From Gemmatimonadales bacterium (lineage in GTDB: Bacteria; Gemmatimonadota; Gemmatimonadetes; Gemmatimonadales; GWC2-71-9), in contig DAOLIZ010000003.1 of the NCBI GenBank assembly GCA_035328285.1, forward strand, positions 1-48,503: DNA of 48,503 nucleotides, written 5' to 3'. A program made the translations under genes and the position numbers. Position 1 is the stretch's first letter. The number at the start of each line of letters is the position of its first letter. Below the pieces are notes generated by a model that saw nothing but the letters and a program-made list of their open reading frames with translations, was not told the origin of the DNA and ran no database searches. Below are positions 1 to 48,503 of the stretch, piece after piece.

Positions 1-32
1 ACGCGGAGTAGGCGGGAACACCAGCAACACGA

Positions 33-73
33 AGGCCCGGCGGGAATCGCTCCCGACCGGGCCTTTGTTCTTT
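33..73 (+). terminator. Rho-independent-type hairpin, probably terminating a gene left of the window; may also serve the convergent Bor-like gene
   Basis: Outer stem AGGCCCGG (33-40) / CCGGGCCT (57-64), inner stem CGGGA/TCCCG, followed by TTGTTCTTT (65-73). Confidence 0.5.
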
Positions 74-95
74 CCGCCCCGCTGCCCCGCCATCC

Positions 96-383
96 CTACG
101 CGGCGCAGGTGACCTTGATGCTCATCGGCGTATAGATGCCCAGCGTGAGCGCACCGACCAGTCCATTGACGAACGAGATCTGGGTTTCGACCTTCGCGAC
201 TCCATTGGTGCACTTCGCCTCGGTCTCCACCGTGGATGGCGGCACCAGGCCATAGATCCAGCTCGACGCGAATCCCCGCTCAATCACGACAGTCGAGGGG
301 GTGGCGGTCGTCTCGATCGTCGCGTGGTAGCATCCCACGGTAACGAACAGGCAAGACACGACAATGGCAATCTCCTTGCGCAT
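96..383 (-). CDS. Bor/Iss-family outer-membrane lipoprotein (95 aa)
   Basis: Internal ATG at 383 of ORF 96..548, with GGAGG about 7 nt upstream. Signal peptide plus lipobox MRKEIAIVVSCLFVTVGC. C-terminus AKVETQISFVNGLVGALTLGIYTPMSIKVTC resembles lambda Bor ...VKTETQQTFVNGLLGFITLGIYTPLEARVYC (from memory). Confidence 0.8.
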   Translation of the reverse strand: MRKEIAIVVSCLFVTVGCYHATIETTATPSTVVIERGFASSWIYGLVPPSTVETEAKCTNGVAKVETQISFVNGLVGALTLGIYTPMSIKVTCAA

Positions 384-548
384 GCAGCCTCCTCGGAATG
401 GAAGTCTGGAGCTGGACGGTCGTCCGCCCGTCGGGACGATGTCGAGTGTCGGGCTGGAGTCCCCGCTGAGCGTGGGTCGCCTCGATCCAAGCTCGGGAAG
501 TTCGACGGGCGAGTCAATGGCGGCGTGGGTGGGTGGTGGCTGCCCCAC

Positions 549-1568
549 CTACCCCCCGATCCACCCCTTCGCATCGATCAACTCCCTGACCACATCCTCG
601 CTGGTCCGGTCCGCCGCCTCCGCCGCGAAGTTGGTGACCACCCGGTGCCGCAGCACCGTCATCGCCACCGAGCGCACGTCGTCGAGATCCGCCATCGGGC
701 GGCCCGCCAGCGCGGCGCGCGCCTTGGCGCCGAGCACCAGGTACTGCGACGCCCGGGGCCCCGCGCCCCACTCGACGTATTCCCGGATGAGCGCGGGCGC
801 CCCCGCCTCGTTGGGCCGGGTCATCCGCGCGAGTGTGACCGCCGACTGGATCAGCTGCTTCGACACCGGAATCCGCCGCACCAGCGCCTGCATGGCCAGG
901 AGCTGCCTGGCGTCGAGCACCGGCTCCAGCGCCGCCCCCCGGCTCCCCGTGGTCTGCTCGACGATCGCCTCCTCCTCCGACTGCGACGGGTACCCCACCC
1001 GGAGCTCGAACATGAAGCGGTCGAGCTGCGCCTCGGGGAGGGGATAGGTCCCCTCCTGTTCGATCGGGTTCTGGGTGGCGAGCACGAAGAACGGCTCCGG
1101 CAGCGCGTAGGTCTGGCCGCCCACCGTCACCTGGTGCTCCTGCATGGCCTGCAGCAGGGCGGCCTGGGTCTTGGGCGGCGTCCGGTTGATCTCGTCGGCC
1201 AGCACCACGTTGGCGAAGACCGGCCCCTTCACGAAGCGGAAGGCCCGCTTCCCTGTGGTGAGGTCCTCCTCGATGATCTCGGTGCCGGTAATGTCGCTCG
1301 GCATGAGGTCGGGGGTGAACTGGACCCGCTGAAAGGAGAGCGCCAGCGCCTCGGACACGGTATGCACCATCATCGTCTTGGCCAGGCCGGGCACGCCGAT
1401 CAGGAGGGCGTGTCCCCCGGCCAGGATGGCGGCGAGGATCCCCTCGACGGCCTCCTCCTGCCCGACGATGCGGCGGGCCACCTGGGAGCGGAGCCGCGTG
1501 GCGGCGGCCGCCAGCTGCTGGAGTTGTTCGACGTCGGACGGGGTCGTGCTGGTGACGGTCATGTCCAC
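549..1568 (-). CDS. MoxR-family AAA+ ATPase
   Basis: 339 aa. Walker A LLIGVPGLAKT, Walker B VVLADEINR, overall MoxR-like layout (RIVGQEEAVEGILAAILAGGH...). GTG start at 1568; alternative ATG at 1562. Confidence 0.9.
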   Translation of the reverse strand: MDMTVTSTTPSDVEQLQQLAAAATRLRSQVARRIVGQEEAVEGILAAILAGGHALLIGVPGLAKTMMVHTVSEALALSFQRVQFTPDLMPSDITGTEIIEEDLTTGKRAFRFVKGPVFANVVLADEINRTPPKTQAALLQAMQEHQVTVGGQTYALPEPFFVLATQNPIEQEGTYPLPEAQLDRFMFELRVGYPSQSEEEAIVEQTTGSRGAALEPVLDARQLLAMQALVRRIPVSKQLIQSAVTLARMTRPNEAGAPALIREYVEWGAGPRASQYLVLGAKARAALAGRPMADLDDVRSVAMTVLRHRVVTNFAAEAADRTSEDVVRELIDAKGWIGG

Positions 1569-1621
1569 TCGCGATCAGGGTCTGGTGGCGCTACGGGCGG
1601 TGGCCCGCGAAAGTTGCACCG

Positions 1622-2071
1622 CTACTTGGCGGGGGCGTAGGCGTACTGCGAGGCCAGGCAGATCCACCGGCCGTCCGCGGTCCGCACCCAGGTGTCGGTC
1701 CAGACCACGTGGACCAGCAGGCTGGCGCCGTCGCTGCCGGTGGTCATCAGGTTCGCCTCGCCGAGGTGGACCGCCGTCTGGCTGTAGACGAGGACCTTGT
1801 AGGTCGGGTCGGGGACAGGCGCAAAGGTGGTGGTGCCGCGCTGGAGCTCCTTCAGGTAGGCATCCCGATCGAGGCGGGTGCCGTCGGCGTTGGTCATCAC
1901 GAAGTCGGGCGCCATGAAGGTCTCGACCGCCGCCCAGTTGGCCAGCGAGATGGCGGTTCGCCACTGCACTTCGCGCTCATGGATGCCCTTGCCGACGGCC
2001 TCATTGGACTGGGCCGTGACGGGCAGGGCCGCCAGGGCGAGGAGGAGGGTCGCGGAGAGGGCACGGAGCAT
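1622..2071 (-). CDS. Secreted DUF4440 / SnoaL-like (NTF2-fold) protein
   Basis: Internal ATG at 2071 gives signal peptide MLRALSATLLLALAALPVTAQ. The NTF2-like body ends ...WTDTWVRTADGRWICLASQ. GAGG lies upstream of the ATG. Confidence 0.7.
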   Translation of the reverse strand: MLRALSATLLLALAALPVTAQSNEAVGKGIHEREVQWRTAISLANWAAVETFMAPDFVMTNADGTRLDRDAYLKELQRGTTTFAPVPDPTYKVLVYSQTAVHLGEANLMTTGSDGASLLVHVVWTDTWVRTADGRWICLASQYAYAPAK

Positions 2072-2151
2072 GGGGACCTCGGTTGAAATAGCACGGCCTC
2101 GGGGAGGCCTGGGATGGCGGGAATCTAATGGCGGGACGGGCCGAAAGTTGC

Positions 2152-2180
2152 TTGCGCTTTTTTTCACAAGCCGCTAATTT
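2152..2180 (+). promoter_or_regulatory. Candidate sigma70-type promoter of the atp operon (TTGCGC-N17-TAATTT)
   Basis: TTGCGC 2152-2157, 17-nt spacer, TAATTT 2175-2180. The hexamer ends 8 nt before the atpZ-like ATG (2189) and no SD lies in between. Confidence 0.3.
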
Positions 2181-2188
2181 CCCGCCCG

Positions 2189-2467
2189 ATGAAGGAGCCA
2201 ACGGACACCTCCCGCGAGGCGGGGGAGGGGTACAGGTACGTCTCCCTCGGCTTCACCTTCGCCGCCGGGACCATCTTCTTCATGGGGATGGGCTGGCTGC
2301 TGGATCGGTGGCTCGGCTGGATGCCGTTCCTGACCGTGGCAGGGACGCTGGTGGGGGCGCTGCTGAGCTTCGTGAACATCTACCGGAGGCTGCTGGCGGA
2401 CGAGCGGCGCTACAGCGCCAGCCACCCGCACTCCAGCGCCGGAAAGAAGGACGGGACGGGGCCGTGA
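2189..2467 (+). CDS. AtpZ/AtpR-like small membrane protein of ATP synthase operons
   Basis: 92 aa with two TM helices. GFTFAAGTIFFMGMGWLLDRWLGWMPFLTVAGTLVGALLSF resembles the ATPase_gene1 family. First gene of the atp cluster. Confidence 0.75.
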   Translation: MKEPTDTSREAGEGYRYVSLGFTFAAGTIFFMGMGWLLDRWLGWMPFLTVAGTLVGALLSFVNIYRRLLADERRYSASHPHSSAGKKDGTGP

Positions 2468-2805
2468 AGCATCTTGCGGCGGGCCTGACCCTCACGGCGG
2501 TGGTCACCGCCCTCCTGGTCTGGGGATTCGGGGAGGCGGCGCTCATTCCCGGCCTGGTGTTCGGTGCGCTGGCCACGGCCATCCAGATGGCCGCCGGCCT
2601 CTTCCTCCGGCGCGCGGTCGGCAAGCCGTTCGAACAGCTGTTGAAGGCGTGGGGCATGGGGATGGGGTTGCGGGTGCTCGGCATGTTCCTGTTCCTGGCC
2701 GCGGTGCTCGCTGACCGGACGGTGTTTCCACCGGTCCCGACGGCATTGGCTTTCGTAGGGGTGCTCATTCCCCTCATGTTCTCGGACATACGGACGATAC
2801 GATGA
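2464..2805 (+). CDS. ATP synthase protein I-like membrane protein
   Basis: GTG at 2464 overlaps the atpZ-like stop (GTGA). 113 aa, 4 predicted TM helices. Sits immediately upstream of atpB and overlaps its start (ATGA). Confidence 0.55.
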   Translation: MKHLAAGLTLTAVVTALLVWGFGEAALIPGLVFGALATAIQMAAGLFLRRAVGKPFEQLLKAWGMGMGLRVLGMFLFLAAVLADRTVFPPVPTALAFVGVLIPLMFSDIRTIR

Positions 2806-3662
2806 TGGTTGGCCAGGGTCCCAATATCGGCGAGATGGTACTCCACCACACGGCGGACGCGTGGACCATCGACCTGTTTCCGTTCGGCGAGATCCACCTG
2901 CCGCGCTGGGCCGACATCCACATCGGGTCGATGACCATCAACCTGTCGCCGACCAAGCACGTGGTGTACCTCGCCATCGCCGCCCTGCTCGTTTTCCTGA
3001 CCATGTGGCTGGCCGGGCGGTCGCTCCGGCGCCAGCAGGCGGGACAGAAGGCCCCGAAGGGGTTCGCGGCGGGCATGGAGGGGATCGTCCTCTTCGTCCG
3101 GAACGACATCGCCATCGCCAACATCGGCGAGAACGGCGCCAGGTTCGCCCCGCTCGTCATGACGCTCTTCTTCTTCATTCTCTTCGCCAACCTGCTCGGC
3201 CTGCTGCCCTGGGGCGCGTCGCCTACCGGCAACCTGGCGGTGACGGGCGCGCTGGCGCTCCTCGTCTTCCTGACGGTGGAGATCGGCGGGATGATCCAGC
3301 TCGGCGCCCGCGGCTACCTCGGGACGATCTTCCCCCATCCGCCCGGCATGCACGGCCCGGCCGCGATTGCGTTCTCGCTCTTCATGGCCCCGATCGAGAT
3401 TCTCGGCAAGCTGGTCAAGCCCTTCGCCCTCGCCGTCCGACTCTTCGGCAACATGACGGCGGGGCACTTCGTGATCCTGTCGCTCTTCGGCATCATCTTC
3501 CTCTTCGGCGACATCCAGGGGTGGAACTGGGCCATCGGCGGCGTCACCGCGCTGGCGGTGGTGGGCGTGATGATGCTGGAGCTGTTCGTGGCGTTCTTGC
3601 AGGCGTACGTCTTCGCGCTCTTGTCCGCGGTGTTCATCGGGATGATGCAGCACGAGCACTAG
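2802..3662 (+). CDS. atpB: F-type ATP synthase Fo subunit a
   Basis: 286 aa. Conserved LAVRLFGNMTAGH stator arginine region and polytopic membrane profile. Confidence 0.95.
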   Translation: MMVGQGPNIGEMVLHHTADAWTIDLFPFGEIHLPRWADIHIGSMTINLSPTKHVVYLAIAALLVFLTMWLAGRSLRRQQAGQKAPKGFAAGMEGIVLFVRNDIAIANIGENGARFAPLVMTLFFFILFANLLGLLPWGASPTGNLAVTGALALLVFLTVEIGGMIQLGARGYLGTIFPHPPGMHGPAAIAFSLFMAPIEILGKLVKPFALAVRLFGNMTAGHFVILSLFGIIFLFGDIQGWNWAIGGVTALAVVGVMMLELFVAFLQAYVFALLSAVFIGMMQHEH

Positions 3663-3856
3663 CAGGTGCGGGACCCCGGCGCCGCGCGCTGCCGCCGCCG
3701 GGATGACAGGTAGTCCGCCGAATGGCGGATGATGCGCCCGCTGGCTCCCGCGTGGAGTCGTTGGCGGGCCGCCGGGAAGGACCGCGCTGGAGACGCGGTG
3801 CCGGACCGGGTGGCGCAACGACCAGACATCTCCACTCTTGAACAGGACTGACCCAA

Positions 3857-4141
3857 ATGTTCCTCCTCAATCTCGTGCAGGACATGGCGCCGTCCGGCGC
3901 CGACATGGTGGCGGCCGCCAAGAACTCCTACTCGCTCCTCGGCGCGGGCCTCGGCATCGGCCTGGCCATCATCGGCGCCGGCCTCGGTCTCGGCCGCATC
4001 GGCGGGCAGGCCGCCGAAGCGATCGCCCGTCAGCCGGAAGCGGCCGGCGAGATCCGCGGCGCCGCCATCGTGATCGCGGTGCTCCTCGAAGGCGCCACGA
4101 TCATCGCGCTGGTGTTCGCCCTGCTCTTCAAGCTCATCTAA
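3857..4141 (+). CDS. atpE: F-type ATP synthase Fo subunit c
   Basis: 94 aa hairpin proteolipid. GAGLGLGRIGGQAAEAIARQPEA loop and carboxylate in VLLEGATII. Confidence 0.95.
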   Translation: MFLLNLVQDMAPSGADMVAAAKNSYSLLGAGLGIGLAIIGAGLGLGRIGGQAAEAIARQPEAAGEIRGAAIVIAVLLEGATIIALVFALLFKLI

Positions 4142-4150
4142 GGCGGCACA

Positions 4151-4693
4151 ATGCTCTTCGCGTTGCTTGCGTCATCCGAGGGCGCCACGGGGGCCCCGAT
4201 GTCACCCTTCGAGGTGAATTTCGGGCTCTTCTTCTGGACGTGGGCCGTCTTCATCGTACTCTTCCTCCTGTTGAAGAAGTACGCGTGGCCCGCGATCCTC
4301 AGCATGACCGAGCAGCGCGAGGAGGCCATCCGCCGCCACCTGGCGGAGGCGGAGCAGGCGCACGAGAAGGCCGCGGCGTTGCTGGCCGAGCAGCAGAAGC
4401 TGCTCGGCGAGTCGCGTACCCAGGCGCAGTCGATCCTGGCCGAGGCCAAGCTGGCCTCGGAACGGGAACGCGCGGCGGCGGTGCTGAAGACCCGCGACGA
4501 GCAGGAGCAGCTCCTGGCCCGTGCCCGCCGCGAGATCGCGGCGGAAGGGGAGCAGGCCCGGCAGGAACTCCGCCGCGAGGCGGTGGACCTCTCGCTGGCC
4601 GCCGCGTCCAAGCTCATCGGCGAGCGGCTCAGCGCCGACGCCGACAAGAAGATCGTGATGGATTTCCTGAGCACGCTGGAGTCGACGCATTGA
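4151..4693 (+). CDS. atpF: F-type ATP synthase Fo subunit b
   Basis: 180 aa. Single N-terminal TM helix followed by a long Ala/Glu/Arg-rich coiled coil. Position after atpE. Confidence 0.9.
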   Translation: MLFALLASSEGATGAPMSPFEVNFGLFFWTWAVFIVLFLLLKKYAWPAILSMTEQREEAIRRHLAEAEQAHEKAAALLAEQQKLLGESRTQAQSILAEAKLASERERAAAVLKTRDEQEQLLARARREIAAEGEQARQELRREAVDLSLAAASKLIGERLSADADKKIVMDFLSTLESTH

Positions 4694-5226
4694 GGCACGA
4701 AGCGATCGCCCGGAACTACGCCGAGGTGCTGTTCGAGCTCGGTGAGCAGCACGGGGAGAGCGAGCGGTACGGCGCGCTCCTCGAGGCGCTCGCGGCCGCG
4801 GTGACCGCGACGCCGCAGGTGCTGGCGGTGATGATGTCGCCGCGGGTGCCGAAGGCGGCCAAGGCCGAACTGCTGGCCGACGCGCTGCCCGACGCGCCCA
4901 AGCCGTTCGTGCTCTTCCTGCAGGCCCTGGTCAAGCGGAGCCGTCAGGGGCTGCTGGACGAAGTGGCGCAGGTCTACACCGGCATGGTGGACGCCAAGCT
5001 CAACCGCGTGCGGGTGGGGGTGACGCTGGCCCACGCGGCCGATGCCGCCCTGCAGCAGCAGATCAGCACCAGCCTGACCAAGGCACTCGGCAAGGAGGCG
5101 CTGGTGCGCTTCGCCGCCGATCCCGCCCTCCTGGGTGGCTCCGTGGTGCGCGTCGGCGACCGGGTGCACGACGGCTCGCTGCGCCGCAAGATGATCATGC
5201 TTCGGCGGCAGCTGCTCAACCGGTAG
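4690..5226 (+). CDS. atpH: F-type ATP synthase subunit delta (OSCP)
   Basis: TTG at 4690 overlaps the atpF stop (TTGA). RNYAEVLFELGEQHG... start and ...GGSVVRVGDRVHDGSLRRKM end are typical of delta subunits. Confidence 0.85.
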   Translation: MRHEAIARNYAEVLFELGEQHGESERYGALLEALAAAVTATPQVLAVMMSPRVPKAAKAELLADALPDAPKPFVLFLQALVKRSRQGLLDEVAQVYTGMVDAKLNRVRVGVTLAHAADAALQQQISTSLTKALGKEALVRFAADPALLGGSVVRVGDRVHDGSLRRKMIMLRRQLLNR

Positions 5227-5248
5227 CGCGCCATCCCGCGACGTCGAG

Positions 5249-5284
5249 ACGGGTCCATCCGGAAGGGTGGGCCCGTTTGTTTTC
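5249..5284 (+). terminator. Strong rho-independent terminator of the atp operon
   Basis: 12-bp stem ACGGGTCCATCC (5249-5260) / GGGTGGGCCCGT (5265-5276, two G-U pairs), GGAA tetraloop, then TTGTTTTC tail. Confidence 0.8.
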
Positions 5285-5324
5285 ACGAATCCCCCGGGGC
5301 GGGCGTCGTGGTTTGCCCGAGCGT

Positions 5325-5375
5325 CGCGGCAGGGGCGGGCGTCGAGCTAGCGGGCCTACGCCCGCCCCTGCCGCG
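5325..5375. repeat. Perfect 18-bp inverted repeat (left-end hairpin)
   Basis: CGCGGCAGGGGCGGGCGT (5325-5342) pairs with ACGCCCGCCCCTGCCGCG (5358-5375) around a 15-nt loop. GGGGCGGGCGTCG also occurs as a direct repeat at 5296-5308 and 5332-5344. Confidence 0.85.
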
Positions 5376-5456
5376 GCGAGTTCGCAATATCGTTGGCGTA
5401 GCACCGATGATTGCCCATGCAAATGGATGATGCGGGGTTGCTCTGGGCGGAGTAGG

Positions 5457-5894
5457 ATGGCGGTTGGAGGCGCCGTGTCGAGATCCATCGTGCGAGTTGG
5501 GGTTCATCTTGTCTGGGCCACGAAGCATCGGGCTCCGTGCCTGGAGGCACCGATCAGGAGGCAGGTGATTCTCGTCCTGGCCAGCATCGCGAAGCGACAG
5601 CGATGCCGGCCGGTCGAGATCAATGGTTGGCTGGACCACGTGCATCTCTATCTGAAGATTTCGCCTGAGATCGCTCTTGCCCGATTGGTGGTGTCCCTCA
5701 AGGCCAACTCGAGCCGCTGGATTAGGTTGAACGTTCCGACGCTGCCGGAGTTCCAATGGCAACGCGGCTTTTGGGCCTACAGCGTCGATCCTCGCGATGA
5801 TGCCAACCTCCGCGCGTACATCCGGTCCCAGGAGGAGATCCACGCGCAACGAGCCCTGGTGCCGGCACGCAGGATGATTGTGTCGGCACCCTGA
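5457..5894 (+). CDS. IS200-like Y1 (HUH) transposase / REP-associated tyrosine transposase
   Basis: 145 aa from the ATG at 5457. VHLVWATKHR N-terminal motif, HUH motif DHVHLYL, catalytic Tyr region WQRGFWAYSV...LRAYIRSQEE. Confidence 0.85.
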   Translation: MAVGGAVSRSIVRVGVHLVWATKHRAPCLEAPIRRQVILVLASIAKRQRCRPVEINGWLDHVHLYLKISPEIALARLVVSLKANSSRWIRLNVPTLPEFQWQRGFWAYSVDPRDDANLRAYIRSQEEIHAQRALVPARRMIVSAP

Positions 5895-5930
5895 CCGCGC
5901 TTGGCCCATCGGCATCGCTGATTCGCTTTG

Positions 5931-6013
5931 GATGGGGCGGGCATCTGCCCGCCCCATCTTGGAATGGGCGCCTCTGCCCGTCCCATCCTGCGATGGCGGC
6001 CTCTGTCCCATTG
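5931..6013. repeat. Three tandem ~30-nt palindromic (REP-like) units at the right flank of the transposase
   Basis: Unit A is the perfect hairpin GATGGGGCGGGCA-tc-TGCCCGCCCCATC (5931-5958). Degenerate units follow at 5961-5988 and 5991-6013. Confidence 0.7.
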
Positions 6014-6111
6014 CTTGATGCATCCCTCCCCGCCCACGGTTCCCGCATCCCCATGGCGTGACTAGTTTTGGGAGTCCGATCCCGTCCCCCTGTCTCACTC
6101 CGGAATCCACC

Positions 6112-9084
6112 ATGCTTCTCGCGCTCCTGACGCTGGCCACCCTGCAGCAGGCCACCCCCGGCACCGGCCCCACGCCGTACTGGCAGCAGTTCGTGGCCTA
6201 CGAGATCGACGCCTCCCTGGACGAGCCGAGCGGCGTGCTGTCGGGGCGCCAGCGGCTGGTGTATCGCAACAACTCCCCGGACACCCTGCGCCAGATCAGC
6301 TTCCACCTCTACCTGAACGCCTTCCGCCCCGGCAGCCGGTGGTCGGACGCCGACTCGATCGAGAACACCCGCCGGTTCAACGACCTCAAGGATCCCGACT
6401 TCGGCTTCAACCACGTCCGGAACGTCCGGATGATGGGGTATATCGTCGAACCGATCTATCCGTTCGCCCCCGACAGCACGATCGTGCGCTTCATGCTGCC
6501 GAAGCCGCTGGCGCCGGGGGATTCGCTGGTTGGCGAGATGGACTGGGATGCGCGCCCCTCGACCGTCCCCCGCCGCCAGGGGCGCCGGGGCCGCGCCTTC
6601 GACTTTGCCCAGTGGTATCCACGGGTGGTGACGTACGACCAGTTCGGGTGGGAGGAGCATCCCCTGTATCCCGCCGGGGAGTTCTACGGTGAATTCGGCA
6701 CCTTCCTGGTCCGCCTGAACGTGCCGGAGGACCAGGTCATCGGCGCCACGGGGGTGCCGGTCTGCGGCGATCCCGGGTGGGCCCGCGCGAACCAGGCGCC
6801 GGGCCGGCGCGTAGACTACGAACGCGACTTCTACGGCGATCCGGCCCGCTTCTCCTGCCCCGCCGCCGCCCCGGCGGCCGGGCGCAAGGTGGTCACCTGG
6901 TACGCGGCCGACGTCCACCACTTCGCCATGTCGCTCAATCCCGACTACCGCTATGAGGGCGGCCGGTGGGGTGGGGTGGCCGTCCACGTCCTCTACCAGC
7001 CCGGCGACGAGAAGAGCTGGGGTGGCGGAGTCGCCGTGCGGCGGACGGAGATCGCGCTGGCCTGGCTGAACCAGACCTTCGGCGCCTTCGCCTGGCCGCA
7101 GATCACCAACGTGCACCGGATCGAGGGGGGCGGCACCGAGTTCCCGATGATGATCATGGACGGCTCGGCGGGGCAGGGCCTGATTGTCCACGAACTGGGC
7201 CACAACTACGTGATGGGAATCCTGGCCAACAACGAATGGCGGGAGGGGTGGCTCGACGAAGGGTTCACGTCGTACCAGGAGGGACTCTTCACCGAGGCGA
7301 ACGGCGGCAACTCAGGCATCGCCGGCACCGAGCAGTTCCTGCTCGGCATGCAGCTCGACGGGTACGCCGAACCCTACAGCATGGTCAGCAACGACTACCG
7401 GGACTTCTTCACCTACAACGTGAGCATCTATTCCGGCGGCGAGCTCTTCCTCCGCCGGCTGCAGTACGTGGTCGGCGACTCCACCATGCAGGCGGTGCTC
7501 CGGAATTACTATGCCCAGTGGAAGCTGAAGCACGTCAACGAAGACCGGTTCCGGGCGGTCGCCGAGGAGACCTCGCAGCAGCCGCTGGGGCCGTTCTTCG
7601 CCCAGCAGCTGCACGGGGTGGACCTCACCGACTACGCCGTGGGCCGTACCAGTCGGACCCAGGAGCCCGACGGCGGCTGGGTGACGCGCGTCGAGGTGCT
7701 CCGGAAGGCGCCGCGTCAGATTCCGGTCGAGGTGCAGGTGACGGGGAAGACCGACACGGCCACGGTGCGATCCGTCGGCACGGCGGACCGCGAATGGGTC
7801 GTCGTGCGCACCCGCAGCGAGCCGACCGGTGTCACCCTCGACCCGCGGGTCCAGACCGGCGACTGGAACTTCCTGAACAACCACAAGTCGTTCGGGCTCC
7901 TTCCGAATCCCGGCCGGACCGAGCCTTATCTCGACACCTATTTCTCGACCCGGACCGCCCGCGATCACATGACGCTCGGCCTCGCGCCCGAGGCGTGGTA
8001 CAACGACGCCGGTGGTGTCACCCTCGGACTCCGCAGCCGGTCGGATTACCTGGGTCGCTACGACCAGAACCTGCTCTCCATCACCGGCGGCACCGGCTGG
8101 GGCGCCGACGACCCGGTCACCAACATCGACGTCTTTGCCCGCGTCAAGAATCCCACCGCCCTCCGCTCCCCGAACATGAGCCAGGTGTTCGAAGGGTTCA
8201 GCATGGAAGGGCGCGCCGGGGCCACCGTCATTCTCGAGAAGAAGCGGCGCGCGCACCGGACCTTCGGGCCCACGGTCACGAGTGGGTTGTCGCTCCGCTG
8301 GGTCAGCACCACGGATACCGCATTTCTCGACCCCGGCTACTACCAGAACGCCGGCACGGGCGAGGCGACGATGTACGGCGGGGTAGCCACGCGCTCCGGC
8401 GCCTGGCAGCTCGCCGTCAACGGCTCGGTGGGGGGCGGGGTCATGTACGACAATGAAGGCCCCGGCATCACCACGGACGACCGGTACGACACGCAGGGGT
8501 ATTTCCGCGGCTTCCTCGTGGCCACGGCGAAGCGGGCCTTCGACAAGACCTCGCTCGCCCTCCGCGGGTACGCCGGCGCCGCGCTGGCCAATGATCCGGT
8601 GGTCAAGCAGCGGCAGATCTACCTGGCCGGCGCCGACCCCTACGAGCAGCTCTACAATCCGTTCCTGCGCTCCGAGGGAGCGCTCCTGGTCCGCCCCGGG
8701 GTGTACTACCAGGCGCCCGGCGGCGCCAACCTCCGCGGCTTCGACCCGCACACCAGCTCCCGGCAGGCCTACGGACTCAATGCGCAGATCGAGCGGACGC
8801 TCGTTTCGCGCCGGGGCGCCAGGCTGTTCAGCACGGTCAGCGTCAGTCTCTGGGGCGACGCCGCCCTGGCGGACCCGCCGAGCGGGTCGGCGGCATACGG
8901 CCCGCTGCGCGGATTCTACGATGCGGGTCTTGGCGTGAGCGCCTCGCACCGGATCGGCCAGACCTCGTTCGTGACGCGGTTCGACATGCCGCTCTTCGTG
9001 AGCCAGGCGGGGCTCGCGCAGGACACCGACCCGACCGACCAGGTGGGGTTCCGCTGGCTCTTCAGCTTCGCGCCGGCCTTCTAG
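6112..9084 (+). CDS. M1-family (gluzincin) metallopeptidase fused to an Omp85/BamA-like C-terminal beta-barrel
   Basis: ATG at 6112 gives a short signal-like N-terminus. GGTEFP, HELGH (7189-7203) and WLDEGF are M1 motifs. The C-terminal ~400 aa carries NLRGF, FYDAG and the terminal strand FRWLFSFAPAF. Confidence 0.85.
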   Translation: MLLALLTLATLQQATPGTGPTPYWQQFVAYEIDASLDEPSGVLSGRQRLVYRNNSPDTLRQISFHLYLNAFRPGSRWSDADSIENTRRFNDLKDPDFGFNHVRNVRMMGYIVEPIYPFAPDSTIVRFMLPKPLAPGDSLVGEMDWDARPSTVPRRQGRRGRAFDFAQWYPRVVTYDQFGWEEHPLYPAGEFYGEFGTFLVRLNVPEDQVIGATGVPVCGDPGWARANQAPGRRVDYERDFYGDPARFSCPAAAPAAGRKVVTWYAADVHHFAMSLNPDYRYEGGRWGGVAVHVLYQPGDEKSWGGGVAVRRTEIALAWLNQTFGAFAWPQITNVHRIEGGGTEFPMMIMDGSAGQGLIVHELGHNYVMGILANNEWREGWLDEGFTSYQEGLFTEANGGNSGIAGTEQFLLGMQLDGYAEPYSMVSNDYRDFFTYNVSIYSGGELFLRRLQYVVGDSTMQAVLRNYYAQWKLKHVNEDRFRAVAEETSQQPLGPFFAQQLHGVDLTDYAVGRTSRTQEPDGGWVTRVEVLRKAPRQIPVEVQVTGKTDTATVRSVGTADREWVVVRTRSEPTGVTLDPRVQTGDWNFLNNHKSFGLLPNPGRTEPYLDTYFSTRTARDHMTLGLAPEAWYNDAGGVTLGLRSRSDYLGRYDQNLLSITGGTGWGADDPVTNIDVFARVKNPTALRSPNMSQVFEGFSMEGRAGATVILEKKRRAHRTFGPTVTSGLSLRWVSTTDTAFLDPGYYQNAGTGEATMYGGVATRSGAWQLAVNGSVGGGVMYDNEGPGITTDDRYDTQGYFRGFLVATAKRAFDKTSLALRGYAGAALANDPVVKQRQIYLAGADPYEQLYNPFLRSEGALLVRPGVYYQAPGGANLRGFDPHTSSRQAYGLNAQIERTLVSRRGARLFSTVSVSLWGDAALADPPSGSAAYGPLRGFYDAGLGVSASHRIGQTSFVTRFDMPLFVSQAGLAQDTDPTDQVGFRWLFSFAPAF

Positions 9085-9116
9085 GGGAGGGGCGGCCACC
9101 CCGCTAGACTTCGGGC

Positions 9117-9701
9117 ATGACGGGACCCTGGGATCGTGGCGATGGCAACCGGCGGGACTTCTTCCGGAACCTGCTCGGGGACTGGATCGACGACTTCGTC
9201 AAGAAGACCGAGGAGACGGTGGTGCAGAAGCGCTACCACCGTCCGCCGGGTGCGCTGGCGGAGGTCGGGTTTCTGGCGGCGTGCACCCGCTGCGGCGATT
9301 GCGGAACCGTCTGCCCGCCGCATGCCATCCAGTTCGCGGCCCCCAGCGCCGGGCTTGCCGCGGGGACGCCATTCTTCGACCCGCGCCTGCAGCCGTGCAT
9401 CGCCTGCCCGGACATGCCGTGCGCCGCGGCCTGCCCGACCGATGCGCTGACCGTCCCCGCCCAGGGCTGGGCGGGCGTGCACATGGGTGTCCTGGAACTC
9501 CTGCCGGAGCGGTGCATCACCTTCCAGGGCTCGGAGTGCTCCGTGTGCGCCAAGGCCTGTCCCATCGGCCCCGACGCGCTCGCCATCGACGAGGCGGGAC
9601 ACCCGGTCATCCGGGCGGAAGGATGTGTGGGCTGCGGTGTCTGTGTGCGCGCGTGTGTCACCGCGCCATCTTCGTTCAAACTTCGACCCGTGGGGACCTG
9701 A
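9117..9701 (+). CDS. NapG/MauM-like ferredoxin with four [4Fe-4S] motifs
   Basis: 194 aa. RRDFFRNL twin-arginine-like motif, RPPGAL...F, then CTRCGDCGTVCP, CIACPDMPCAAACP, C..CSVCAKACP and CVGCGVCVRAC. Confidence 0.85.
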   Translation: MTGPWDRGDGNRRDFFRNLLGDWIDDFVKKTEETVVQKRYHRPPGALAEVGFLAACTRCGDCGTVCPPHAIQFAAPSAGLAAGTPFFDPRLQPCIACPDMPCAAACPTDALTVPAQGWAGVHMGVLELLPERCITFQGSECSVCAKACPIGPDALAIDEAGHPVIRAEGCVGCGVCVRACVTAPSSFKLRPVGT

Positions 9702-10054
9702 TGCCGGATGTGCCGTACCGGGTGGACAAGCCGTGGGGCCATGAGCTGATCTGGGCCCGCACCGACCGCTACGTGGGCAAGGTGCTGCATGTAAAGGCGG
9801 GCCACGTGCTCAGCCTGCAATACCACAACAAGAAGGACGAGACGATGCACGTCCTGTCCGGCGAGCTCATCCTTCGGACGAAGCCCGGCGCCGAGCTGGA
9901 AGCACGCGCCTTCAAGGCCGGCGACTCCGTGCATATCCCGGCGGGACTCGTCCACCAGATCGAGGCCGTGGTGGACAGCGACGTCCTCGAGGCCTCGACG
10001 CCGGAACTGGACGACCTGGTCCGGCTCTCCGACCGCTACGGACGGGGGAGCTGA
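9701..10054 (+). CDS. Cupin-domain protein (type II phosphomannose-isomerase-like cupin)
   Basis: ATG at 9701 overlaps the ferredoxin stop by 1 nt. KPWGHELIWA...GKVLHVKAGHVLSLQYHNKKDETMHVLSGEL. Confidence 0.8.
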   Translation: MPDVPYRVDKPWGHELIWARTDRYVGKVLHVKAGHVLSLQYHNKKDETMHVLSGELILRTKPGAELEARAFKAGDSVHIPAGLVHQIEAVVDSDVLEASTPELDDLVRLSDRYGRGS

Positions 10055-11031
10055 TGCAGGTCATCATCCCGCTCGCCGGCAAGGGCACCCGGCTCCGCCC
10101 GCACACCCACCTGGTGCCGAAGCCGATGCTCAAGGTGGCGGGCCGCCCGGTCATGGACTGGGTGATGGACCGGCTCGAGGGGCTCGACGTCACGGAGCTG
10201 ATCTTCATCACCGGCCACCTGAAGGAGACGGTCGAGGCGTATGCGAAGGACCGCTACAGCATCCCCTGCCGGTTCATCGAGCAGCAGGTGCAGGACGGGA
10301 CCGCCGGGGCCATCAACCTGGCGCGGCCGCACGTCACCGGGCCGGTGCTGATCATCTTCGTCGACACGGTGTTCGAGGCCGACCTCACGCTGATCAACCG
10401 CACCGACGCCGACGGGATCATCTGGGCCAAGGAGGTGGAGGACTACCAGCGCTTCGGCGTGGTGGTGACCGACGCCGACGGCTACATGACCCGGATCGTG
10501 GAGAAGCCCTCCACGCCGATCTCGAAGCTGGCCAACATCGGCCTCTACTTCATTCGCGACGTGGCCGCCCTCTGGGCCGGCATCGACGACGTGCTCGCGG
10601 CGCCCACCAACAAGGGGGAGTACTACCTGACCGACGCCTTCCAGCGGATGATCGAGCGTGGCAGCCGCATCCTGGCCGCCGAGGTGGGCGGCTGGTATGA
10701 CTGTGGCGCCCCGGGCACCCTGCTCGAGACCAACGGGATCCTGCTCGAGCACGGCGCCGCGCGCCGGCGGGACTTTCCCGGCGTGGTGATCAGCGATCCG
10801 GTCTATATCGAGGACGGGGTGACCATCGAACGGAGCACCATCGGCCCCAACGTGTCGATCGAGGCGGGAACGCGCATCACCGACAGCACCATCCGGAACA
10901 CGATCATCGGCCGCGATGCGGTGATCGGCACCTCCTCCCTCGACGGGGCCCTGCTCGGCAACCGGGTCAAGGTGACCGGCCTGCGGGGGACTGCCAGCCT
11001 CGGGGACGACTGCGAGCTCAACGCGCGCTGA
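10054..11031 (+). CDS. Sugar-phosphate nucleotidyltransferase with C-terminal left-handed beta-helix
   Basis: IIPLAGKGTRLRP signature, GGGAG SD, and hexapeptide-repeat-like C-terminus. Start overlaps the cupin stop by 1 nt. Confidence 0.9.
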   Translation: MQVIIPLAGKGTRLRPHTHLVPKPMLKVAGRPVMDWVMDRLEGLDVTELIFITGHLKETVEAYAKDRYSIPCRFIEQQVQDGTAGAINLARPHVTGPVLIIFVDTVFEADLTLINRTDADGIIWAKEVEDYQRFGVVVTDADGYMTRIVEKPSTPISKLANIGLYFIRDVAALWAGIDDVLAAPTNKGEYYLTDAFQRMIERGSRILAAEVGGWYDCGAPGTLLETNGILLEHGAARRRDFPGVVISDPVYIEDGVTIERSTIGPNVSIEAGTRITDSTIRNTIIGRDAVIGTSSLDGALLGNRVKVTGLRGTASLGDDCELNAR

Positions 11032-11083
11032 CCCCGATGCGGCGGCGCTTGACGCCCCCGCCTCGAGGCGAGAGACTACGACC

Positions 11084-12346
11084 ATGGAATCCAAAGACCT
11101 CGTATACGACTGGAATGCCAGGGACGCCGCCTTCGACTACACGCGGCGGCCGGTGGTACTGAACGATGAGACCCTGCGCGATGGCCTGCAGAGCCCGTCG
11201 GTCATCGACCCGCCGATGGACGTCAAGATCCGACTCCTCCACCTGATGGCCGCGCTCGGCGTCCGGGCCGCGGACATCGGGCTGCCCGGCGCCGGCCCGC
11301 GCGCGGTAGCGCAGGTCCGGGCGCTCGCAAAGGAAATCGTCGGGCAGAAGCTCCCGATCGCCATGAACTGCGCCGCCCGCACCGTCATCGCCGACGTGGA
11401 GCCGATCGTCCGCGTGTCCGAGGAGGTCGGCGTACCCATCGAAGCCGCCACCTTCATCGGTAGTTCGAGCATCCGGCAGTACACCGAGGACTGGACGCTC
11501 GACAAGATGCTGCGGGTGTCGGAGGAGGCGGTGACCTACGCCGTCACCAACGGCCTGCCCGTCATGTACGTCACCGAGGACACGACGCGCGCGAAGCCGG
11601 AGACGCTGAAGGCGCTCTACGGCGCGGCCATCGCGTGCGGCGCGCGCCGGATCTGCCTGGCCGACACCGTCGGGTTCGCGACGCCGGCCGGCGTCCGCGC
11701 GCTGGTCAAGTTCGTCCAGGACGAGATCGTGGCCCCCTCGGGCGAGGACGTCCTGGTCGACTGGCACGGACATCGTGACCGCGGGCTCGGCATCGCCAAC
11801 TGCCTCGCGGCAATCGAGGCGGGCGTCGACCGGGTCCACGGCACCGCCCTCGGCATCGGCGAGCGGGTGGGCAACGCGGAGATGGACCTCCTCATCGTCA
11901 ACCTCTATCTCCTCGGGCTCCACACCGGCGACCTCTCCAAGCTCAGCGAATACTGCCAGCTCGCCTCCGAATCGACCGGCATCCCCGTGCCGGCGCAGTA
12001 TCCGGTGGTTGGCACCGATGCCTTCCGTACCGCTACGGGGGTGCACGCGGCCGCCATCCTCAAGGCGCGCAAGAAGGGAGACGAGTGGCTCGCGGACCGG
12101 GTGTACTCCTCCGTGCCGGCCGGCGTGTTCGGCTTCCGGCAGCGGATCGAGATCTCGCCCGTGTCCGGGCTCTCCAACGTGAAGTGCTGGCTCGAGGAAC
12201 ACGGCTACGACCCGGAGGACACGCTCCTCTCCGAGGCGCTCTTCACCGCGGCCAAGAAAGCGGACCGTGTGCTGGACACGCCGGAATGTGAACGGCTCAT
12301 CGCGGCAGCCCGGGGACAGAGCGTGGCCGATGCCGTCAGCCACTGA
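11084..12346 (+). CDS. HMGL-like DRE-TIM metallolyase (2-isopropylmalate/homocitrate synthase family, no LeuA regulatory domain)
   Basis: 420 aa. LNDETLRDGLQSP, WHGHRDRGLGIAN and GIGERVGNAE motifs. Confidence 0.85.
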   Translation: MESKDLVYDWNARDAAFDYTRRPVVLNDETLRDGLQSPSVIDPPMDVKIRLLHLMAALGVRAADIGLPGAGPRAVAQVRALAKEIVGQKLPIAMNCAARTVIADVEPIVRVSEEVGVPIEAATFIGSSSIRQYTEDWTLDKMLRVSEEAVTYAVTNGLPVMYVTEDTTRAKPETLKALYGAAIACGARRICLADTVGFATPAGVRALVKFVQDEIVAPSGEDVLVDWHGHRDRGLGIANCLAAIEAGVDRVHGTALGIGERVGNAEMDLLIVNLYLLGLHTGDLSKLSEYCQLASESTGIPVPAQYPVVGTDAFRTATGVHAAAILKARKKGDEWLADRVYSSVPAGVFGFRQRIEISPVSGLSNVKCWLEEHGYDPEDTLLSEALFTAAKKADRVLDTPECERLIAAARGQSVADAVSH

Positions 12347-13919
12347 CACCCTCGCCCGATCCTATCTCGACCTCCGGTGGAACTTCGATCCGGCGGCCGG
12401 AACGGCGGCCGGTGACGCCGCCTCGGACGCCCGGCTCGGCACCTTCGACGATGTCAGCGTCCGGCGGCAGCTCGCCGCCTACCGCGCGATGGCGGGAGCG
12501 GTCGAGGAACTGGAAATCGCCGGGTTGCAGGACGAGATCGACAGAACGGCGCTCCTCGACGACATTCGCGTCTCCACCTTTCGGTTCCAGCACGAACGCC
12601 CCCACGTCCACGACCCCGCCTTCTGGCTCTCCCACCTCTTCGGCGCCTACTACGGCCTGATTGAACGGGCCGCCGACGAGACGGAACGGCGGGCTGCGGC
12701 CGCGCTCGCCAGGCTGCAGGCCACGCCGGATTTCCTGGCCAGCGCCGGCGCCACCCTGCGGAGCCAGCCGCCAGTCATGCTGGGCACCGGCCTGACCATG
12801 CTTGAGGGTGGCGCCGACCTGCCGGGGTTGCTGGCCGCCGAGTTCGGGCGCCGGGTTCCCTCCATGAACGACGCGCTCGCGGCGGCGGCCCACGAGGCCG
12901 CCGCGGCGCTGGCCCATTTCAAGACCACGCTCCGCACCGAGCTCCAGACCAACCCGGCGGAACTCTCCTTTGCCGTCGGGGAGGACGAGTTCAACCGTCG
13001 CCTCCATCACGAGCACGCGCTGCGCGCGACGGCCCCTGAGTTGTGGCGCTACGGACTCCGGCTGGTGGAGGAGACTGGGGCCGAGATGCAGGCGGCCGCC
13101 CTGGCGCTCAGCCCCGGCGCGCCGTGGGCGGAGACCGTGCGTCGCCTCCGGACCGAGGGGCTGGGCGTGTCGGTGCTCGAGGCCTACGCGGACGAGGTCG
13201 GGCGGGCCCGCGGCTTCGTGGCCGAGTCGGGCATCGTGGAGCTGCCTTCCTCCGAGCTCCGGGTCGAGGCCACCCCGGCCTATCTGCAGCACTTCCTGCC
13301 CGCCGTCTGGTGCGAGCCCTCGAGTCCCGCCGAGCGCGCGCGGGGCGGCCGACTCCTCATCAGCGACGCGAATGGTGGCGCGGTCCACTCGCGGTACGAA
13401 ACGTGGGCCTGGGCCGCGGCGGAGGTCTGGCCCGGTCACTTCCTCCAGCGGGAGACGGCCGCCGCCCAGCCCTCGCTCGTCCGGCAGTACCTCTGGACCC
13501 CGCTCACCGTGCGGGGCTGGGCGCTCTATTCGGAGGAACTGCTGGCGGCCGCCGGGTTCGCCGGCGGGCCGGAGGAGCGGCTGATGGGCATCGCGCGCCG
13601 GCTCCGCGCCGGGGTGCGTGTCATCCTCGACATCGGCCTGCATACCAGGGGCATGACCCCGACCGAGGGGGTGTCGTACGCGGTCGAGCACCTCGCGGTC
13701 GACCGCGAGGAGGCGATGGAGATGGTGCGGCGGGCCAGCGCCCGGCCCACCTACGCCCTGGCCGACGCGGTGGGGCGGCGCGAGATCCACCGGCTGCGCG
13801 ACGCCTGGCGCGAGCGGGTCGGGCCGGACGCCCCCCTCCGCCAGTTCCATGACGCCATGCTCTCCTACGGGGGGCTGCCGGTGTCACTGATACGATGGGG
13901 CATGGGACTCGACGACTGA
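12330..13919 (+). CDS. DUF885-family protein
   Basis: Internal ATG at 12330 (17-nt overlap with the upstream gene). WPGHFLQ core and C-terminal FHDAMLSYGGLPVSLI are typical of DUF885. Confidence 0.8.
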   Translation: MPSATDTLARSYLDLRWNFDPAAGTAAGDAASDARLGTFDDVSVRRQLAAYRAMAGAVEELEIAGLQDEIDRTALLDDIRVSTFRFQHERPHVHDPAFWLSHLFGAYYGLIERAADETERRAAAALARLQATPDFLASAGATLRSQPPVMLGTGLTMLEGGADLPGLLAAEFGRRVPSMNDALAAAAHEAAAALAHFKTTLRTELQTNPAELSFAVGEDEFNRRLHHEHALRATAPELWRYGLRLVEETGAEMQAAALALSPGAPWAETVRRLRTEGLGVSVLEAYADEVGRARGFVAESGIVELPSSELRVEATPAYLQHFLPAVWCEPSSPAERARGGRLLISDANGGAVHSRYETWAWAAAEVWPGHFLQRETAAAQPSLVRQYLWTPLTVRGWALYSEELLAAAGFAGGPEERLMGIARRLRAGVRVILDIGLHTRGMTPTEGVSYAVEHLAVDREEAMEMVRRASARPTYALADAVGRREIHRLRDAWRERVGPDAPLRQFHDAMLSYGGLPVSLIRWGMGLDD

Positions 13920-13937
13920 CCCGAGCGAGGAGCGCAC

Positions 13938-15050
13938 GTGAGAATCACCGTCCTGACGTACGTCGAGGCCAGTGAACGCTCCACCGAGTACGACGTGGTG
14001 GTGAACCAGGTGGCGCGAGCGCTTCGGCGGCAGGGGCACCAGGTGGCCATCCTCGGGGTCCACGCCGACGTCAAGCGGGTGATTGCCGGACTCCAGCGCC
14101 GCCGCCCCGACCTCGTCTTCAACATGGTGGAGATGTTCGCCGAAAATATCTTCGGCGATATCGCCATGGAGGGGTTGCTCGACCTCCTCGGCCTCGAGTA
14201 CACCGGGTGTGGCCCCGGCGAATCCTATCTGACACAGGACAAGGCTCTCTCCAAGAAACTGCTCGCCTTTCACGGCATCCTGTATCCCCGGTTCGCCGTC
14301 TTCGCCCGGGACGCCGACTTCGAGACCGGCGGCAACCTCCGCATGCCGCTCTTCGTCAAGCCGCTCCGCACCGACGCCTCCATCGGCATTCACCGCAACT
14401 CCCTGGTGACCGACATGAAGACGCTGATGCGCCGCGTGGCCACCATCCACGATGACCTCAACGACTCCGCCCTCGCCGAGGAGTACATCGAGGGGCGGGA
14501 GTTCTATGTCGGCGTGCTGGGCAATCACGACCCGATTGCGCTCCCCCCGATTGAACTGGACTTCTCCGGGCTCCCCGAGGGCGTGCCGCACGTGCTCGAC
14601 AGCAAGGCCAAGTGGGACGAGAACAGCGCGGCGTACAAGGGGACCAAGTCGGTGCTCGCGGACCTGCCCGACGAGCTCCGCGCCAAGCTCCAGAAGGTCT
14701 CGGTCGATGCCTATCGCGCGCTCCGGGTGCGCGACTACGGCCGCGTGGACCTGCGGCTCACCGACACCGGCGACATCTACGTGCTGGAGGTGAACGCGAG
14801 CTGCTACCTGGCGCGCGACAGCGAGTTCGCCATGGCGGCGGCCGCCGCGGGCATCCCGTATCCCGCGCTGATCCAGAAGATTGTCGACCTGGCGACCGAC
14901 CGGTACCGGCGCGGCGCGGGGTTGCGGACGCGGACCGAAAGCCCGAAGAAACCGGCGCCGAACGGGAAGAAGGGTGGGGACGCGGGAAAGAAGCCGGCGG
15001 ACGAGGGGAAGAAGGGCGAGGATTCCGCGAAGAAGGCCGCCGAGGACTAG
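13938..15050 (+). CDS. D-Ala-D-Ala-ligase-like ATP-grasp ligase with Lys-rich disordered C-terminal tail
   Basis: GTG start with GAGGAG SD. ATP-grasp motifs LFVKP, EEYIEGREF, VLEVNA. Tail is ...SPKKPAPNGKKGGDAGKKPADEGKKGEDSAKKAAED. Confidence 0.9.
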   Translation: MRITVLTYVEASERSTEYDVVVNQVARALRRQGHQVAILGVHADVKRVIAGLQRRRPDLVFNMVEMFAENIFGDIAMEGLLDLLGLEYTGCGPGESYLTQDKALSKKLLAFHGILYPRFAVFARDADFETGGNLRMPLFVKPLRTDASIGIHRNSLVTDMKTLMRRVATIHDDLNDSALAEEYIEGREFYVGVLGNHDPIALPPIELDFSGLPEGVPHVLDSKAKWDENSAAYKGTKSVLADLPDELRAKLQKVSVDAYRALRVRDYGRVDLRLTDTGDIYVLEVNASCYLARDSEFAMAAAAAGIPYPALIQKIVDLATDRYRRGAGLRTRTESPKKPAPNGKKGGDAGKKPADEGKKGEDSAKKAAED

Positions 15051-16069
15051 CGGAGGTAGGCTCCCGAGTGGACGTAGTTCATGGCCAGCGACGTGACCAG
15101 GGTGGTCAGCGCCACGGTAATGGCGGGTTCCTGCGACTCGTGGTAGGACAGGTCCAGGCTCTGGGCCCTCGCGGCCAGGTGATCGACCAGGACGCGCGTG
15201 CGATCGGGGAAATGCCCGGTCCACCGGAAGACGTTGTCGAGGAGCTCCGGTTCCAGACGGCGCAGCAACTGGGAGGCCGCCCTCGGCTGGAGCATGGCGC
15301 CACGGTCGGGGAAGATGCTCTTCAGCGTCATGTCCAGGTTCAGGCCGAGCCGCGACTCCTGCGGCAGCAGGTCGCGGTAGAACTTGGCGAGGGAGTACTC
15401 GATCTCCCCCACATCCTCGTCCAGCTCGTCGTCGACCACGATCGGCTCCCGGTCCAGCAGCGAGGCGAGGGTGCGTTCGCAGTACTCCAGCTTGGCCAGC
15501 GCCTCCGGCCGCCCCGCATACTCGGCGCGCCAGTCTGATCCCGGGGTGATGAAGACGGCAAAGGTCTCCGCCCAATCCTCGTCCGGGTGCTTCTGGGCAT
15601 ACCAGCCCGGCAGGTGCCTGACGTGCTTCTTGCTGAACGGAATCGGGCGGTAGTCGTCCTCGTACGGTTCGCTCATCGATCCGAAGAGCCGCTCCCACTC
15701 CGGCCGGTCGTAGAGCCGGTAGGCGTAATTCACCACGTGACCCATCTCGTGACGCAGGTAGCGGAGGATCTCGTCCCGGTTGTGTCCCTCGACATGGCCG
15801 GCCCGCTCGGCATGCATCTCCTCGAGCTCCTCGTGGGCCAGGTAGAACGGAATGGCGATGGCCACCGTCTCGAACGGCACCCCCCACTCCGTGGAGAGGT
15901 AGAAGCGGGGCGAGACCCGCCGCAGCCCGACGACCTCGAGCTCCTTGCGGAACTCCTCCACGACCGGCTCCAGCCGGGTCCCCTCGATGGTGAGGCCCAG
16001 ATCGCGAATGGGCATCGACCAGAGGGTCGATTCGCGGAAGGTGGTCGGGGGCGAGTGCGGGGCGGTCAT
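15047..16069 (-). CDS. Putative zinc-binding metallopeptidase (HEMGH; Peptidase_Mx-like)
   Basis: 340 aa. LRHEMGHVVNYAY HEXXH motif and downstream DEDWAETFA. Its stop shares the CTAG tetranucleotide with the ATP-grasp stop. Confidence 0.75.
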   Translation of the reverse strand: MTAPHSPPTTFRESTLWSMPIRDLGLTIEGTRLEPVVEEFRKELEVVGLRRVSPRFYLSTEWGVPFETVAIAIPFYLAHEELEEMHAERAGHVEGHNRDEILRYLRHEMGHVVNYAYRLYDRPEWERLFGSMSEPYEDDYRPIPFSKKHVRHLPGWYAQKHPDEDWAETFAVFITPGSDWRAEYAGRPEALAKLEYCERTLASLLDREPIVVDDELDEDVGEIEYSLAKFYRDLLPQESRLGLNLDMTLKSIFPDRGAMLQPRAASQLLRRLEPELLDNVFRWTGHFPDRTRVLVDHLAARAQSLDLSYHESQEPAITVALTTLVTSLAMNYVHSGAYLR

Positions 16070-16111
16070 CTGAAAAAGGTAGTCGCCTCCGGCCCGATGG
16101 GGAGGAGGATG

Positions 16112-16139
16112 AATCCGGATTGCGTACGTAATTACGTAC
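16112..16139. promoter_or_regulatory. Candidate operator: two adjacent perfect palindromes in an AT-rich divergent intergenic region
   Basis: AATCCGGATT (16112-16121) and GTACGTAATTACGTAC (16124-16139), 22 nt upstream of the MFS ATG (16161). Confidence 0.5.
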
Positions 16140-16160
16140 AGTAGAAAGATAAAACATTAC

Positions 16161-17396
16161 ATGACAAAGACTTACAGCAGCGCTGGCGACGGCCAGCCAA
16201 CGGCCCCGCTGCCCCCCGGCCCCGCTGCCCTCCCTGCAACGGTCAAGGGCCTTTCCCTCGTCTCGCTCTTCAACGACTTCGCGAGCGAGATGGTCTACCC
16301 CCTCCTGCCCGCCTTCATCACATCGCTCGGCGGCGGCCCCGCCCTCCTCGGGGCGCTCGATGGCGCGTCCGACCTCACCTCGGCCCTCCTCAAGTGGCTC
16401 AGCGGCCGCTGGGCGGACAGGCCCCGATGGCGGAAGCCCCTGATTCTCGTGGGATACGGCACGGCCCTCTTCATCCGGCCCTTCATCGCCCTGGCGGGAG
16501 CGGCCAGCACGGTCCTCGGGTTCCGGGTCATCGACCGGGTGGGGAAGGGGCTTCGGACGCCGGCCCGCGACGCGATGATCGCGGATGCCACCCCCGCGCC
16601 GCTCCTCGGCCGGGCCTTCGGATTCCACCGCGGCGCTGATCACTTCGGCGCGGTGCTCGGGTCGGTGGCCGCGTGGTTCCTGTTGACCAGGGGGGTGCCG
16701 GTCCGCGATGTCATCGCGTGGACCTGGCTCCCCGGGGTCGTCGTCATGCTGATCCTCTTCCGGGTGCTGCGACATGCCCCGTCGGTCAAGCCGCGCGATC
16801 CGGTCGCGCCGACACAGCTCGACGCCACCGGCCGGGTATTCTGGGGACCGATGCTGATGCTGGCGGCGCTCACCCTCTTCCGGGTGCCCGAGGCGCTGCT
16901 GCTCTTCCGTCTGCAGGGACTGGGCGTGCCGGTGGCCACCGTTCCCCTGGTCTGGGCCGGCCTCCACGTGGTGCGCAGCGGGGCGGCCTATCCCGGCGGG
17001 TGGTTGAGCGACACGCTGGGCACCCGGGGGACAGTGGCGGTCGGCGGGCTGTTGTTCGCGGGGGTGATGTACCTGCTGGGTGGTGCGCTCACCGAGGCGG
17101 CCGGCGTGGCCGCCTTCCTGGCGCTCGGCCTGGCGGGAGGACTGCTGGAACCGGCGGAGCGGTCACTCGTGGCGCAACTGGCGCCGGTGCGAACCGGACG
17201 CGGTTTCGGGGCCTATCACGGGGTCACCGGGCTGGCCGCACTTCCCGCCGGCCTCCTGTTCGGGCTGGTCTACCAGCGCGCCGGGGCGGAGGTCGCCCTC
17301 CGGGCGTCGGCGGCGCTGATGACCGTCACGGCGCTGGGGTGGCTGGTGATTCGCTCCCCCGGTCGGACCCCTCCACCACCCCTCCGGACACGATGA
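16161..17396 (+). CDS. MFS transporter
   Basis: 411 aa with about 12 TM helices. FNDFASEMVYPLLPAF and RVIDRVGKGLRTPARDA motifs. Confidence 0.85.
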   Translation: MTKTYSSAGDGQPTAPLPPGPAALPATVKGLSLVSLFNDFASEMVYPLLPAFITSLGGGPALLGALDGASDLTSALLKWLSGRWADRPRWRKPLILVGYGTALFIRPFIALAGAASTVLGFRVIDRVGKGLRTPARDAMIADATPAPLLGRAFGFHRGADHFGAVLGSVAAWFLLTRGVPVRDVIAWTWLPGVVVMLILFRVLRHAPSVKPRDPVAPTQLDATGRVFWGPMLMLAALTLFRVPEALLLFRLQGLGVPVATVPLVWAGLHVVRSGAAYPGGWLSDTLGTRGTVAVGGLLFAGVMYLLGGALTEAAGVAAFLALGLAGGLLEPAERSLVAQLAPVRTGRGFGAYHGVTGLAALPAGLLFGLVYQRAGAEVALRASAALMTVTALGWLVIRSPGRTPPPPLRTR

Positions 17397-17907
17397 AGGC
17401 CATCACGTCGCTGCTGTTGGCGGCGATCGGGCTCACCTGGTCGCGCGGAAAGAGCAGGACCTGGCCGGCGAAGTTGTAGGACTGGGGCAGGTAGACGGCG
17501 ACCAGGTCGGTCAGGCCCAGGGAGTCGAGCGATTCCCGCGTGAGGAAGCCGAGGGCGCGGGCGTTGCCGCCGGGAAAGAGCCGCACGATGACCGGGCGAT
17601 CGAAGCGCTTCTTCTCCCCCACGAAGGCGCCGAGCACCTCCTTCAGCGAATTGTAGAGGAAGCGGACCAGCGGCACCCGCACCATGGCCTGCTCGACGAG
17701 CCCGAAGAGCGTGCTCCACAGGTAGGTGGTGGCCAGCCATCCGACCAGCGTGATGAGCGCGATGGTCACGACGAACCCGACCCCGTCCCACGGCAGGCCG
17801 AGCCAGCTGTCGACCGCGCGGAAGATGCTCCAGCAGACGTAGAGCGTCAGGGCGATCGGCGTGGAGAGCAGGAGCCCGTTCACGAAGTACCGGACCATGC
17901 GGTTCAT
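17326..17907 (-). CDS. DUF502-domain membrane protein
   Basis: ATG at 17907 overlaps the ybdD-like stop (TGATG). Two N-terminal TM helices, then RVPLVRFLYNSLKEV and YLPQSYNFAGQVLLFPRDQV. Confidence 0.85.
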   Translation of the reverse strand: MNRMVRYFVNGLLLSTPIALTLYVCWSIFRAVDSWLGLPWDGVGFVVTIALITLVGWLATTYLWSTLFGLVEQAMVRVPLVRFLYNSLKEVLGAFVGEKKRFDRPVIVRLFPGGNARALGFLTRESLDSLGLTDLVAVYLPQSYNFAGQVLLFPRDQVSPIAANSSDVMAFIVSGGVVEGSDRGSESPATPAP

Positions 17908-18101
17908 CAGCAGCACCTTGTCGGGGAATCGCCGTAGCGCGCGGTGAGGTACTCGGCATAGTACTCACGTTCGGAGGGCATCGCTGTGCCGGGGTGGTGC
18001 CGGCGCCGGTGCTCGAGGTAGGCGGCGTAGTCCGGCATGCCGGCCATCCGGCGGATCGCCCGCAGCGCGCGCTGGAGCCAGCCGCCCACCTCAGCGCGCA
18101 T
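17907..18101 (-). CDS. ybdD: YbdD/YjiX-family small protein (CstA partner)
   Basis: GMPDYAAYLEHRRRHHPGTAMPSEREYYAEYLTARYGDSPTRCC, ending in the characteristic RCC. ATG at 18101 (alternative GTG at 18116) overlaps the cstA 3' end. Confidence 0.85.
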   Translation of the reverse strand: MRAEVGGWLQRALRAIRRMAGMPDYAAYLEHRRRHHPGTAMPSEREYYAEYLTARYGDSPTRCC

Positions 18102-20130
18102 AGCTGGTCGCCACACGCGGCGCCTCCCGGGTGGTGGCGGGCGTCGTCCCCCGCAGGATTCCCAGCCAGACGCGCGCCGATGAGATCACCACGAGCACCA
18201 CGACTGCCATGAACAGCGCGGCCACCGCGACGTTGAGCCGGTCATTGAAGATCAGCCGGGCTCCCGTGGCCGGATCCACCCCTCCGCTCGCCACCTGCGC
18301 GCCGGTGGCTGCCGCGTGGGCCAGGAACCCGAGCCGCGGATCGGCGGCGAAGATCTTCTGCCAGCCCGCCGTCAGCGTGACGACCAGGAGCCAGGCGAGC
18401 GGGAGGAGGGTGACCCAGGCGTACCGGGCCTTGCCGGAGCGCATGAGCACCGTGGTCCCGACCGCGAGTGCGATGGCGGCGAGCAACTGGTTGCTGATCC
18501 CGAAGAGCGGCCAGAGGGTGTTGATCCCGCCGAGCGGATCGTGGACGCCCTGCAGGAGGAACCAGCCCCAGCCCGCCACCACCGCGCCGGACGCGAGGAC
18601 GGTGCTCGGATACCAGGACGTCCGTCCCATCGGCTCCCAGAGATGCCCCGCCAGTTCCTGGAACATGAACCGGCCGACGCGGGTGCCGGTATCCACCGTG
18701 GTCAGGATGAACAGCGCCTCGAACATGATGGCGAAGTGGTACCAGAGCGCGGTCAGGTGGGCGCCGAACACCCCGGCGAAGATCTGCGCCATGCCGACCG
18801 CGAGCGAGGGGGCCCCGCCGGTGCGCGCCAGCAGGGTGGACTCCCCGACCGAGGCGGCCAGCGACTGCATCTGCGCCGGCGTGACGACGAAGCCCCAGCC
18901 CCGAATCGTCTCGGCCGCGGCGTCGAGCGACCCGCCGAGCGTGGCGAGCGGGGCGTTGATGGCGAAGTAGACCCCGGGGTCCAGCACCGCCGCGGCGCAG
19001 AGGGCCATGACCGCGACGAACGACTCCATCAGCATCCCGCCATAGCCGATGAGGGGCGCGTCGCCCTCGCGGCGCAGCATCTTCGGGGTCGTGCCGCTCG
19101 CCACCAGCGCATGGAACCCGCTGATGGCGCCGCAGGCGATCGTGATGAAGGCGAAAGGAAAGAGCTTTCCGGCGAAGATCGGCCCGGTCCCGTCGATGAA
19201 CTGCGTCACCGCGGGGAGCTTGATGGGGGGGAGCGCGACGAGAATGCCGACCGCGAGGAGGGTGATGGTGCCGATCTTCATGAACGTGGAGAGATAGTCC
19301 CGCGGGCAGAGCAGCATCCAGACCGGCAGCACGCTGGCCACGAACCCGTAGCCGATGATCAGCCAGGCGATGGTCCCGGCGTTCATCGTGAAGTACGGGG
19401 CGAGCACGGGGCTCTCGGCCACGAGCCGGCCCCCGACCAGCGACACCATCAGGAGGACGATGCCGACGCTGGTGGCTTCGAGCGTCCGGCCTGGGCGCCA
19501 CACCTTCATCCACCACCCCATCAGCAGCGCGATCGGCACCGTGGAGGCGATGGTGAAGAGTCCCCACGGACTGTCCCGCAGCGCGTTGACCACCACGAGG
19601 GCGAGCACGGCCAGCAGGATGATCATGATGGCCAGGATGGCCACCATCGCGGCCACGCCGGTCACCGGTCCGATCTCCTCCTTGGCCATCTGCCCGAGCG
19701 ACTTGCCGTCGCGGCGCATCGAGGCGAAGAGGATGACGAAGTCCTGCACGGCGCCCCCCAGCACCACGCCGAACACGATCCAGAGCATGCCGGGGAGGTA
19801 GCCGAACTGGGCGGCGAGCACCGGCCCGACCAGCGGGCCGGCCCCCGCGATGGCGGCAAAGTGATGCCCGAAGAGCACGCCGCGTGTCGTCGGCACGAAG
19901 TCCCGGCCGTTGCTCAGCCGCTCGGCGGGGGTGGCACGGGTCGGGTCGATCTCCAGTACCCTCGTGGCCAGGAACCGGGCATAGAACCGGTAGCCGACGA
20001 GGTAGGTGCCGACCGCCGCGAGGACCAGCCAGGCGGCGTTGATGGTTTCCCCCCGGTGCAGGGCGAGGACCCCCCACGACACCGCGCCGACCACGGACAC
20101 GAGGATCCAGCCGATGGTTTGCATTGGCAT
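18091..20130 (-). CDS. cstA: Carbon starvation protein A (peptide/pyruvate transporter family)
   Basis: 679 aa from the ATG at 20130 (MPMQTIGWIL...). Polytopic, with GHHFAAIAGAGPLVGPVLAAQFGYLPG and ACGAISGFHALVASGTTPK motifs. Confidence 0.95.
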   Translation of the reverse strand: MPMQTIGWILVSVVGAVSWGVLALHRGETINAAWLVLAAVGTYLVGYRFYARFLATRVLEIDPTRATPAERLSNGRDFVPTTRGVLFGHHFAAIAGAGPLVGPVLAAQFGYLPGMLWIVFGVVLGGAVQDFVILFASMRRDGKSLGQMAKEEIGPVTGVAAMVAILAIMIILLAVLALVVVNALRDSPWGLFTIASTVPIALLMGWWMKVWRPGRTLEATSVGIVLLMVSLVGGRLVAESPVLAPYFTMNAGTIAWLIIGYGFVASVLPVWMLLCPRDYLSTFMKIGTITLLAVGILVALPPIKLPAVTQFIDGTGPIFAGKLFPFAFITIACGAISGFHALVASGTTPKMLRREGDAPLIGYGGMLMESFVAVMALCAAAVLDPGVYFAINAPLATLGGSLDAAAETIRGWGFVVTPAQMQSLAASVGESTLLARTGGAPSLAVGMAQIFAGVFGAHLTALWYHFAIMFEALFILTTVDTGTRVGRFMFQELAGHLWEPMGRTSWYPSTVLASGAVVAGWGWFLLQGVHDPLGGINTLWPLFGISNQLLAAIALAVGTTVLMRSGKARYAWVTLLPLAWLLVVTLTAGWQKIFAADPRLGFLAHAAATGAQVASGGVDPATGARLIFNDRLNVAVAALFMAVVVLVVISSARVWLGILRGTTPATTREAPRVATSYAR

Positions 20131-20167
20131 AAGATGTTGACGAAGTGCGCCCGCCGGAAGCACCTTC

Positions 20168-20215
20168 GCTGCCCCGCTGCCCCGCTGCCCCGCTGCCCCG
20201 CTGCCCCGCTGCCCC
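20168..20215. repeat. Perfect tandem octanucleotide repeat (GCTGCCCC)x6; (GGGGCAGC)x6 on the cstA sense strand
   Basis: Six exact 8-nt units counted directly, followed by a degenerate GCCTGC. Lies between cstA (start 20130) and the divergent SDR gene. Confidence 0.95.
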
Positions 20216-20331
20216 GCCTGCTTGCCCTCTTCCCGGCCGCGCCGTACCTTCGACGGTCTATGCCGACTCCTCCCTCCGAATTCAAGGGCAGCCACTGGCA
20301 GGCGGCCGGCCGCCGCAGCGGCGGCGCCGTG

Positions 20332-21126
20332 ATGGAACAGCCGGAGCCCCAGCGCGTGGCCGACACCGGGTTCCGGGGCAAGGTGGCTGTCGTCACCGGG
20401 GGCGCCACCGGCCTTGGCCGGGCCATCGCCCTCGAGTTCGGCCGGCAGGGGTGTCACGTCGCCTTCTGCTTTGTGGACCTCCCCGGCCGGGACGTCACCG
20501 AGCAGGCGCTGCTGACGGAGACCTCCCTCCGGGCGATGGGGGTGGAGGTCTACGCCGCCAAGTGCGACGTGCGCGACGCCGACGCGGTCGACCGGTTCAT
20601 GACCGAAGTCCGCCGTGAACTCGGCGGGTTGCATATCCTCGTCAACAACGCCGGCATCGCCATGGACGGCGCGCTCTGGCGCATGACGGACAAGGCGTGG
20701 AAGGACGTGCTGGAGACCAACATCACCGGCACCTTCCAGTGCATTCGTGCCGTGTCGCAGGGGTTCCGGGAACAGCGGTATGGCAAGATCGTGAATGTGA
20801 GCGCCCACCAGGCCGAGCGGCCCGGATTCGGCGTGGCCAACTACGCCGCGAGCAAGGCGGGGGTCATCGGCCTGACGCGTGCCGCCGCGGTGGAGCTCGG
20901 CCCGTCGAACGTGAACGTCAACGCCGTCGCCCCTGGCTTCATCCGGACCGAACGCATGGGGATGCTGCCCGACGACGTGATCGACCGGGCCCGGAAGCAC
21001 TCGGTGCTGGGCCGGGTCGCGGAGCCGGCCGACGTCGCCAAGGTGATCGCCTTCCTCTGCTCTGATGACGCCCGCCACGTGACCGGCCAGGTGCTGGTCG
21101 TGGACGGGGGCCTTTCGCTCGAATAG
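20332..21126 (+). CDS. SDR-family oxidoreductase (FabG-like)
   Basis: GKVAVVTGGATGLGRA, NNAG, and YAASK (YxxxK). Start at ATG 20332; alternative ATG at 20260. Confidence 0.85.
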   Translation: MEQPEPQRVADTGFRGKVAVVTGGATGLGRAIALEFGRQGCHVAFCFVDLPGRDVTEQALLTETSLRAMGVEVYAAKCDVRDADAVDRFMTEVRRELGGLHILVNNAGIAMDGALWRMTDKAWKDVLETNITGTFQCIRAVSQGFREQRYGKIVNVSAHQAERPGFGVANYAASKAGVIGLTRAAAVELGPSNVNVNAVAPGFIRTERMGMLPDDVIDRARKHSVLGRVAEPADVAKVIAFLCSDDARHVTGQVLVVDGGLSLE

Positions 21127-21284
21127 GCCGCCCTCGCCCCACCCCTCCCATCCCATTAGATTTCCGCGGCTTACGGCCCTTCGTCCCGAGGAACGGCGAA
21201 GAGCGTATCCCGTTGTTCAACAGTGACTTACCAGAGGGTGTTCGCCCCTGATGTTGGGCCGGATGCCCGGACAAGGGAGTCCAC

Positions 21285-21971
21285 GTGTACCGCATATCCC
21301 GCTTGCTGGTGCTTGTCGGCCTGGCCGCCTGCGCCGGTGGCAGCCAGGCCTCGGTCGGCCCCGACCCGGTCGAGGCGCAGGATGCCGCGCCACCCAAGTC
21401 GAAGAACCAGGTGAAGATGCCGCCCGCGATCCCGATGAACACCCTCGGCATCGCGGGGCAGGTCGTCGGCGTCTTTCCCATCACCCTCGTCGTGGCGCGG
21501 GATTCCCTCGCGGGGCAGCCGCCCTTTGCCAACCGCGCGAGCAGCCTCTCGTGGGCGGACTCCATCATGGGCGAGATGCTGATGATGCGGGCGCCCGACG
21601 TGAAGTGGAAACTCCCCGACCAGATGCGGGCGCTCGCCCGGAGCGCGCCCGGCATTGCCGCCGACCCCGATTACCTCGGCCAGGCGGCCCTGCGTGATCC
21701 GCAGATCACCAAGGTGCCCAACCCGCTGATTTCCAACCTGCGCAACCTCATGGCCATTGCCGGGGGCCGCTACGCCTTCGTGCCGGCGTCGCTCTCCTTC
21801 CAGCACGACAGCAGTGGAGCCGTCGAGGCGCGCGCCAATTTCGTCGGCATCGACACCCGGATGGGCGATGTCGTGTTCCGCAGCTACATCGTCGCCGCGG
21901 GGGCCACCCCGGCCGCGGCAATGGACTCCGTGATGACCATTCTCTTCCCCGCGATCACCGTCGAACCATGA
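21285..21971 (+). CDS. Hypothetical lipoprotein
   Basis: GTG start with AAGGGAG SD. Signal peptide with lipobox LVLVGLAAC. Its stop overlaps the next gene start (ATGA). Confidence 0.7.
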   Translation: MYRISRLLVLVGLAACAGGSQASVGPDPVEAQDAAPPKSKNQVKMPPAIPMNTLGIAGQVVGVFPITLVVARDSLAGQPPFANRASSLSWADSIMGEMLMMRAPDVKWKLPDQMRALARSAPGIAADPDYLGQAALRDPQITKVPNPLISNLRNLMAIAGGRYAFVPASLSFQHDSSGAVEARANFVGIDTRMGDVVFRSYIVAAGATPAAAMDSVMTILFPAITVEP

Positions 21972-22984
21972 GCCACGCCGTCACGTTGATTCCGGGCGAC
22001 GGCATCGGCCCCGAGATTACCGCCGCCACCCGACGGGTGCTCGAGGCGACCGGGGTGCGGTTCGACTGGGACGAACAGGTGGCCGGCATGGCCGCGGTGG
22101 ACCGGTCCGGCGACCCGCTCCCCGAGGCCACCGTCGAAAGCATCCGCCGCACGACGCTCGCGCTGAAGGGACCGCTCACGACCCCGGTCGGGACCGGCTT
22201 CCGCTCCGTGAACGTGGCGCTGCGGAAGGAATTCGAGCTCTACGCCAACGTGCGGCCGACCAAGAGCCTCGCCGGGGCGGGGAAGTTCCCGAATGTCGAC
22301 CTCGTGCTGGTGCGGGAGAACGTCGAGGGCCTCTACGTCGGGGTGGAACACTTCGTCCCGGTGGGCGGCGACCCGCGGGCGGTCGCGGAATCGGTGGCCA
22401 TCGTGACGCGCGGCGGATGCGAACGCATCATTCGCTACGCCTTCGAGTATGCGCTCCGCAAGGGCCGCAAGAAGGTGACCGTCATCCACAAGGCGAACAT
22501 CCTGAAGATGGTCAGCGGCCTCTTCCTCGAGGTCGGCCGCACGGTGGCCAAGGAGTATGAGGGGCGGCTCGCCTTCAACGACCTCATCATCGACAACGCC
22601 GCCATGCAGATGGTACTCCGCCCCGAGCAGTTCGACGTGATGGTCACCACCAACATGTTTGGCGACATCCTGAGCGACCTGGCGGCCGGCCTCATTGGCG
22701 GGCTGGGCCTGGCGCCGGGCGGGAACATCGGGTCGCGGGCCGCCGTCTTCGAGGCGGTGCACGGCAGTGCGCCCGACATCGCGGGGAAGAACGTCGCCAA
22801 CCCGTCCGCGCTCATTCTCGCCGGCGCGATGATGCTCGACCATCTCGGCGAGGTCGAGGCGGGTAACAGAGTCCGGGCCGCGGTGGCCCAGGTCATCGAG
22901 TTGGACACGGTGCGCACCCGCGACCTGGGCGGGACCGCCACGACCACGGAGTTCGGCGATGCGGTTGTCCGGCGGATCGCCTGA
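21968..22984 (+). CDS. Isocitrate/homoisocitrate dehydrogenase family enzyme (short NAD-type)
   Basis: 338 aa. IPGDGIGPEI, LKGPLTTP, RENVEGLY, NMFGDILSDLAAGLIGGLGLAPG. Confidence 0.9.
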   Translation: MSHAVTLIPGDGIGPEITAATRRVLEATGVRFDWDEQVAGMAAVDRSGDPLPEATVESIRRTTLALKGPLTTPVGTGFRSVNVALRKEFELYANVRPTKSLAGAGKFPNVDLVLVRENVEGLYVGVEHFVPVGGDPRAVAESVAIVTRGGCERIIRYAFEYALRKGRKKVTVIHKANILKMVSGLFLEVGRTVAKEYEGRLAFNDLIIDNAAMQMVLRPEQFDVMVTTNMFGDILSDLAAGLIGGLGLAPGGNIGSRAAVFEAVHGSAPDIAGKNVANPSALILAGAMMLDHLGEVEAGNRVRAAVAQVIELDTVRTRDLGGTATTTEFGDAVVRRIA

Positions 22985-23255
22985 CGTTCCCTGCCTCACC
23001 TGCGGCAAGCGGGTGTTCGGCCTCAAGTGGGGCACCGACTGCCCCGAGTGCCACGCCATCCGGCAGGCGCGGGCCAACCGCCTCGCCGGCCGTGTGGCCC
23101 TCGCGGGCACCGCGCTCATGGGGCTCTACGTCTGGGTCCGGGTGCCGGCCGAGCCGGTGCTGGGCCGCATCTACGGCGCCATCGCGGTCGCCGCTACCTA
23201 CATCCTCCTGCGCCGCATTGTGAGCCGCATTGCCATGGAGTATCTCCCCCGATGA
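22959..23255 (+). CDS. Small zinc-ribbon membrane protein (hypothetical)
   Basis: 98 aa. CLTCGKR...CPEC zinc ribbon followed by two TM helices. Its stop overlaps the DUF4139 start (ATGA). The start overlaps the dehydrogenase gene by 26 nt. Confidence 0.55.
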   Translation: MRLSGGSPDVPCLTCGKRVFGLKWGTDCPECHAIRQARANRLAGRVALAGTALMGLYVWVRVPAEPVLGRIYGAIAVAATYILLRRIVSRIAMEYLPR

Positions 23256-24610
23256 CGACAATCCGCAGGATTTCAGCGGCGACGGCCCTGCTCGTCGCCA
23301 CGGCGCTGCCGCTGTCCGCCCAGACCGGGTTGACCATCTACAATTCCGGCCGCGTGCTCGTCCGGCGCACCTTGCCGATCGCCATTCCGAAGGGCGCGTC
23401 GGAACAGCGGGTGAATCTCGGCACCTTTGACCCGGCCACGATCTTTCCGCTCGATCCAGCGGTGAGCCTGCTGGGCGCCACCTACGACGGCGGCACTGAC
23501 CAGGCGAGCACCTTGCGGCGCGCCGTTGGCCGAGACCTGGTCTTCATGCGGGGCGCGGGGGCAGCGGACTCCGTGCGCGCCACGCTGCTCGCGGTGGACC
23601 CGGAGCGCTATCGGTACGCGGACGGCACCATCGGGTTCCAGGCACCCGGGATGCCGCGGTTTCCGGCCGATGTCGTGATCGTGGAGCCGACGCTGATGCT
23701 TTCGCTCACCAGCGCCAAGGCGCTTCCGTCGCTGGGGCTGGCGTATTTCACGAGCGGTGCCTCCTGGCAGGCGAGCTATCAGGTGATCCTCGACGGCAAG
23801 GACGCGCGGGTGTCGGGCAACGCCGTCCTCGAGTCGAGCACCATCAACGTGGCGGACGCGGAGTTGCAACTCCTGGCGGGGGACGTCGGTTCGGCGTCGC
23901 AGAACCAGGCGCTGGCCCGGCGCGCCCCGGCGATGGCGGCCGTGTCATACGAGGGAGCCGCGGCCAAGGAGGAACAGGTCGGTGAAGCCCATCTCTACAC
24001 CGTCCCGGGCCGGGTCACGCTCCGTCCGGGTGAAACGTCACTCGTCGCGTTGTTCGACCCGACCAGCGCACCGGTCGCGAAGCGGCTGGTGGTCCGGTCC
24101 GGTCTCCCGTACTGGGGCGGCCTCCCGCAGTACGGCGACGAGCAGGAGGTCCCGGTCGCGGTGACCTACGTGGTGACCCGCGCGCGGAAGACGCCGTTCG
24201 GCGACACGCCGGTGCCGGGTGGCGTCGCGCGGATCTACCAGAAGGACAGCGGTGGGCGGCTGCAACTCATCGGTGAGTCCTCCCTCGGCCACACTGCCGC
24301 CGGGCAGCCGCTGGAACTCGACGCCGGCACCGCGTTCGACCTCACCGCGAAGCGCACCCAGACCACCTACTCCATCACCCGCGACAAGAACGGCAAGTCC
24401 ACCGCCACGGCCGACTACCGCGTCACCGTGGCCAACGCGACCGACTCGTCGGCCACGGTGGACGTGTACGAGGAGCGCGGTGGGGACTGGTCAGTGGTGA
24501 CGAGTTCGATTCCGGCGGACCGGGTGTCGAGCACGCGGGTCCGGTTCCGGGTGGCGGTTCCTGCCAGCGGCGAAACGACCATCACGTACCAGGTCCGGGC
24601 CTCCTGGTGA
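23252..24610 (+). CDS. Secreted DUF4139-domain protein
   Basis: Internal ATG at 23252 gives signal peptide MTTIRRISAATALLVATALPLSAQ. The beta-rich body, with ASWQASYQV and LYTVPGRVTLRPGETS segments, is typical of DUF4140/DUF4139 proteins. Confidence 0.75.
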   Translation: MTTIRRISAATALLVATALPLSAQTGLTIYNSGRVLVRRTLPIAIPKGASEQRVNLGTFDPATIFPLDPAVSLLGATYDGGTDQASTLRRAVGRDLVFMRGAGAADSVRATLLAVDPERYRYADGTIGFQAPGMPRFPADVVIVEPTLMLSLTSAKALPSLGLAYFTSGASWQASYQVILDGKDARVSGNAVLESSTINVADAELQLLAGDVGSASQNQALARRAPAMAAVSYEGAAAKEEQVGEAHLYTVPGRVTLRPGETSLVALFDPTSAPVAKRLVVRSGLPYWGGLPQYGDEQEVPVAVTYVVTRARKTPFGDTPVPGGVARIYQKDSGGRLQLIGESSLGHTAAGQPLELDAGTAFDLTAKRTQTTYSITRDKNGKSTATADYRVTVANATDSSATVDVYEERGGDWSVVTSSIPADRVSSTRVRFRVAVPASGETTITYQVRASW

Positions 24611-25467
24611 CCGACATCACCCTGGTTCACCTCTCCGACCTGCACTTCGGCCGGCCGGTGGAGCTGGCACAGATCAGGGCGGTGGAGCGGCTGGTCCCGA
24701 CCCTTGCCCCGGACGCCGTGCTCGTCTCCGGCGACATCAGCCAGCGGGGGCGGCACGGGGAGTACCAGCGCGGCCTCGCCTTCCTGGAAGCGATGCAGCA
24801 GACGGCTCCCACCCTCCTGGTGCCCGGCAACCACGACGTCGAGTGGTGGAAGAGCCCCTTCGGGATCTTCGGGCGGCGAGTGCTGTACGAGAAGTATCGG
24901 ACCTACTTCGGCGAGGAACTGACCCCGGTGCTCCGGCTGCCGGGGCTCGTGGTGGCCGGCGCCCTTTCGGCCTACGGGCTGGCCGCCGGCTCCCTGACCT
25001 GGAACCAGCGGGACCTGACGGTGAAGGGGCACATCCCGAAATCCGAGACCGACCGGCTTACCAAGCTCTTCGCCGCCGAGGCGGCGGGTTCGGCCAAGGT
25101 CGTGGTGATGCACCACAATGTCCTGCGGGGCGAGATCAGCCACCGGATGGGGCTGGCGCACTGGCCAAGCGCTCAGCGGCGGCTCGACGCCACCGGCGCG
25201 GACGTGGTGCTCTGCGGGCACGATCACCAGGAGGGGGCGGGACAGCTGCCGCGGGGCACCGTCATCAGCACGGCGAGCACGCTCAGCGACCGGACCCGCG
25301 GCAAGCGTCCTTCGGTGTTCAATGTGCTTCGCCTCAACTCGGATGCCGTGCAGGTGGAGCACTGGCGCTGGGATCGTGCAGCCGACGAATTCCGCGCGTC
25401 GGACCGTCATACCTTCGCGCGGGCAGGGGAGCGCCATGGGGTTGTGGGGGCAGGCCGCGTCGCCTGA
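24607..25467 (+). CDS. Calcineurin-like metallophosphoesterase
   Basis: GTG overlaps the upstream stop (GTGA). Motifs HLSDLHFG, SGDISQRG, GNHD, VVMHHN, CGHDH. Confidence 0.85.
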   Translation: MTDITLVHLSDLHFGRPVELAQIRAVERLVPTLAPDAVLVSGDISQRGRHGEYQRGLAFLEAMQQTAPTLLVPGNHDVEWWKSPFGIFGRRVLYEKYRTYFGEELTPVLRLPGLVVAGALSAYGLAAGSLTWNQRDLTVKGHIPKSETDRLTKLFAAEAAGSAKVVVMHHNVLRGEISHRMGLAHWPSAQRRLDATGADVVLCGHDHQEGAGQLPRGTVISTASTLSDRTRGKRPSVFNVLRLNSDAVQVEHWRWDRAADEFRASDRHTFARAGERHGVVGAGRVA

Positions 25468-26137
25468 GACCGCCGAGGCGGTCCTGCGCCGCCGGCTGGA
25501 TGCGCTGGGAATGCCGCCGTTCCGGGGGTTCGCCACGCACACCAACCGGACCGTGCTGCTCAGCGTGACGGCGCAGGGCGTGCTCCGGGTGCACCGCGGG
25601 TATGCCTGGGCGCCGGATCGCGTCCTGTCGGCCATCGTCAAGTACGTGCGGCCGGGCACGCGCCGCGCCACCCGCCGGAGCGCCGAGCGGGAGTTCCTGA
25701 CCTTCCCGGTCGAGGTCCACGCCCCTCCGGCCCGCCCAAGCCGCCGGGGGGTGGAGCGTCCCCGGCCCGGCGATGACGCCGTGCTGTCGCGCCTGGCGGA
25801 CACGCACCGGCGGCTGAACGACGAACACTTCGGCGGGGCGTTGCCGGCCATTCACTTCCGGCTCTCGAGCCGGATGCGCACCCGGCTCGGTGAGCTGGCG
25901 GTGGATGCCCGGAGCGGCAAGCCGCTGGAAATCGCGGTGAGCCGGGCGCACCTGAAGCACGGATGGGCGGAGGTGGAACAGACGGTCTTGCACGAGATGG
26001 TCCACCAGTGGCAGGCGGAGTCGGCCCTGCCGGTCGATCATGGAACGGTTTTCCGCCGGAAGGCGCGCGCGGTGGGCATCGAACCCAGCGCGCGGCGATC
26101 CCTGGGCCACGGGGGCCCGCGGCGCACGATCGACTGA
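25436..26137 (+). CDS. SprT-like zinc metalloprotease-domain protein
   Basis: Internal ATG at 25436 (32-nt overlap with the upstream gene). RMRTRLGEL...VLHEMVHQW matches the SprT HEXXH signature. Confidence 0.75.
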   Translation: MGLWGQAASPETAEAVLRRRLDALGMPPFRGFATHTNRTVLLSVTAQGVLRVHRGYAWAPDRVLSAIVKYVRPGTRRATRRSAEREFLTFPVEVHAPPARPSRRGVERPRPGDDAVLSRLADTHRRLNDEHFGGALPAIHFRLSSRMRTRLGELAVDARSGKPLEIAVSRAHLKHGWAEVEQTVLHEMVHQWQAESALPVDHGTVFRRKARAVGIEPSARRSLGHGGPRRTID

Positions 26138-26168
26138 CATTCAACAGGATTCCCAGAGGCTCGTACCA

Positions 26169-27353
26169 ATGGCGAACGCATTTGCGGGAGTGGATTTCTA
26201 CGACGTCGACAGCCTGCTCTCCGAGGAGGAGCGCGCGGTGCGGGACACCGTGCGCGCCTGGGTCGAAGAGCACCTCATGCCGGTCATCGGCGACGCCTAC
26301 GTCGAGGGCGCGTTTCCGAAGCAGCTGATTCCCGGGATGGCGGAGCTGGGCGTTCTCGGTGCCAACCTGCCCGAGGAGTATGGCTGTGCCGGGCTCAACA
26401 ACGTGGCCTATGGCCTCATCATGCAGGAACTGGAGCGGGGCGACAGCGGCATTCGTTCCTTCGCGTCGGTGCAGGGGGCGCTGGTGATGTACCCGATCTT
26501 CACCTTCGGCTCCGAGGAACAGAAGAAGTACTGGCTGCCCCGGCTGGCTTCCGGCGAGGAAATCGGCTGCTTCGGCCTGACCGAACCCGATTACGGCTCC
26601 AATCCCGGCGGGATGATCACCACCGCCCGCGAGACGAAGGACGGCTGGGTGCTGAACGGCGCCAAGATGTGGATCACCAACGGCTCCCAGGCGACGGTCT
26701 CGATCATCTGGGCCAAGACGGGCGGGATCGACGACGTGAAGTCGATCCGCGGTTTCATCGTGCCGGCCAGCACCAAGGGCTATACCGCCAAGGACCAGAA
26801 GGGGAAGCTCTCCCTCCGCGCCAGCGACACCAGCGAAATCGTCCTGCAGGACTGCCTCGTCCCCAAGGACGCCATCCTGCCCAAGTCCGGCGGCATCAAG
26901 AGCCCGCTCATGTGCCTCACGCAGGCGCGCTACGGCATCGCGTGGGGCGGCATCGGCGCGGCCATGGCGTGCTATGACGAGGCGCTGAGCTACTCCAAGG
27001 AACGCATCATGTTCGGCAAGCCGATCGGGCAGACGCAGCTGCAGCAGTCGCGCCTGGCGGAGATGCTCACCGAGATCACCAAGGCGCAGCTGCTCACGCT
27101 GCAGCTTGGTCGCCTCAAGGATCGCGGCACCATGACGCCCGACCAGGTCTCCCTCGCCAAGCGCAACAACATCAACATGGCCTGCGAAGCGGCGCGCGAG
27201 GCGCGGCGCCTGCTGGGCGCCAACGGCATCCTGGTGGAGTACCACTCGATGCGGCACATGGCCAACCTCGAGTCGGTCTATACCTACGAGGGGACGCACG
27301 ACATGCACACCCTCATTCTCGGACAGGCCGTGACCGGCCTGCCGGCGTTCTAG
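26169..27353 (+). CDS. gcdH: Glutaryl-CoA dehydrogenase
   Basis: 394 aa from the ATG at 26169. Acyl-CoA dehydrogenase fold with a GcdH-like end ...LESVYTYEGTHDMHTLILGQAVTG. Confidence 0.9.
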   Translation: MANAFAGVDFYDVDSLLSEEERAVRDTVRAWVEEHLMPVIGDAYVEGAFPKQLIPGMAELGVLGANLPEEYGCAGLNNVAYGLIMQELERGDSGIRSFASVQGALVMYPIFTFGSEEQKKYWLPRLASGEEIGCFGLTEPDYGSNPGGMITTARETKDGWVLNGAKMWITNGSQATVSIIWAKTGGIDDVKSIRGFIVPASTKGYTAKDQKGKLSLRASDTSEIVLQDCLVPKDAILPKSGGIKSPLMCLTQARYGIAWGGIGAAMACYDEALSYSKERIMFGKPIGQTQLQQSRLAEMLTEITKAQLLTLQLGRLKDRGTMTPDQVSLAKRNNINMACEAAREARRLLGANGILVEYHSMRHMANLESVYTYEGTHDMHTLILGQAVTGLPAF

Positions 27354-27380
27354 CAACGAATTCGCACGCAGGGAGTTGAC

Positions 27381-28133
27381 GTGAAAATCGCCGTGTGCAT
27401 CAAGCGGGTGCCGGACATGGACCTGCGGTTCGCCATCGGGGCCGATGGCAAGGCGCTGGATCCTGCCGGCCTCAAGTTCGACATCGCCGACTTCGACGGG
27501 TATGCCGTGGAGGCGGCGCTGCGCCTGGTGGAAAGCCAGGGCGCAGGCGAGGTGGTGGTGGTCTCGGTCGGCCCCGCCGCCGTGCAGGAGACGCTCCGCA
27601 AGGCGCTGGGCATGGGCGCCCACCGCGCCATCCAGCTCGACGCCGCGGAGGTGCCCTTCGACGGGATGGCGATCGCCGCCGCGCTGGCCGCGGAACTCAA
27701 GGAGGGCGGATACGACCTGGTCCTCTTCGGCCGGATGGCCACCGACAGCGCCAACCAGACCGTCGGGCCGATGACGGCCCACCTGATGGGCCTGCCGTGC
27801 GTCACGGCCATCTCGAAGCTCGACGTCGCGGACGGGCGCGGCACCGCCGAGCGCCAGCTCGAGGGGGCCACCGAGACGGTGGAGTTTCCGCTGCCGGCCG
27901 TCATCACGATCGACGAAGGGCTCGGGCGGCCGCGGCTCCCCTCGCTCAAGGGGATCATGGCCGCCAAGAAGAAGCCCCTCGAGGTCAAGCCGGCGCAGTT
28001 GGGTGCGGCCCACCTGACGGTGGACGTCATTGCGCTGCCGCCCGACCGCCCGCCGGGCCGGATCATCGGCGAGGGCGCGGACGCGGTGCCGGAGCTCATC
28101 CGGCTTCTCCAGACCGAAGCGAAGGTGCTCTGA
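27381..28133 (+). CDS. etfB: Electron transfer flavoprotein beta subunit
   Basis: VKIAVCIKRVPD start, 250 aa, typical EtfB layout. Confidence 0.95.
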   Translation: MKIAVCIKRVPDMDLRFAIGADGKALDPAGLKFDIADFDGYAVEAALRLVESQGAGEVVVVSVGPAAVQETLRKALGMGAHRAIQLDAAEVPFDGMAIAAALAAELKEGGYDLVLFGRMATDSANQTVGPMTAHLMGLPCVTAISKLDVADGRGTAERQLEGATETVEFPLPAVITIDEGLGRPRLPSLKGIMAAKKKPLEVKPAQLGAAHLTVDVIALPPDRPPGRIIGEGADAVPELIRLLQTEAKVL

Positions 28134-29122
28134 TGGCCAACATGTTTGCGTTCGCCGAATCGCGGGGCGGCGCGCTCCGCAAAGTCGCGCTCGAGACCGT
28201 CAGCGCCGCGCGGCAGGCGGCGGACGCCACCGGCGGCGGCGAGGTGCATGCCCTTCTGATGGGTGCGCCAGGGATCGGCGCCAGGGCGGAGGCGCTGGGC
28301 CGCGCCGGCGCCGATGTCGTGATGGTGGTGGAGCACGCCGGCCTCGAACGGTACAGCCCCGAGGTGTTCGCGGCCACGGCGGCCGCGCAGGTGAAGAGCG
28401 GCGGGTACCGCGGCGCCTTCTTCGCCGCCTCCGCCGAGGGGCGCGACCTCGCCCCGCGCGTCGCCGCGACGCTTGGCGTCAGCATGGCGTCGGACCTGAC
28501 CAGCTTCGCCTTCGAGGGCGACGCGCTGGTCGGCCAGCATCCCACCCATATCGGCAAGATTGTCACGACGGTCCGACTGACCGGCACGCCGGCCGTCGTC
28601 ACCCTGCGGCCCGGGGCGGTGCTCGCGACCGATGCCGACCGGACCGCGCGCGTGCAGCAGGTCGAGCCGGCGCTCGACCCGGCCTCGGCGCGGGTGGTGG
28701 TCACGAAGCTGGGTGGAAGCGGCGACGCACAGTTGGACCTTGCCGACGCGCCGGTGATTGTCGCCGGCGGCCGGGGGCTGCGCGAGGCCGCCAATTTCGC
28801 GTTGATGGAGGAACTGGCTGCCGCGTTCGGCAACGCCGCCGTCGGGGCCACGCGGGCCGTGACCGACGACGGGTGGCGGGATCCCTCCACCCAGATCGGT
28901 CAGACCGGGCGCATCGTCAGCCCGGACCTCTACGTCGCAGTGGGCATCTCGGGCGCCATCCAGCACCTGGCCGGCATGCGCACCTCCAAGACGATCGTGG
29001 CGATCAACAAGGACAAGGACGCCCCGATCTTCAAGCTGGCCGACTACGGCATTGTGGGGGACCTGTTCGAGGTGGTGCCCCGGCTCACCGAGGAAGTGAA
29101 GAAGGCGCGCGCGGGCAGCTAG
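28133..29122 (+). CDS. etfA: Electron transfer flavoprotein alpha subunit
   Basis: ATG overlaps the etfB stop by 1 nt. [19 protein letters not shown] and [16 protein letters not shown]-binding motifs. Confidence 0.95.
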
Positions 29123-29144
29123 CCAGCCGCGACCGGATGCACCG

Positions 29145-29180
29145 ACGGGCCGCCTGAACGATCCAGCGCGGCCCGTTTGC
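29145..29180 (+). terminator. Hairpin between convergent etfA and ICMT-like genes (possible bidirectional terminator)
   Basis: ACGGGCCGC (29145-29153) / GCGGCCCGT (29168-29176), then TTGCC. The T tract is weak. Confidence 0.45.
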
Positions 29181-29188
29181 CTGGCGGG

Positions 29189-29668
29189 TCAGTGCCAGCC
29201 ACCCGGTATGAGGCGAGGAACCCGGGCGGCGTACTCCTCATATCCCCGGACACGGGTGCGCAGCCACGCCTCTTCCACGCGCGCCTTCAGCTCGAAGTAC
29301 GCGAGGGCGACGAGGAGCACGATCGCTCCCGGCCACCCGCCGGCGCGAATGGTGGCGTAACCGGCAAGCGTCAGGGACACGCCGAGATAGATGGGGTGGC
29401 GTACGAGCCGGTAGATCCCGCGGGTCACGAGTCGCCCGCCGGGAAGGGGCTCGGTGGCTGGGGTGAGGTTCGGGCCGAGCGCCCAGGCCCCTGTGAGCAT
29501 TCCGAGGAGTCCGGCGGCGATCATGATGCCGCCGAGCAGGCGCCAGGCGGCGCCGGGGGCCGGCAGCCCGAGGCGGCCCGCGGCCCAGGGCACGCCGACG
29601 ATCACCAGCAGCCCCAGGAACGCCTGGCCCCACACCCATGGGTCGCGCACCGCCGTCCGTCGACCCAT
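29189..29668 (-). CDS. Isoprenylcysteine carboxyl methyltransferase (ICMT/PEMT)-family membrane methyltransferase
   Basis: Internal ATG at 29668, 159 aa. LVTRGIYRLVRHPIYLG signature and C-terminal EE..L......Y..Y motif. Confidence 0.8.
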   Translation of the reverse strand: MGRRTAVRDPWVWGQAFLGLLVIVGVPWAAGRLGLPAPGAAWRLLGGIMIAAGLLGMLTGAWALGPNLTPATEPLPGGRLVTRGIYRLVRHPIYLGVSLTLAGYATIRAGGWPGAIVLLVALAYFELKARVEEAWLRTRVRGYEEYAARVPRLIPGGWH

Positions 29669-29759
29669 GGTACGCCTCGCTCCTCGGGGTGATCCGGTCG
29701 TCCCGCAGGTTATATTCTCTCTGCAATTGCCGTCGACCGCAATCCAAGGAGCTTCCGTC

Positions 29760-31415
29760 GTGTCCTCCATCCTGCCCAGTCGCCACCAGCAAGCGCTGCC
29801 GCTCGAGAAGCTTGTGCTCGACGAAGCGCCGGGTGCGGAAGCCATCGAGATGGACGTGCTGTTCGTCGGTGCCGGGCCCGCCGGGCTGGCCGGCGCCATC
29901 GAACTGGCCCGCCTGGCCAGGGCCGATCAGGAGGCCGGGGGGGGGCTCGGCGAGTTGAATATCGGCGTGCTGGAAAAGGCCGCGGGCCTCGGCGAGCACA
30001 ACCTCTCGGGCGCGGTGGTGAATCCGCGCGCCTTCCGGGAGCTCTTCCCCGACCTGACCGACGCCGACTTTCCCTTCCGCCAGCGGGTGGACGCCGAGGC
30101 GGTCTATTTCCTGACCGAAGGCGCGTCCCGCCGCATCCCGACGCCGCCGACCATGCACAACTCCGGCAACTATTCCGCGTCGATTTCCGAGATGGTGCGC
30201 TGGCTCGGCGAGAAGGCGGAGGCGCTTGGCGTCAACGTCTTCACCGGGTTCCCGGTCGACGCGCTGCTCGTCAGGGACAAGGCGGTTTGCGGGGTCCGCA
30301 CCACGCCGAGCGGCCTCAACCGCGATGGCACGCCCGGGAGCGACTACGCGGAACCGACGGACCTGACGGCGCGGGTGACCGTGCTGTCCGAAGGGACGCG
30401 CGGCGCGCTGTCGCAGGCTTGGTGCGAGTGGCAGGGCGTGACCTCGCCCAATCCGCAGATCTTTGCCCTGGGCGTGAAGGAAGTCTGGAAGGTGGCGCGC
30501 CCGCTCGACCGGGTCATTCACACCATGGGCTGGCCGCTCCCCAGTGACGTGTTCGGCGGCAGCTGGTGCTACCCCCAGGGGCCGGACCAGGTGTCGATCG
30601 GCCTCGTCGCGGGCCTGGACTACGGCAACGCCAAGCTCGACGTTCACACGCTGCTGCAGCGGATGAAGCTCCATCCGCTCTTCCGCGAGATTCTGGATGG
30701 CGGCGAACTGGTCGAATGGGGCGCCAAGACCATTCCCGAGGGCGGGTTTCATGCCCTGCCGGGTCGGCGCGCCGGCGACGGGCTGGTGATCGTGGGCGAT
30801 GCGGCGGGCTACGTGGACGTCCCCTCGCTGAAGGGCGTGCACTACGCCATGCAATCGGGGATCTACGCCGCCCGCGCCATCTTTGCGGCACTGAAGAAGG
30901 GCGACACCTCGGCGGCGGCGCTCGCCGAATCCGACCGGATGGTCGATGCGAGCTACATCCGCGCGGATCTCTACAAGACCCGCAACATGCGCCTCGCCTT
31001 CAAGGACGGGTTCCTGCTGGGGGCGGCAAAGGCGGGACTGATGACGCTGACCGGTGGGCGGTTTCCCGGCGGCAGGATCCCGATGCACGCCGACGCCGAC
31101 GCGCCGAGGACCGACGGGGGCGAGACGACGCTCGTGCCGGACGGGGTACTGACGTTCGGCAAGCTCGACGCGGTGTTCAAGTCCGGCAATGCGACCCGCG
31201 ACACGATCCCCAGTCACCTGCTGGTGGGGCGGGATATCAGCGCCGAGGTCGCGGACTTCTATGCCCATCTCTGTCCGGCGGGCGTGTACGAGCGCGATGG
31301 CGACGAACTGCGCGTCAATCCGCCCAACTGCATCGACTGCAAGGCCACGGACGTCCTTGGCCCGCGCTGGACACCGCGCGAGGGCGGCAGCGGTCCCCGC
31401 TACCGGGTGATGTAG
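29760..31415 (+). CDS. Electron transfer flavoprotein-ubiquinone oxidoreductase
   Basis: GTG at 29760 with an AAGGAG SD 8 nt upstream, 551 aa. MDVLFVGAGPAGLAGA FAD motif and C-terminal 4Fe-4S region CPAGVYE...NCIDCKATD. Confidence 0.9.
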   Translation: MSSILPSRHQQALPLEKLVLDEAPGAEAIEMDVLFVGAGPAGLAGAIELARLARADQEAGGGLGELNIGVLEKAAGLGEHNLSGAVVNPRAFRELFPDLTDADFPFRQRVDAEAVYFLTEGASRRIPTPPTMHNSGNYSASISEMVRWLGEKAEALGVNVFTGFPVDALLVRDKAVCGVRTTPSGLNRDGTPGSDYAEPTDLTARVTVLSEGTRGALSQAWCEWQGVTSPNPQIFALGVKEVWKVARPLDRVIHTMGWPLPSDVFGGSWCYPQGPDQVSIGLVAGLDYGNAKLDVHTLLQRMKLHPLFREILDGGELVEWGAKTIPEGGFHALPGRRAGDGLVIVGDAAGYVDVPSLKGVHYAMQSGIYAARAIFAALKKGDTSAAALAESDRMVDASYIRADLYKTRNMRLAFKDGFLLGAAKAGLMTLTGGRFPGGRIPMHADADAPRTDGGETTLVPDGVLTFGKLDAVFKSGNATRDTIPSHLLVGRDISAEVADFYAHLCPAGVYERDGDELRVNPPNCIDCKATDVLGPRWTPREGGSGPRYRVM

Positions 31416-31418
31416 CCG

Positions 31419-32594
31419 ATGCCGAACCGCCGGCGGGAGTTCACGGGACTGGCCGCCAACGATTTCATGCATGAGACCGCCCGCGACCGGCTCTGGGCCG
31501 CCCCCGATCCGATGCTGATCGACGCCGGCGCCCACGGCGAGCTGCTGGTGGCCAAGGTGCGCATCGCCCTGGTGTCGCTGGTGCTGCTCATCCCGGTCTA
31601 CAACGTCATCGCGACGCCCTATCTCATCGAGGCGTGGGTCGGCCTGGTGGCGACGCTCGCGGCGCTGGTCTTCGCGGTCGTGGTCTGGGGGGTGGTGCGG
31701 CGGGGGTTCTACCGGCCATGGCTGGGGTTCATGACCAGCGCGGTGGACGTGACCTTCGTGACCGCCACCCTCGTGGCCTTCCTGGCCATGGGGACCCCGC
31801 ACGTGGCGGTGAACAGCCGCATCATGTACAGCGTCTACTTCTTCTCGATCGGCGCGTCGAGCCTTCGGTACGACACGCGCATCTGCATCGTGACCGGGGC
31901 GCTGGCGGTCGTGCAGTACGCGGCGGTCGTCGCCGCGGCGGGCCTGTTCTGGGACCTGAACGACCTGCGCTACGCCCCGTTCACGTACGGGATGGTCAGC
32001 TGGGGCGACCAGGTCGGTCGACTCATCCTCCTCGCCACATCCGGCGTCCTCGCCACCGCGATCGTGGACCGCTCCCGGCAGCTCCGGCATCTCTCCGCCC
32101 TCGATCGCCTGACCGGCCTCCTGAATCGCGGGTACTTCGAGACCCGCTACCAGGCGGAGGTGGCACGCGCCCGCCGGCATGGCCACCCGCTGTCGGTGGC
32201 GCTGCTCGACCTGGATCGCTACAAGAACTTCAACGACCGCTACGGCCATGCGAGCGGCGATGTGGCGCTCCGGGTCCTCGCCGACACGCTGCTGAAGGGA
32301 TTGCGCGCCACCGACATCGTGGCGCGGTACGGTGGGGATGAGTTCGTGATCCTGTTGCCCGAGACCGGGCCGCGGGCGGCGTTCGAGAAGCTGGAACAGC
32401 TGCGCCTGGCGGTGGCCCGGGCCGAGTTCTCGATTCCGCGCCACGACCTGACCGCGCAGATCACCCTGAGTGCAGGGATCGCCTCCCTGCCCGACGACGG
32501 TACCGATCCGGTCGAGCTGCTCGAGGTGGCGGACCAGCGGCTGTTCGCCGCCAAGGACGGCGGCCGGAACCGGGTGGTCGGTCCGCAGGACTAG
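31419..32594 (+). CDS. Membrane-anchored diguanylate cyclase (GGDEF)
   Basis: About 5-6 N-terminal TM helices, then DRLTGLLNRGYF, RYGGDEF and AKDGGRNRV. Confidence 0.9.
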   Translation: MPNRRREFTGLAANDFMHETARDRLWAAPDPMLIDAGAHGELLVAKVRIALVSLVLLIPVYNVIATPYLIEAWVGLVATLAALVFAVVVWGVVRRGFYRPWLGFMTSAVDVTFVTATLVAFLAMGTPHVAVNSRIMYSVYFFSIGASSLRYDTRICIVTGALAVVQYAAVVAAAGLFWDLNDLRYAPFTYGMVSWGDQVGRLILLATSGVLATAIVDRSRQLRHLSALDRLTGLLNRGYFETRYQAEVARARRHGHPLSVALLDLDRYKNFNDRYGHASGDVALRVLADTLLKGLRATDIVARYGGDEFVILLPETGPRAAFEKLEQLRLAVARAEFSIPRHDLTAQITLSAGIASLPDDGTDPVELLEVADQRLFAAKDGGRNRVVGPQD

Positions 32595-33940
32595 GCGACC
32601 GCGGCCTCCTCGTCCCGCGCGATCCGCTGGCCCTCCCCGACGTCCACCTTCCCCAGCAGGGCGCCCCCCACCAGGAAGAACACCACCACCGAGAGCAGGG
32701 CCGCCCGGCTCGATCCGGTCATCAGGATCGCCACCGAGAACATGGCCGGTCCGAGGATCCCCGCAAATTTCTCGAACACCGCGAAGAACCCGAAGAACTC
32801 CCCCGACAGATGGCGCGGCACCATGCTCGCGAAGAGCGAGCGACTCAGCGCCTGGACCCCACCCTGGACCATCCCGACCAGGACGGCCAGCACGATGAAA
32901 TCCCGGTCACTGCGCATGAAGTACCCCAGCACACTGATCCCGAGATACGTGGCCAGCCCGACAAAGATGGCCGGGCGGGTGCCGACCCGTTTCGCCAGCC
33001 CGCCGAACAGGTAGGCGAAGGGGACGCCCACAAACTGCACGAGGGCGATGGCCGCGATCATGGTGGTGCGGGTGATCCCGATTTCCGCGCCGTAGATGGC
33101 GGCCATCCGGATGATGGTGCCGACGCCGTCGTTGTAGATCAGGAACGCCAGCAGCAGCAGGAATGCCTGCCGATAGCCCCGCAGCTTCCGGAACGTGGCG
33201 CCGAGGCGGCGGAAGGAGGCGCGCACCGCGCCCAGCCGGGCCTCCTCGGCATCGAGGGCGCGCCCCGGCGGCTCGGGCACCCGCCGGAAGAGGGGAACGC
33301 TGAAGCCCGCCCACCAGAGCGCCGTGAGGATGAAGGTCAGGCGCGTGGGCAGTGTCGTCTGGCTGGGCGTGAGCCCCTCACCGGCGGGGAGCCCGAAGAC
33401 CGCCGGGGCCATGACGATGGTCAGGCAGGCGAGCAGGAAGAGCCCGCCGCCCAGGTAGCCGAGGGCGTACCCCGCAGTCGAGACCCGGTCCATCTCTTCG
33501 GGAGCGGCCACGTGCGGGAGGAGTGAATCGTAGAAGACGAAACTGCCGTTGACACCGATGTTGGCCAGGATGAACAACCCCGCCGCGAACAGCCACTGCC
33601 CGTGCCGGATGAAGAACATCGCCGCCACGGCGCTCGCGCCGAGGGCCAGGAACGCCCCGAGCAGTCGCTTCTTGGCGGCCGAGTGATCGGCGATGGCCCC
33701 CAGGATCGGTGACAGCACGGCGATGATGGTCAGCCCGATCGTCGTCGCGATGCTGAAGCGGGACGTTGCCTCCGTCGCGGGCATCCCGTCGGCGGCCACC
33801 GCGGTGAAGAAGATCGGGAAGATGGCGGTGACGATGACGACGTACATGGCCGAGTTCGCCCAGTCGTACAGCATCCACGCCCGGACGGCCGGGCGGTCCA
33901 GCGAGAGCTGGCTGGCCAGCCGCCCGACCCAGGTGCTCAT
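32591..33940 (-). CDS. MFS transporter, UMF1/Atg22-like family
   Basis: Internal ATG at 33940 overlaps the SDR stop (ATGA). WMLYDWANSAMYVVI N-terminal signature, 449 aa, polytopic. Confidence 0.85.
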   Translation of the reverse strand: MSTWVGRLASQLSLDRPAVRAWMLYDWANSAMYVVIVTAIFPIFFTAVAADGMPATEATSRFSIATTIGLTIIAVLSPILGAIADHSAAKKRLLGAFLALGASAVAAMFFIRHGQWLFAAGLFILANIGVNGSFVFYDSLLPHVAAPEEMDRVSTAGYALGYLGGGLFLLACLTIVMAPAVFGLPAGEGLTPSQTTLPTRLTFILTALWWAGFSVPLFRRVPEPPGRALDAEEARLGAVRASFRRLGATFRKLRGYRQAFLLLLAFLIYNDGVGTIIRMAAIYGAEIGITRTTMIAAIALVQFVGVPFAYLFGGLAKRVGTRPAIFVGLATYLGISVLGYFMRSDRDFIVLAVLVGMVQGGVQALSRSLFASMVPRHLSGEFFGFFAVFEKFAGILGPAMFSVAILMTGSSRAALLSVVVFFLVGGALLGKVDVGEGQRIARDEEAAVA

Positions 33941-34734
33941 CGTGTCTCCCGCGGCCTGGAGAAGCGGCTGGCGACCGAAGCGTTGAGGCGCCGCGGCGTG
34001 AAGCGGGTGGACCATGCCAGGACACGCGGCAACCCCCCGGACATGTGATGGCCGGCGTTCCTGCCATAGGCGCGAAGGCCGGCACGCGCCACCGCGGTGG
34101 GAGACTGCATCCCGAAGATGGCCGGCGGCGGGCGCATCCCCGCCCTGTCAAAGAACCGCGAGTCGACCGGCCCGGGGCAAAGGCAGGCGCATCGGACCCC
34201 CGTGCCACGCAACTCGATGTTGAGCGCCTCGCTCCACGCAAGCACGTACGCCTTGGTCGCAGCGTACACCGACAGCCTCGGCATCCCCTGGAAGGCCGCC
34301 ACACTGGCGATGTTCAGCACACCCCCCCGCCGGCGCTGCACCATACCCCGCAGCAACCGCAGGGCGAGTTCCGTGGTGGCCCGCACGTTCAGGTCGATCA
34401 CCGTCAGCTGGGCGTCCACCGGCGTCCCGATGGCGGGCCCTTCCACGCCGGCCCCGGCGTTGTTGATCAGGTGGTCCACCTCGATGCCGTCGGCCTCGAG
34501 GCGCTGCAGCAGCGTGGTGACCCCTCCCTGGGCTGCGAGGTCGAGCGCCATGGGCACGACGGCCGCGCCTCGGTTGCGGGCCCTGGCGGCCACTGCCTCG
34601 AGCCGGGCCTGGTCGCGCCCCGCGAGAACCAGTCGCGCGCCGGTCGGGGCCAGTTCCGCGGCGAACGCGGCGCCGATGCCGCTCGAGGCGCCGGTGATCA
34701 GGACCGTGGTGTCCGCAAAGAGGGCGGGGGTCAT
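33937..34734 (-). CDS. SDR-family oxidoreductase
   Basis: 265 aa from the ATG at 34734 (ATGA overlap with the terC-like stop). TVLITGASSGIG, NNAG, YAATK. Confidence 0.85.
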   Translation of the reverse strand: MTPALFADTTVLITGASSGIGAAFAAELAPTGARLVLAGRDQARLEAVAARARNRGAAVVPMALDLAAQGGVTTLLQRLEADGIEVDHLINNAGAGVEGPAIGTPVDAQLTVIDLNVRATTELALRLLRGMVQRRRGGVLNIASVAAFQGMPRLSVYAATKAYVLAWSEALNIELRGTGVRCACLCPGPVDSRFFDRAGMRPPPAIFGMQSPTAVARAGLRAYGRNAGHHMSGGLPRVLAWSTRFTPRRLNASVASRFSRPRETR

Positions 34735-35663
34735 CTGGGCTCCCTGGCAGCGGTCCGGGTCTTCCGCATCGAGACGACGACCGACAGGACAAGAATGGAT
34801 AGGATGACGCCGAGCGAGACGCCGATGGGCACGGGCAGCACGCCGTTGATGAGCATCTTGACGCCGACGAACACGAGGATGAGGGCAACGCCAGGCTTCA
34901 GGTACTCGAACCGGTCCATCATGCCCGCGAGCACGAAGTACAGGGCCCGCAGCCCGAGCACCGCAAAGACGTTGGAGCTGTACACGATGAAGGGGTCCCG
35001 GGTCACCGCGAAGATGGCGGGGATGCTGTCGATGGCGAAGACGAGGTCCGACCACTCCACCATGAGCAGGACCAGGAGGAGCGGCGTGGCCATCCATCCC
35101 GCGCGGGTGCGGGTCAGGAACCGCTGGCCATCGTATGCGTTGGTCATGGGGATGAGGCGCCTGGCCGCCCGCACGAGCGGGTTGCGCTCCGGTTCGATCC
35201 GGTCTCCCGCGCCGCGGAACATCCGGATGCCGGTGAGGACCAGGATGCCGCCGAAGACGTAGATGATCCAGTGGAACTGGACCAGGAGGAGGGCGCCCAG
35301 GCCGATCATCATGCCGCGCAGCACCAGGGCGCCCAGGATGCCCCACTTCAGGATCCGGGGCTGCAGTTCGGCGGGCACGGCGAAGTACTGGAAGATCAGG
35401 AGGAAGACGAAGAGGTTGTCGACGCTGAGCGAGAGCTCGATCACGTAACCGGCATAGTACTCGAGCGCGGGTTTGGTCCCCTCCCGGAGCCAGAGGAAGG
35501 CACCGAAGAGCAGCGCGATGGTGACCAGTCCGCCGCTCCAGCCGATCGCCTCCCGGAAGGCGAGAACATGGGAGCGCCGGTTGAGGACGCCGAGATCGAG
35601 GGCCAGGAGGCCGGCGATCAGCGCGGTGAAGCCGAACCAGACCTCGGGACTGTGGACGCCCAC
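34731..35663 (-). CDS. TerC/Alx-family integral membrane protein
   Basis: 310 aa. YVIELSLSVDNLFVF and DLVFAIDSIPAIFAVT motifs. The GTG start immediately follows the moeA stop. Confidence 0.9.
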   Translation of the reverse strand: MGVHSPEVWFGFTALIAGLLALDLGVLNRRSHVLAFREAIGWSGGLVTIALLFGAFLWLREGTKPALEYYAGYVIELSLSVDNLFVFLLIFQYFAVPAELQPRILKWGILGALVLRGMMIGLGALLLVQFHWIIYVFGGILVLTGIRMFRGAGDRIEPERNPLVRAARRLIPMTNAYDGQRFLTRTRAGWMATPLLLVLLMVEWSDLVFAIDSIPAIFAVTRDPFIVYSSNVFAVLGLRALYFVLAGMMDRFEYLKPGVALILVFVGVKMLINGVLPVPIGVSLGVILSILVLSVVVSMRKTRTAAREPR

Positions 35664-36914
35664 TCAGAATCCCGGTTCGGCCTGGTGCACCGGGTCCTGC
35701 AGCAGCAGCGCCGGGACACGTTCCCCGACCGCGGTCTCGTGGCGCCCCTCGGCCATGACCAGCAGCGCGTTGGCACGCACCATCGAGGTCAGGATGCCGG
35801 AGCCCTGCGGTCCGGTCAGCCTCGCCTCCGGCCCCGTCGACGTCTCGGTGATGATCGCCCGAAGGAAGTGCTGCAGGGTGGGGCGCAGCGTGATGGCCTC
35901 GGCGGTCCGCACGGGCACGGTACGCCGGAAGGGCAAGCCATGTCCCGCCATTGCCCGGATCGCCGGACGGACGAAGAGCTCGAAAGTCACCATCGCGCTC
36001 ACCGGATTGCCGGGGAGCCCGATCCACGGGATCCCGAGCACCTGCCCGAAGCCGACGGGGGCCCCGGGTCGCATCCGCAGCTTCCAGAAATCAATCGCTC
36101 CCCCCAGGCCGGCCACCGCAGCGCGGAGGTGATCGTGCTCGCCGACGCTGATCCCGGCCGAGGTGACCAGGAGATCACATTCGGGTGCCCGGGCCAGGTG
36201 CGCCCGGACGCTTTCGGGAGTGTCGCGGGCGATTCCGAGCGCCAGGGGCACCCCGCCGGCCAGGCGAACGAGGGCATGGAGGGAATGACTGTTCGAGCTC
36301 GCGATCTTCCGGCCGCTGAGGATCGCTTCCGGCTGGTCGACATCCACAATCTCGTCGCCACCGCCGAGGATGCCCACCAGCGGCCGCCGAAAGACCAGCG
36401 GGTGGGCCACCGCCATCGACGCCAGCACGCCCAGCTCGGCGGCTCCGAGCTCGGCGCCGGCCTCGAGGACCGTGGCGCCTTTGCGGATGTCCTCGCCGGC
36501 GAGGCGGATGTTCACGCCGGCGTCGCGGTCGTTCCGGATGGCCACGCGCTCACGGCCCAGGTCGGTGTCTTCCTGGCGGATGACGCTGTCGGCGCCGGCC
36601 GGGAGCGGGGCGCCGGTGAAGATCCGGGCGCACTCGCCGGGGGCGATGGTGCGGGTGGGGAACTGACCGGCCGGGATCTGTTCCACGACCCGCAGCTGGA
36701 CCGGCCGAGCGTCCGTGGCGCCGCGGACATCCTCGCCGCGGGCCGCGTAGCCGTCCATGGCCGAATTGGTCCAGGCGGGCAGGTCCAGCGGGCTGACGAC
36801 GTCCTCCGCCAGCACCGCGCCGAGGGCGTCGTCGAGCGGAAGGCGCAGCGTCGGCTGCCGGGGTACTGCCGCCACGATGCGGAGCGCGGCCTCCCGCGCG
36901 GCGAGCGCGTTCAC
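35664..36914 (-). CDS. moeA: Molybdopterin molybdotransferase
   Basis: GTG at 36914 overlaps the mobB stop (GTGA); alternative ATG at 36941. SPLDLPAWTNSAMDGYA, GGVSVGEHD-like ISVGEHD, PGNPVSA. Confidence 0.9.
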   Translation of the reverse strand: MNALAAREAALRIVAAVPRQPTLRLPLDDALGAVLAEDVVSPLDLPAWTNSAMDGYAARGEDVRGATDARPVQLRVVEQIPAGQFPTRTIAPGECARIFTGAPLPAGADSVIRQEDTDLGRERVAIRNDRDAGVNIRLAGEDIRKGATVLEAGAELGAAELGVLASMAVAHPLVFRRPLVGILGGGDEIVDVDQPEAILSGRKIASSNSHSLHALVRLAGGVPLALGIARDTPESVRAHLARAPECDLLVTSAGISVGEHDHLRAAVAGLGGAIDFWKLRMRPGAPVGFGQVLGIPWIGLPGNPVSAMVTFELFVRPAIRAMAGHGLPFRRTVPVRTAEAITLRPTLQHFLRAIITETSTGPEARLTGPQGSGILTSMVRANALLVMAEGRHETAVGERVPALLLQDPVHQAEPGF

Positions 36915-37441
36915 GGGCCGATGATCCGGGCCCCGTCCCATCCGATGTTGGCCAGGAACTGGAGCCACATCGTATCGCGGAAGCGGAGCACCCGGCAATC
37001 GGCCTCCAGGTCCTCGTCGGTCACGATGGCCAGCCACTGCCCGGCCGCGGGCGAGCCGGGGTCGAAGATCGGCTGCTTGGCCGCCACGCCGCGGAAGACC
37101 TCGATCTTCGGCAGGGGATGTGCGGTGAAGCCCTCGACGAGGACGATGTCGGCGCCGTCAAGGTATCGACGCGCGAGCGCGACGGGGTCCTGGTCATCGG
37201 GGGCGCGTTCGAAGAGCACCCGAAGGTCAGGCGAGGCAACCAGCACCCGCTCGGCCCGCCCCTCGTGGAAATGGCGGTAACTGTCGGTCCCGGGGGTGTC
37301 CACGGTCGCGGGGTGACTGGCGTGCTTGATGGTCATGACCCGTTTGCCGCGCCGGACGTACTCGGCCGACAGCGCCACGGCCAGCGTCGTCTTGCCGGAG
37401 TTCTTGCGGCCTACGATTGAGAGGATGCGAGTCGCCGCCAC
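36911..37441 (-). CDS. mobB: Molybdopterin-guanine dinucleotide biosynthesis adaptor protein
   Basis: 176 aa. Walker A IVGRKNSGKTTL, then KHASH...DTPGTDSYRH. Confidence 0.9.
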   Translation of the reverse strand: MAATRILSIVGRKNSGKTTLAVALSAEYVRRGKRVMTIKHASHPATVDTPGTDSYRHFHEGRAERVLVASPDLRVLFERAPDDQDPVALARRYLDGADIVLVEGFTAHPLPKIEVFRGVAAKQPIFDPGSPAAGQWLAIVTDEDLEADCRVLRFRDTMWLQFLANIGWDGARIIGP

Positions 37442-38022
37442 AGCGCGTCCGCCTGGGTGAGGTCGTCCTGGGAATTCACGTTGAAAAAGAGGGTGGAGGG
37501 GTCGCCGAAGGCGGCGACCGTCTCTGCAGGGAGGATACAGGTTCTCACGGCGGAGTGGAAGGAGATCGCCCGGAGGTCGCCGGCCGCGATGGCCGATCGG
37601 ATGGGGGGTTCACAGGCGGGACCGTACCCGGCACACATCGGCTCGACCCCGCGGCGCCCTCCGCTGGCCGGGAGGACGGCATCGGCGCCCGCCAGTTCCG
37701 CAGCCAGCCGCCGAAGGAGGGACGCCGGGACGAAGGGCATGTCCCAGGCAACGCAGACGACCGGCGCGGGGGCCGCGCTGATGGCGGTCAGGAGGCCCCC
37801 GAGGGCGCCTGCCCCAGGGTGGACATCGGGCATGACCTCAAGCCCGGTGTGCCACGTCGCGGCGTCGGGGTCGTTCGCGATCAGGAGGGGGCGCGCGCCA
37901 AGCGCCTGCAGGAAGCGCTCGACGAGAAGGTCGAGTATGCGGACGCCGCCTACGGTTTCGAGCCCCTTCGGACGGCCCCCGAACCGGGTGGCACCGCCGC
38001 CCGCGAGGATCGCGCCCCGCAC
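37411..38022 (-). CDS. mobA: Molybdenum cofactor guanylyltransferase
   Basis: GAILAGGGATRFGGRPKGL and VCVAWDMPFV motifs. GTG at 38022 preferred; the longer TTG start at 38067 is possible. Confidence 0.85.
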   Translation of the reverse strand: MRGAILAGGGATRFGGRPKGLETVGGVRILDLLVERFLQALGARPLLIANDPDAATWHTGLEVMPDVHPGAGALGGLLTAISAAPAPVVCVAWDMPFVPASLLRRLAAELAGADAVLPASGGRRGVEPMCAGYGPACEPPIRSAIAAGDLRAISFHSAVRTCILPAETVAAFGDPSTLFFNVNSQDDLTQADALWRRLASSQS

Positions 38023-38038
38023 CGGGGGGTGGTCGGGG

Positions 38039-38851
38039 TCAGTACCGATGGCCGCGCTTCTTTTCAAGCACGATGTCCGCGCCGAGTACGATGCTCCACA
38101 GGTTCTTCCAGTCGTTTACGATCACTGGATCAACCACGCCGGGGCTGGTGGCCCCCGCCACCGTCGCGATCTGCACCAGGTTGTCACGCACTTCGGCGCG
38201 GAGTTGCCAGCCCTTGCCGAGGATGGTCGTGAGGCCGGCGCCGAACACGAAGCCCACCGTGATGCGCGAGTTGGATGGGTCTTCGTACACGACGTAGCTG
38301 AAGTCCTGGGAGGTGCCACGGGCCGAGTCCGTGACGCTGATCGTTCCCGTCGTGGTGATGGGGTCGAGATTGCTGAAGAGCAGCCCCACCTGCCCGCGGA
38401 TGTACGGCGAGATGGGTTGGTTGGCGCCGACGCGAAACACCGGGCCGAGGGTCACGAGCACCGCGGAACTCGATTGGCTCTTGCCGTCGATGCTGGCGCA
38501 GACCTGCTGGGTCCGCAGACTGGGAGAGGCGCTGGCAATGCTGCACCCGTCCTCGGTCCCGATGCCCGTGAAGAACACCTCGCCGGCGAGGCCCAGGGCC
38601 GGCTTGGGGAAGTACATCCCGGAGAAGATCACCCCGATTCCGCCGCTGATATTGCGATCGAGATCGATCTGGTCGAATCCGATTCCCGGCACGAGGATCG
38701 GCTGGTCGTTGACGGACCAGAGGTCGGTGCCCGGCGTCCAGGCCAGGCCCATGTTGAACAGGAGACGGGCTTCGTCCTCGGTCTTCTGGGCATCTGCTGG
38801 CTGAGCGATGGCGAAGGTTCCCAATACCAACAGCACGAGTGGTGCTCGCAT
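38039..38851 (-). CDS. Outer-membrane beta-barrel protein (hypothetical)
   Basis: Signal peptide MRAPLVLLVLGTFAIAQPADA, alternating Gly/aromatic beta-strand pattern, C-terminal ...LEKKRGHRY. The ATG overlaps the upstream stop by 1 nt. Confidence 0.7.
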   Translation of the reverse strand: MRAPLVLLVLGTFAIAQPADAQKTEDEARLLFNMGLAWTPGTDLWSVNDQPILVPGIGFDQIDLDRNISGGIGVIFSGMYFPKPALGLAGEVFFTGIGTEDGCSIASASPSLRTQQVCASIDGKSQSSSAVLVTLGPVFRVGANQPISPYIRGQVGLLFSNLDPITTTGTISVTDSARGTSQDFSYVVYEDPSNSRITVGFVFGAGLTTILGKGWQLRAEVRDNLVQIATVAGATSPGVVDPVIVNDWKNLWSIVLGADIVLEKKRGHRY

Positions 38852-39267
38852 CACACCCCCAGCGAATGGTGGTCAACGGCGAGGCAGCGGTCCATCACGA
38901 CGGTGATGCCGGCGTCACGCAGTGTCCGTGCGGTCGCTTCGTCCTCGACCCCCAGCTGCATCCAGACCAGTCGGGGTCGCACCTCAAGGATCTCGTCGAG
39001 AAGCGCGGGGACGAACTCCGACCGGCGGAAGATATTGACGATGTCGATCGGGCCGGTCGCAGCCGCCGACCGGAGATCGCGATGTACCGGTTCTCCCAAG
39101 GTGACGCCGCCGGCGGGGTGGACTGGCACAATCTCGTATCCCTGCCGCTGCATGTATGCGGACACGCTGTGACTCGCCCGGTGCGGCTTTCGGCTCAGGC
39201 CGACCACGGCGATACGCCGGGACGTCCGCAGGATCGTTCGCAGTTCCTCGTCGCTGGGCGTCGTCAC
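38851..39267 (-). CDS. CoA-binding domain protein (YccU/YneT-like)
   Basis: GTG at 39267 overlaps the fdhD stop (GTGA), 138 aa. IAVVGLSRKPHRASHSV...GYEIVPVHP...IDIVNIFRR. Confidence 0.8.
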   Translation of the reverse strand: MTTPSDEELRTILRTSRRIAVVGLSRKPHRASHSVSAYMQRQGYEIVPVHPAGGVTLGEPVHRDLRSAAATGPIDIVNIFRRSEFVPALLDEILEVRPRLVWMQLGVEDEATARTLRDAGITVVMDRCLAVDHHSLGV

Positions 39268-40043
39268 GGCGGGCCAAGACCCGGACGATGCAGTTGGGGC
39301 GTGCCGCTCACGGCACGGCCCACGAGCACCATGCCTGAGCGGCGCGCCACCTCGACCGCCAGCGTGGACGGCACCGAGGGGGTGGCCACCCAGGCAAGCT
39401 CGGCGCGGGCCGCCTTGAAGGCCAGCTCCGCCGAGATCCGGCCGGTGACGAGGAGGCCCAGCCCGGTGACGGATCGCCCCGCCAGCAGGGCCGCCCCCAG
39501 TACCTTGTCCACGGCGTTGTGCCGCCCGATGTCTTCGGCATGATGGAAGAGGGCCGCGCCATCGGTCAGGGCGGCGGCGTGCACGCCGCCGGTGTCCTCG
39601 TACCGTGCCCCGCGCGCAAACAGCTCCCTGAACCGTTCCCGCATCGCGCTCGCCTCGGGAGGGTCGCCCCTCGGCGGCTGGGTCGGCACGGAGGCGGGGT
39701 CGGCAAGGAAGGTGGACACGGCGCCGCATCCTGAAGCCAGCACCGGGCGGCGTCGCTCGGCCGCCACCGCCGCCAGCCGCGCCTCGGAGATCTCTGCCCA
39801 GAACCCGAGGTCCGTGGCACAGGGGCGGAGATGCACCTGGTCCACCGCCGTGATGTAGCCCTCGCCGTGGAGCCACCCGAGCACCAGCTCCTCGAGCAGC
39901 TCCGGCGTGCACATCCACGTGACCGTCGGGACCCGGTTGACCTCCAGCCAGACGGGCACCTCCTCGACGGCCACGGGCGCCGAGCCCCGGCCTCGCCGGC
40001 GGGCCGGCGGATTCGGGTCACTCAAGTCCGGTGCACTCGGCAT
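39264..40043 (-). CDS. fdhD: Formate dehydrogenase accessory sulfurtransferase FdhD
   Basis: ASGCGAVS active-site Cys loop and EDIGRHNAVDKV. ATG at 40043 (26-nt overlap with the upstream gene). Confidence 0.9.
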   Translation of the reverse strand: MPSAPDLSDPNPPARRRGRGSAPVAVEEVPVWLEVNRVPTVTWMCTPELLEELVLGWLHGEGYITAVDQVHLRPCATDLGFWAEISEARLAAVAAERRRPVLASGCGAVSTFLADPASVPTQPPRGDPPEASAMRERFRELFARGARYEDTGGVHAAALTDGAALFHHAEDIGRHNAVDKVLGAALLAGRSVTGLGLLVTGRISAELAFKAARAELAWVATPSVPSTLAVEVARRSGMVLVGRAVSGTPQLHRPGLGPP

Positions 40044-40440
40044 GCAACGTATCGTCCTCGGCCACGCGCACTCGCGCCAGGGTGAGACCGGGCGGCAACC
40101 GCGGGGCAATGCGGGCAAAGAGCCAGCGGGCCAGCGCCTCGCAGGTAGGGAGGGTCACTCCCGGGGCGAAGTCAGGCAGGTCCCTGTCAATATGCGTGTC
40201 GTGCAGCGGTTTGACGACTTCCTCCTGCAGGAGGCGGTCGAGGACGGGGAGATCGACGACCGACCCCGACACTGGATCGAAGGGTCCGGTGACGGTGACG
40301 GCGCAGCGATAGTGATGGTCGTGACCGGGAGGGTCGGCCAGCGCGCCGAAGGCGGCGCGGTTCTGCGCGGGGGTCCAGTCAGGGCGCCAGTAGCGGTGCC
40401 AGGCGTGAAAGCCGACCGTGCGCGTGAGTGAGACCGCCAT
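40018..40440 (-). CDS. 6-pyruvoyl-tetrahydropterin synthase / QueD-family protein
   Basis: 140 aa. FHAWHRY, PGHDHHYRCAVTVTG, GSVVDLPVL, PTCEALARWLF. PTPS-fold motif order. Confidence 0.8.
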   Translation of the reverse strand: MAVSLTRTVGFHAWHRYWRPDWTPAQNRAAFGALADPPGHDHHYRCAVTVTGPFDPVSGSVVDLPVLDRLLQEEVVKPLHDTHIDRDLPDFAPGVTLPTCEALARWLFARIAPRLPPGLTLARVRVAEDDTLHAECTGLE

Positions 40441-40455
40441 CGGCGCCTCCCTGGG

Positions 40456-41127
40456 TCAGAACGAATACCCGAAGCCGACTTGGTACCAGACGTTCGAGAG
40501 GTAGTTGTTGATCGCGTACGACTGGATGATGCCGGTGATGTCGTCGTAGTACGGCGGCGGATACGCCAGCCGCCAGAACGCGCCGCGGATCTCCGCGCGA
40601 AGGAAGGAGCGCTGGTTGACGAAGAAGCGGGTGCCGGCGAACGGCGCCCAGTAGAAACGGCCGCCGAAATCGTAGGCGTCCGGTCCCTCGGTCGAGCTGC
40701 TCCGCCAGGCGTAGCCGAGCCCGCCGCCGATGTAGGGGGCGAGACCATGCCAGGTCTTCCCCCCGGTGAACGTGTACTGGACGTCGGTCTCGAACATCCA
40801 GACCGGCGAGGGGAGGGTGCCGCTCACGGTGAGCTTGTTGTCCTGGTCACGGAAGACGCGTGCGCCCACCAGGTCGGCGTACTGGACCGCGAAGGAAAGC
40901 TCGAGCGGACCGCTGACGCTGAAGCCAAACCGTCCGCCGTAGGCGGGGCCATCATGGGGGCCGAGCCCGAGCTTGCCACCGCTGCCGCCGATATACCCGA
41001 AGAGGGCCGTCAGTGACGTTCGCTTGGTGATATCCCGGTAGGGGGACTGGCTGGGCGGGTACCCGACTTGCGCATGGACCGGCTGGGCCGCCACGAGCAG
41101 GGCGAAGAATGCGAAGGCATGGCGCAT
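40456..41127 (-). CDS. Outer-membrane beta-barrel protein (hypothetical)
   Basis: Signal peptide MRHAFAFFALLVAAQPVHA, Gly/Tyr-rich strands, canonical OMP terminus WYQVGFGYSF. Confidence 0.75.
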   Translation of the reverse strand: MRHAFAFFALLVAAQPVHAQVGYPPSQSPYRDITKRTSLTALFGYIGGSGGKLGLGPHDGPAYGGRFGFSVSGPLELSFAVQYADLVGARVFRDQDNKLTVSGTLPSPVWMFETDVQYTFTGGKTWHGLAPYIGGGLGYAWRSSSTEGPDAYDFGGRFYWAPFAGTRFFVNQRSFLRAEIRGAFWRLAYPPPYYDDITGIIQSYAINNYLSNVWYQVGFGYSF

Positions 41128-41131
41128 GCGG

Positions 41132-42688
41132 TCAGGGCTCCCGGAGGTCGCGACCCGTCATCTCGGGCGGCGGCGTGATGCCGAGCAGGCGCAGTACGGT
41201 CGGACCGACGTCGCGGAGCGCGCCGCCGCTGCGGAGCATGGTCGCGCCGGCACGGACTGCCACCAACGGCACAGGATTCGTCGTGTGGGCGGTGTGCGGG
41301 CCGCCGGTTTCGGGGTCCAGCATCATTTCACAGTTCCCATGGTCCGCCGTCACCAGCACCGTGGCGCCCGTGGCTTCCGCCGCGTGGAGCACCCGCCCCA
41401 GGCATCGGTCAACTGTCTCAACCGCCTCCACCACGGCCGGCATCACCCCGGTGTGCCCGACCATGTCGGCATTGGCATAGTTGCAGAGCACAAAGTCGTG
41501 CTCGGGCGCGCGGATGGCGCCGCAAAGCACGTCGGTGATGCCCTCGGCGCTCATTGCCGGCGCGAGATCGTACGTCGCGACCTTCTGCGACGGCACCAGG
41601 ATCCGTTCCTCGCCGGGGTACGGCGTTTCGACGCCCCCGTTGAAGAAATAGGTCACATGCGGGTACTTCTCGGTTTCCGCCGTCCGCAACTGGGTCCGGC
41701 CGGCGTCGGCCAGCATCTCCGCCACGATCCGCGCCATCGAGAAGGGCGGAAACGCCTGCGGGAAGAGGAAGGTCTGGTCGTACTGCGTCATGGTGACCAG
41801 GCCGGACAGCGCCGGCCGCATCCCGGTGTCGAAGCCGTCGAAGCCCTCGATCGCCAGGGCCCGGCAGATCTGCCGCATCCGGTCGCTGCGGTAGTTGAAG
41901 CAGAAGATCCCGTCGCCGTCCCGGATCGGGGCCACCGCGGCGCCGTCGCGCTGCAGGACGATCGGCTTCACGAATTCGTCGGTCTCGCCGCGCCCGTACG
42001 CCTCGCGGACGGCCTGCACCGGGTCGTGCGCCGGCCGCCCGACGCCGTGGACCATGGCCTCGTAGGCGAGCCGGGTACGGTCCCAGCGCCGGTCCCGGTC
42101 CATGGCGAAGTATCGGCCGGTGAGCGAGGCGATGTTCGCCCGCGGCCCGGCTATCCTCTCGAGGTCCGATTGGAGGCGCTGCACCACGTCGGCGGCGGAC
42201 TTGGGCGGGGAGTCGCGCCCGTCAAGAAAGCCATGCACCGCGATCCGGGGAACATCCTGTCGGACGCCCAGCTCCACGGCCGCCAGCAGATGGGTGTCGA
42301 TGGCATGCACGCCGCCGGCACCGAGCAGGCCGAGCAGGTGGAGGGTCCCGCCGCGCTCCCGCAGCCGCCGGCAGAGATCGACGAGTGGTGGCAGCCGGAA
42401 GAACTCCCCGGATTGGATGCTGGCGGAGATCCGGACCAGGTCCTGCGGGACGACCCGTCCCGCGCCGAGATTCAGGTGCCCCACCTCGCTGTTGCCCATC
42501 TGCCCTGCCGGGAGGCCCACGGCGAGGCCGCTGGCGTCGAGGAGGGTTCGCGGTTCGCCCTCCCACAGGCGATGCCAGATGGGGGTCCGGGCGAGCTCGA
42601 TGGCGTTTCCCTCGCGCTCCGGACGGTAGCCCCACCCGTCCAGCACTACAAGCACCACCTGGCGCGCCGGGGCGCTGGCGTTTGACAT
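41132..42688 (-). CDS. gpmI: 2,3-bisphosphoglycerate-independent phosphoglycerate mutase
   Basis: 518 aa. VVLVVLDGWGY, GNSEVGHLNLGAGRV, ADHGNCE. GGAGAGG SD. Confidence 0.95.
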   Translation of the reverse strand: MSNASAPARQVVLVVLDGWGYRPEREGNAIELARTPIWHRLWEGEPRTLLDASGLAVGLPAGQMGNSEVGHLNLGAGRVVPQDLVRISASIQSGEFFRLPPLVDLCRRLRERGGTLHLLGLLGAGGVHAIDTHLLAAVELGVRQDVPRIAVHGFLDGRDSPPKSAADVVQRLQSDLERIAGPRANIASLTGRYFAMDRDRRWDRTRLAYEAMVHGVGRPAHDPVQAVREAYGRGETDEFVKPIVLQRDGAAVAPIRDGDGIFCFNYRSDRMRQICRALAIEGFDGFDTGMRPALSGLVTMTQYDQTFLFPQAFPPFSMARIVAEMLADAGRTQLRTAETEKYPHVTYFFNGGVETPYPGEERILVPSQKVATYDLAPAMSAEGITDVLCGAIRAPEHDFVLCNYANADMVGHTGVMPAVVEAVETVDRCLGRVLHAAEATGATVLVTADHGNCEMMLDPETGGPHTAHTTNPVPLVAVRAGATMLRSGGALRDVGPTVLRLLGITPPPEMTGRDLREP

Positions 42689-42704
42689 GCCTCTCCGCTG
42701 TTTC

Positions 42705-42710
42705 TACAAT
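42705..42710 (+). promoter_or_regulatory. Candidate -10 hexamer TACAAT in the 30-nt gpmI/SH3b divergent spacer
   Basis: TACAAT ends 8 nt before the GTG at 42719, with no SD in between. Confidence 0.3.
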
Positions 42711-42718
42711 GCTGGACA

Positions 42719-43765
42719 GTGACTTACACCGCGCCGCAATCTAGTCCCGCCCTTCGCCGCCTACCAGTCTGGGCGGTGTTCACGACGCTCTGCCTCGCCG
42801 TTGTTCCGACATTGCTCCCCGCCCAGTCACGAGTGGGCCAGGCCACCTCCTTCCGGAAGGATCCGGCCGGGACCGTGCTCGCCACCCTCCAGGCGGGGGA
42901 GAGGGTCAAGACCGGCCAGGTGCAGGGAGACTGGACCGCCGTGACACTCGAGGGGTGGGTGTTCACCAAGTCCACCAGCGCGACCTCCCGCGACGGCTTC
43001 GACATCGTGATCACGCCGACGAACGGCGAAAACCTCCGGGCGAGCCCCAACGGAAGGATCGTCGCGCGCCTGGAGGAGGGGGCCCTGCTGAACAGTGTGG
43101 GCACCAAGGGGGGGTGGACCCAGGTGAGCCGTGCCGGCTGGGTGAGCACCAAGGCGCTCGGTGGAGGAGCCACCCCGGCACAGTCGCGCACGGCCGCGGT
43201 GCCGGCGGACAGCGCGGCGGTCTCCGCCCCACCCGCAGCCGATGCGGCGGACCGGGTCGCGGCGCTGCGCGCGACGCCCCTGGTGCTGACCCCCGATGGC
43301 TCCCCGGTGGCGACGCTCGATTCGGGGGCCTCCGGCCAGGTGATCGGCAAGAGCGGAGAGTGGGTCCAGGTCCAGCTCCAGGGCTGGGTCCGCGAGACGG
43401 ACCTCACCGAGCCGGCCAGCGCGGCGATCCCGGGCGTGACGGTGGCGCAGATCCGCGCCAACCCGTCTCGCTACGTCGGCCAGCTGCTGGAGTGGCGGAT
43501 GCAGTACATCAGCATCCAGACCGCCGACGAGCTGCGGCCCGAAATTCCGAACGGGGCGAGGTACCTCCTGACCCGGGGCCCATTGCCGGAGCCGGGGTTC
43601 GTGTACGTGATCGTCACGGCGGCCCAGTTGCCCACCTTTCAGGCTGCCGCACCGCTGCAGGAGTTCACCCTGCGCGGGCGCCTCCGCGCCGCGCAGACAC
43701 GGTACCTGCCTACGCCCGTGCTGGAGCTGGTCCAGGTCGTCGATGCCCAGGGAGGGACGCCGTGA
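42719..43765 (+). CDS. Secreted protein with three SH3b-like repeats
   Basis: Signal peptide ...LCLAVVPTLLPAQS. Three repeats of the pattern x-P-x-G-x-V-x-A-x-L-x-x-G...G-x-W-x-x-V-x-x-x-GWV. Confidence 0.75.
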   Translation: MTYTAPQSSPALRRLPVWAVFTTLCLAVVPTLLPAQSRVGQATSFRKDPAGTVLATLQAGERVKTGQVQGDWTAVTLEGWVFTKSTSATSRDGFDIVITPTNGENLRASPNGRIVARLEEGALLNSVGTKGGWTQVSRAGWVSTKALGGGATPAQSRTAAVPADSAAVSAPPAADAADRVAALRATPLVLTPDGSPVATLDSGASGQVIGKSGEWVQVQLQGWVRETDLTEPASAAIPGVTVAQIRANPSRYVGQLLEWRMQYISIQTADELRPEIPNGARYLLTRGPLPEPGFVYVIVTAAQLPTFQAAAPLQEFTLRGRLRAAQTRYLPTPVLELVQVVDAQGGTP

Positions 43766-44181
43766 ATGACGCGCTGAAGCAGCGGATCTTGCGAAAGCTG
43801 GAGAGCCTGAGCGACGAACGGGGCTACCAGATCCTCGACTACGTGGAGTTCCTCGAGAGCAAGTTCGCGGAACGCGCGGCCCCGACCGGCATCTTCGCAA
43901 AGATCACCGAGACGGTCGAAGACACCATGCGCGCAGGCAAGCTGCCGATCCAGGCGATCAGCGGGACCATGGGCGTCATGGACAGCGCGGCCAAGGTGAT
44001 GAAGGGATTCGCCGCGGCCGGCAAGACCGTGGTCGACGAGGCGATGCGGGCCTCGGAAGGCCAGCCGCCCCTCGAGGGACCGGCCAAGCCGGCGGCTGCC
44101 AAGCCCCCGACGGCCAAGGCGCCGGCCCCCAAGGCCCCGGTGACCAAGGCGCCGCCCCCGACCCCCAAGTCCGACACCTGA
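43762..44181 (+). CDS. Hypothetical small protein with Pro/Ala/Lys-rich tail
   Basis: GTG overlaps the upstream stop (GTGA), 139 aa. N-terminal helix LSDERGYQILDYVEFLESKF. Tail is PAKPAAAKPPTAKAPAPKAPVTKAPPPTPK. Confidence 0.55.
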   Translation: MNDALKQRILRKLESLSDERGYQILDYVEFLESKFAERAAPTGIFAKITETVEDTMRAGKLPIQAISGTMGVMDSAAKVMKGFAAAGKTVVDEAMRASEGQPPLEGPAKPAAAKPPTAKAPAPKAPVTKAPPPTPKSDT

Positions 44182-44211
44182 TCCCGGCTCCGCCCCACCT
44201 CCTTCAACCGG

Positions 44212-45684
44212 ATGACACCCATGGCGACTGACGCCGCCGCGCCCGCCAGCGAGGAATTCGTTCGGGGCATCGGCCCCATCCAGGCGCTCTCCCTCGTGGT
44301 CGGAACGATGATCGGGTCCGGCATCTTCATCGTCTCGGCCGACATCGGCCGGTTGATGGGCGCGTGGGGGCCTGCGGGGTTGATGCTGGTCTGGGTGGTG
44401 ACGGGCGTCATGACGATGGCCGGCGCCCTGAGCTACGTGGAGCTGGCCGCCATGATGCCGAAGGCGGGCGGGCAGTATGTCTTTCTGCGCGAGGGACTCA
44501 ACCCGCTGGCCGGCTTCCTCTACGGGTGGACGCTCTTCACCGTGATCCAAGCTGGTACCATCGCCGCCGTGGCGGTGGCCTTCGCAAAGTTCCTCGCGGT
44601 CCTGCTGCCCGGGGTCAGCGATTCCGTCATCCTCGCTCTCGGGAGCATCCGCCTTCCCGGCGCCCCGGATGCGATCACGATCGGCGTGTCCCCGCAACGG
44701 CTGGTCGCGATCGCCAGCATCCTTGGACTCACCTGGATCAACTACCGGGGGGTGTCGCTCGGCGCCCGGTTCCAGACCACCCTGACCTTTGCCAAGGTCG
44801 GTGCCCTGGCGGCGCTGATCCTCCTCGGGCTCCTGGTCTTTCGGCAGCCGGATGCCGTGGCGGTGAATTTCGGCACCTTCTGGGGATCGGCGCCATGGAC
44901 CCTGGCGCTGGTGCCGCTGGTCGGCGCGGCGATGGTCGGCTCGCTGTTCAGCAGCGATGCCTGGAACAACGTGACGTTCGCGGCGGCCGAGGTGCGCAAT
45001 CCGACGCGCAACCTGCCGCTGGCGCTCGCCGCGGGCACCGCGCTCGTCACCCTCTTCTACCTGCTCGCCAACCTCGCCTACCTGAGTGTGTTGCCCCTGA
45101 TCGGCGATCCGAACGGGGCCACCGCCGTCGCGCGCGGCATCCAGTACGCCTCCGCCGATCGCGTGGGCACGGCGGCGGTCGAGGTGATGCTCGGCTCGGC
45201 CGGCGGGGCGGTGATGGCCATCGCCATCATCATCTCCACCCTGGGCTGCAACGCCGGGCTCATCCTGGCGGGGCCGCGCGTCTATTACGCCATGGCGCGG
45301 GACCGGCTCTTCTTCGAGCGGGCGGGTCACCTCCATGCGGGTTATCACACGCCCGGGTGGGGGCTCTGGATCCAGGCCCTGTGGGCCTCGCTCCTCTGCC
45401 TGAGCGGCACCTACAACCAGCTCCTCGACTACGTCATCTTTGCCGCCCTCGTGTTCTACCTCCTGACGACCGTGGCGCTCTTCCGCCTCCGGCGGCTGCA
45501 GCCCGACCTGCCCCGGCCGGTCAAGGCGGTGGGGTACCCGCTGGTCCCGGCGCTCTATATCGCGGGCATCGCCGTGCTGCTGGTGGTGCTGCTGATCGAG
45601 AAGCCCCTGTTCACCTGGCCCGGGCTGCTCATCGTGGCCCTTGGCATTCCTGTCTATTTCGTGTGGCGGCGGTCGCGGGCCTGA
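44212..45684 (+). CDS. APC-superfamily amino acid permease
   Basis: 490 aa, 12 TM helices. VVGTMIGSGIFIVS and ELAAMMPKAGGQYVF motifs. Confidence 0.9.
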   Translation: MTPMATDAAAPASEEFVRGIGPIQALSLVVGTMIGSGIFIVSADIGRLMGAWGPAGLMLVWVVTGVMTMAGALSYVELAAMMPKAGGQYVFLREGLNPLAGFLYGWTLFTVIQAGTIAAVAVAFAKFLAVLLPGVSDSVILALGSIRLPGAPDAITIGVSPQRLVAIASILGLTWINYRGVSLGARFQTTLTFAKVGALAALILLGLLVFRQPDAVAVNFGTFWGSAPWTLALVPLVGAAMVGSLFSSDAWNNVTFAAAEVRNPTRNLPLALAAGTALVTLFYLLANLAYLSVLPLIGDPNGATAVARGIQYASADRVGTAAVEVMLGSAGGAVMAIAIIISTLGCNAGLILAGPRVYYAMARDRLFFERAGHLHAGYHTPGWGLWIQALWASLLCLSGTYNQLLDYVIFAALVFYLLTTVALFRLRRLQPDLPRPVKAVGYPLVPALYIAGIAVLLVVLLIEKPLFTWPGLLIVALGIPVYFVWRRSRA

Positions 45685-47283
<1,599 letters not shown>

Positions 47284-47304
47284 TCCGTCGCGACGTCACT
47301 GCAT

Positions 47305-47336
47305 GCCGGGGCGCCCCGCACCCCGGCCGTTCTTTC
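47305..47336 (+). terminator. Hairpin terminator after guaB
   Basis: GCCGGGG (47305-47311) / CCCCGGC (47321-47327), followed by CGTTCTTTCC. Confidence 0.55.
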
Positions 47337-47354
47337 CCTCATTTCGGAGCACTC

Positions 47355-48503
47355 GTGAGCGACTCCGCACCAGCCCGCGAAGCCTGGGGTTCCCGCATCG
47401 GCCTGATCCTGGCCATGGCGGGAAACGCCGTCGGTCTCGGCAACTTCCTGCGCTTCCCGAAGCAGGCCGTCGAGAACGGCGGCGGCACCTTCATGATTCC
47501 GTACTTCATCGCCTTCCTGCTCGTCGGCATCCCGCTGATGTGGATCGAGTGGGGCGTCGGCCGTCATGGCGGACTGCGCGGACACGGCTCGGTGCCGGGG
47601 ATGTTCCAGACTCTGTGGAAGAACCCCATCGCGAAGTACCTGGGGGTGCTGGGCCTGTTCATGCCGATGGTGGTGCTGATCTACTACTGCTACATCGAGT
47701 CGTGGACCCTGGCCTGGACCTGGGCGTCGCTGCGCGGCGCCACGCAGGGACTGGACCAGGCGGGAATGCAGGCCTTCTTCAAGTCCTACGTCGATCTCGA
47801 CAACGGCACCGTCCATGGCTTCTGGACGCCGTTCGCCTTCTTCTTCATCACGATCGCCGTCAACTTCTACGTGGTGAGCAAGGGGCTGTCGGCGGGCATC
47901 GAGCGGCTGGCCAAGATCGGCATGCCGATTCTCTTCGTCTTCGCCGCCATCCTGGTGGTGCGCGTGCTGACGCTCGGCGCCCACGACGTCATCATCGACG
48001 GGGTCGTCACGCAGTCGAGCCCGATCGACGGCCTGAACTTCATGTACACGCCGAACTGGAGCCTGCTGGCCAGCCCGAAGGTGTGGCTGGCGGCGACCGG
48101 GCAGATCTTCTTCACCCTCTCGGTCGGCATGGGCTCGCTCCAGGCGTACGCCAGCTACCTGACGAAGAAGGACGACCTGGCACTCTCCGGCATCGCCACC
48201 GCCGCGACCAACGAAACGGCGGAGGTGGTGCTGGGCGGCTCGCTGGCCATCCCGGCGATCGTCGCCTTCTTCGGCGTGGCCGGTGCCACCGCCATCGCCA
48301 AGGGCGGCAGCTTCGACCTTGGTTTCATCGCCATGCCGCTGGTCTTCAACCAGCTCCCTGGCGGGGCCCTGATGACCACGATCGCCGGCGTGATGTGGTT
48401 CGGACTCCTGTTCTTCGCCGGCATCACCTCCTCCGTGGCCATGGCCACGCCGGCGCTCTCGTTCGTCGAGGAGAATTTCGGCTGGACGCGCAAGCGGACC
48501 GCC
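47355..48503 (+). CDS. Sodium-dependent NSS/SNF-family transporter (3' end beyond window)
   Basis: Own translation from the GTG at 47355 (GGAG 5 nt upstream): VSDSAPAREAWGSRIGLILAMAGNAVGLGNFLRFPKQAVENGGGTFMIPYF... The frame stays open to the window end. It is absent from the ORF track because it has no stop in the window. Confidence 0.9.
   Translation, partial: MSDSAPAREAWGSRIGLILAMAGNAVGLGNFLRFPKQAVENGGGTFMIPYFIAFLLVGIPLMWIEWGVGRHGGLRGHGSVPGMFQTLWKNPIAKYLGVLGLFMPMVVLIYYCYIESWTLAWTWASLRGATQGLDQAGMQAFFKSYVDLDNGTVHGFWTPFAFFFITIAVNFYVVSKGLSAGIERLAKIGMPILFVFAAILVVRVLTLGAHDVIIDGVVTQSSPIDGLNFMYTPNWSLLASPKVWLAATGQIFFTLSVGMGSLQAYASYLTKKDDLALSGIATAATNETAEVVLGGSLAIPAIVAFFGVAGATAIAKGGSFDLGFIAMPLVFNQLPGGALMTTIAGVMWFGLLFFAGITSSVAMATPALSFVEENFGWTRKRTA

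Follow-up and report, generated by a model that had tools for sequence, protein, structure and literature searches.

Omp85 proteins are central to the biogenesis of the outer membrane, and to our knowledge every member that has been studied well inserts or translocates proteins. Strand 1 of an Omp85 barrel has its N-terminus in the periplasm. Domain IV of M1 aminopeptidases is usually helical and regulatory.

Several described systems combine an enzyme with an outer-membrane barrel. The type Vd proteins PlpD and FplA consist of a patatin phospholipase, a single POTRA domain and a C-terminal 16-stranded Omp85-type barrel in one chain. The enzyme domain of PlpD was experimentally found to be periplasmic, which contradicts its transport to the surface or medium (PMC11116518). 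Heinz and Lithgow (2014) defined 10 Omp85 subfamilies, including 'metallo' (PF00149) and 'noNterm', the latter being accepted in the superfamily as POTRA-less; none of the 10 has a peptidase-M1 architecture, and the survey does not use the word 'peptidase' (PMC4104836). noNterm Omp85 paralogues occur in Leptospira (PMC11358297). AaaA of P. aeruginosa, a type Va protein, is a surface-exposed M28 aminopeptidase that stays permanently attached to the outer membrane through the classical autotransporter barrel at its own C-terminus (PMC3426542). BepA, a zinc metallopeptidase, acts on the periplasmic side of an Omp85 barrel (PMC8423444), but it is a separate soluble M48 endopeptidase with a TPR domain and not a fusion.

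Here, a gene of a Gemmatimonadales bacterium (GCA_035328285.1, contig DAOLIZ010000003.1) was analyzed that encodes a protein of 990 aa plus stop codon (6112-9084, plus strand); the window, i.e. the whole stretch of DNA that was analyzed, comprises 48,503 nt. Structure modelling predicts an M1-family zinc aminopeptidase joined to an outer-membrane barrel of the Omp85 type that is very divergent and lacks a POTRA, and the barrel is most likely a tether and not a means of secretion. The protein shares with PlpD and FplA the arrangement of an N-terminal hydrolase and a C-terminal 16-stranded barrel in one chain, and its enzyme domain would probably be periplasmic, as was shown for PlpD (PMC11116518). 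It differs from them in carrying an M1 zinc peptidase and neither patatin nor POTRA, in a barrel that is too divergent for PF01103, and in belonging to a family found only in Gemmatimonadota, as far as seen. Like the 'metallo' and 'noNterm' proteins, the family has a non-POTRA enzyme or nothing N-terminal of the barrel; however, those subfamilies were found via recognizable Omp85 profiles, and the Gemmatimonadales barrel is not recognizable in this way. A literature search for M1/aminopeptidase-Omp85 fusions and for Gemmatimonas envelope proteomics found the architecture described nowhere. The patatin proteins, which the sequence-only reading had regarded as the only enzyme precedent, are not the only one, because the PF00149 subfamily had been listed by Heinz and Lithgow (PMC4104836).

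PlpD recently showed that the Omp85 scaffold can be reused for holding an enzyme at the periplasmic face. The M1-barrel family would add an independent second example, which is new with respect to the enzyme class, the lack of a POTRA, and a barrel that is missed by Pfam and NCBIfam. As standard annotation misses the barrel, databases label the protein only as 'M1 family metallopeptidase'.

The M1 peptidase module and its leader

The longest open reading frame of the locus opens at GTG 6058, but ATG 6112 was chosen as the start because the homologues start there (MLLAL...). The N-terminal leader is probably a short Sec signal peptide, as judged from the sequence. A conserved LLxLQQ precedes the mature YWQQ start, and many homologues have a basic n-region, whereas the protein of the present genome has no clear one. 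In the AlphaFold2 (AF2) model of all 990 aa, the pLDDT was below 50 at aa 1-21, M1 domains I-III occupied aa 22-595, and a 16-stranded barrel occupied aa 620-990. A promoter and terminator scan of 5200-9800 yielded nothing informative. The features are collected in Table 1; the coordinates that the sequence-only reading had given for HELGH, NLRGF and FYDAG proved correct on the translation, and those of GGTEFP, WLDEGF and FRWLFSFAPAF were verified likewise.

Table 1. Predicted features of the gene and its protein
Feature	Nucleotides	Residues	Strand	Basis or remark
Putative N-terminal hydrophobic leader (MLLALLTLATLQQATPGTGPT)	6112..6174		+	homologues: h-region before invariant WQQ
M1 domain I (N-terminal beta domain)	6175..7011		+	AF2 strands, Foldseek alignment, invariant columns
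M1 catalytic (thermolysin-like) domain II	7012..7611		+	Pfam PF01433, profile alignment to ColAP 3cia
GGTEFP	7129-7146 (GGTEF 7129-7143)	340-345	+	
HELGH	7189-7203	360-364	+	
WLDEGF	7249-7266 (zinc-ligand Glu383 7258-7260)	380-385	+	
Catalytic Tyr440	7429-7431	440	+	pairs with Tyr of PYVKGQ in 3cia
M1 domain III, all-beta sandwich	7624..7896		+	DSSP: strands only at aa 508-576
Linker, domain III to barrel strand 1	7897..7968	596-619 (~24 residues)	+	conserved YFSTRxxRD
16-stranded Omp85-superfamily-like outer-membrane beta-barrel	7969..9081	620-990	+	AF2, Foldseek, hhalign
Periplasmic turn T3, AHRTFGP	8251..8271	714-720	+	kept in M1-bearing proteins
Loop 6, strands 11-12, 58 aa	8590..8763	827-884	+	AF2 strand order
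Loop 6 element YLAGADP	8620-8640		+	
Loop 6 element NPFLRS	8656-8673		+	
Loop 6 element NLRGF	8728-8742	873-877	+	
Strand-13 motif LWGDAA	8848-8865	913-918	+	D916 invariant; family consensus AFGDxA
FYDAG, strand 14	8914-8928	935-939	+	D937, G939, G941 invariant
Terminal strand 16, beta-signal-like FRWLFSFAPAF, last residue Phe	9049-9081 (stop 9082-9084)	980-990	+	

The M1 core proposed from the sequence was borne out by both searches. Pfam PF01433 matched aa 356-495 with 54.6 bits versus a cut-off of 27.7 (E=1.5e-14), and Foldseek aligned the M1 module with IRAP, ERAP and PepN over about 630 columns (E ~6e-21). The profile alignment to ColAP 3cia paired GGGTEFP with FGGMENP, HELGH with HELAH, WLDEGF with WLNEGF, and IYSRGE/IYSGGE with PYVKGQ, and these residues are invariant. 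Glu383 is located 19 residues past His364, and thus the HEXXH-X18-E spacing is present. In 36 homologues with 58-94% identity, all catalytic residues (H360, E361, H364, E383, E343, Y440) were invariant, as were the barrel residues R875, G876, D916, D937, G939, R981 and W982; the putative catalytic and barrel motifs are not attributable to chance. The module is a complete gluzincin core that is predicted to be catalytically competent. In GGTEF, the equivalent of GXMEN, Gly-Gly and Glu are kept and invariant, but Met is changed to Thr and Asn to Phe, and the specificity of a strict aminopeptidase can therefore not be taken for granted.

The fold of domains I-II-III is shared with PepN, ERAP/IRAP, LTA4H, ColAP 3cia and the Deinococcus two-domain M1 protein 6a8z, together with HEXXH-X18-E, the catalytic Tyr and the Glu of GXMEN. 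Apart from the change to GGTEF, the protein differs from these aminopeptidases in domain I, which is highly divergent, beyond the reach of Pfam Peptidase_M1_N, and contains invariant Arg-rich insertions that were modelled with low confidence (aa 68-98, 151-159, 174-193). The sandwich of domain III ends in an invariant DWNxLNN (7861-7881) and lies within the Foldseek alignments to M1 aminopeptidases with four domains. A further difference follows C-terminally, where in the model the barrel stands in place of the helical domain IV, and the family would thus show an M1 peptidase swapping its regulatory domain for a membrane barrel.

A POTRA had not been visible in the sequence, and a beta-alpha-alpha-beta-beta unit was not found between the enzyme and the barrel; residues 505-595 contain only beta structure and correspond to M1 domain III in the AF2 and Foldseek analyses. 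A cryptic POTRA was rejected because this segment is M1 domain III. The linker that follows would in principle be long enough to span the pore.

The C-terminal barrel and barrel-only orthologues

Foldseek searches with the full-length model were dominated by M1 aminopeptidases, and therefore the barrel was modelled separately. AF2 predicted 16 strands for the isolated domain, with a pLDDT of 86 and a pTM of 0.84. The best matches in the PDB were TamA (1.5e-7), B. thetaiotaomicron BamA (6.7e-6), Sam50 (1.2e-5), N. gonorrhoeae BamA (1.4e-5) and FhaC (2.8e-4), with TM values of 0.40-0.51, in agreement with the Omp85-type barrel that had been suggested from the sequence. The 18-strand AlgE also matched at 1e-4. 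A soluble ERAP1_C-like C-terminal domain, the outcome that had been named as the counter-case, was rejected because a closed 16-strand barrel was modelled with confidence. The suggested richness of the C-terminal part in aromatic residues did not hold, as F/Y/W account for 11.8% versus 12.5% in the N-terminal part (Gly 12.3% versus 10.2%).

None of the sequence profiles matched the barrel significantly. The Peptidase_M1 match was obtained in Pfam, but PF01103 (Bac_surface_Ag) and PF03865 did not match at E<=10, and the barrel family was not found with Pfam and NCBIfam in searches with the full protein or the barrel alone. Likewise, the consensus sequences of the family, of the barrel-only proteins and of the distant clade gave no Pfam match at E<=10, and the barrel profile gave none against PDB sequences at E<=10. 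Two distant members (P0261, P0225) matched PF01103 colinearly on the corresponding half of the profile, with E-values of 0.004 and 0.027 that are sub-threshold (17 and 14 bits versus a cut-off of 24). With hhalign, the motifs were colinear with a TamA/BamA alignment at P=0.0046, but at a probability of only 7.6%, and a comparison of the barrel profile with E. coli BamA as a single sequence yielded nothing but noise. The alternating hydrophobicity of the barrel strands (1.34 / -1.03) was indistinguishable from that of the soluble M1 strands (1.36 / -1.01). An autotransporter family was not matched in Pfam, the linker has no long helix, and the strand number is 16 and not 12 as in type Va.

Of the three Omp85 hallmarks that had been recognized, the NLRGF of loop 6 (L6) and the terminal strand were retained, whereas FYDAG turned out to belong to strand 14, and the equivalent of the strand-13 motif is LWGDAA. 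In L6, R853, G856, G870, R875 and G876 are invariant, the last two down to about 25% identity, and the loop aligns to TamA FFAGG...IRGY. LWGDAA pairs in hhalign with TamA VFVDSG, which itself matches BamA FFWDMG, with the last Gly of (F/G)xDxG replaced by Ala. FYDAG aligns with TamA GTGVGV and BamA SAGIAL. Family members end in F, W, L or I, and in the barrel model strand 16 came out short and with low confidence. The invariant barrel residues concentrate in L6 and strands 12-16; R875, D916, G939/G941, P960 and R981/W982 remain fully or almost invariant at identities as low as 23-28%. The barrel thus resembles TamA and BamA in its 16 strands, the RG(F/Y) of L6, the acidic strand-13 motif, the Gly-rich strand 14, the Pro on strand 15 and the aromatic C-terminus. 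In contrast to them, it has no POTRA domains, its identity is only 10-14%, the Gly of motif 4 is replaced (FGDxA), and L6 has a 30-residue insertion between (Y/F)xAG(G/A) and RGF.

In principle, the barrel might stem from another family, such as porins or AlgE-like exporters, or be a beta domain that is soluble; the resemblance of its motifs to those of Omp85 would then be convergent. The insignificant Omp85 profiles, the AlgE match, the TM values of only ~0.4-0.5 and the hydrophobicity alternation that failed to separate barrel from soluble strands are in line with this. However, almost all of the 50 best Foldseek matches are Omp85 proteins, the best of them with an E-value ~700-fold better than that of AlgE. 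Exactly 16 strands, a long conserved loop with RGF between strands 11 and 12, motif colinearity over five strands, and sub-threshold PF01103 matches on the corresponding half of the profile also argue against another origin, and the closed barrel of high pLDDT excludes a helical domain of the ERAP1_C type. Such an origin is regarded as very improbable. According to the models, the barrel is a member of the Omp85 superfamily, which is called highly divergent because the sequence profiles lacked significance for it.

In some lineages, a 394-aa barrel-only orthologue that resembles noNterm proteins is present in the same genomic slot. These orthologues have a constant length, retain RGF, FGD, DAGxG and the C-terminal aromatic residue, and lack the linker with YFSTRxxRD; the only sizeable deletion is the periplasmic turn T3. 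They represent a built-in natural comparison of barrel function and enzyme function.

Side of the membrane and function

We propose, with a probability of about 60%, that the exported polypeptide is a three-domain M1 aminopeptidase whose POTRA-less divergent Omp85 barrel holds the peptidase at the periplasmic face of the outer membrane. The barrel would insert into the outer membrane, and, as its strand 1 would start in the periplasm, the peptidase would be held against the periplasmic face, where it could trim N-terminal residues off peptides or unfolded polypeptides. In loop 6, the RGF is expected to lock onto acidic residues of strands 12 and 13 and to plug the lumen, so that the barrel would be an anchor and a platform rather than an export pore for a 600-residue enzyme. 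From strand 7 onward, the would-be extracellular connections have 13, 13, 58, 12 and 16 aa, whereas the would-be periplasmic connections have 2, 2, 8 and 2 aa; this pattern would put the start of strand 1 on the periplasmic side. Omp85 topology, the lengths of loops and turns, the loss of T3 together with the M1 module, and the PlpD precedent all favour a periplasm-facing enzyme, and surface exposure of the M1 module appears disfavoured.

The type-Vd-like surface protease of the sequence-only reading therefore stands as an enzyme-barrel fusion, but its surface or secreted location is disfavoured by the topology, the periplasmic PlpD and the barrel-only orthologues. In the corresponding rival explanation, a POTRA-less barrel similar to type Vd autotransporters would carry the M1 module across the outer membrane, yielding a surface or secreted protease, possibly a cell-surface aminopeptidase that scavenges peptide nitrogen and is AaaA-like in function. 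The order of an N-terminal enzyme and a C-terminal barrel is that of autotransporters, AaaA is itself an aminopeptidase autotransporter that is tethered to the surface (PMC3426542), the conserved linker of 24 aa could cross the pore, and a gene for the CstA peptide transporter lies 9 kb downstream. Nevertheless, the barrel has 16 strands and a lumen-filling L6 and not 12 strands with a helical linker, the passenger is a 600-aa globular zinc enzyme and not a vectorially folding beta-helix, and the PlpD precedent has now been shown to be periplasmic. The barrel-only orthologues keep a constant length and all motifs, and it is a periplasmic turn that was lost along with the M1 module. Transport to the surface is thus regarded as unlikely. 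A pure self-export barrel is disfavoured because barrel-only orthologues exist in the same slot.

The latter show that the barrel can be kept without the enzyme, which would also suit a primary role of the barrel as an accessory Omp85 protein that engages outer-membrane protein or envelope cargo, with the tethered M1 module processing or degrading stalled clients. The protein would then correspond to the BamA-BepA quality-control pair united in a single chain. The best-conserved parts, L6 and strands 12-16, are the functional core of Omp85 proteins, and the short, low-confidence strand 16 is reminiscent of a lateral seam. The zinc metallopeptidase BepA acts at BAM (PMC8423444, PMC13478230), and periplasmic quality control was suggested for enzyme-Omp85 fusions by Heinz and Lithgow (PMC4104836). 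However, an aminopeptidase requires free N-termini and would be an odd tool against stalled barrels, there is no POTRA for receiving substrates, and genes for BAM, Skp and SurA are absent from the conserved neighbourhood; this role is considered quite unlikely. That a POTRA-less Omp85 machine engages clients at the seam of strands 1 and 16 or in the lumen, and that the attached M1 module processes or destroys them, is likewise regarded as quite unlikely. If true, it would be a self-contained, Gemmatimonadota-specific device for outer-membrane quality control or maturation, and the barrel-only lineages would retain the Omp85 activity alone. A related option of similarly low probability is that the enzyme is exported by its own barrel via a new type V route that does not depend on a POTRA.

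Distribution and gene neighbourhood

The phylogenetic distribution, which had been proposed as a check, revealed 555 relatives in species genomes, of which the best 80 are full length. The family is confined to Gemmatimonadota, as far as seen, and the gene is part of the syntenic core of Gemmatimonadales. It thus belongs to the conserved gene set of a phylum that is widespread in soil and water and whose envelope biology is almost unstudied.

tblastn searches of the window with the barrel, P0152 and BamA revealed neither a paralogue nor a BamA, and the conserved neighbourhood contains no BAM, Skp or SurA genes. The gene order around the atp genes and the downstream genes is conserved. A functional operon link to either of them was rejected because the order reflects general synteny of the lineage and does not include envelope-biogenesis genes.

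The gene and its M1 module

The ORF encoding the M1-barrel protein is real. Mechanically it can be extended upstream to a GTG at 6058; the starts of the homologues match the position of the ATG (MLLAL..., a short hydrophobic stretch, then an invariant WQQ). The G+C content of the window is about 69%. The closest relatives stem from Gemmatimonadales metagenome-assembled genomes (MAGs), are named just "M1 family metallopeptidase", and have PF01433 as their sole annotated domain.

The sequence-only reading had proposed a complete M1 core, and all of its motif coordinates were borne out. Pfam Peptidase_M1 matched residues 356-495 with 54.6 bits (cut-off 27.7). When a profile of 36 homologues was aligned to the cold-active aminopeptidase ColAP (3cia), GGGTEFP corresponded to FGGMENP, HELGH to HELAH, WLDEGF to WLNEGF, and IYSRGE to PYVKGQ. 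Based on this alignment, H360, H364, and E383 are the zinc ligands, E361 is the general base, Y440 the transition-state Tyr, and E343 the Glu of the GXMEN motif. All of these residues are present in the M1-barrel protein and invariant across the homologues, so that the core is indeed complete. The GXMEN motif reads GGTEF, and with this change exopeptidase specificity is probable rather than certain.

Foldseek matched the full-length AlphaFold2 (AF2) model (pLDDT 77, pTM 0.76) to IRAP, ERAP1/2, and PepN over about 630 columns (E about 6e-21), and on this basis residues 22-595 are predicted to represent M1 domains I, II, and III. The all-beta region that connects the catalytic domain to the C-terminal part (residues 505-595) is modelled as the domain-III sandwich; this ruled it out as a POTRA domain, in agreement with the earlier impression that none lies between enzyme and barrel. 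Near-invariant segments of domain I (see table), for example, NAFRPGSRW..RRFNDL, PRRQGRxGR, and GWEEHPLYPAGEFYGEF, are family-specific insertions, partly Arg-rich, which could serve as contact surfaces for the membrane, the barrel, or a partner.

The C-terminal barrel

The 16-strand barrel suspected in the C-terminal region was predicted by AF2 within residues 620-990, with long strands both in the full-length model and in a model of residues 600-990 alone (pLDDT 86, pTM 0.84), for which the input alignment included barrel-only relatives. Strands 11 and 12 are joined by 58 residues bearing NLRGF, and this position is that of loop 6 in Omp85 proteins. A Foldseek search of the PDB with the isolated domain yielded P. 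aeruginosa TamA as the top match (1.5e-7), followed by Bacteroides BamA, E. coli TamA, yeast Sam50, Neisseria and E. coli BamA, and FhaC. The first non-Omp85 match was the 18-stranded AlgE (1e-4). The TM-scores were modest (0.40-0.51), and a hydrophobic-face test on the strands was uninformative.

Peptidase_M1 was found by the Pfam scan as anticipated; an Omp85-type profile was not, and no barrel family from Pfam or NCBIfam matched the M1-barrel protein or the family consensus sequences. The barrel profile also had no match among all PDB sequences. Sub-threshold matches to PF01103 were found in two distant full-length members (P0261, E 0.004; P0225, E 0.027), on the corresponding C-terminal half of the profile. 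Comparison of the 91-sequence family alignment with a TamA/BamA alignment by hhalign gave a single colinear match of 122 columns (P=0.0046, probability 7.6%). It paired QRxxYLAGADP and GGAxLRG of loop 6 with RFFAGG and DRSIRGY of TamA, AFGDxA of strand 13 with VFVDSG, and DAGvGlr of strand 14 with GTGVGVRW. FYDAG, previously taken for the (F/G)xDxG hallmark of Omp85 proteins, lies on strand 14, and the probable equivalent is LWGDAA, in which Ala takes the place of the last Gly. The residues that are invariant down to 23-28% identity (R853, G870, R875, D916, G939/G941, R956, P960, and R981/W982) all map to loop 6 or to strands 12-16, which form the conserved core in Omp85 barrels. The sequence evidence is weak and points the same way as the structure. 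We conclude, mainly from the predicted structures and in addition from these signals, that the C-terminal domain is a very divergent Omp85-superfamily barrel.

Barrel-only orthologues and orientation of the enzyme

A family of 394-residue Gemmatimonadales "hypothetical proteins" (P0152 and 19 relatives) has its own putative signal peptide, directly followed by strand 1. On two long contigs its gene (X) is found exactly where the M1-barrel gene would be, with atpH on one side and the 4Fe-4S gene on the other (atpIBEFH - X - Fer4 - cupin - NTP-transferase - DUF885 - MFS), and its stop codon and the Fer4 start overlap by 4 bp. Because of this identical position, the proteins are positional orthologues without the M1 module. 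In a rough, quick neighbour-joining distance tree of the barrel they were nested within the M1-bearing diversity, which suggests secondary loss of the module; a second small group (P0150, P0155, P0162, P0168) may represent another loss. RGF, FGD, DAGxG, and the aromatic C-terminus are all retained. Compared with the M1-bearing proteins, they differ appreciably in length at one place only, where turn T3 (residues 714-720) is deleted; other loops have the same length or are longer.

In every known characterised Omp85 protein, strand 1 starts on the periplasmic side and loop 6 reaches into the lumen from the exterior. In this register, the connections of 13, 13, 58, 12, and 16 residues from strand 7 on would be extracellular and those of 2, 2, 8, and 2 residues periplasmic; the usual rule for outer-membrane proteins is that extracellular connections are long and periplasmic ones short. 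Register and connection pattern together would place the M1 module on the periplasmic side. This side is also favoured because T3, which disappears along with the module, is a turn on the periplasmic side, and because the enzyme domain of PlpD, the presumed type Vd prototype, was shown to stay in the periplasm; the authors of that study argued that a folded domain is unable to pass such a barrel (PMC11116518). From topology and the analogy to PlpD, we favour an M1 enzyme that would face the periplasm, kept at the inner side of the outer membrane. The same observations disfavour the type-Vd-like surface protease of the sequence-only reading, and exposure of the M1 module on the cell surface appears unlikely. 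A pure autotransporter role is further argued against by the orthologues that kept the barrel without a "passenger". Possible substrates of the periplasm-facing enzyme are peptides, either imported or from turnover, or envelope proteins that have stalled, as for BepA.

PlpD/FplA are among the nearest described proteins; they join an enzyme to an Omp85 barrel and have one POTRA, whereas the M1-barrel protein has an M1 enzyme and no POTRA. The ten architectures surveyed by Heinz and Lithgow, with PF00149-Omp85 and noNterm subfamilies, include no M1 peptidase (PMC4104836), and no description of an M1-Omp85 fusion was found in the literature searched. The PF00149-Omp85 and noNterm subfamilies, like the Leptospira noNterm paralogues (PMC11358297), are also among the nearest described proteins. 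AaaA is functionally alike as a barrel-tethered aminopeptidase, but is type Va and surface-exposed (PMC3426542). Thus, enzyme-bearing Omp85 proteins are known as a kind; new are the enzyme class, the lack of a POTRA, and a clade of barrels that current profiles miss.

Distribution and gene neighbourhood

When 1.84 billion cluster representatives were searched exhaustively with the barrel by phmmer, only 276 clusters matched; they contained the architecture of about 1000 residues, fragments thereof, or short barrel-only proteins, and nothing else. A scan of species-representative genomes yielded 555 relatives; the best 80 are full-length proteins, all of them from MAGs of Gemmatimonadales or Gemmatimonadota. 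Distant members bearing names are likewise Gemmatimonadaceae or Gemmatimonadales. A gene with 62% identity in a MAG labelled Bacillota (L008, JBLMWC010000065.1) shows full Gemmatimonadales synteny (MoxR, atp, Fer4, cupin, NTP-transferase, DUF885), and the contig is probably misbinned. The homologue P0248, on a 40% G+C contig (GCA_975963905.1), has multihaem-cytochrome-like genes and a nitroreductase gene as neighbours. This context is unlike that in Gemmatimonadales, and therefore the family may reach another lineage.

The gene order is kept over about 55-90% identity, with a MoxR ATPase, the atp operon, and sometimes a Y1 transposase-like gene upstream, and a 4Fe-4S protein, cupin, NTP-transferase, sometimes an HMGL-like gene, DUF885, and MFS downstream. 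These neighbours gave no hint of function.

Features in the window and in related loci
Feature	Location	Strand	Remarks
M1-barrel gene	window 6112-9084	+	990 residues
M1 domain I segment	window 6313-6405 (aa 68-98)		almost entirely invariant; pLDDT <50
M1 domain I segment	window 6562-6588 (aa 151-159)		almost entirely invariant; pLDDT <50
M1 domain I segment	window 6631-6690 (aa 174-193)		almost entirely invariant; pLDDT <50
LWGDAA	window 8848-8865		
OSCP (ATP synthase delta) ORF	window 3838-5226	+	462 aa; domain confined to last 170 residues
IS200/Y1 transposase-like ORF	window 5277-5894	+	Pfam Y1_Tnp E=6e-23
REP-like hairpins	window 5930-5998		after Y1 ORF; perfect 13-nt arms GATGGGGCGGGCA/TGCCCGCCCCATC, 29-nt tandem copy
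Fer4 ORF	window 9117-9701	+	
Cupin ORF	window 9281-10054	+	overlaps Fer4 ORF in a different frame (9117-10054)
1027-aa ORF	window 13884-16967	-	overlaps MFS transporter gene on opposite strand
CstA ORF	window 18091-21156	-	about 370 residues upstream of CstA domain
Barrel-only gene	L085 7001-8185		394 aa; putative signal peptide, 16-strand barrel, no M1 module
Barrel-only gene	L087 7001-8185		394 aa; putative signal peptide, 16-strand barrel, no M1 module
P0248 gene	L084 6001-8994		997 aa

The Y1 ORF and the hairpins separate the atp operon from the M1-barrel gene. Of 80 related loci, 26 have a Y1_Tnp homologue (36-79% identity) in this position, encoded on one strand or the other, and this suggests a RAYT/REP pair that has been resident for a long time. 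The OSCP ORF may be an over-extended call or a b-delta fusion; in the related locus L087, b (176 aa) and delta (177 aa) are encoded by two genes. The 1027-aa ORF had no Pfam match and is probably, at least partly, a high-GC artefact. The start of the CstA ORF is probably over-called, given its long upstream extension. In related loci the cupin gene encodes 118 aa and begins at the Fer4 stop, and therefore the true cupin start in the window is probably near 9700.
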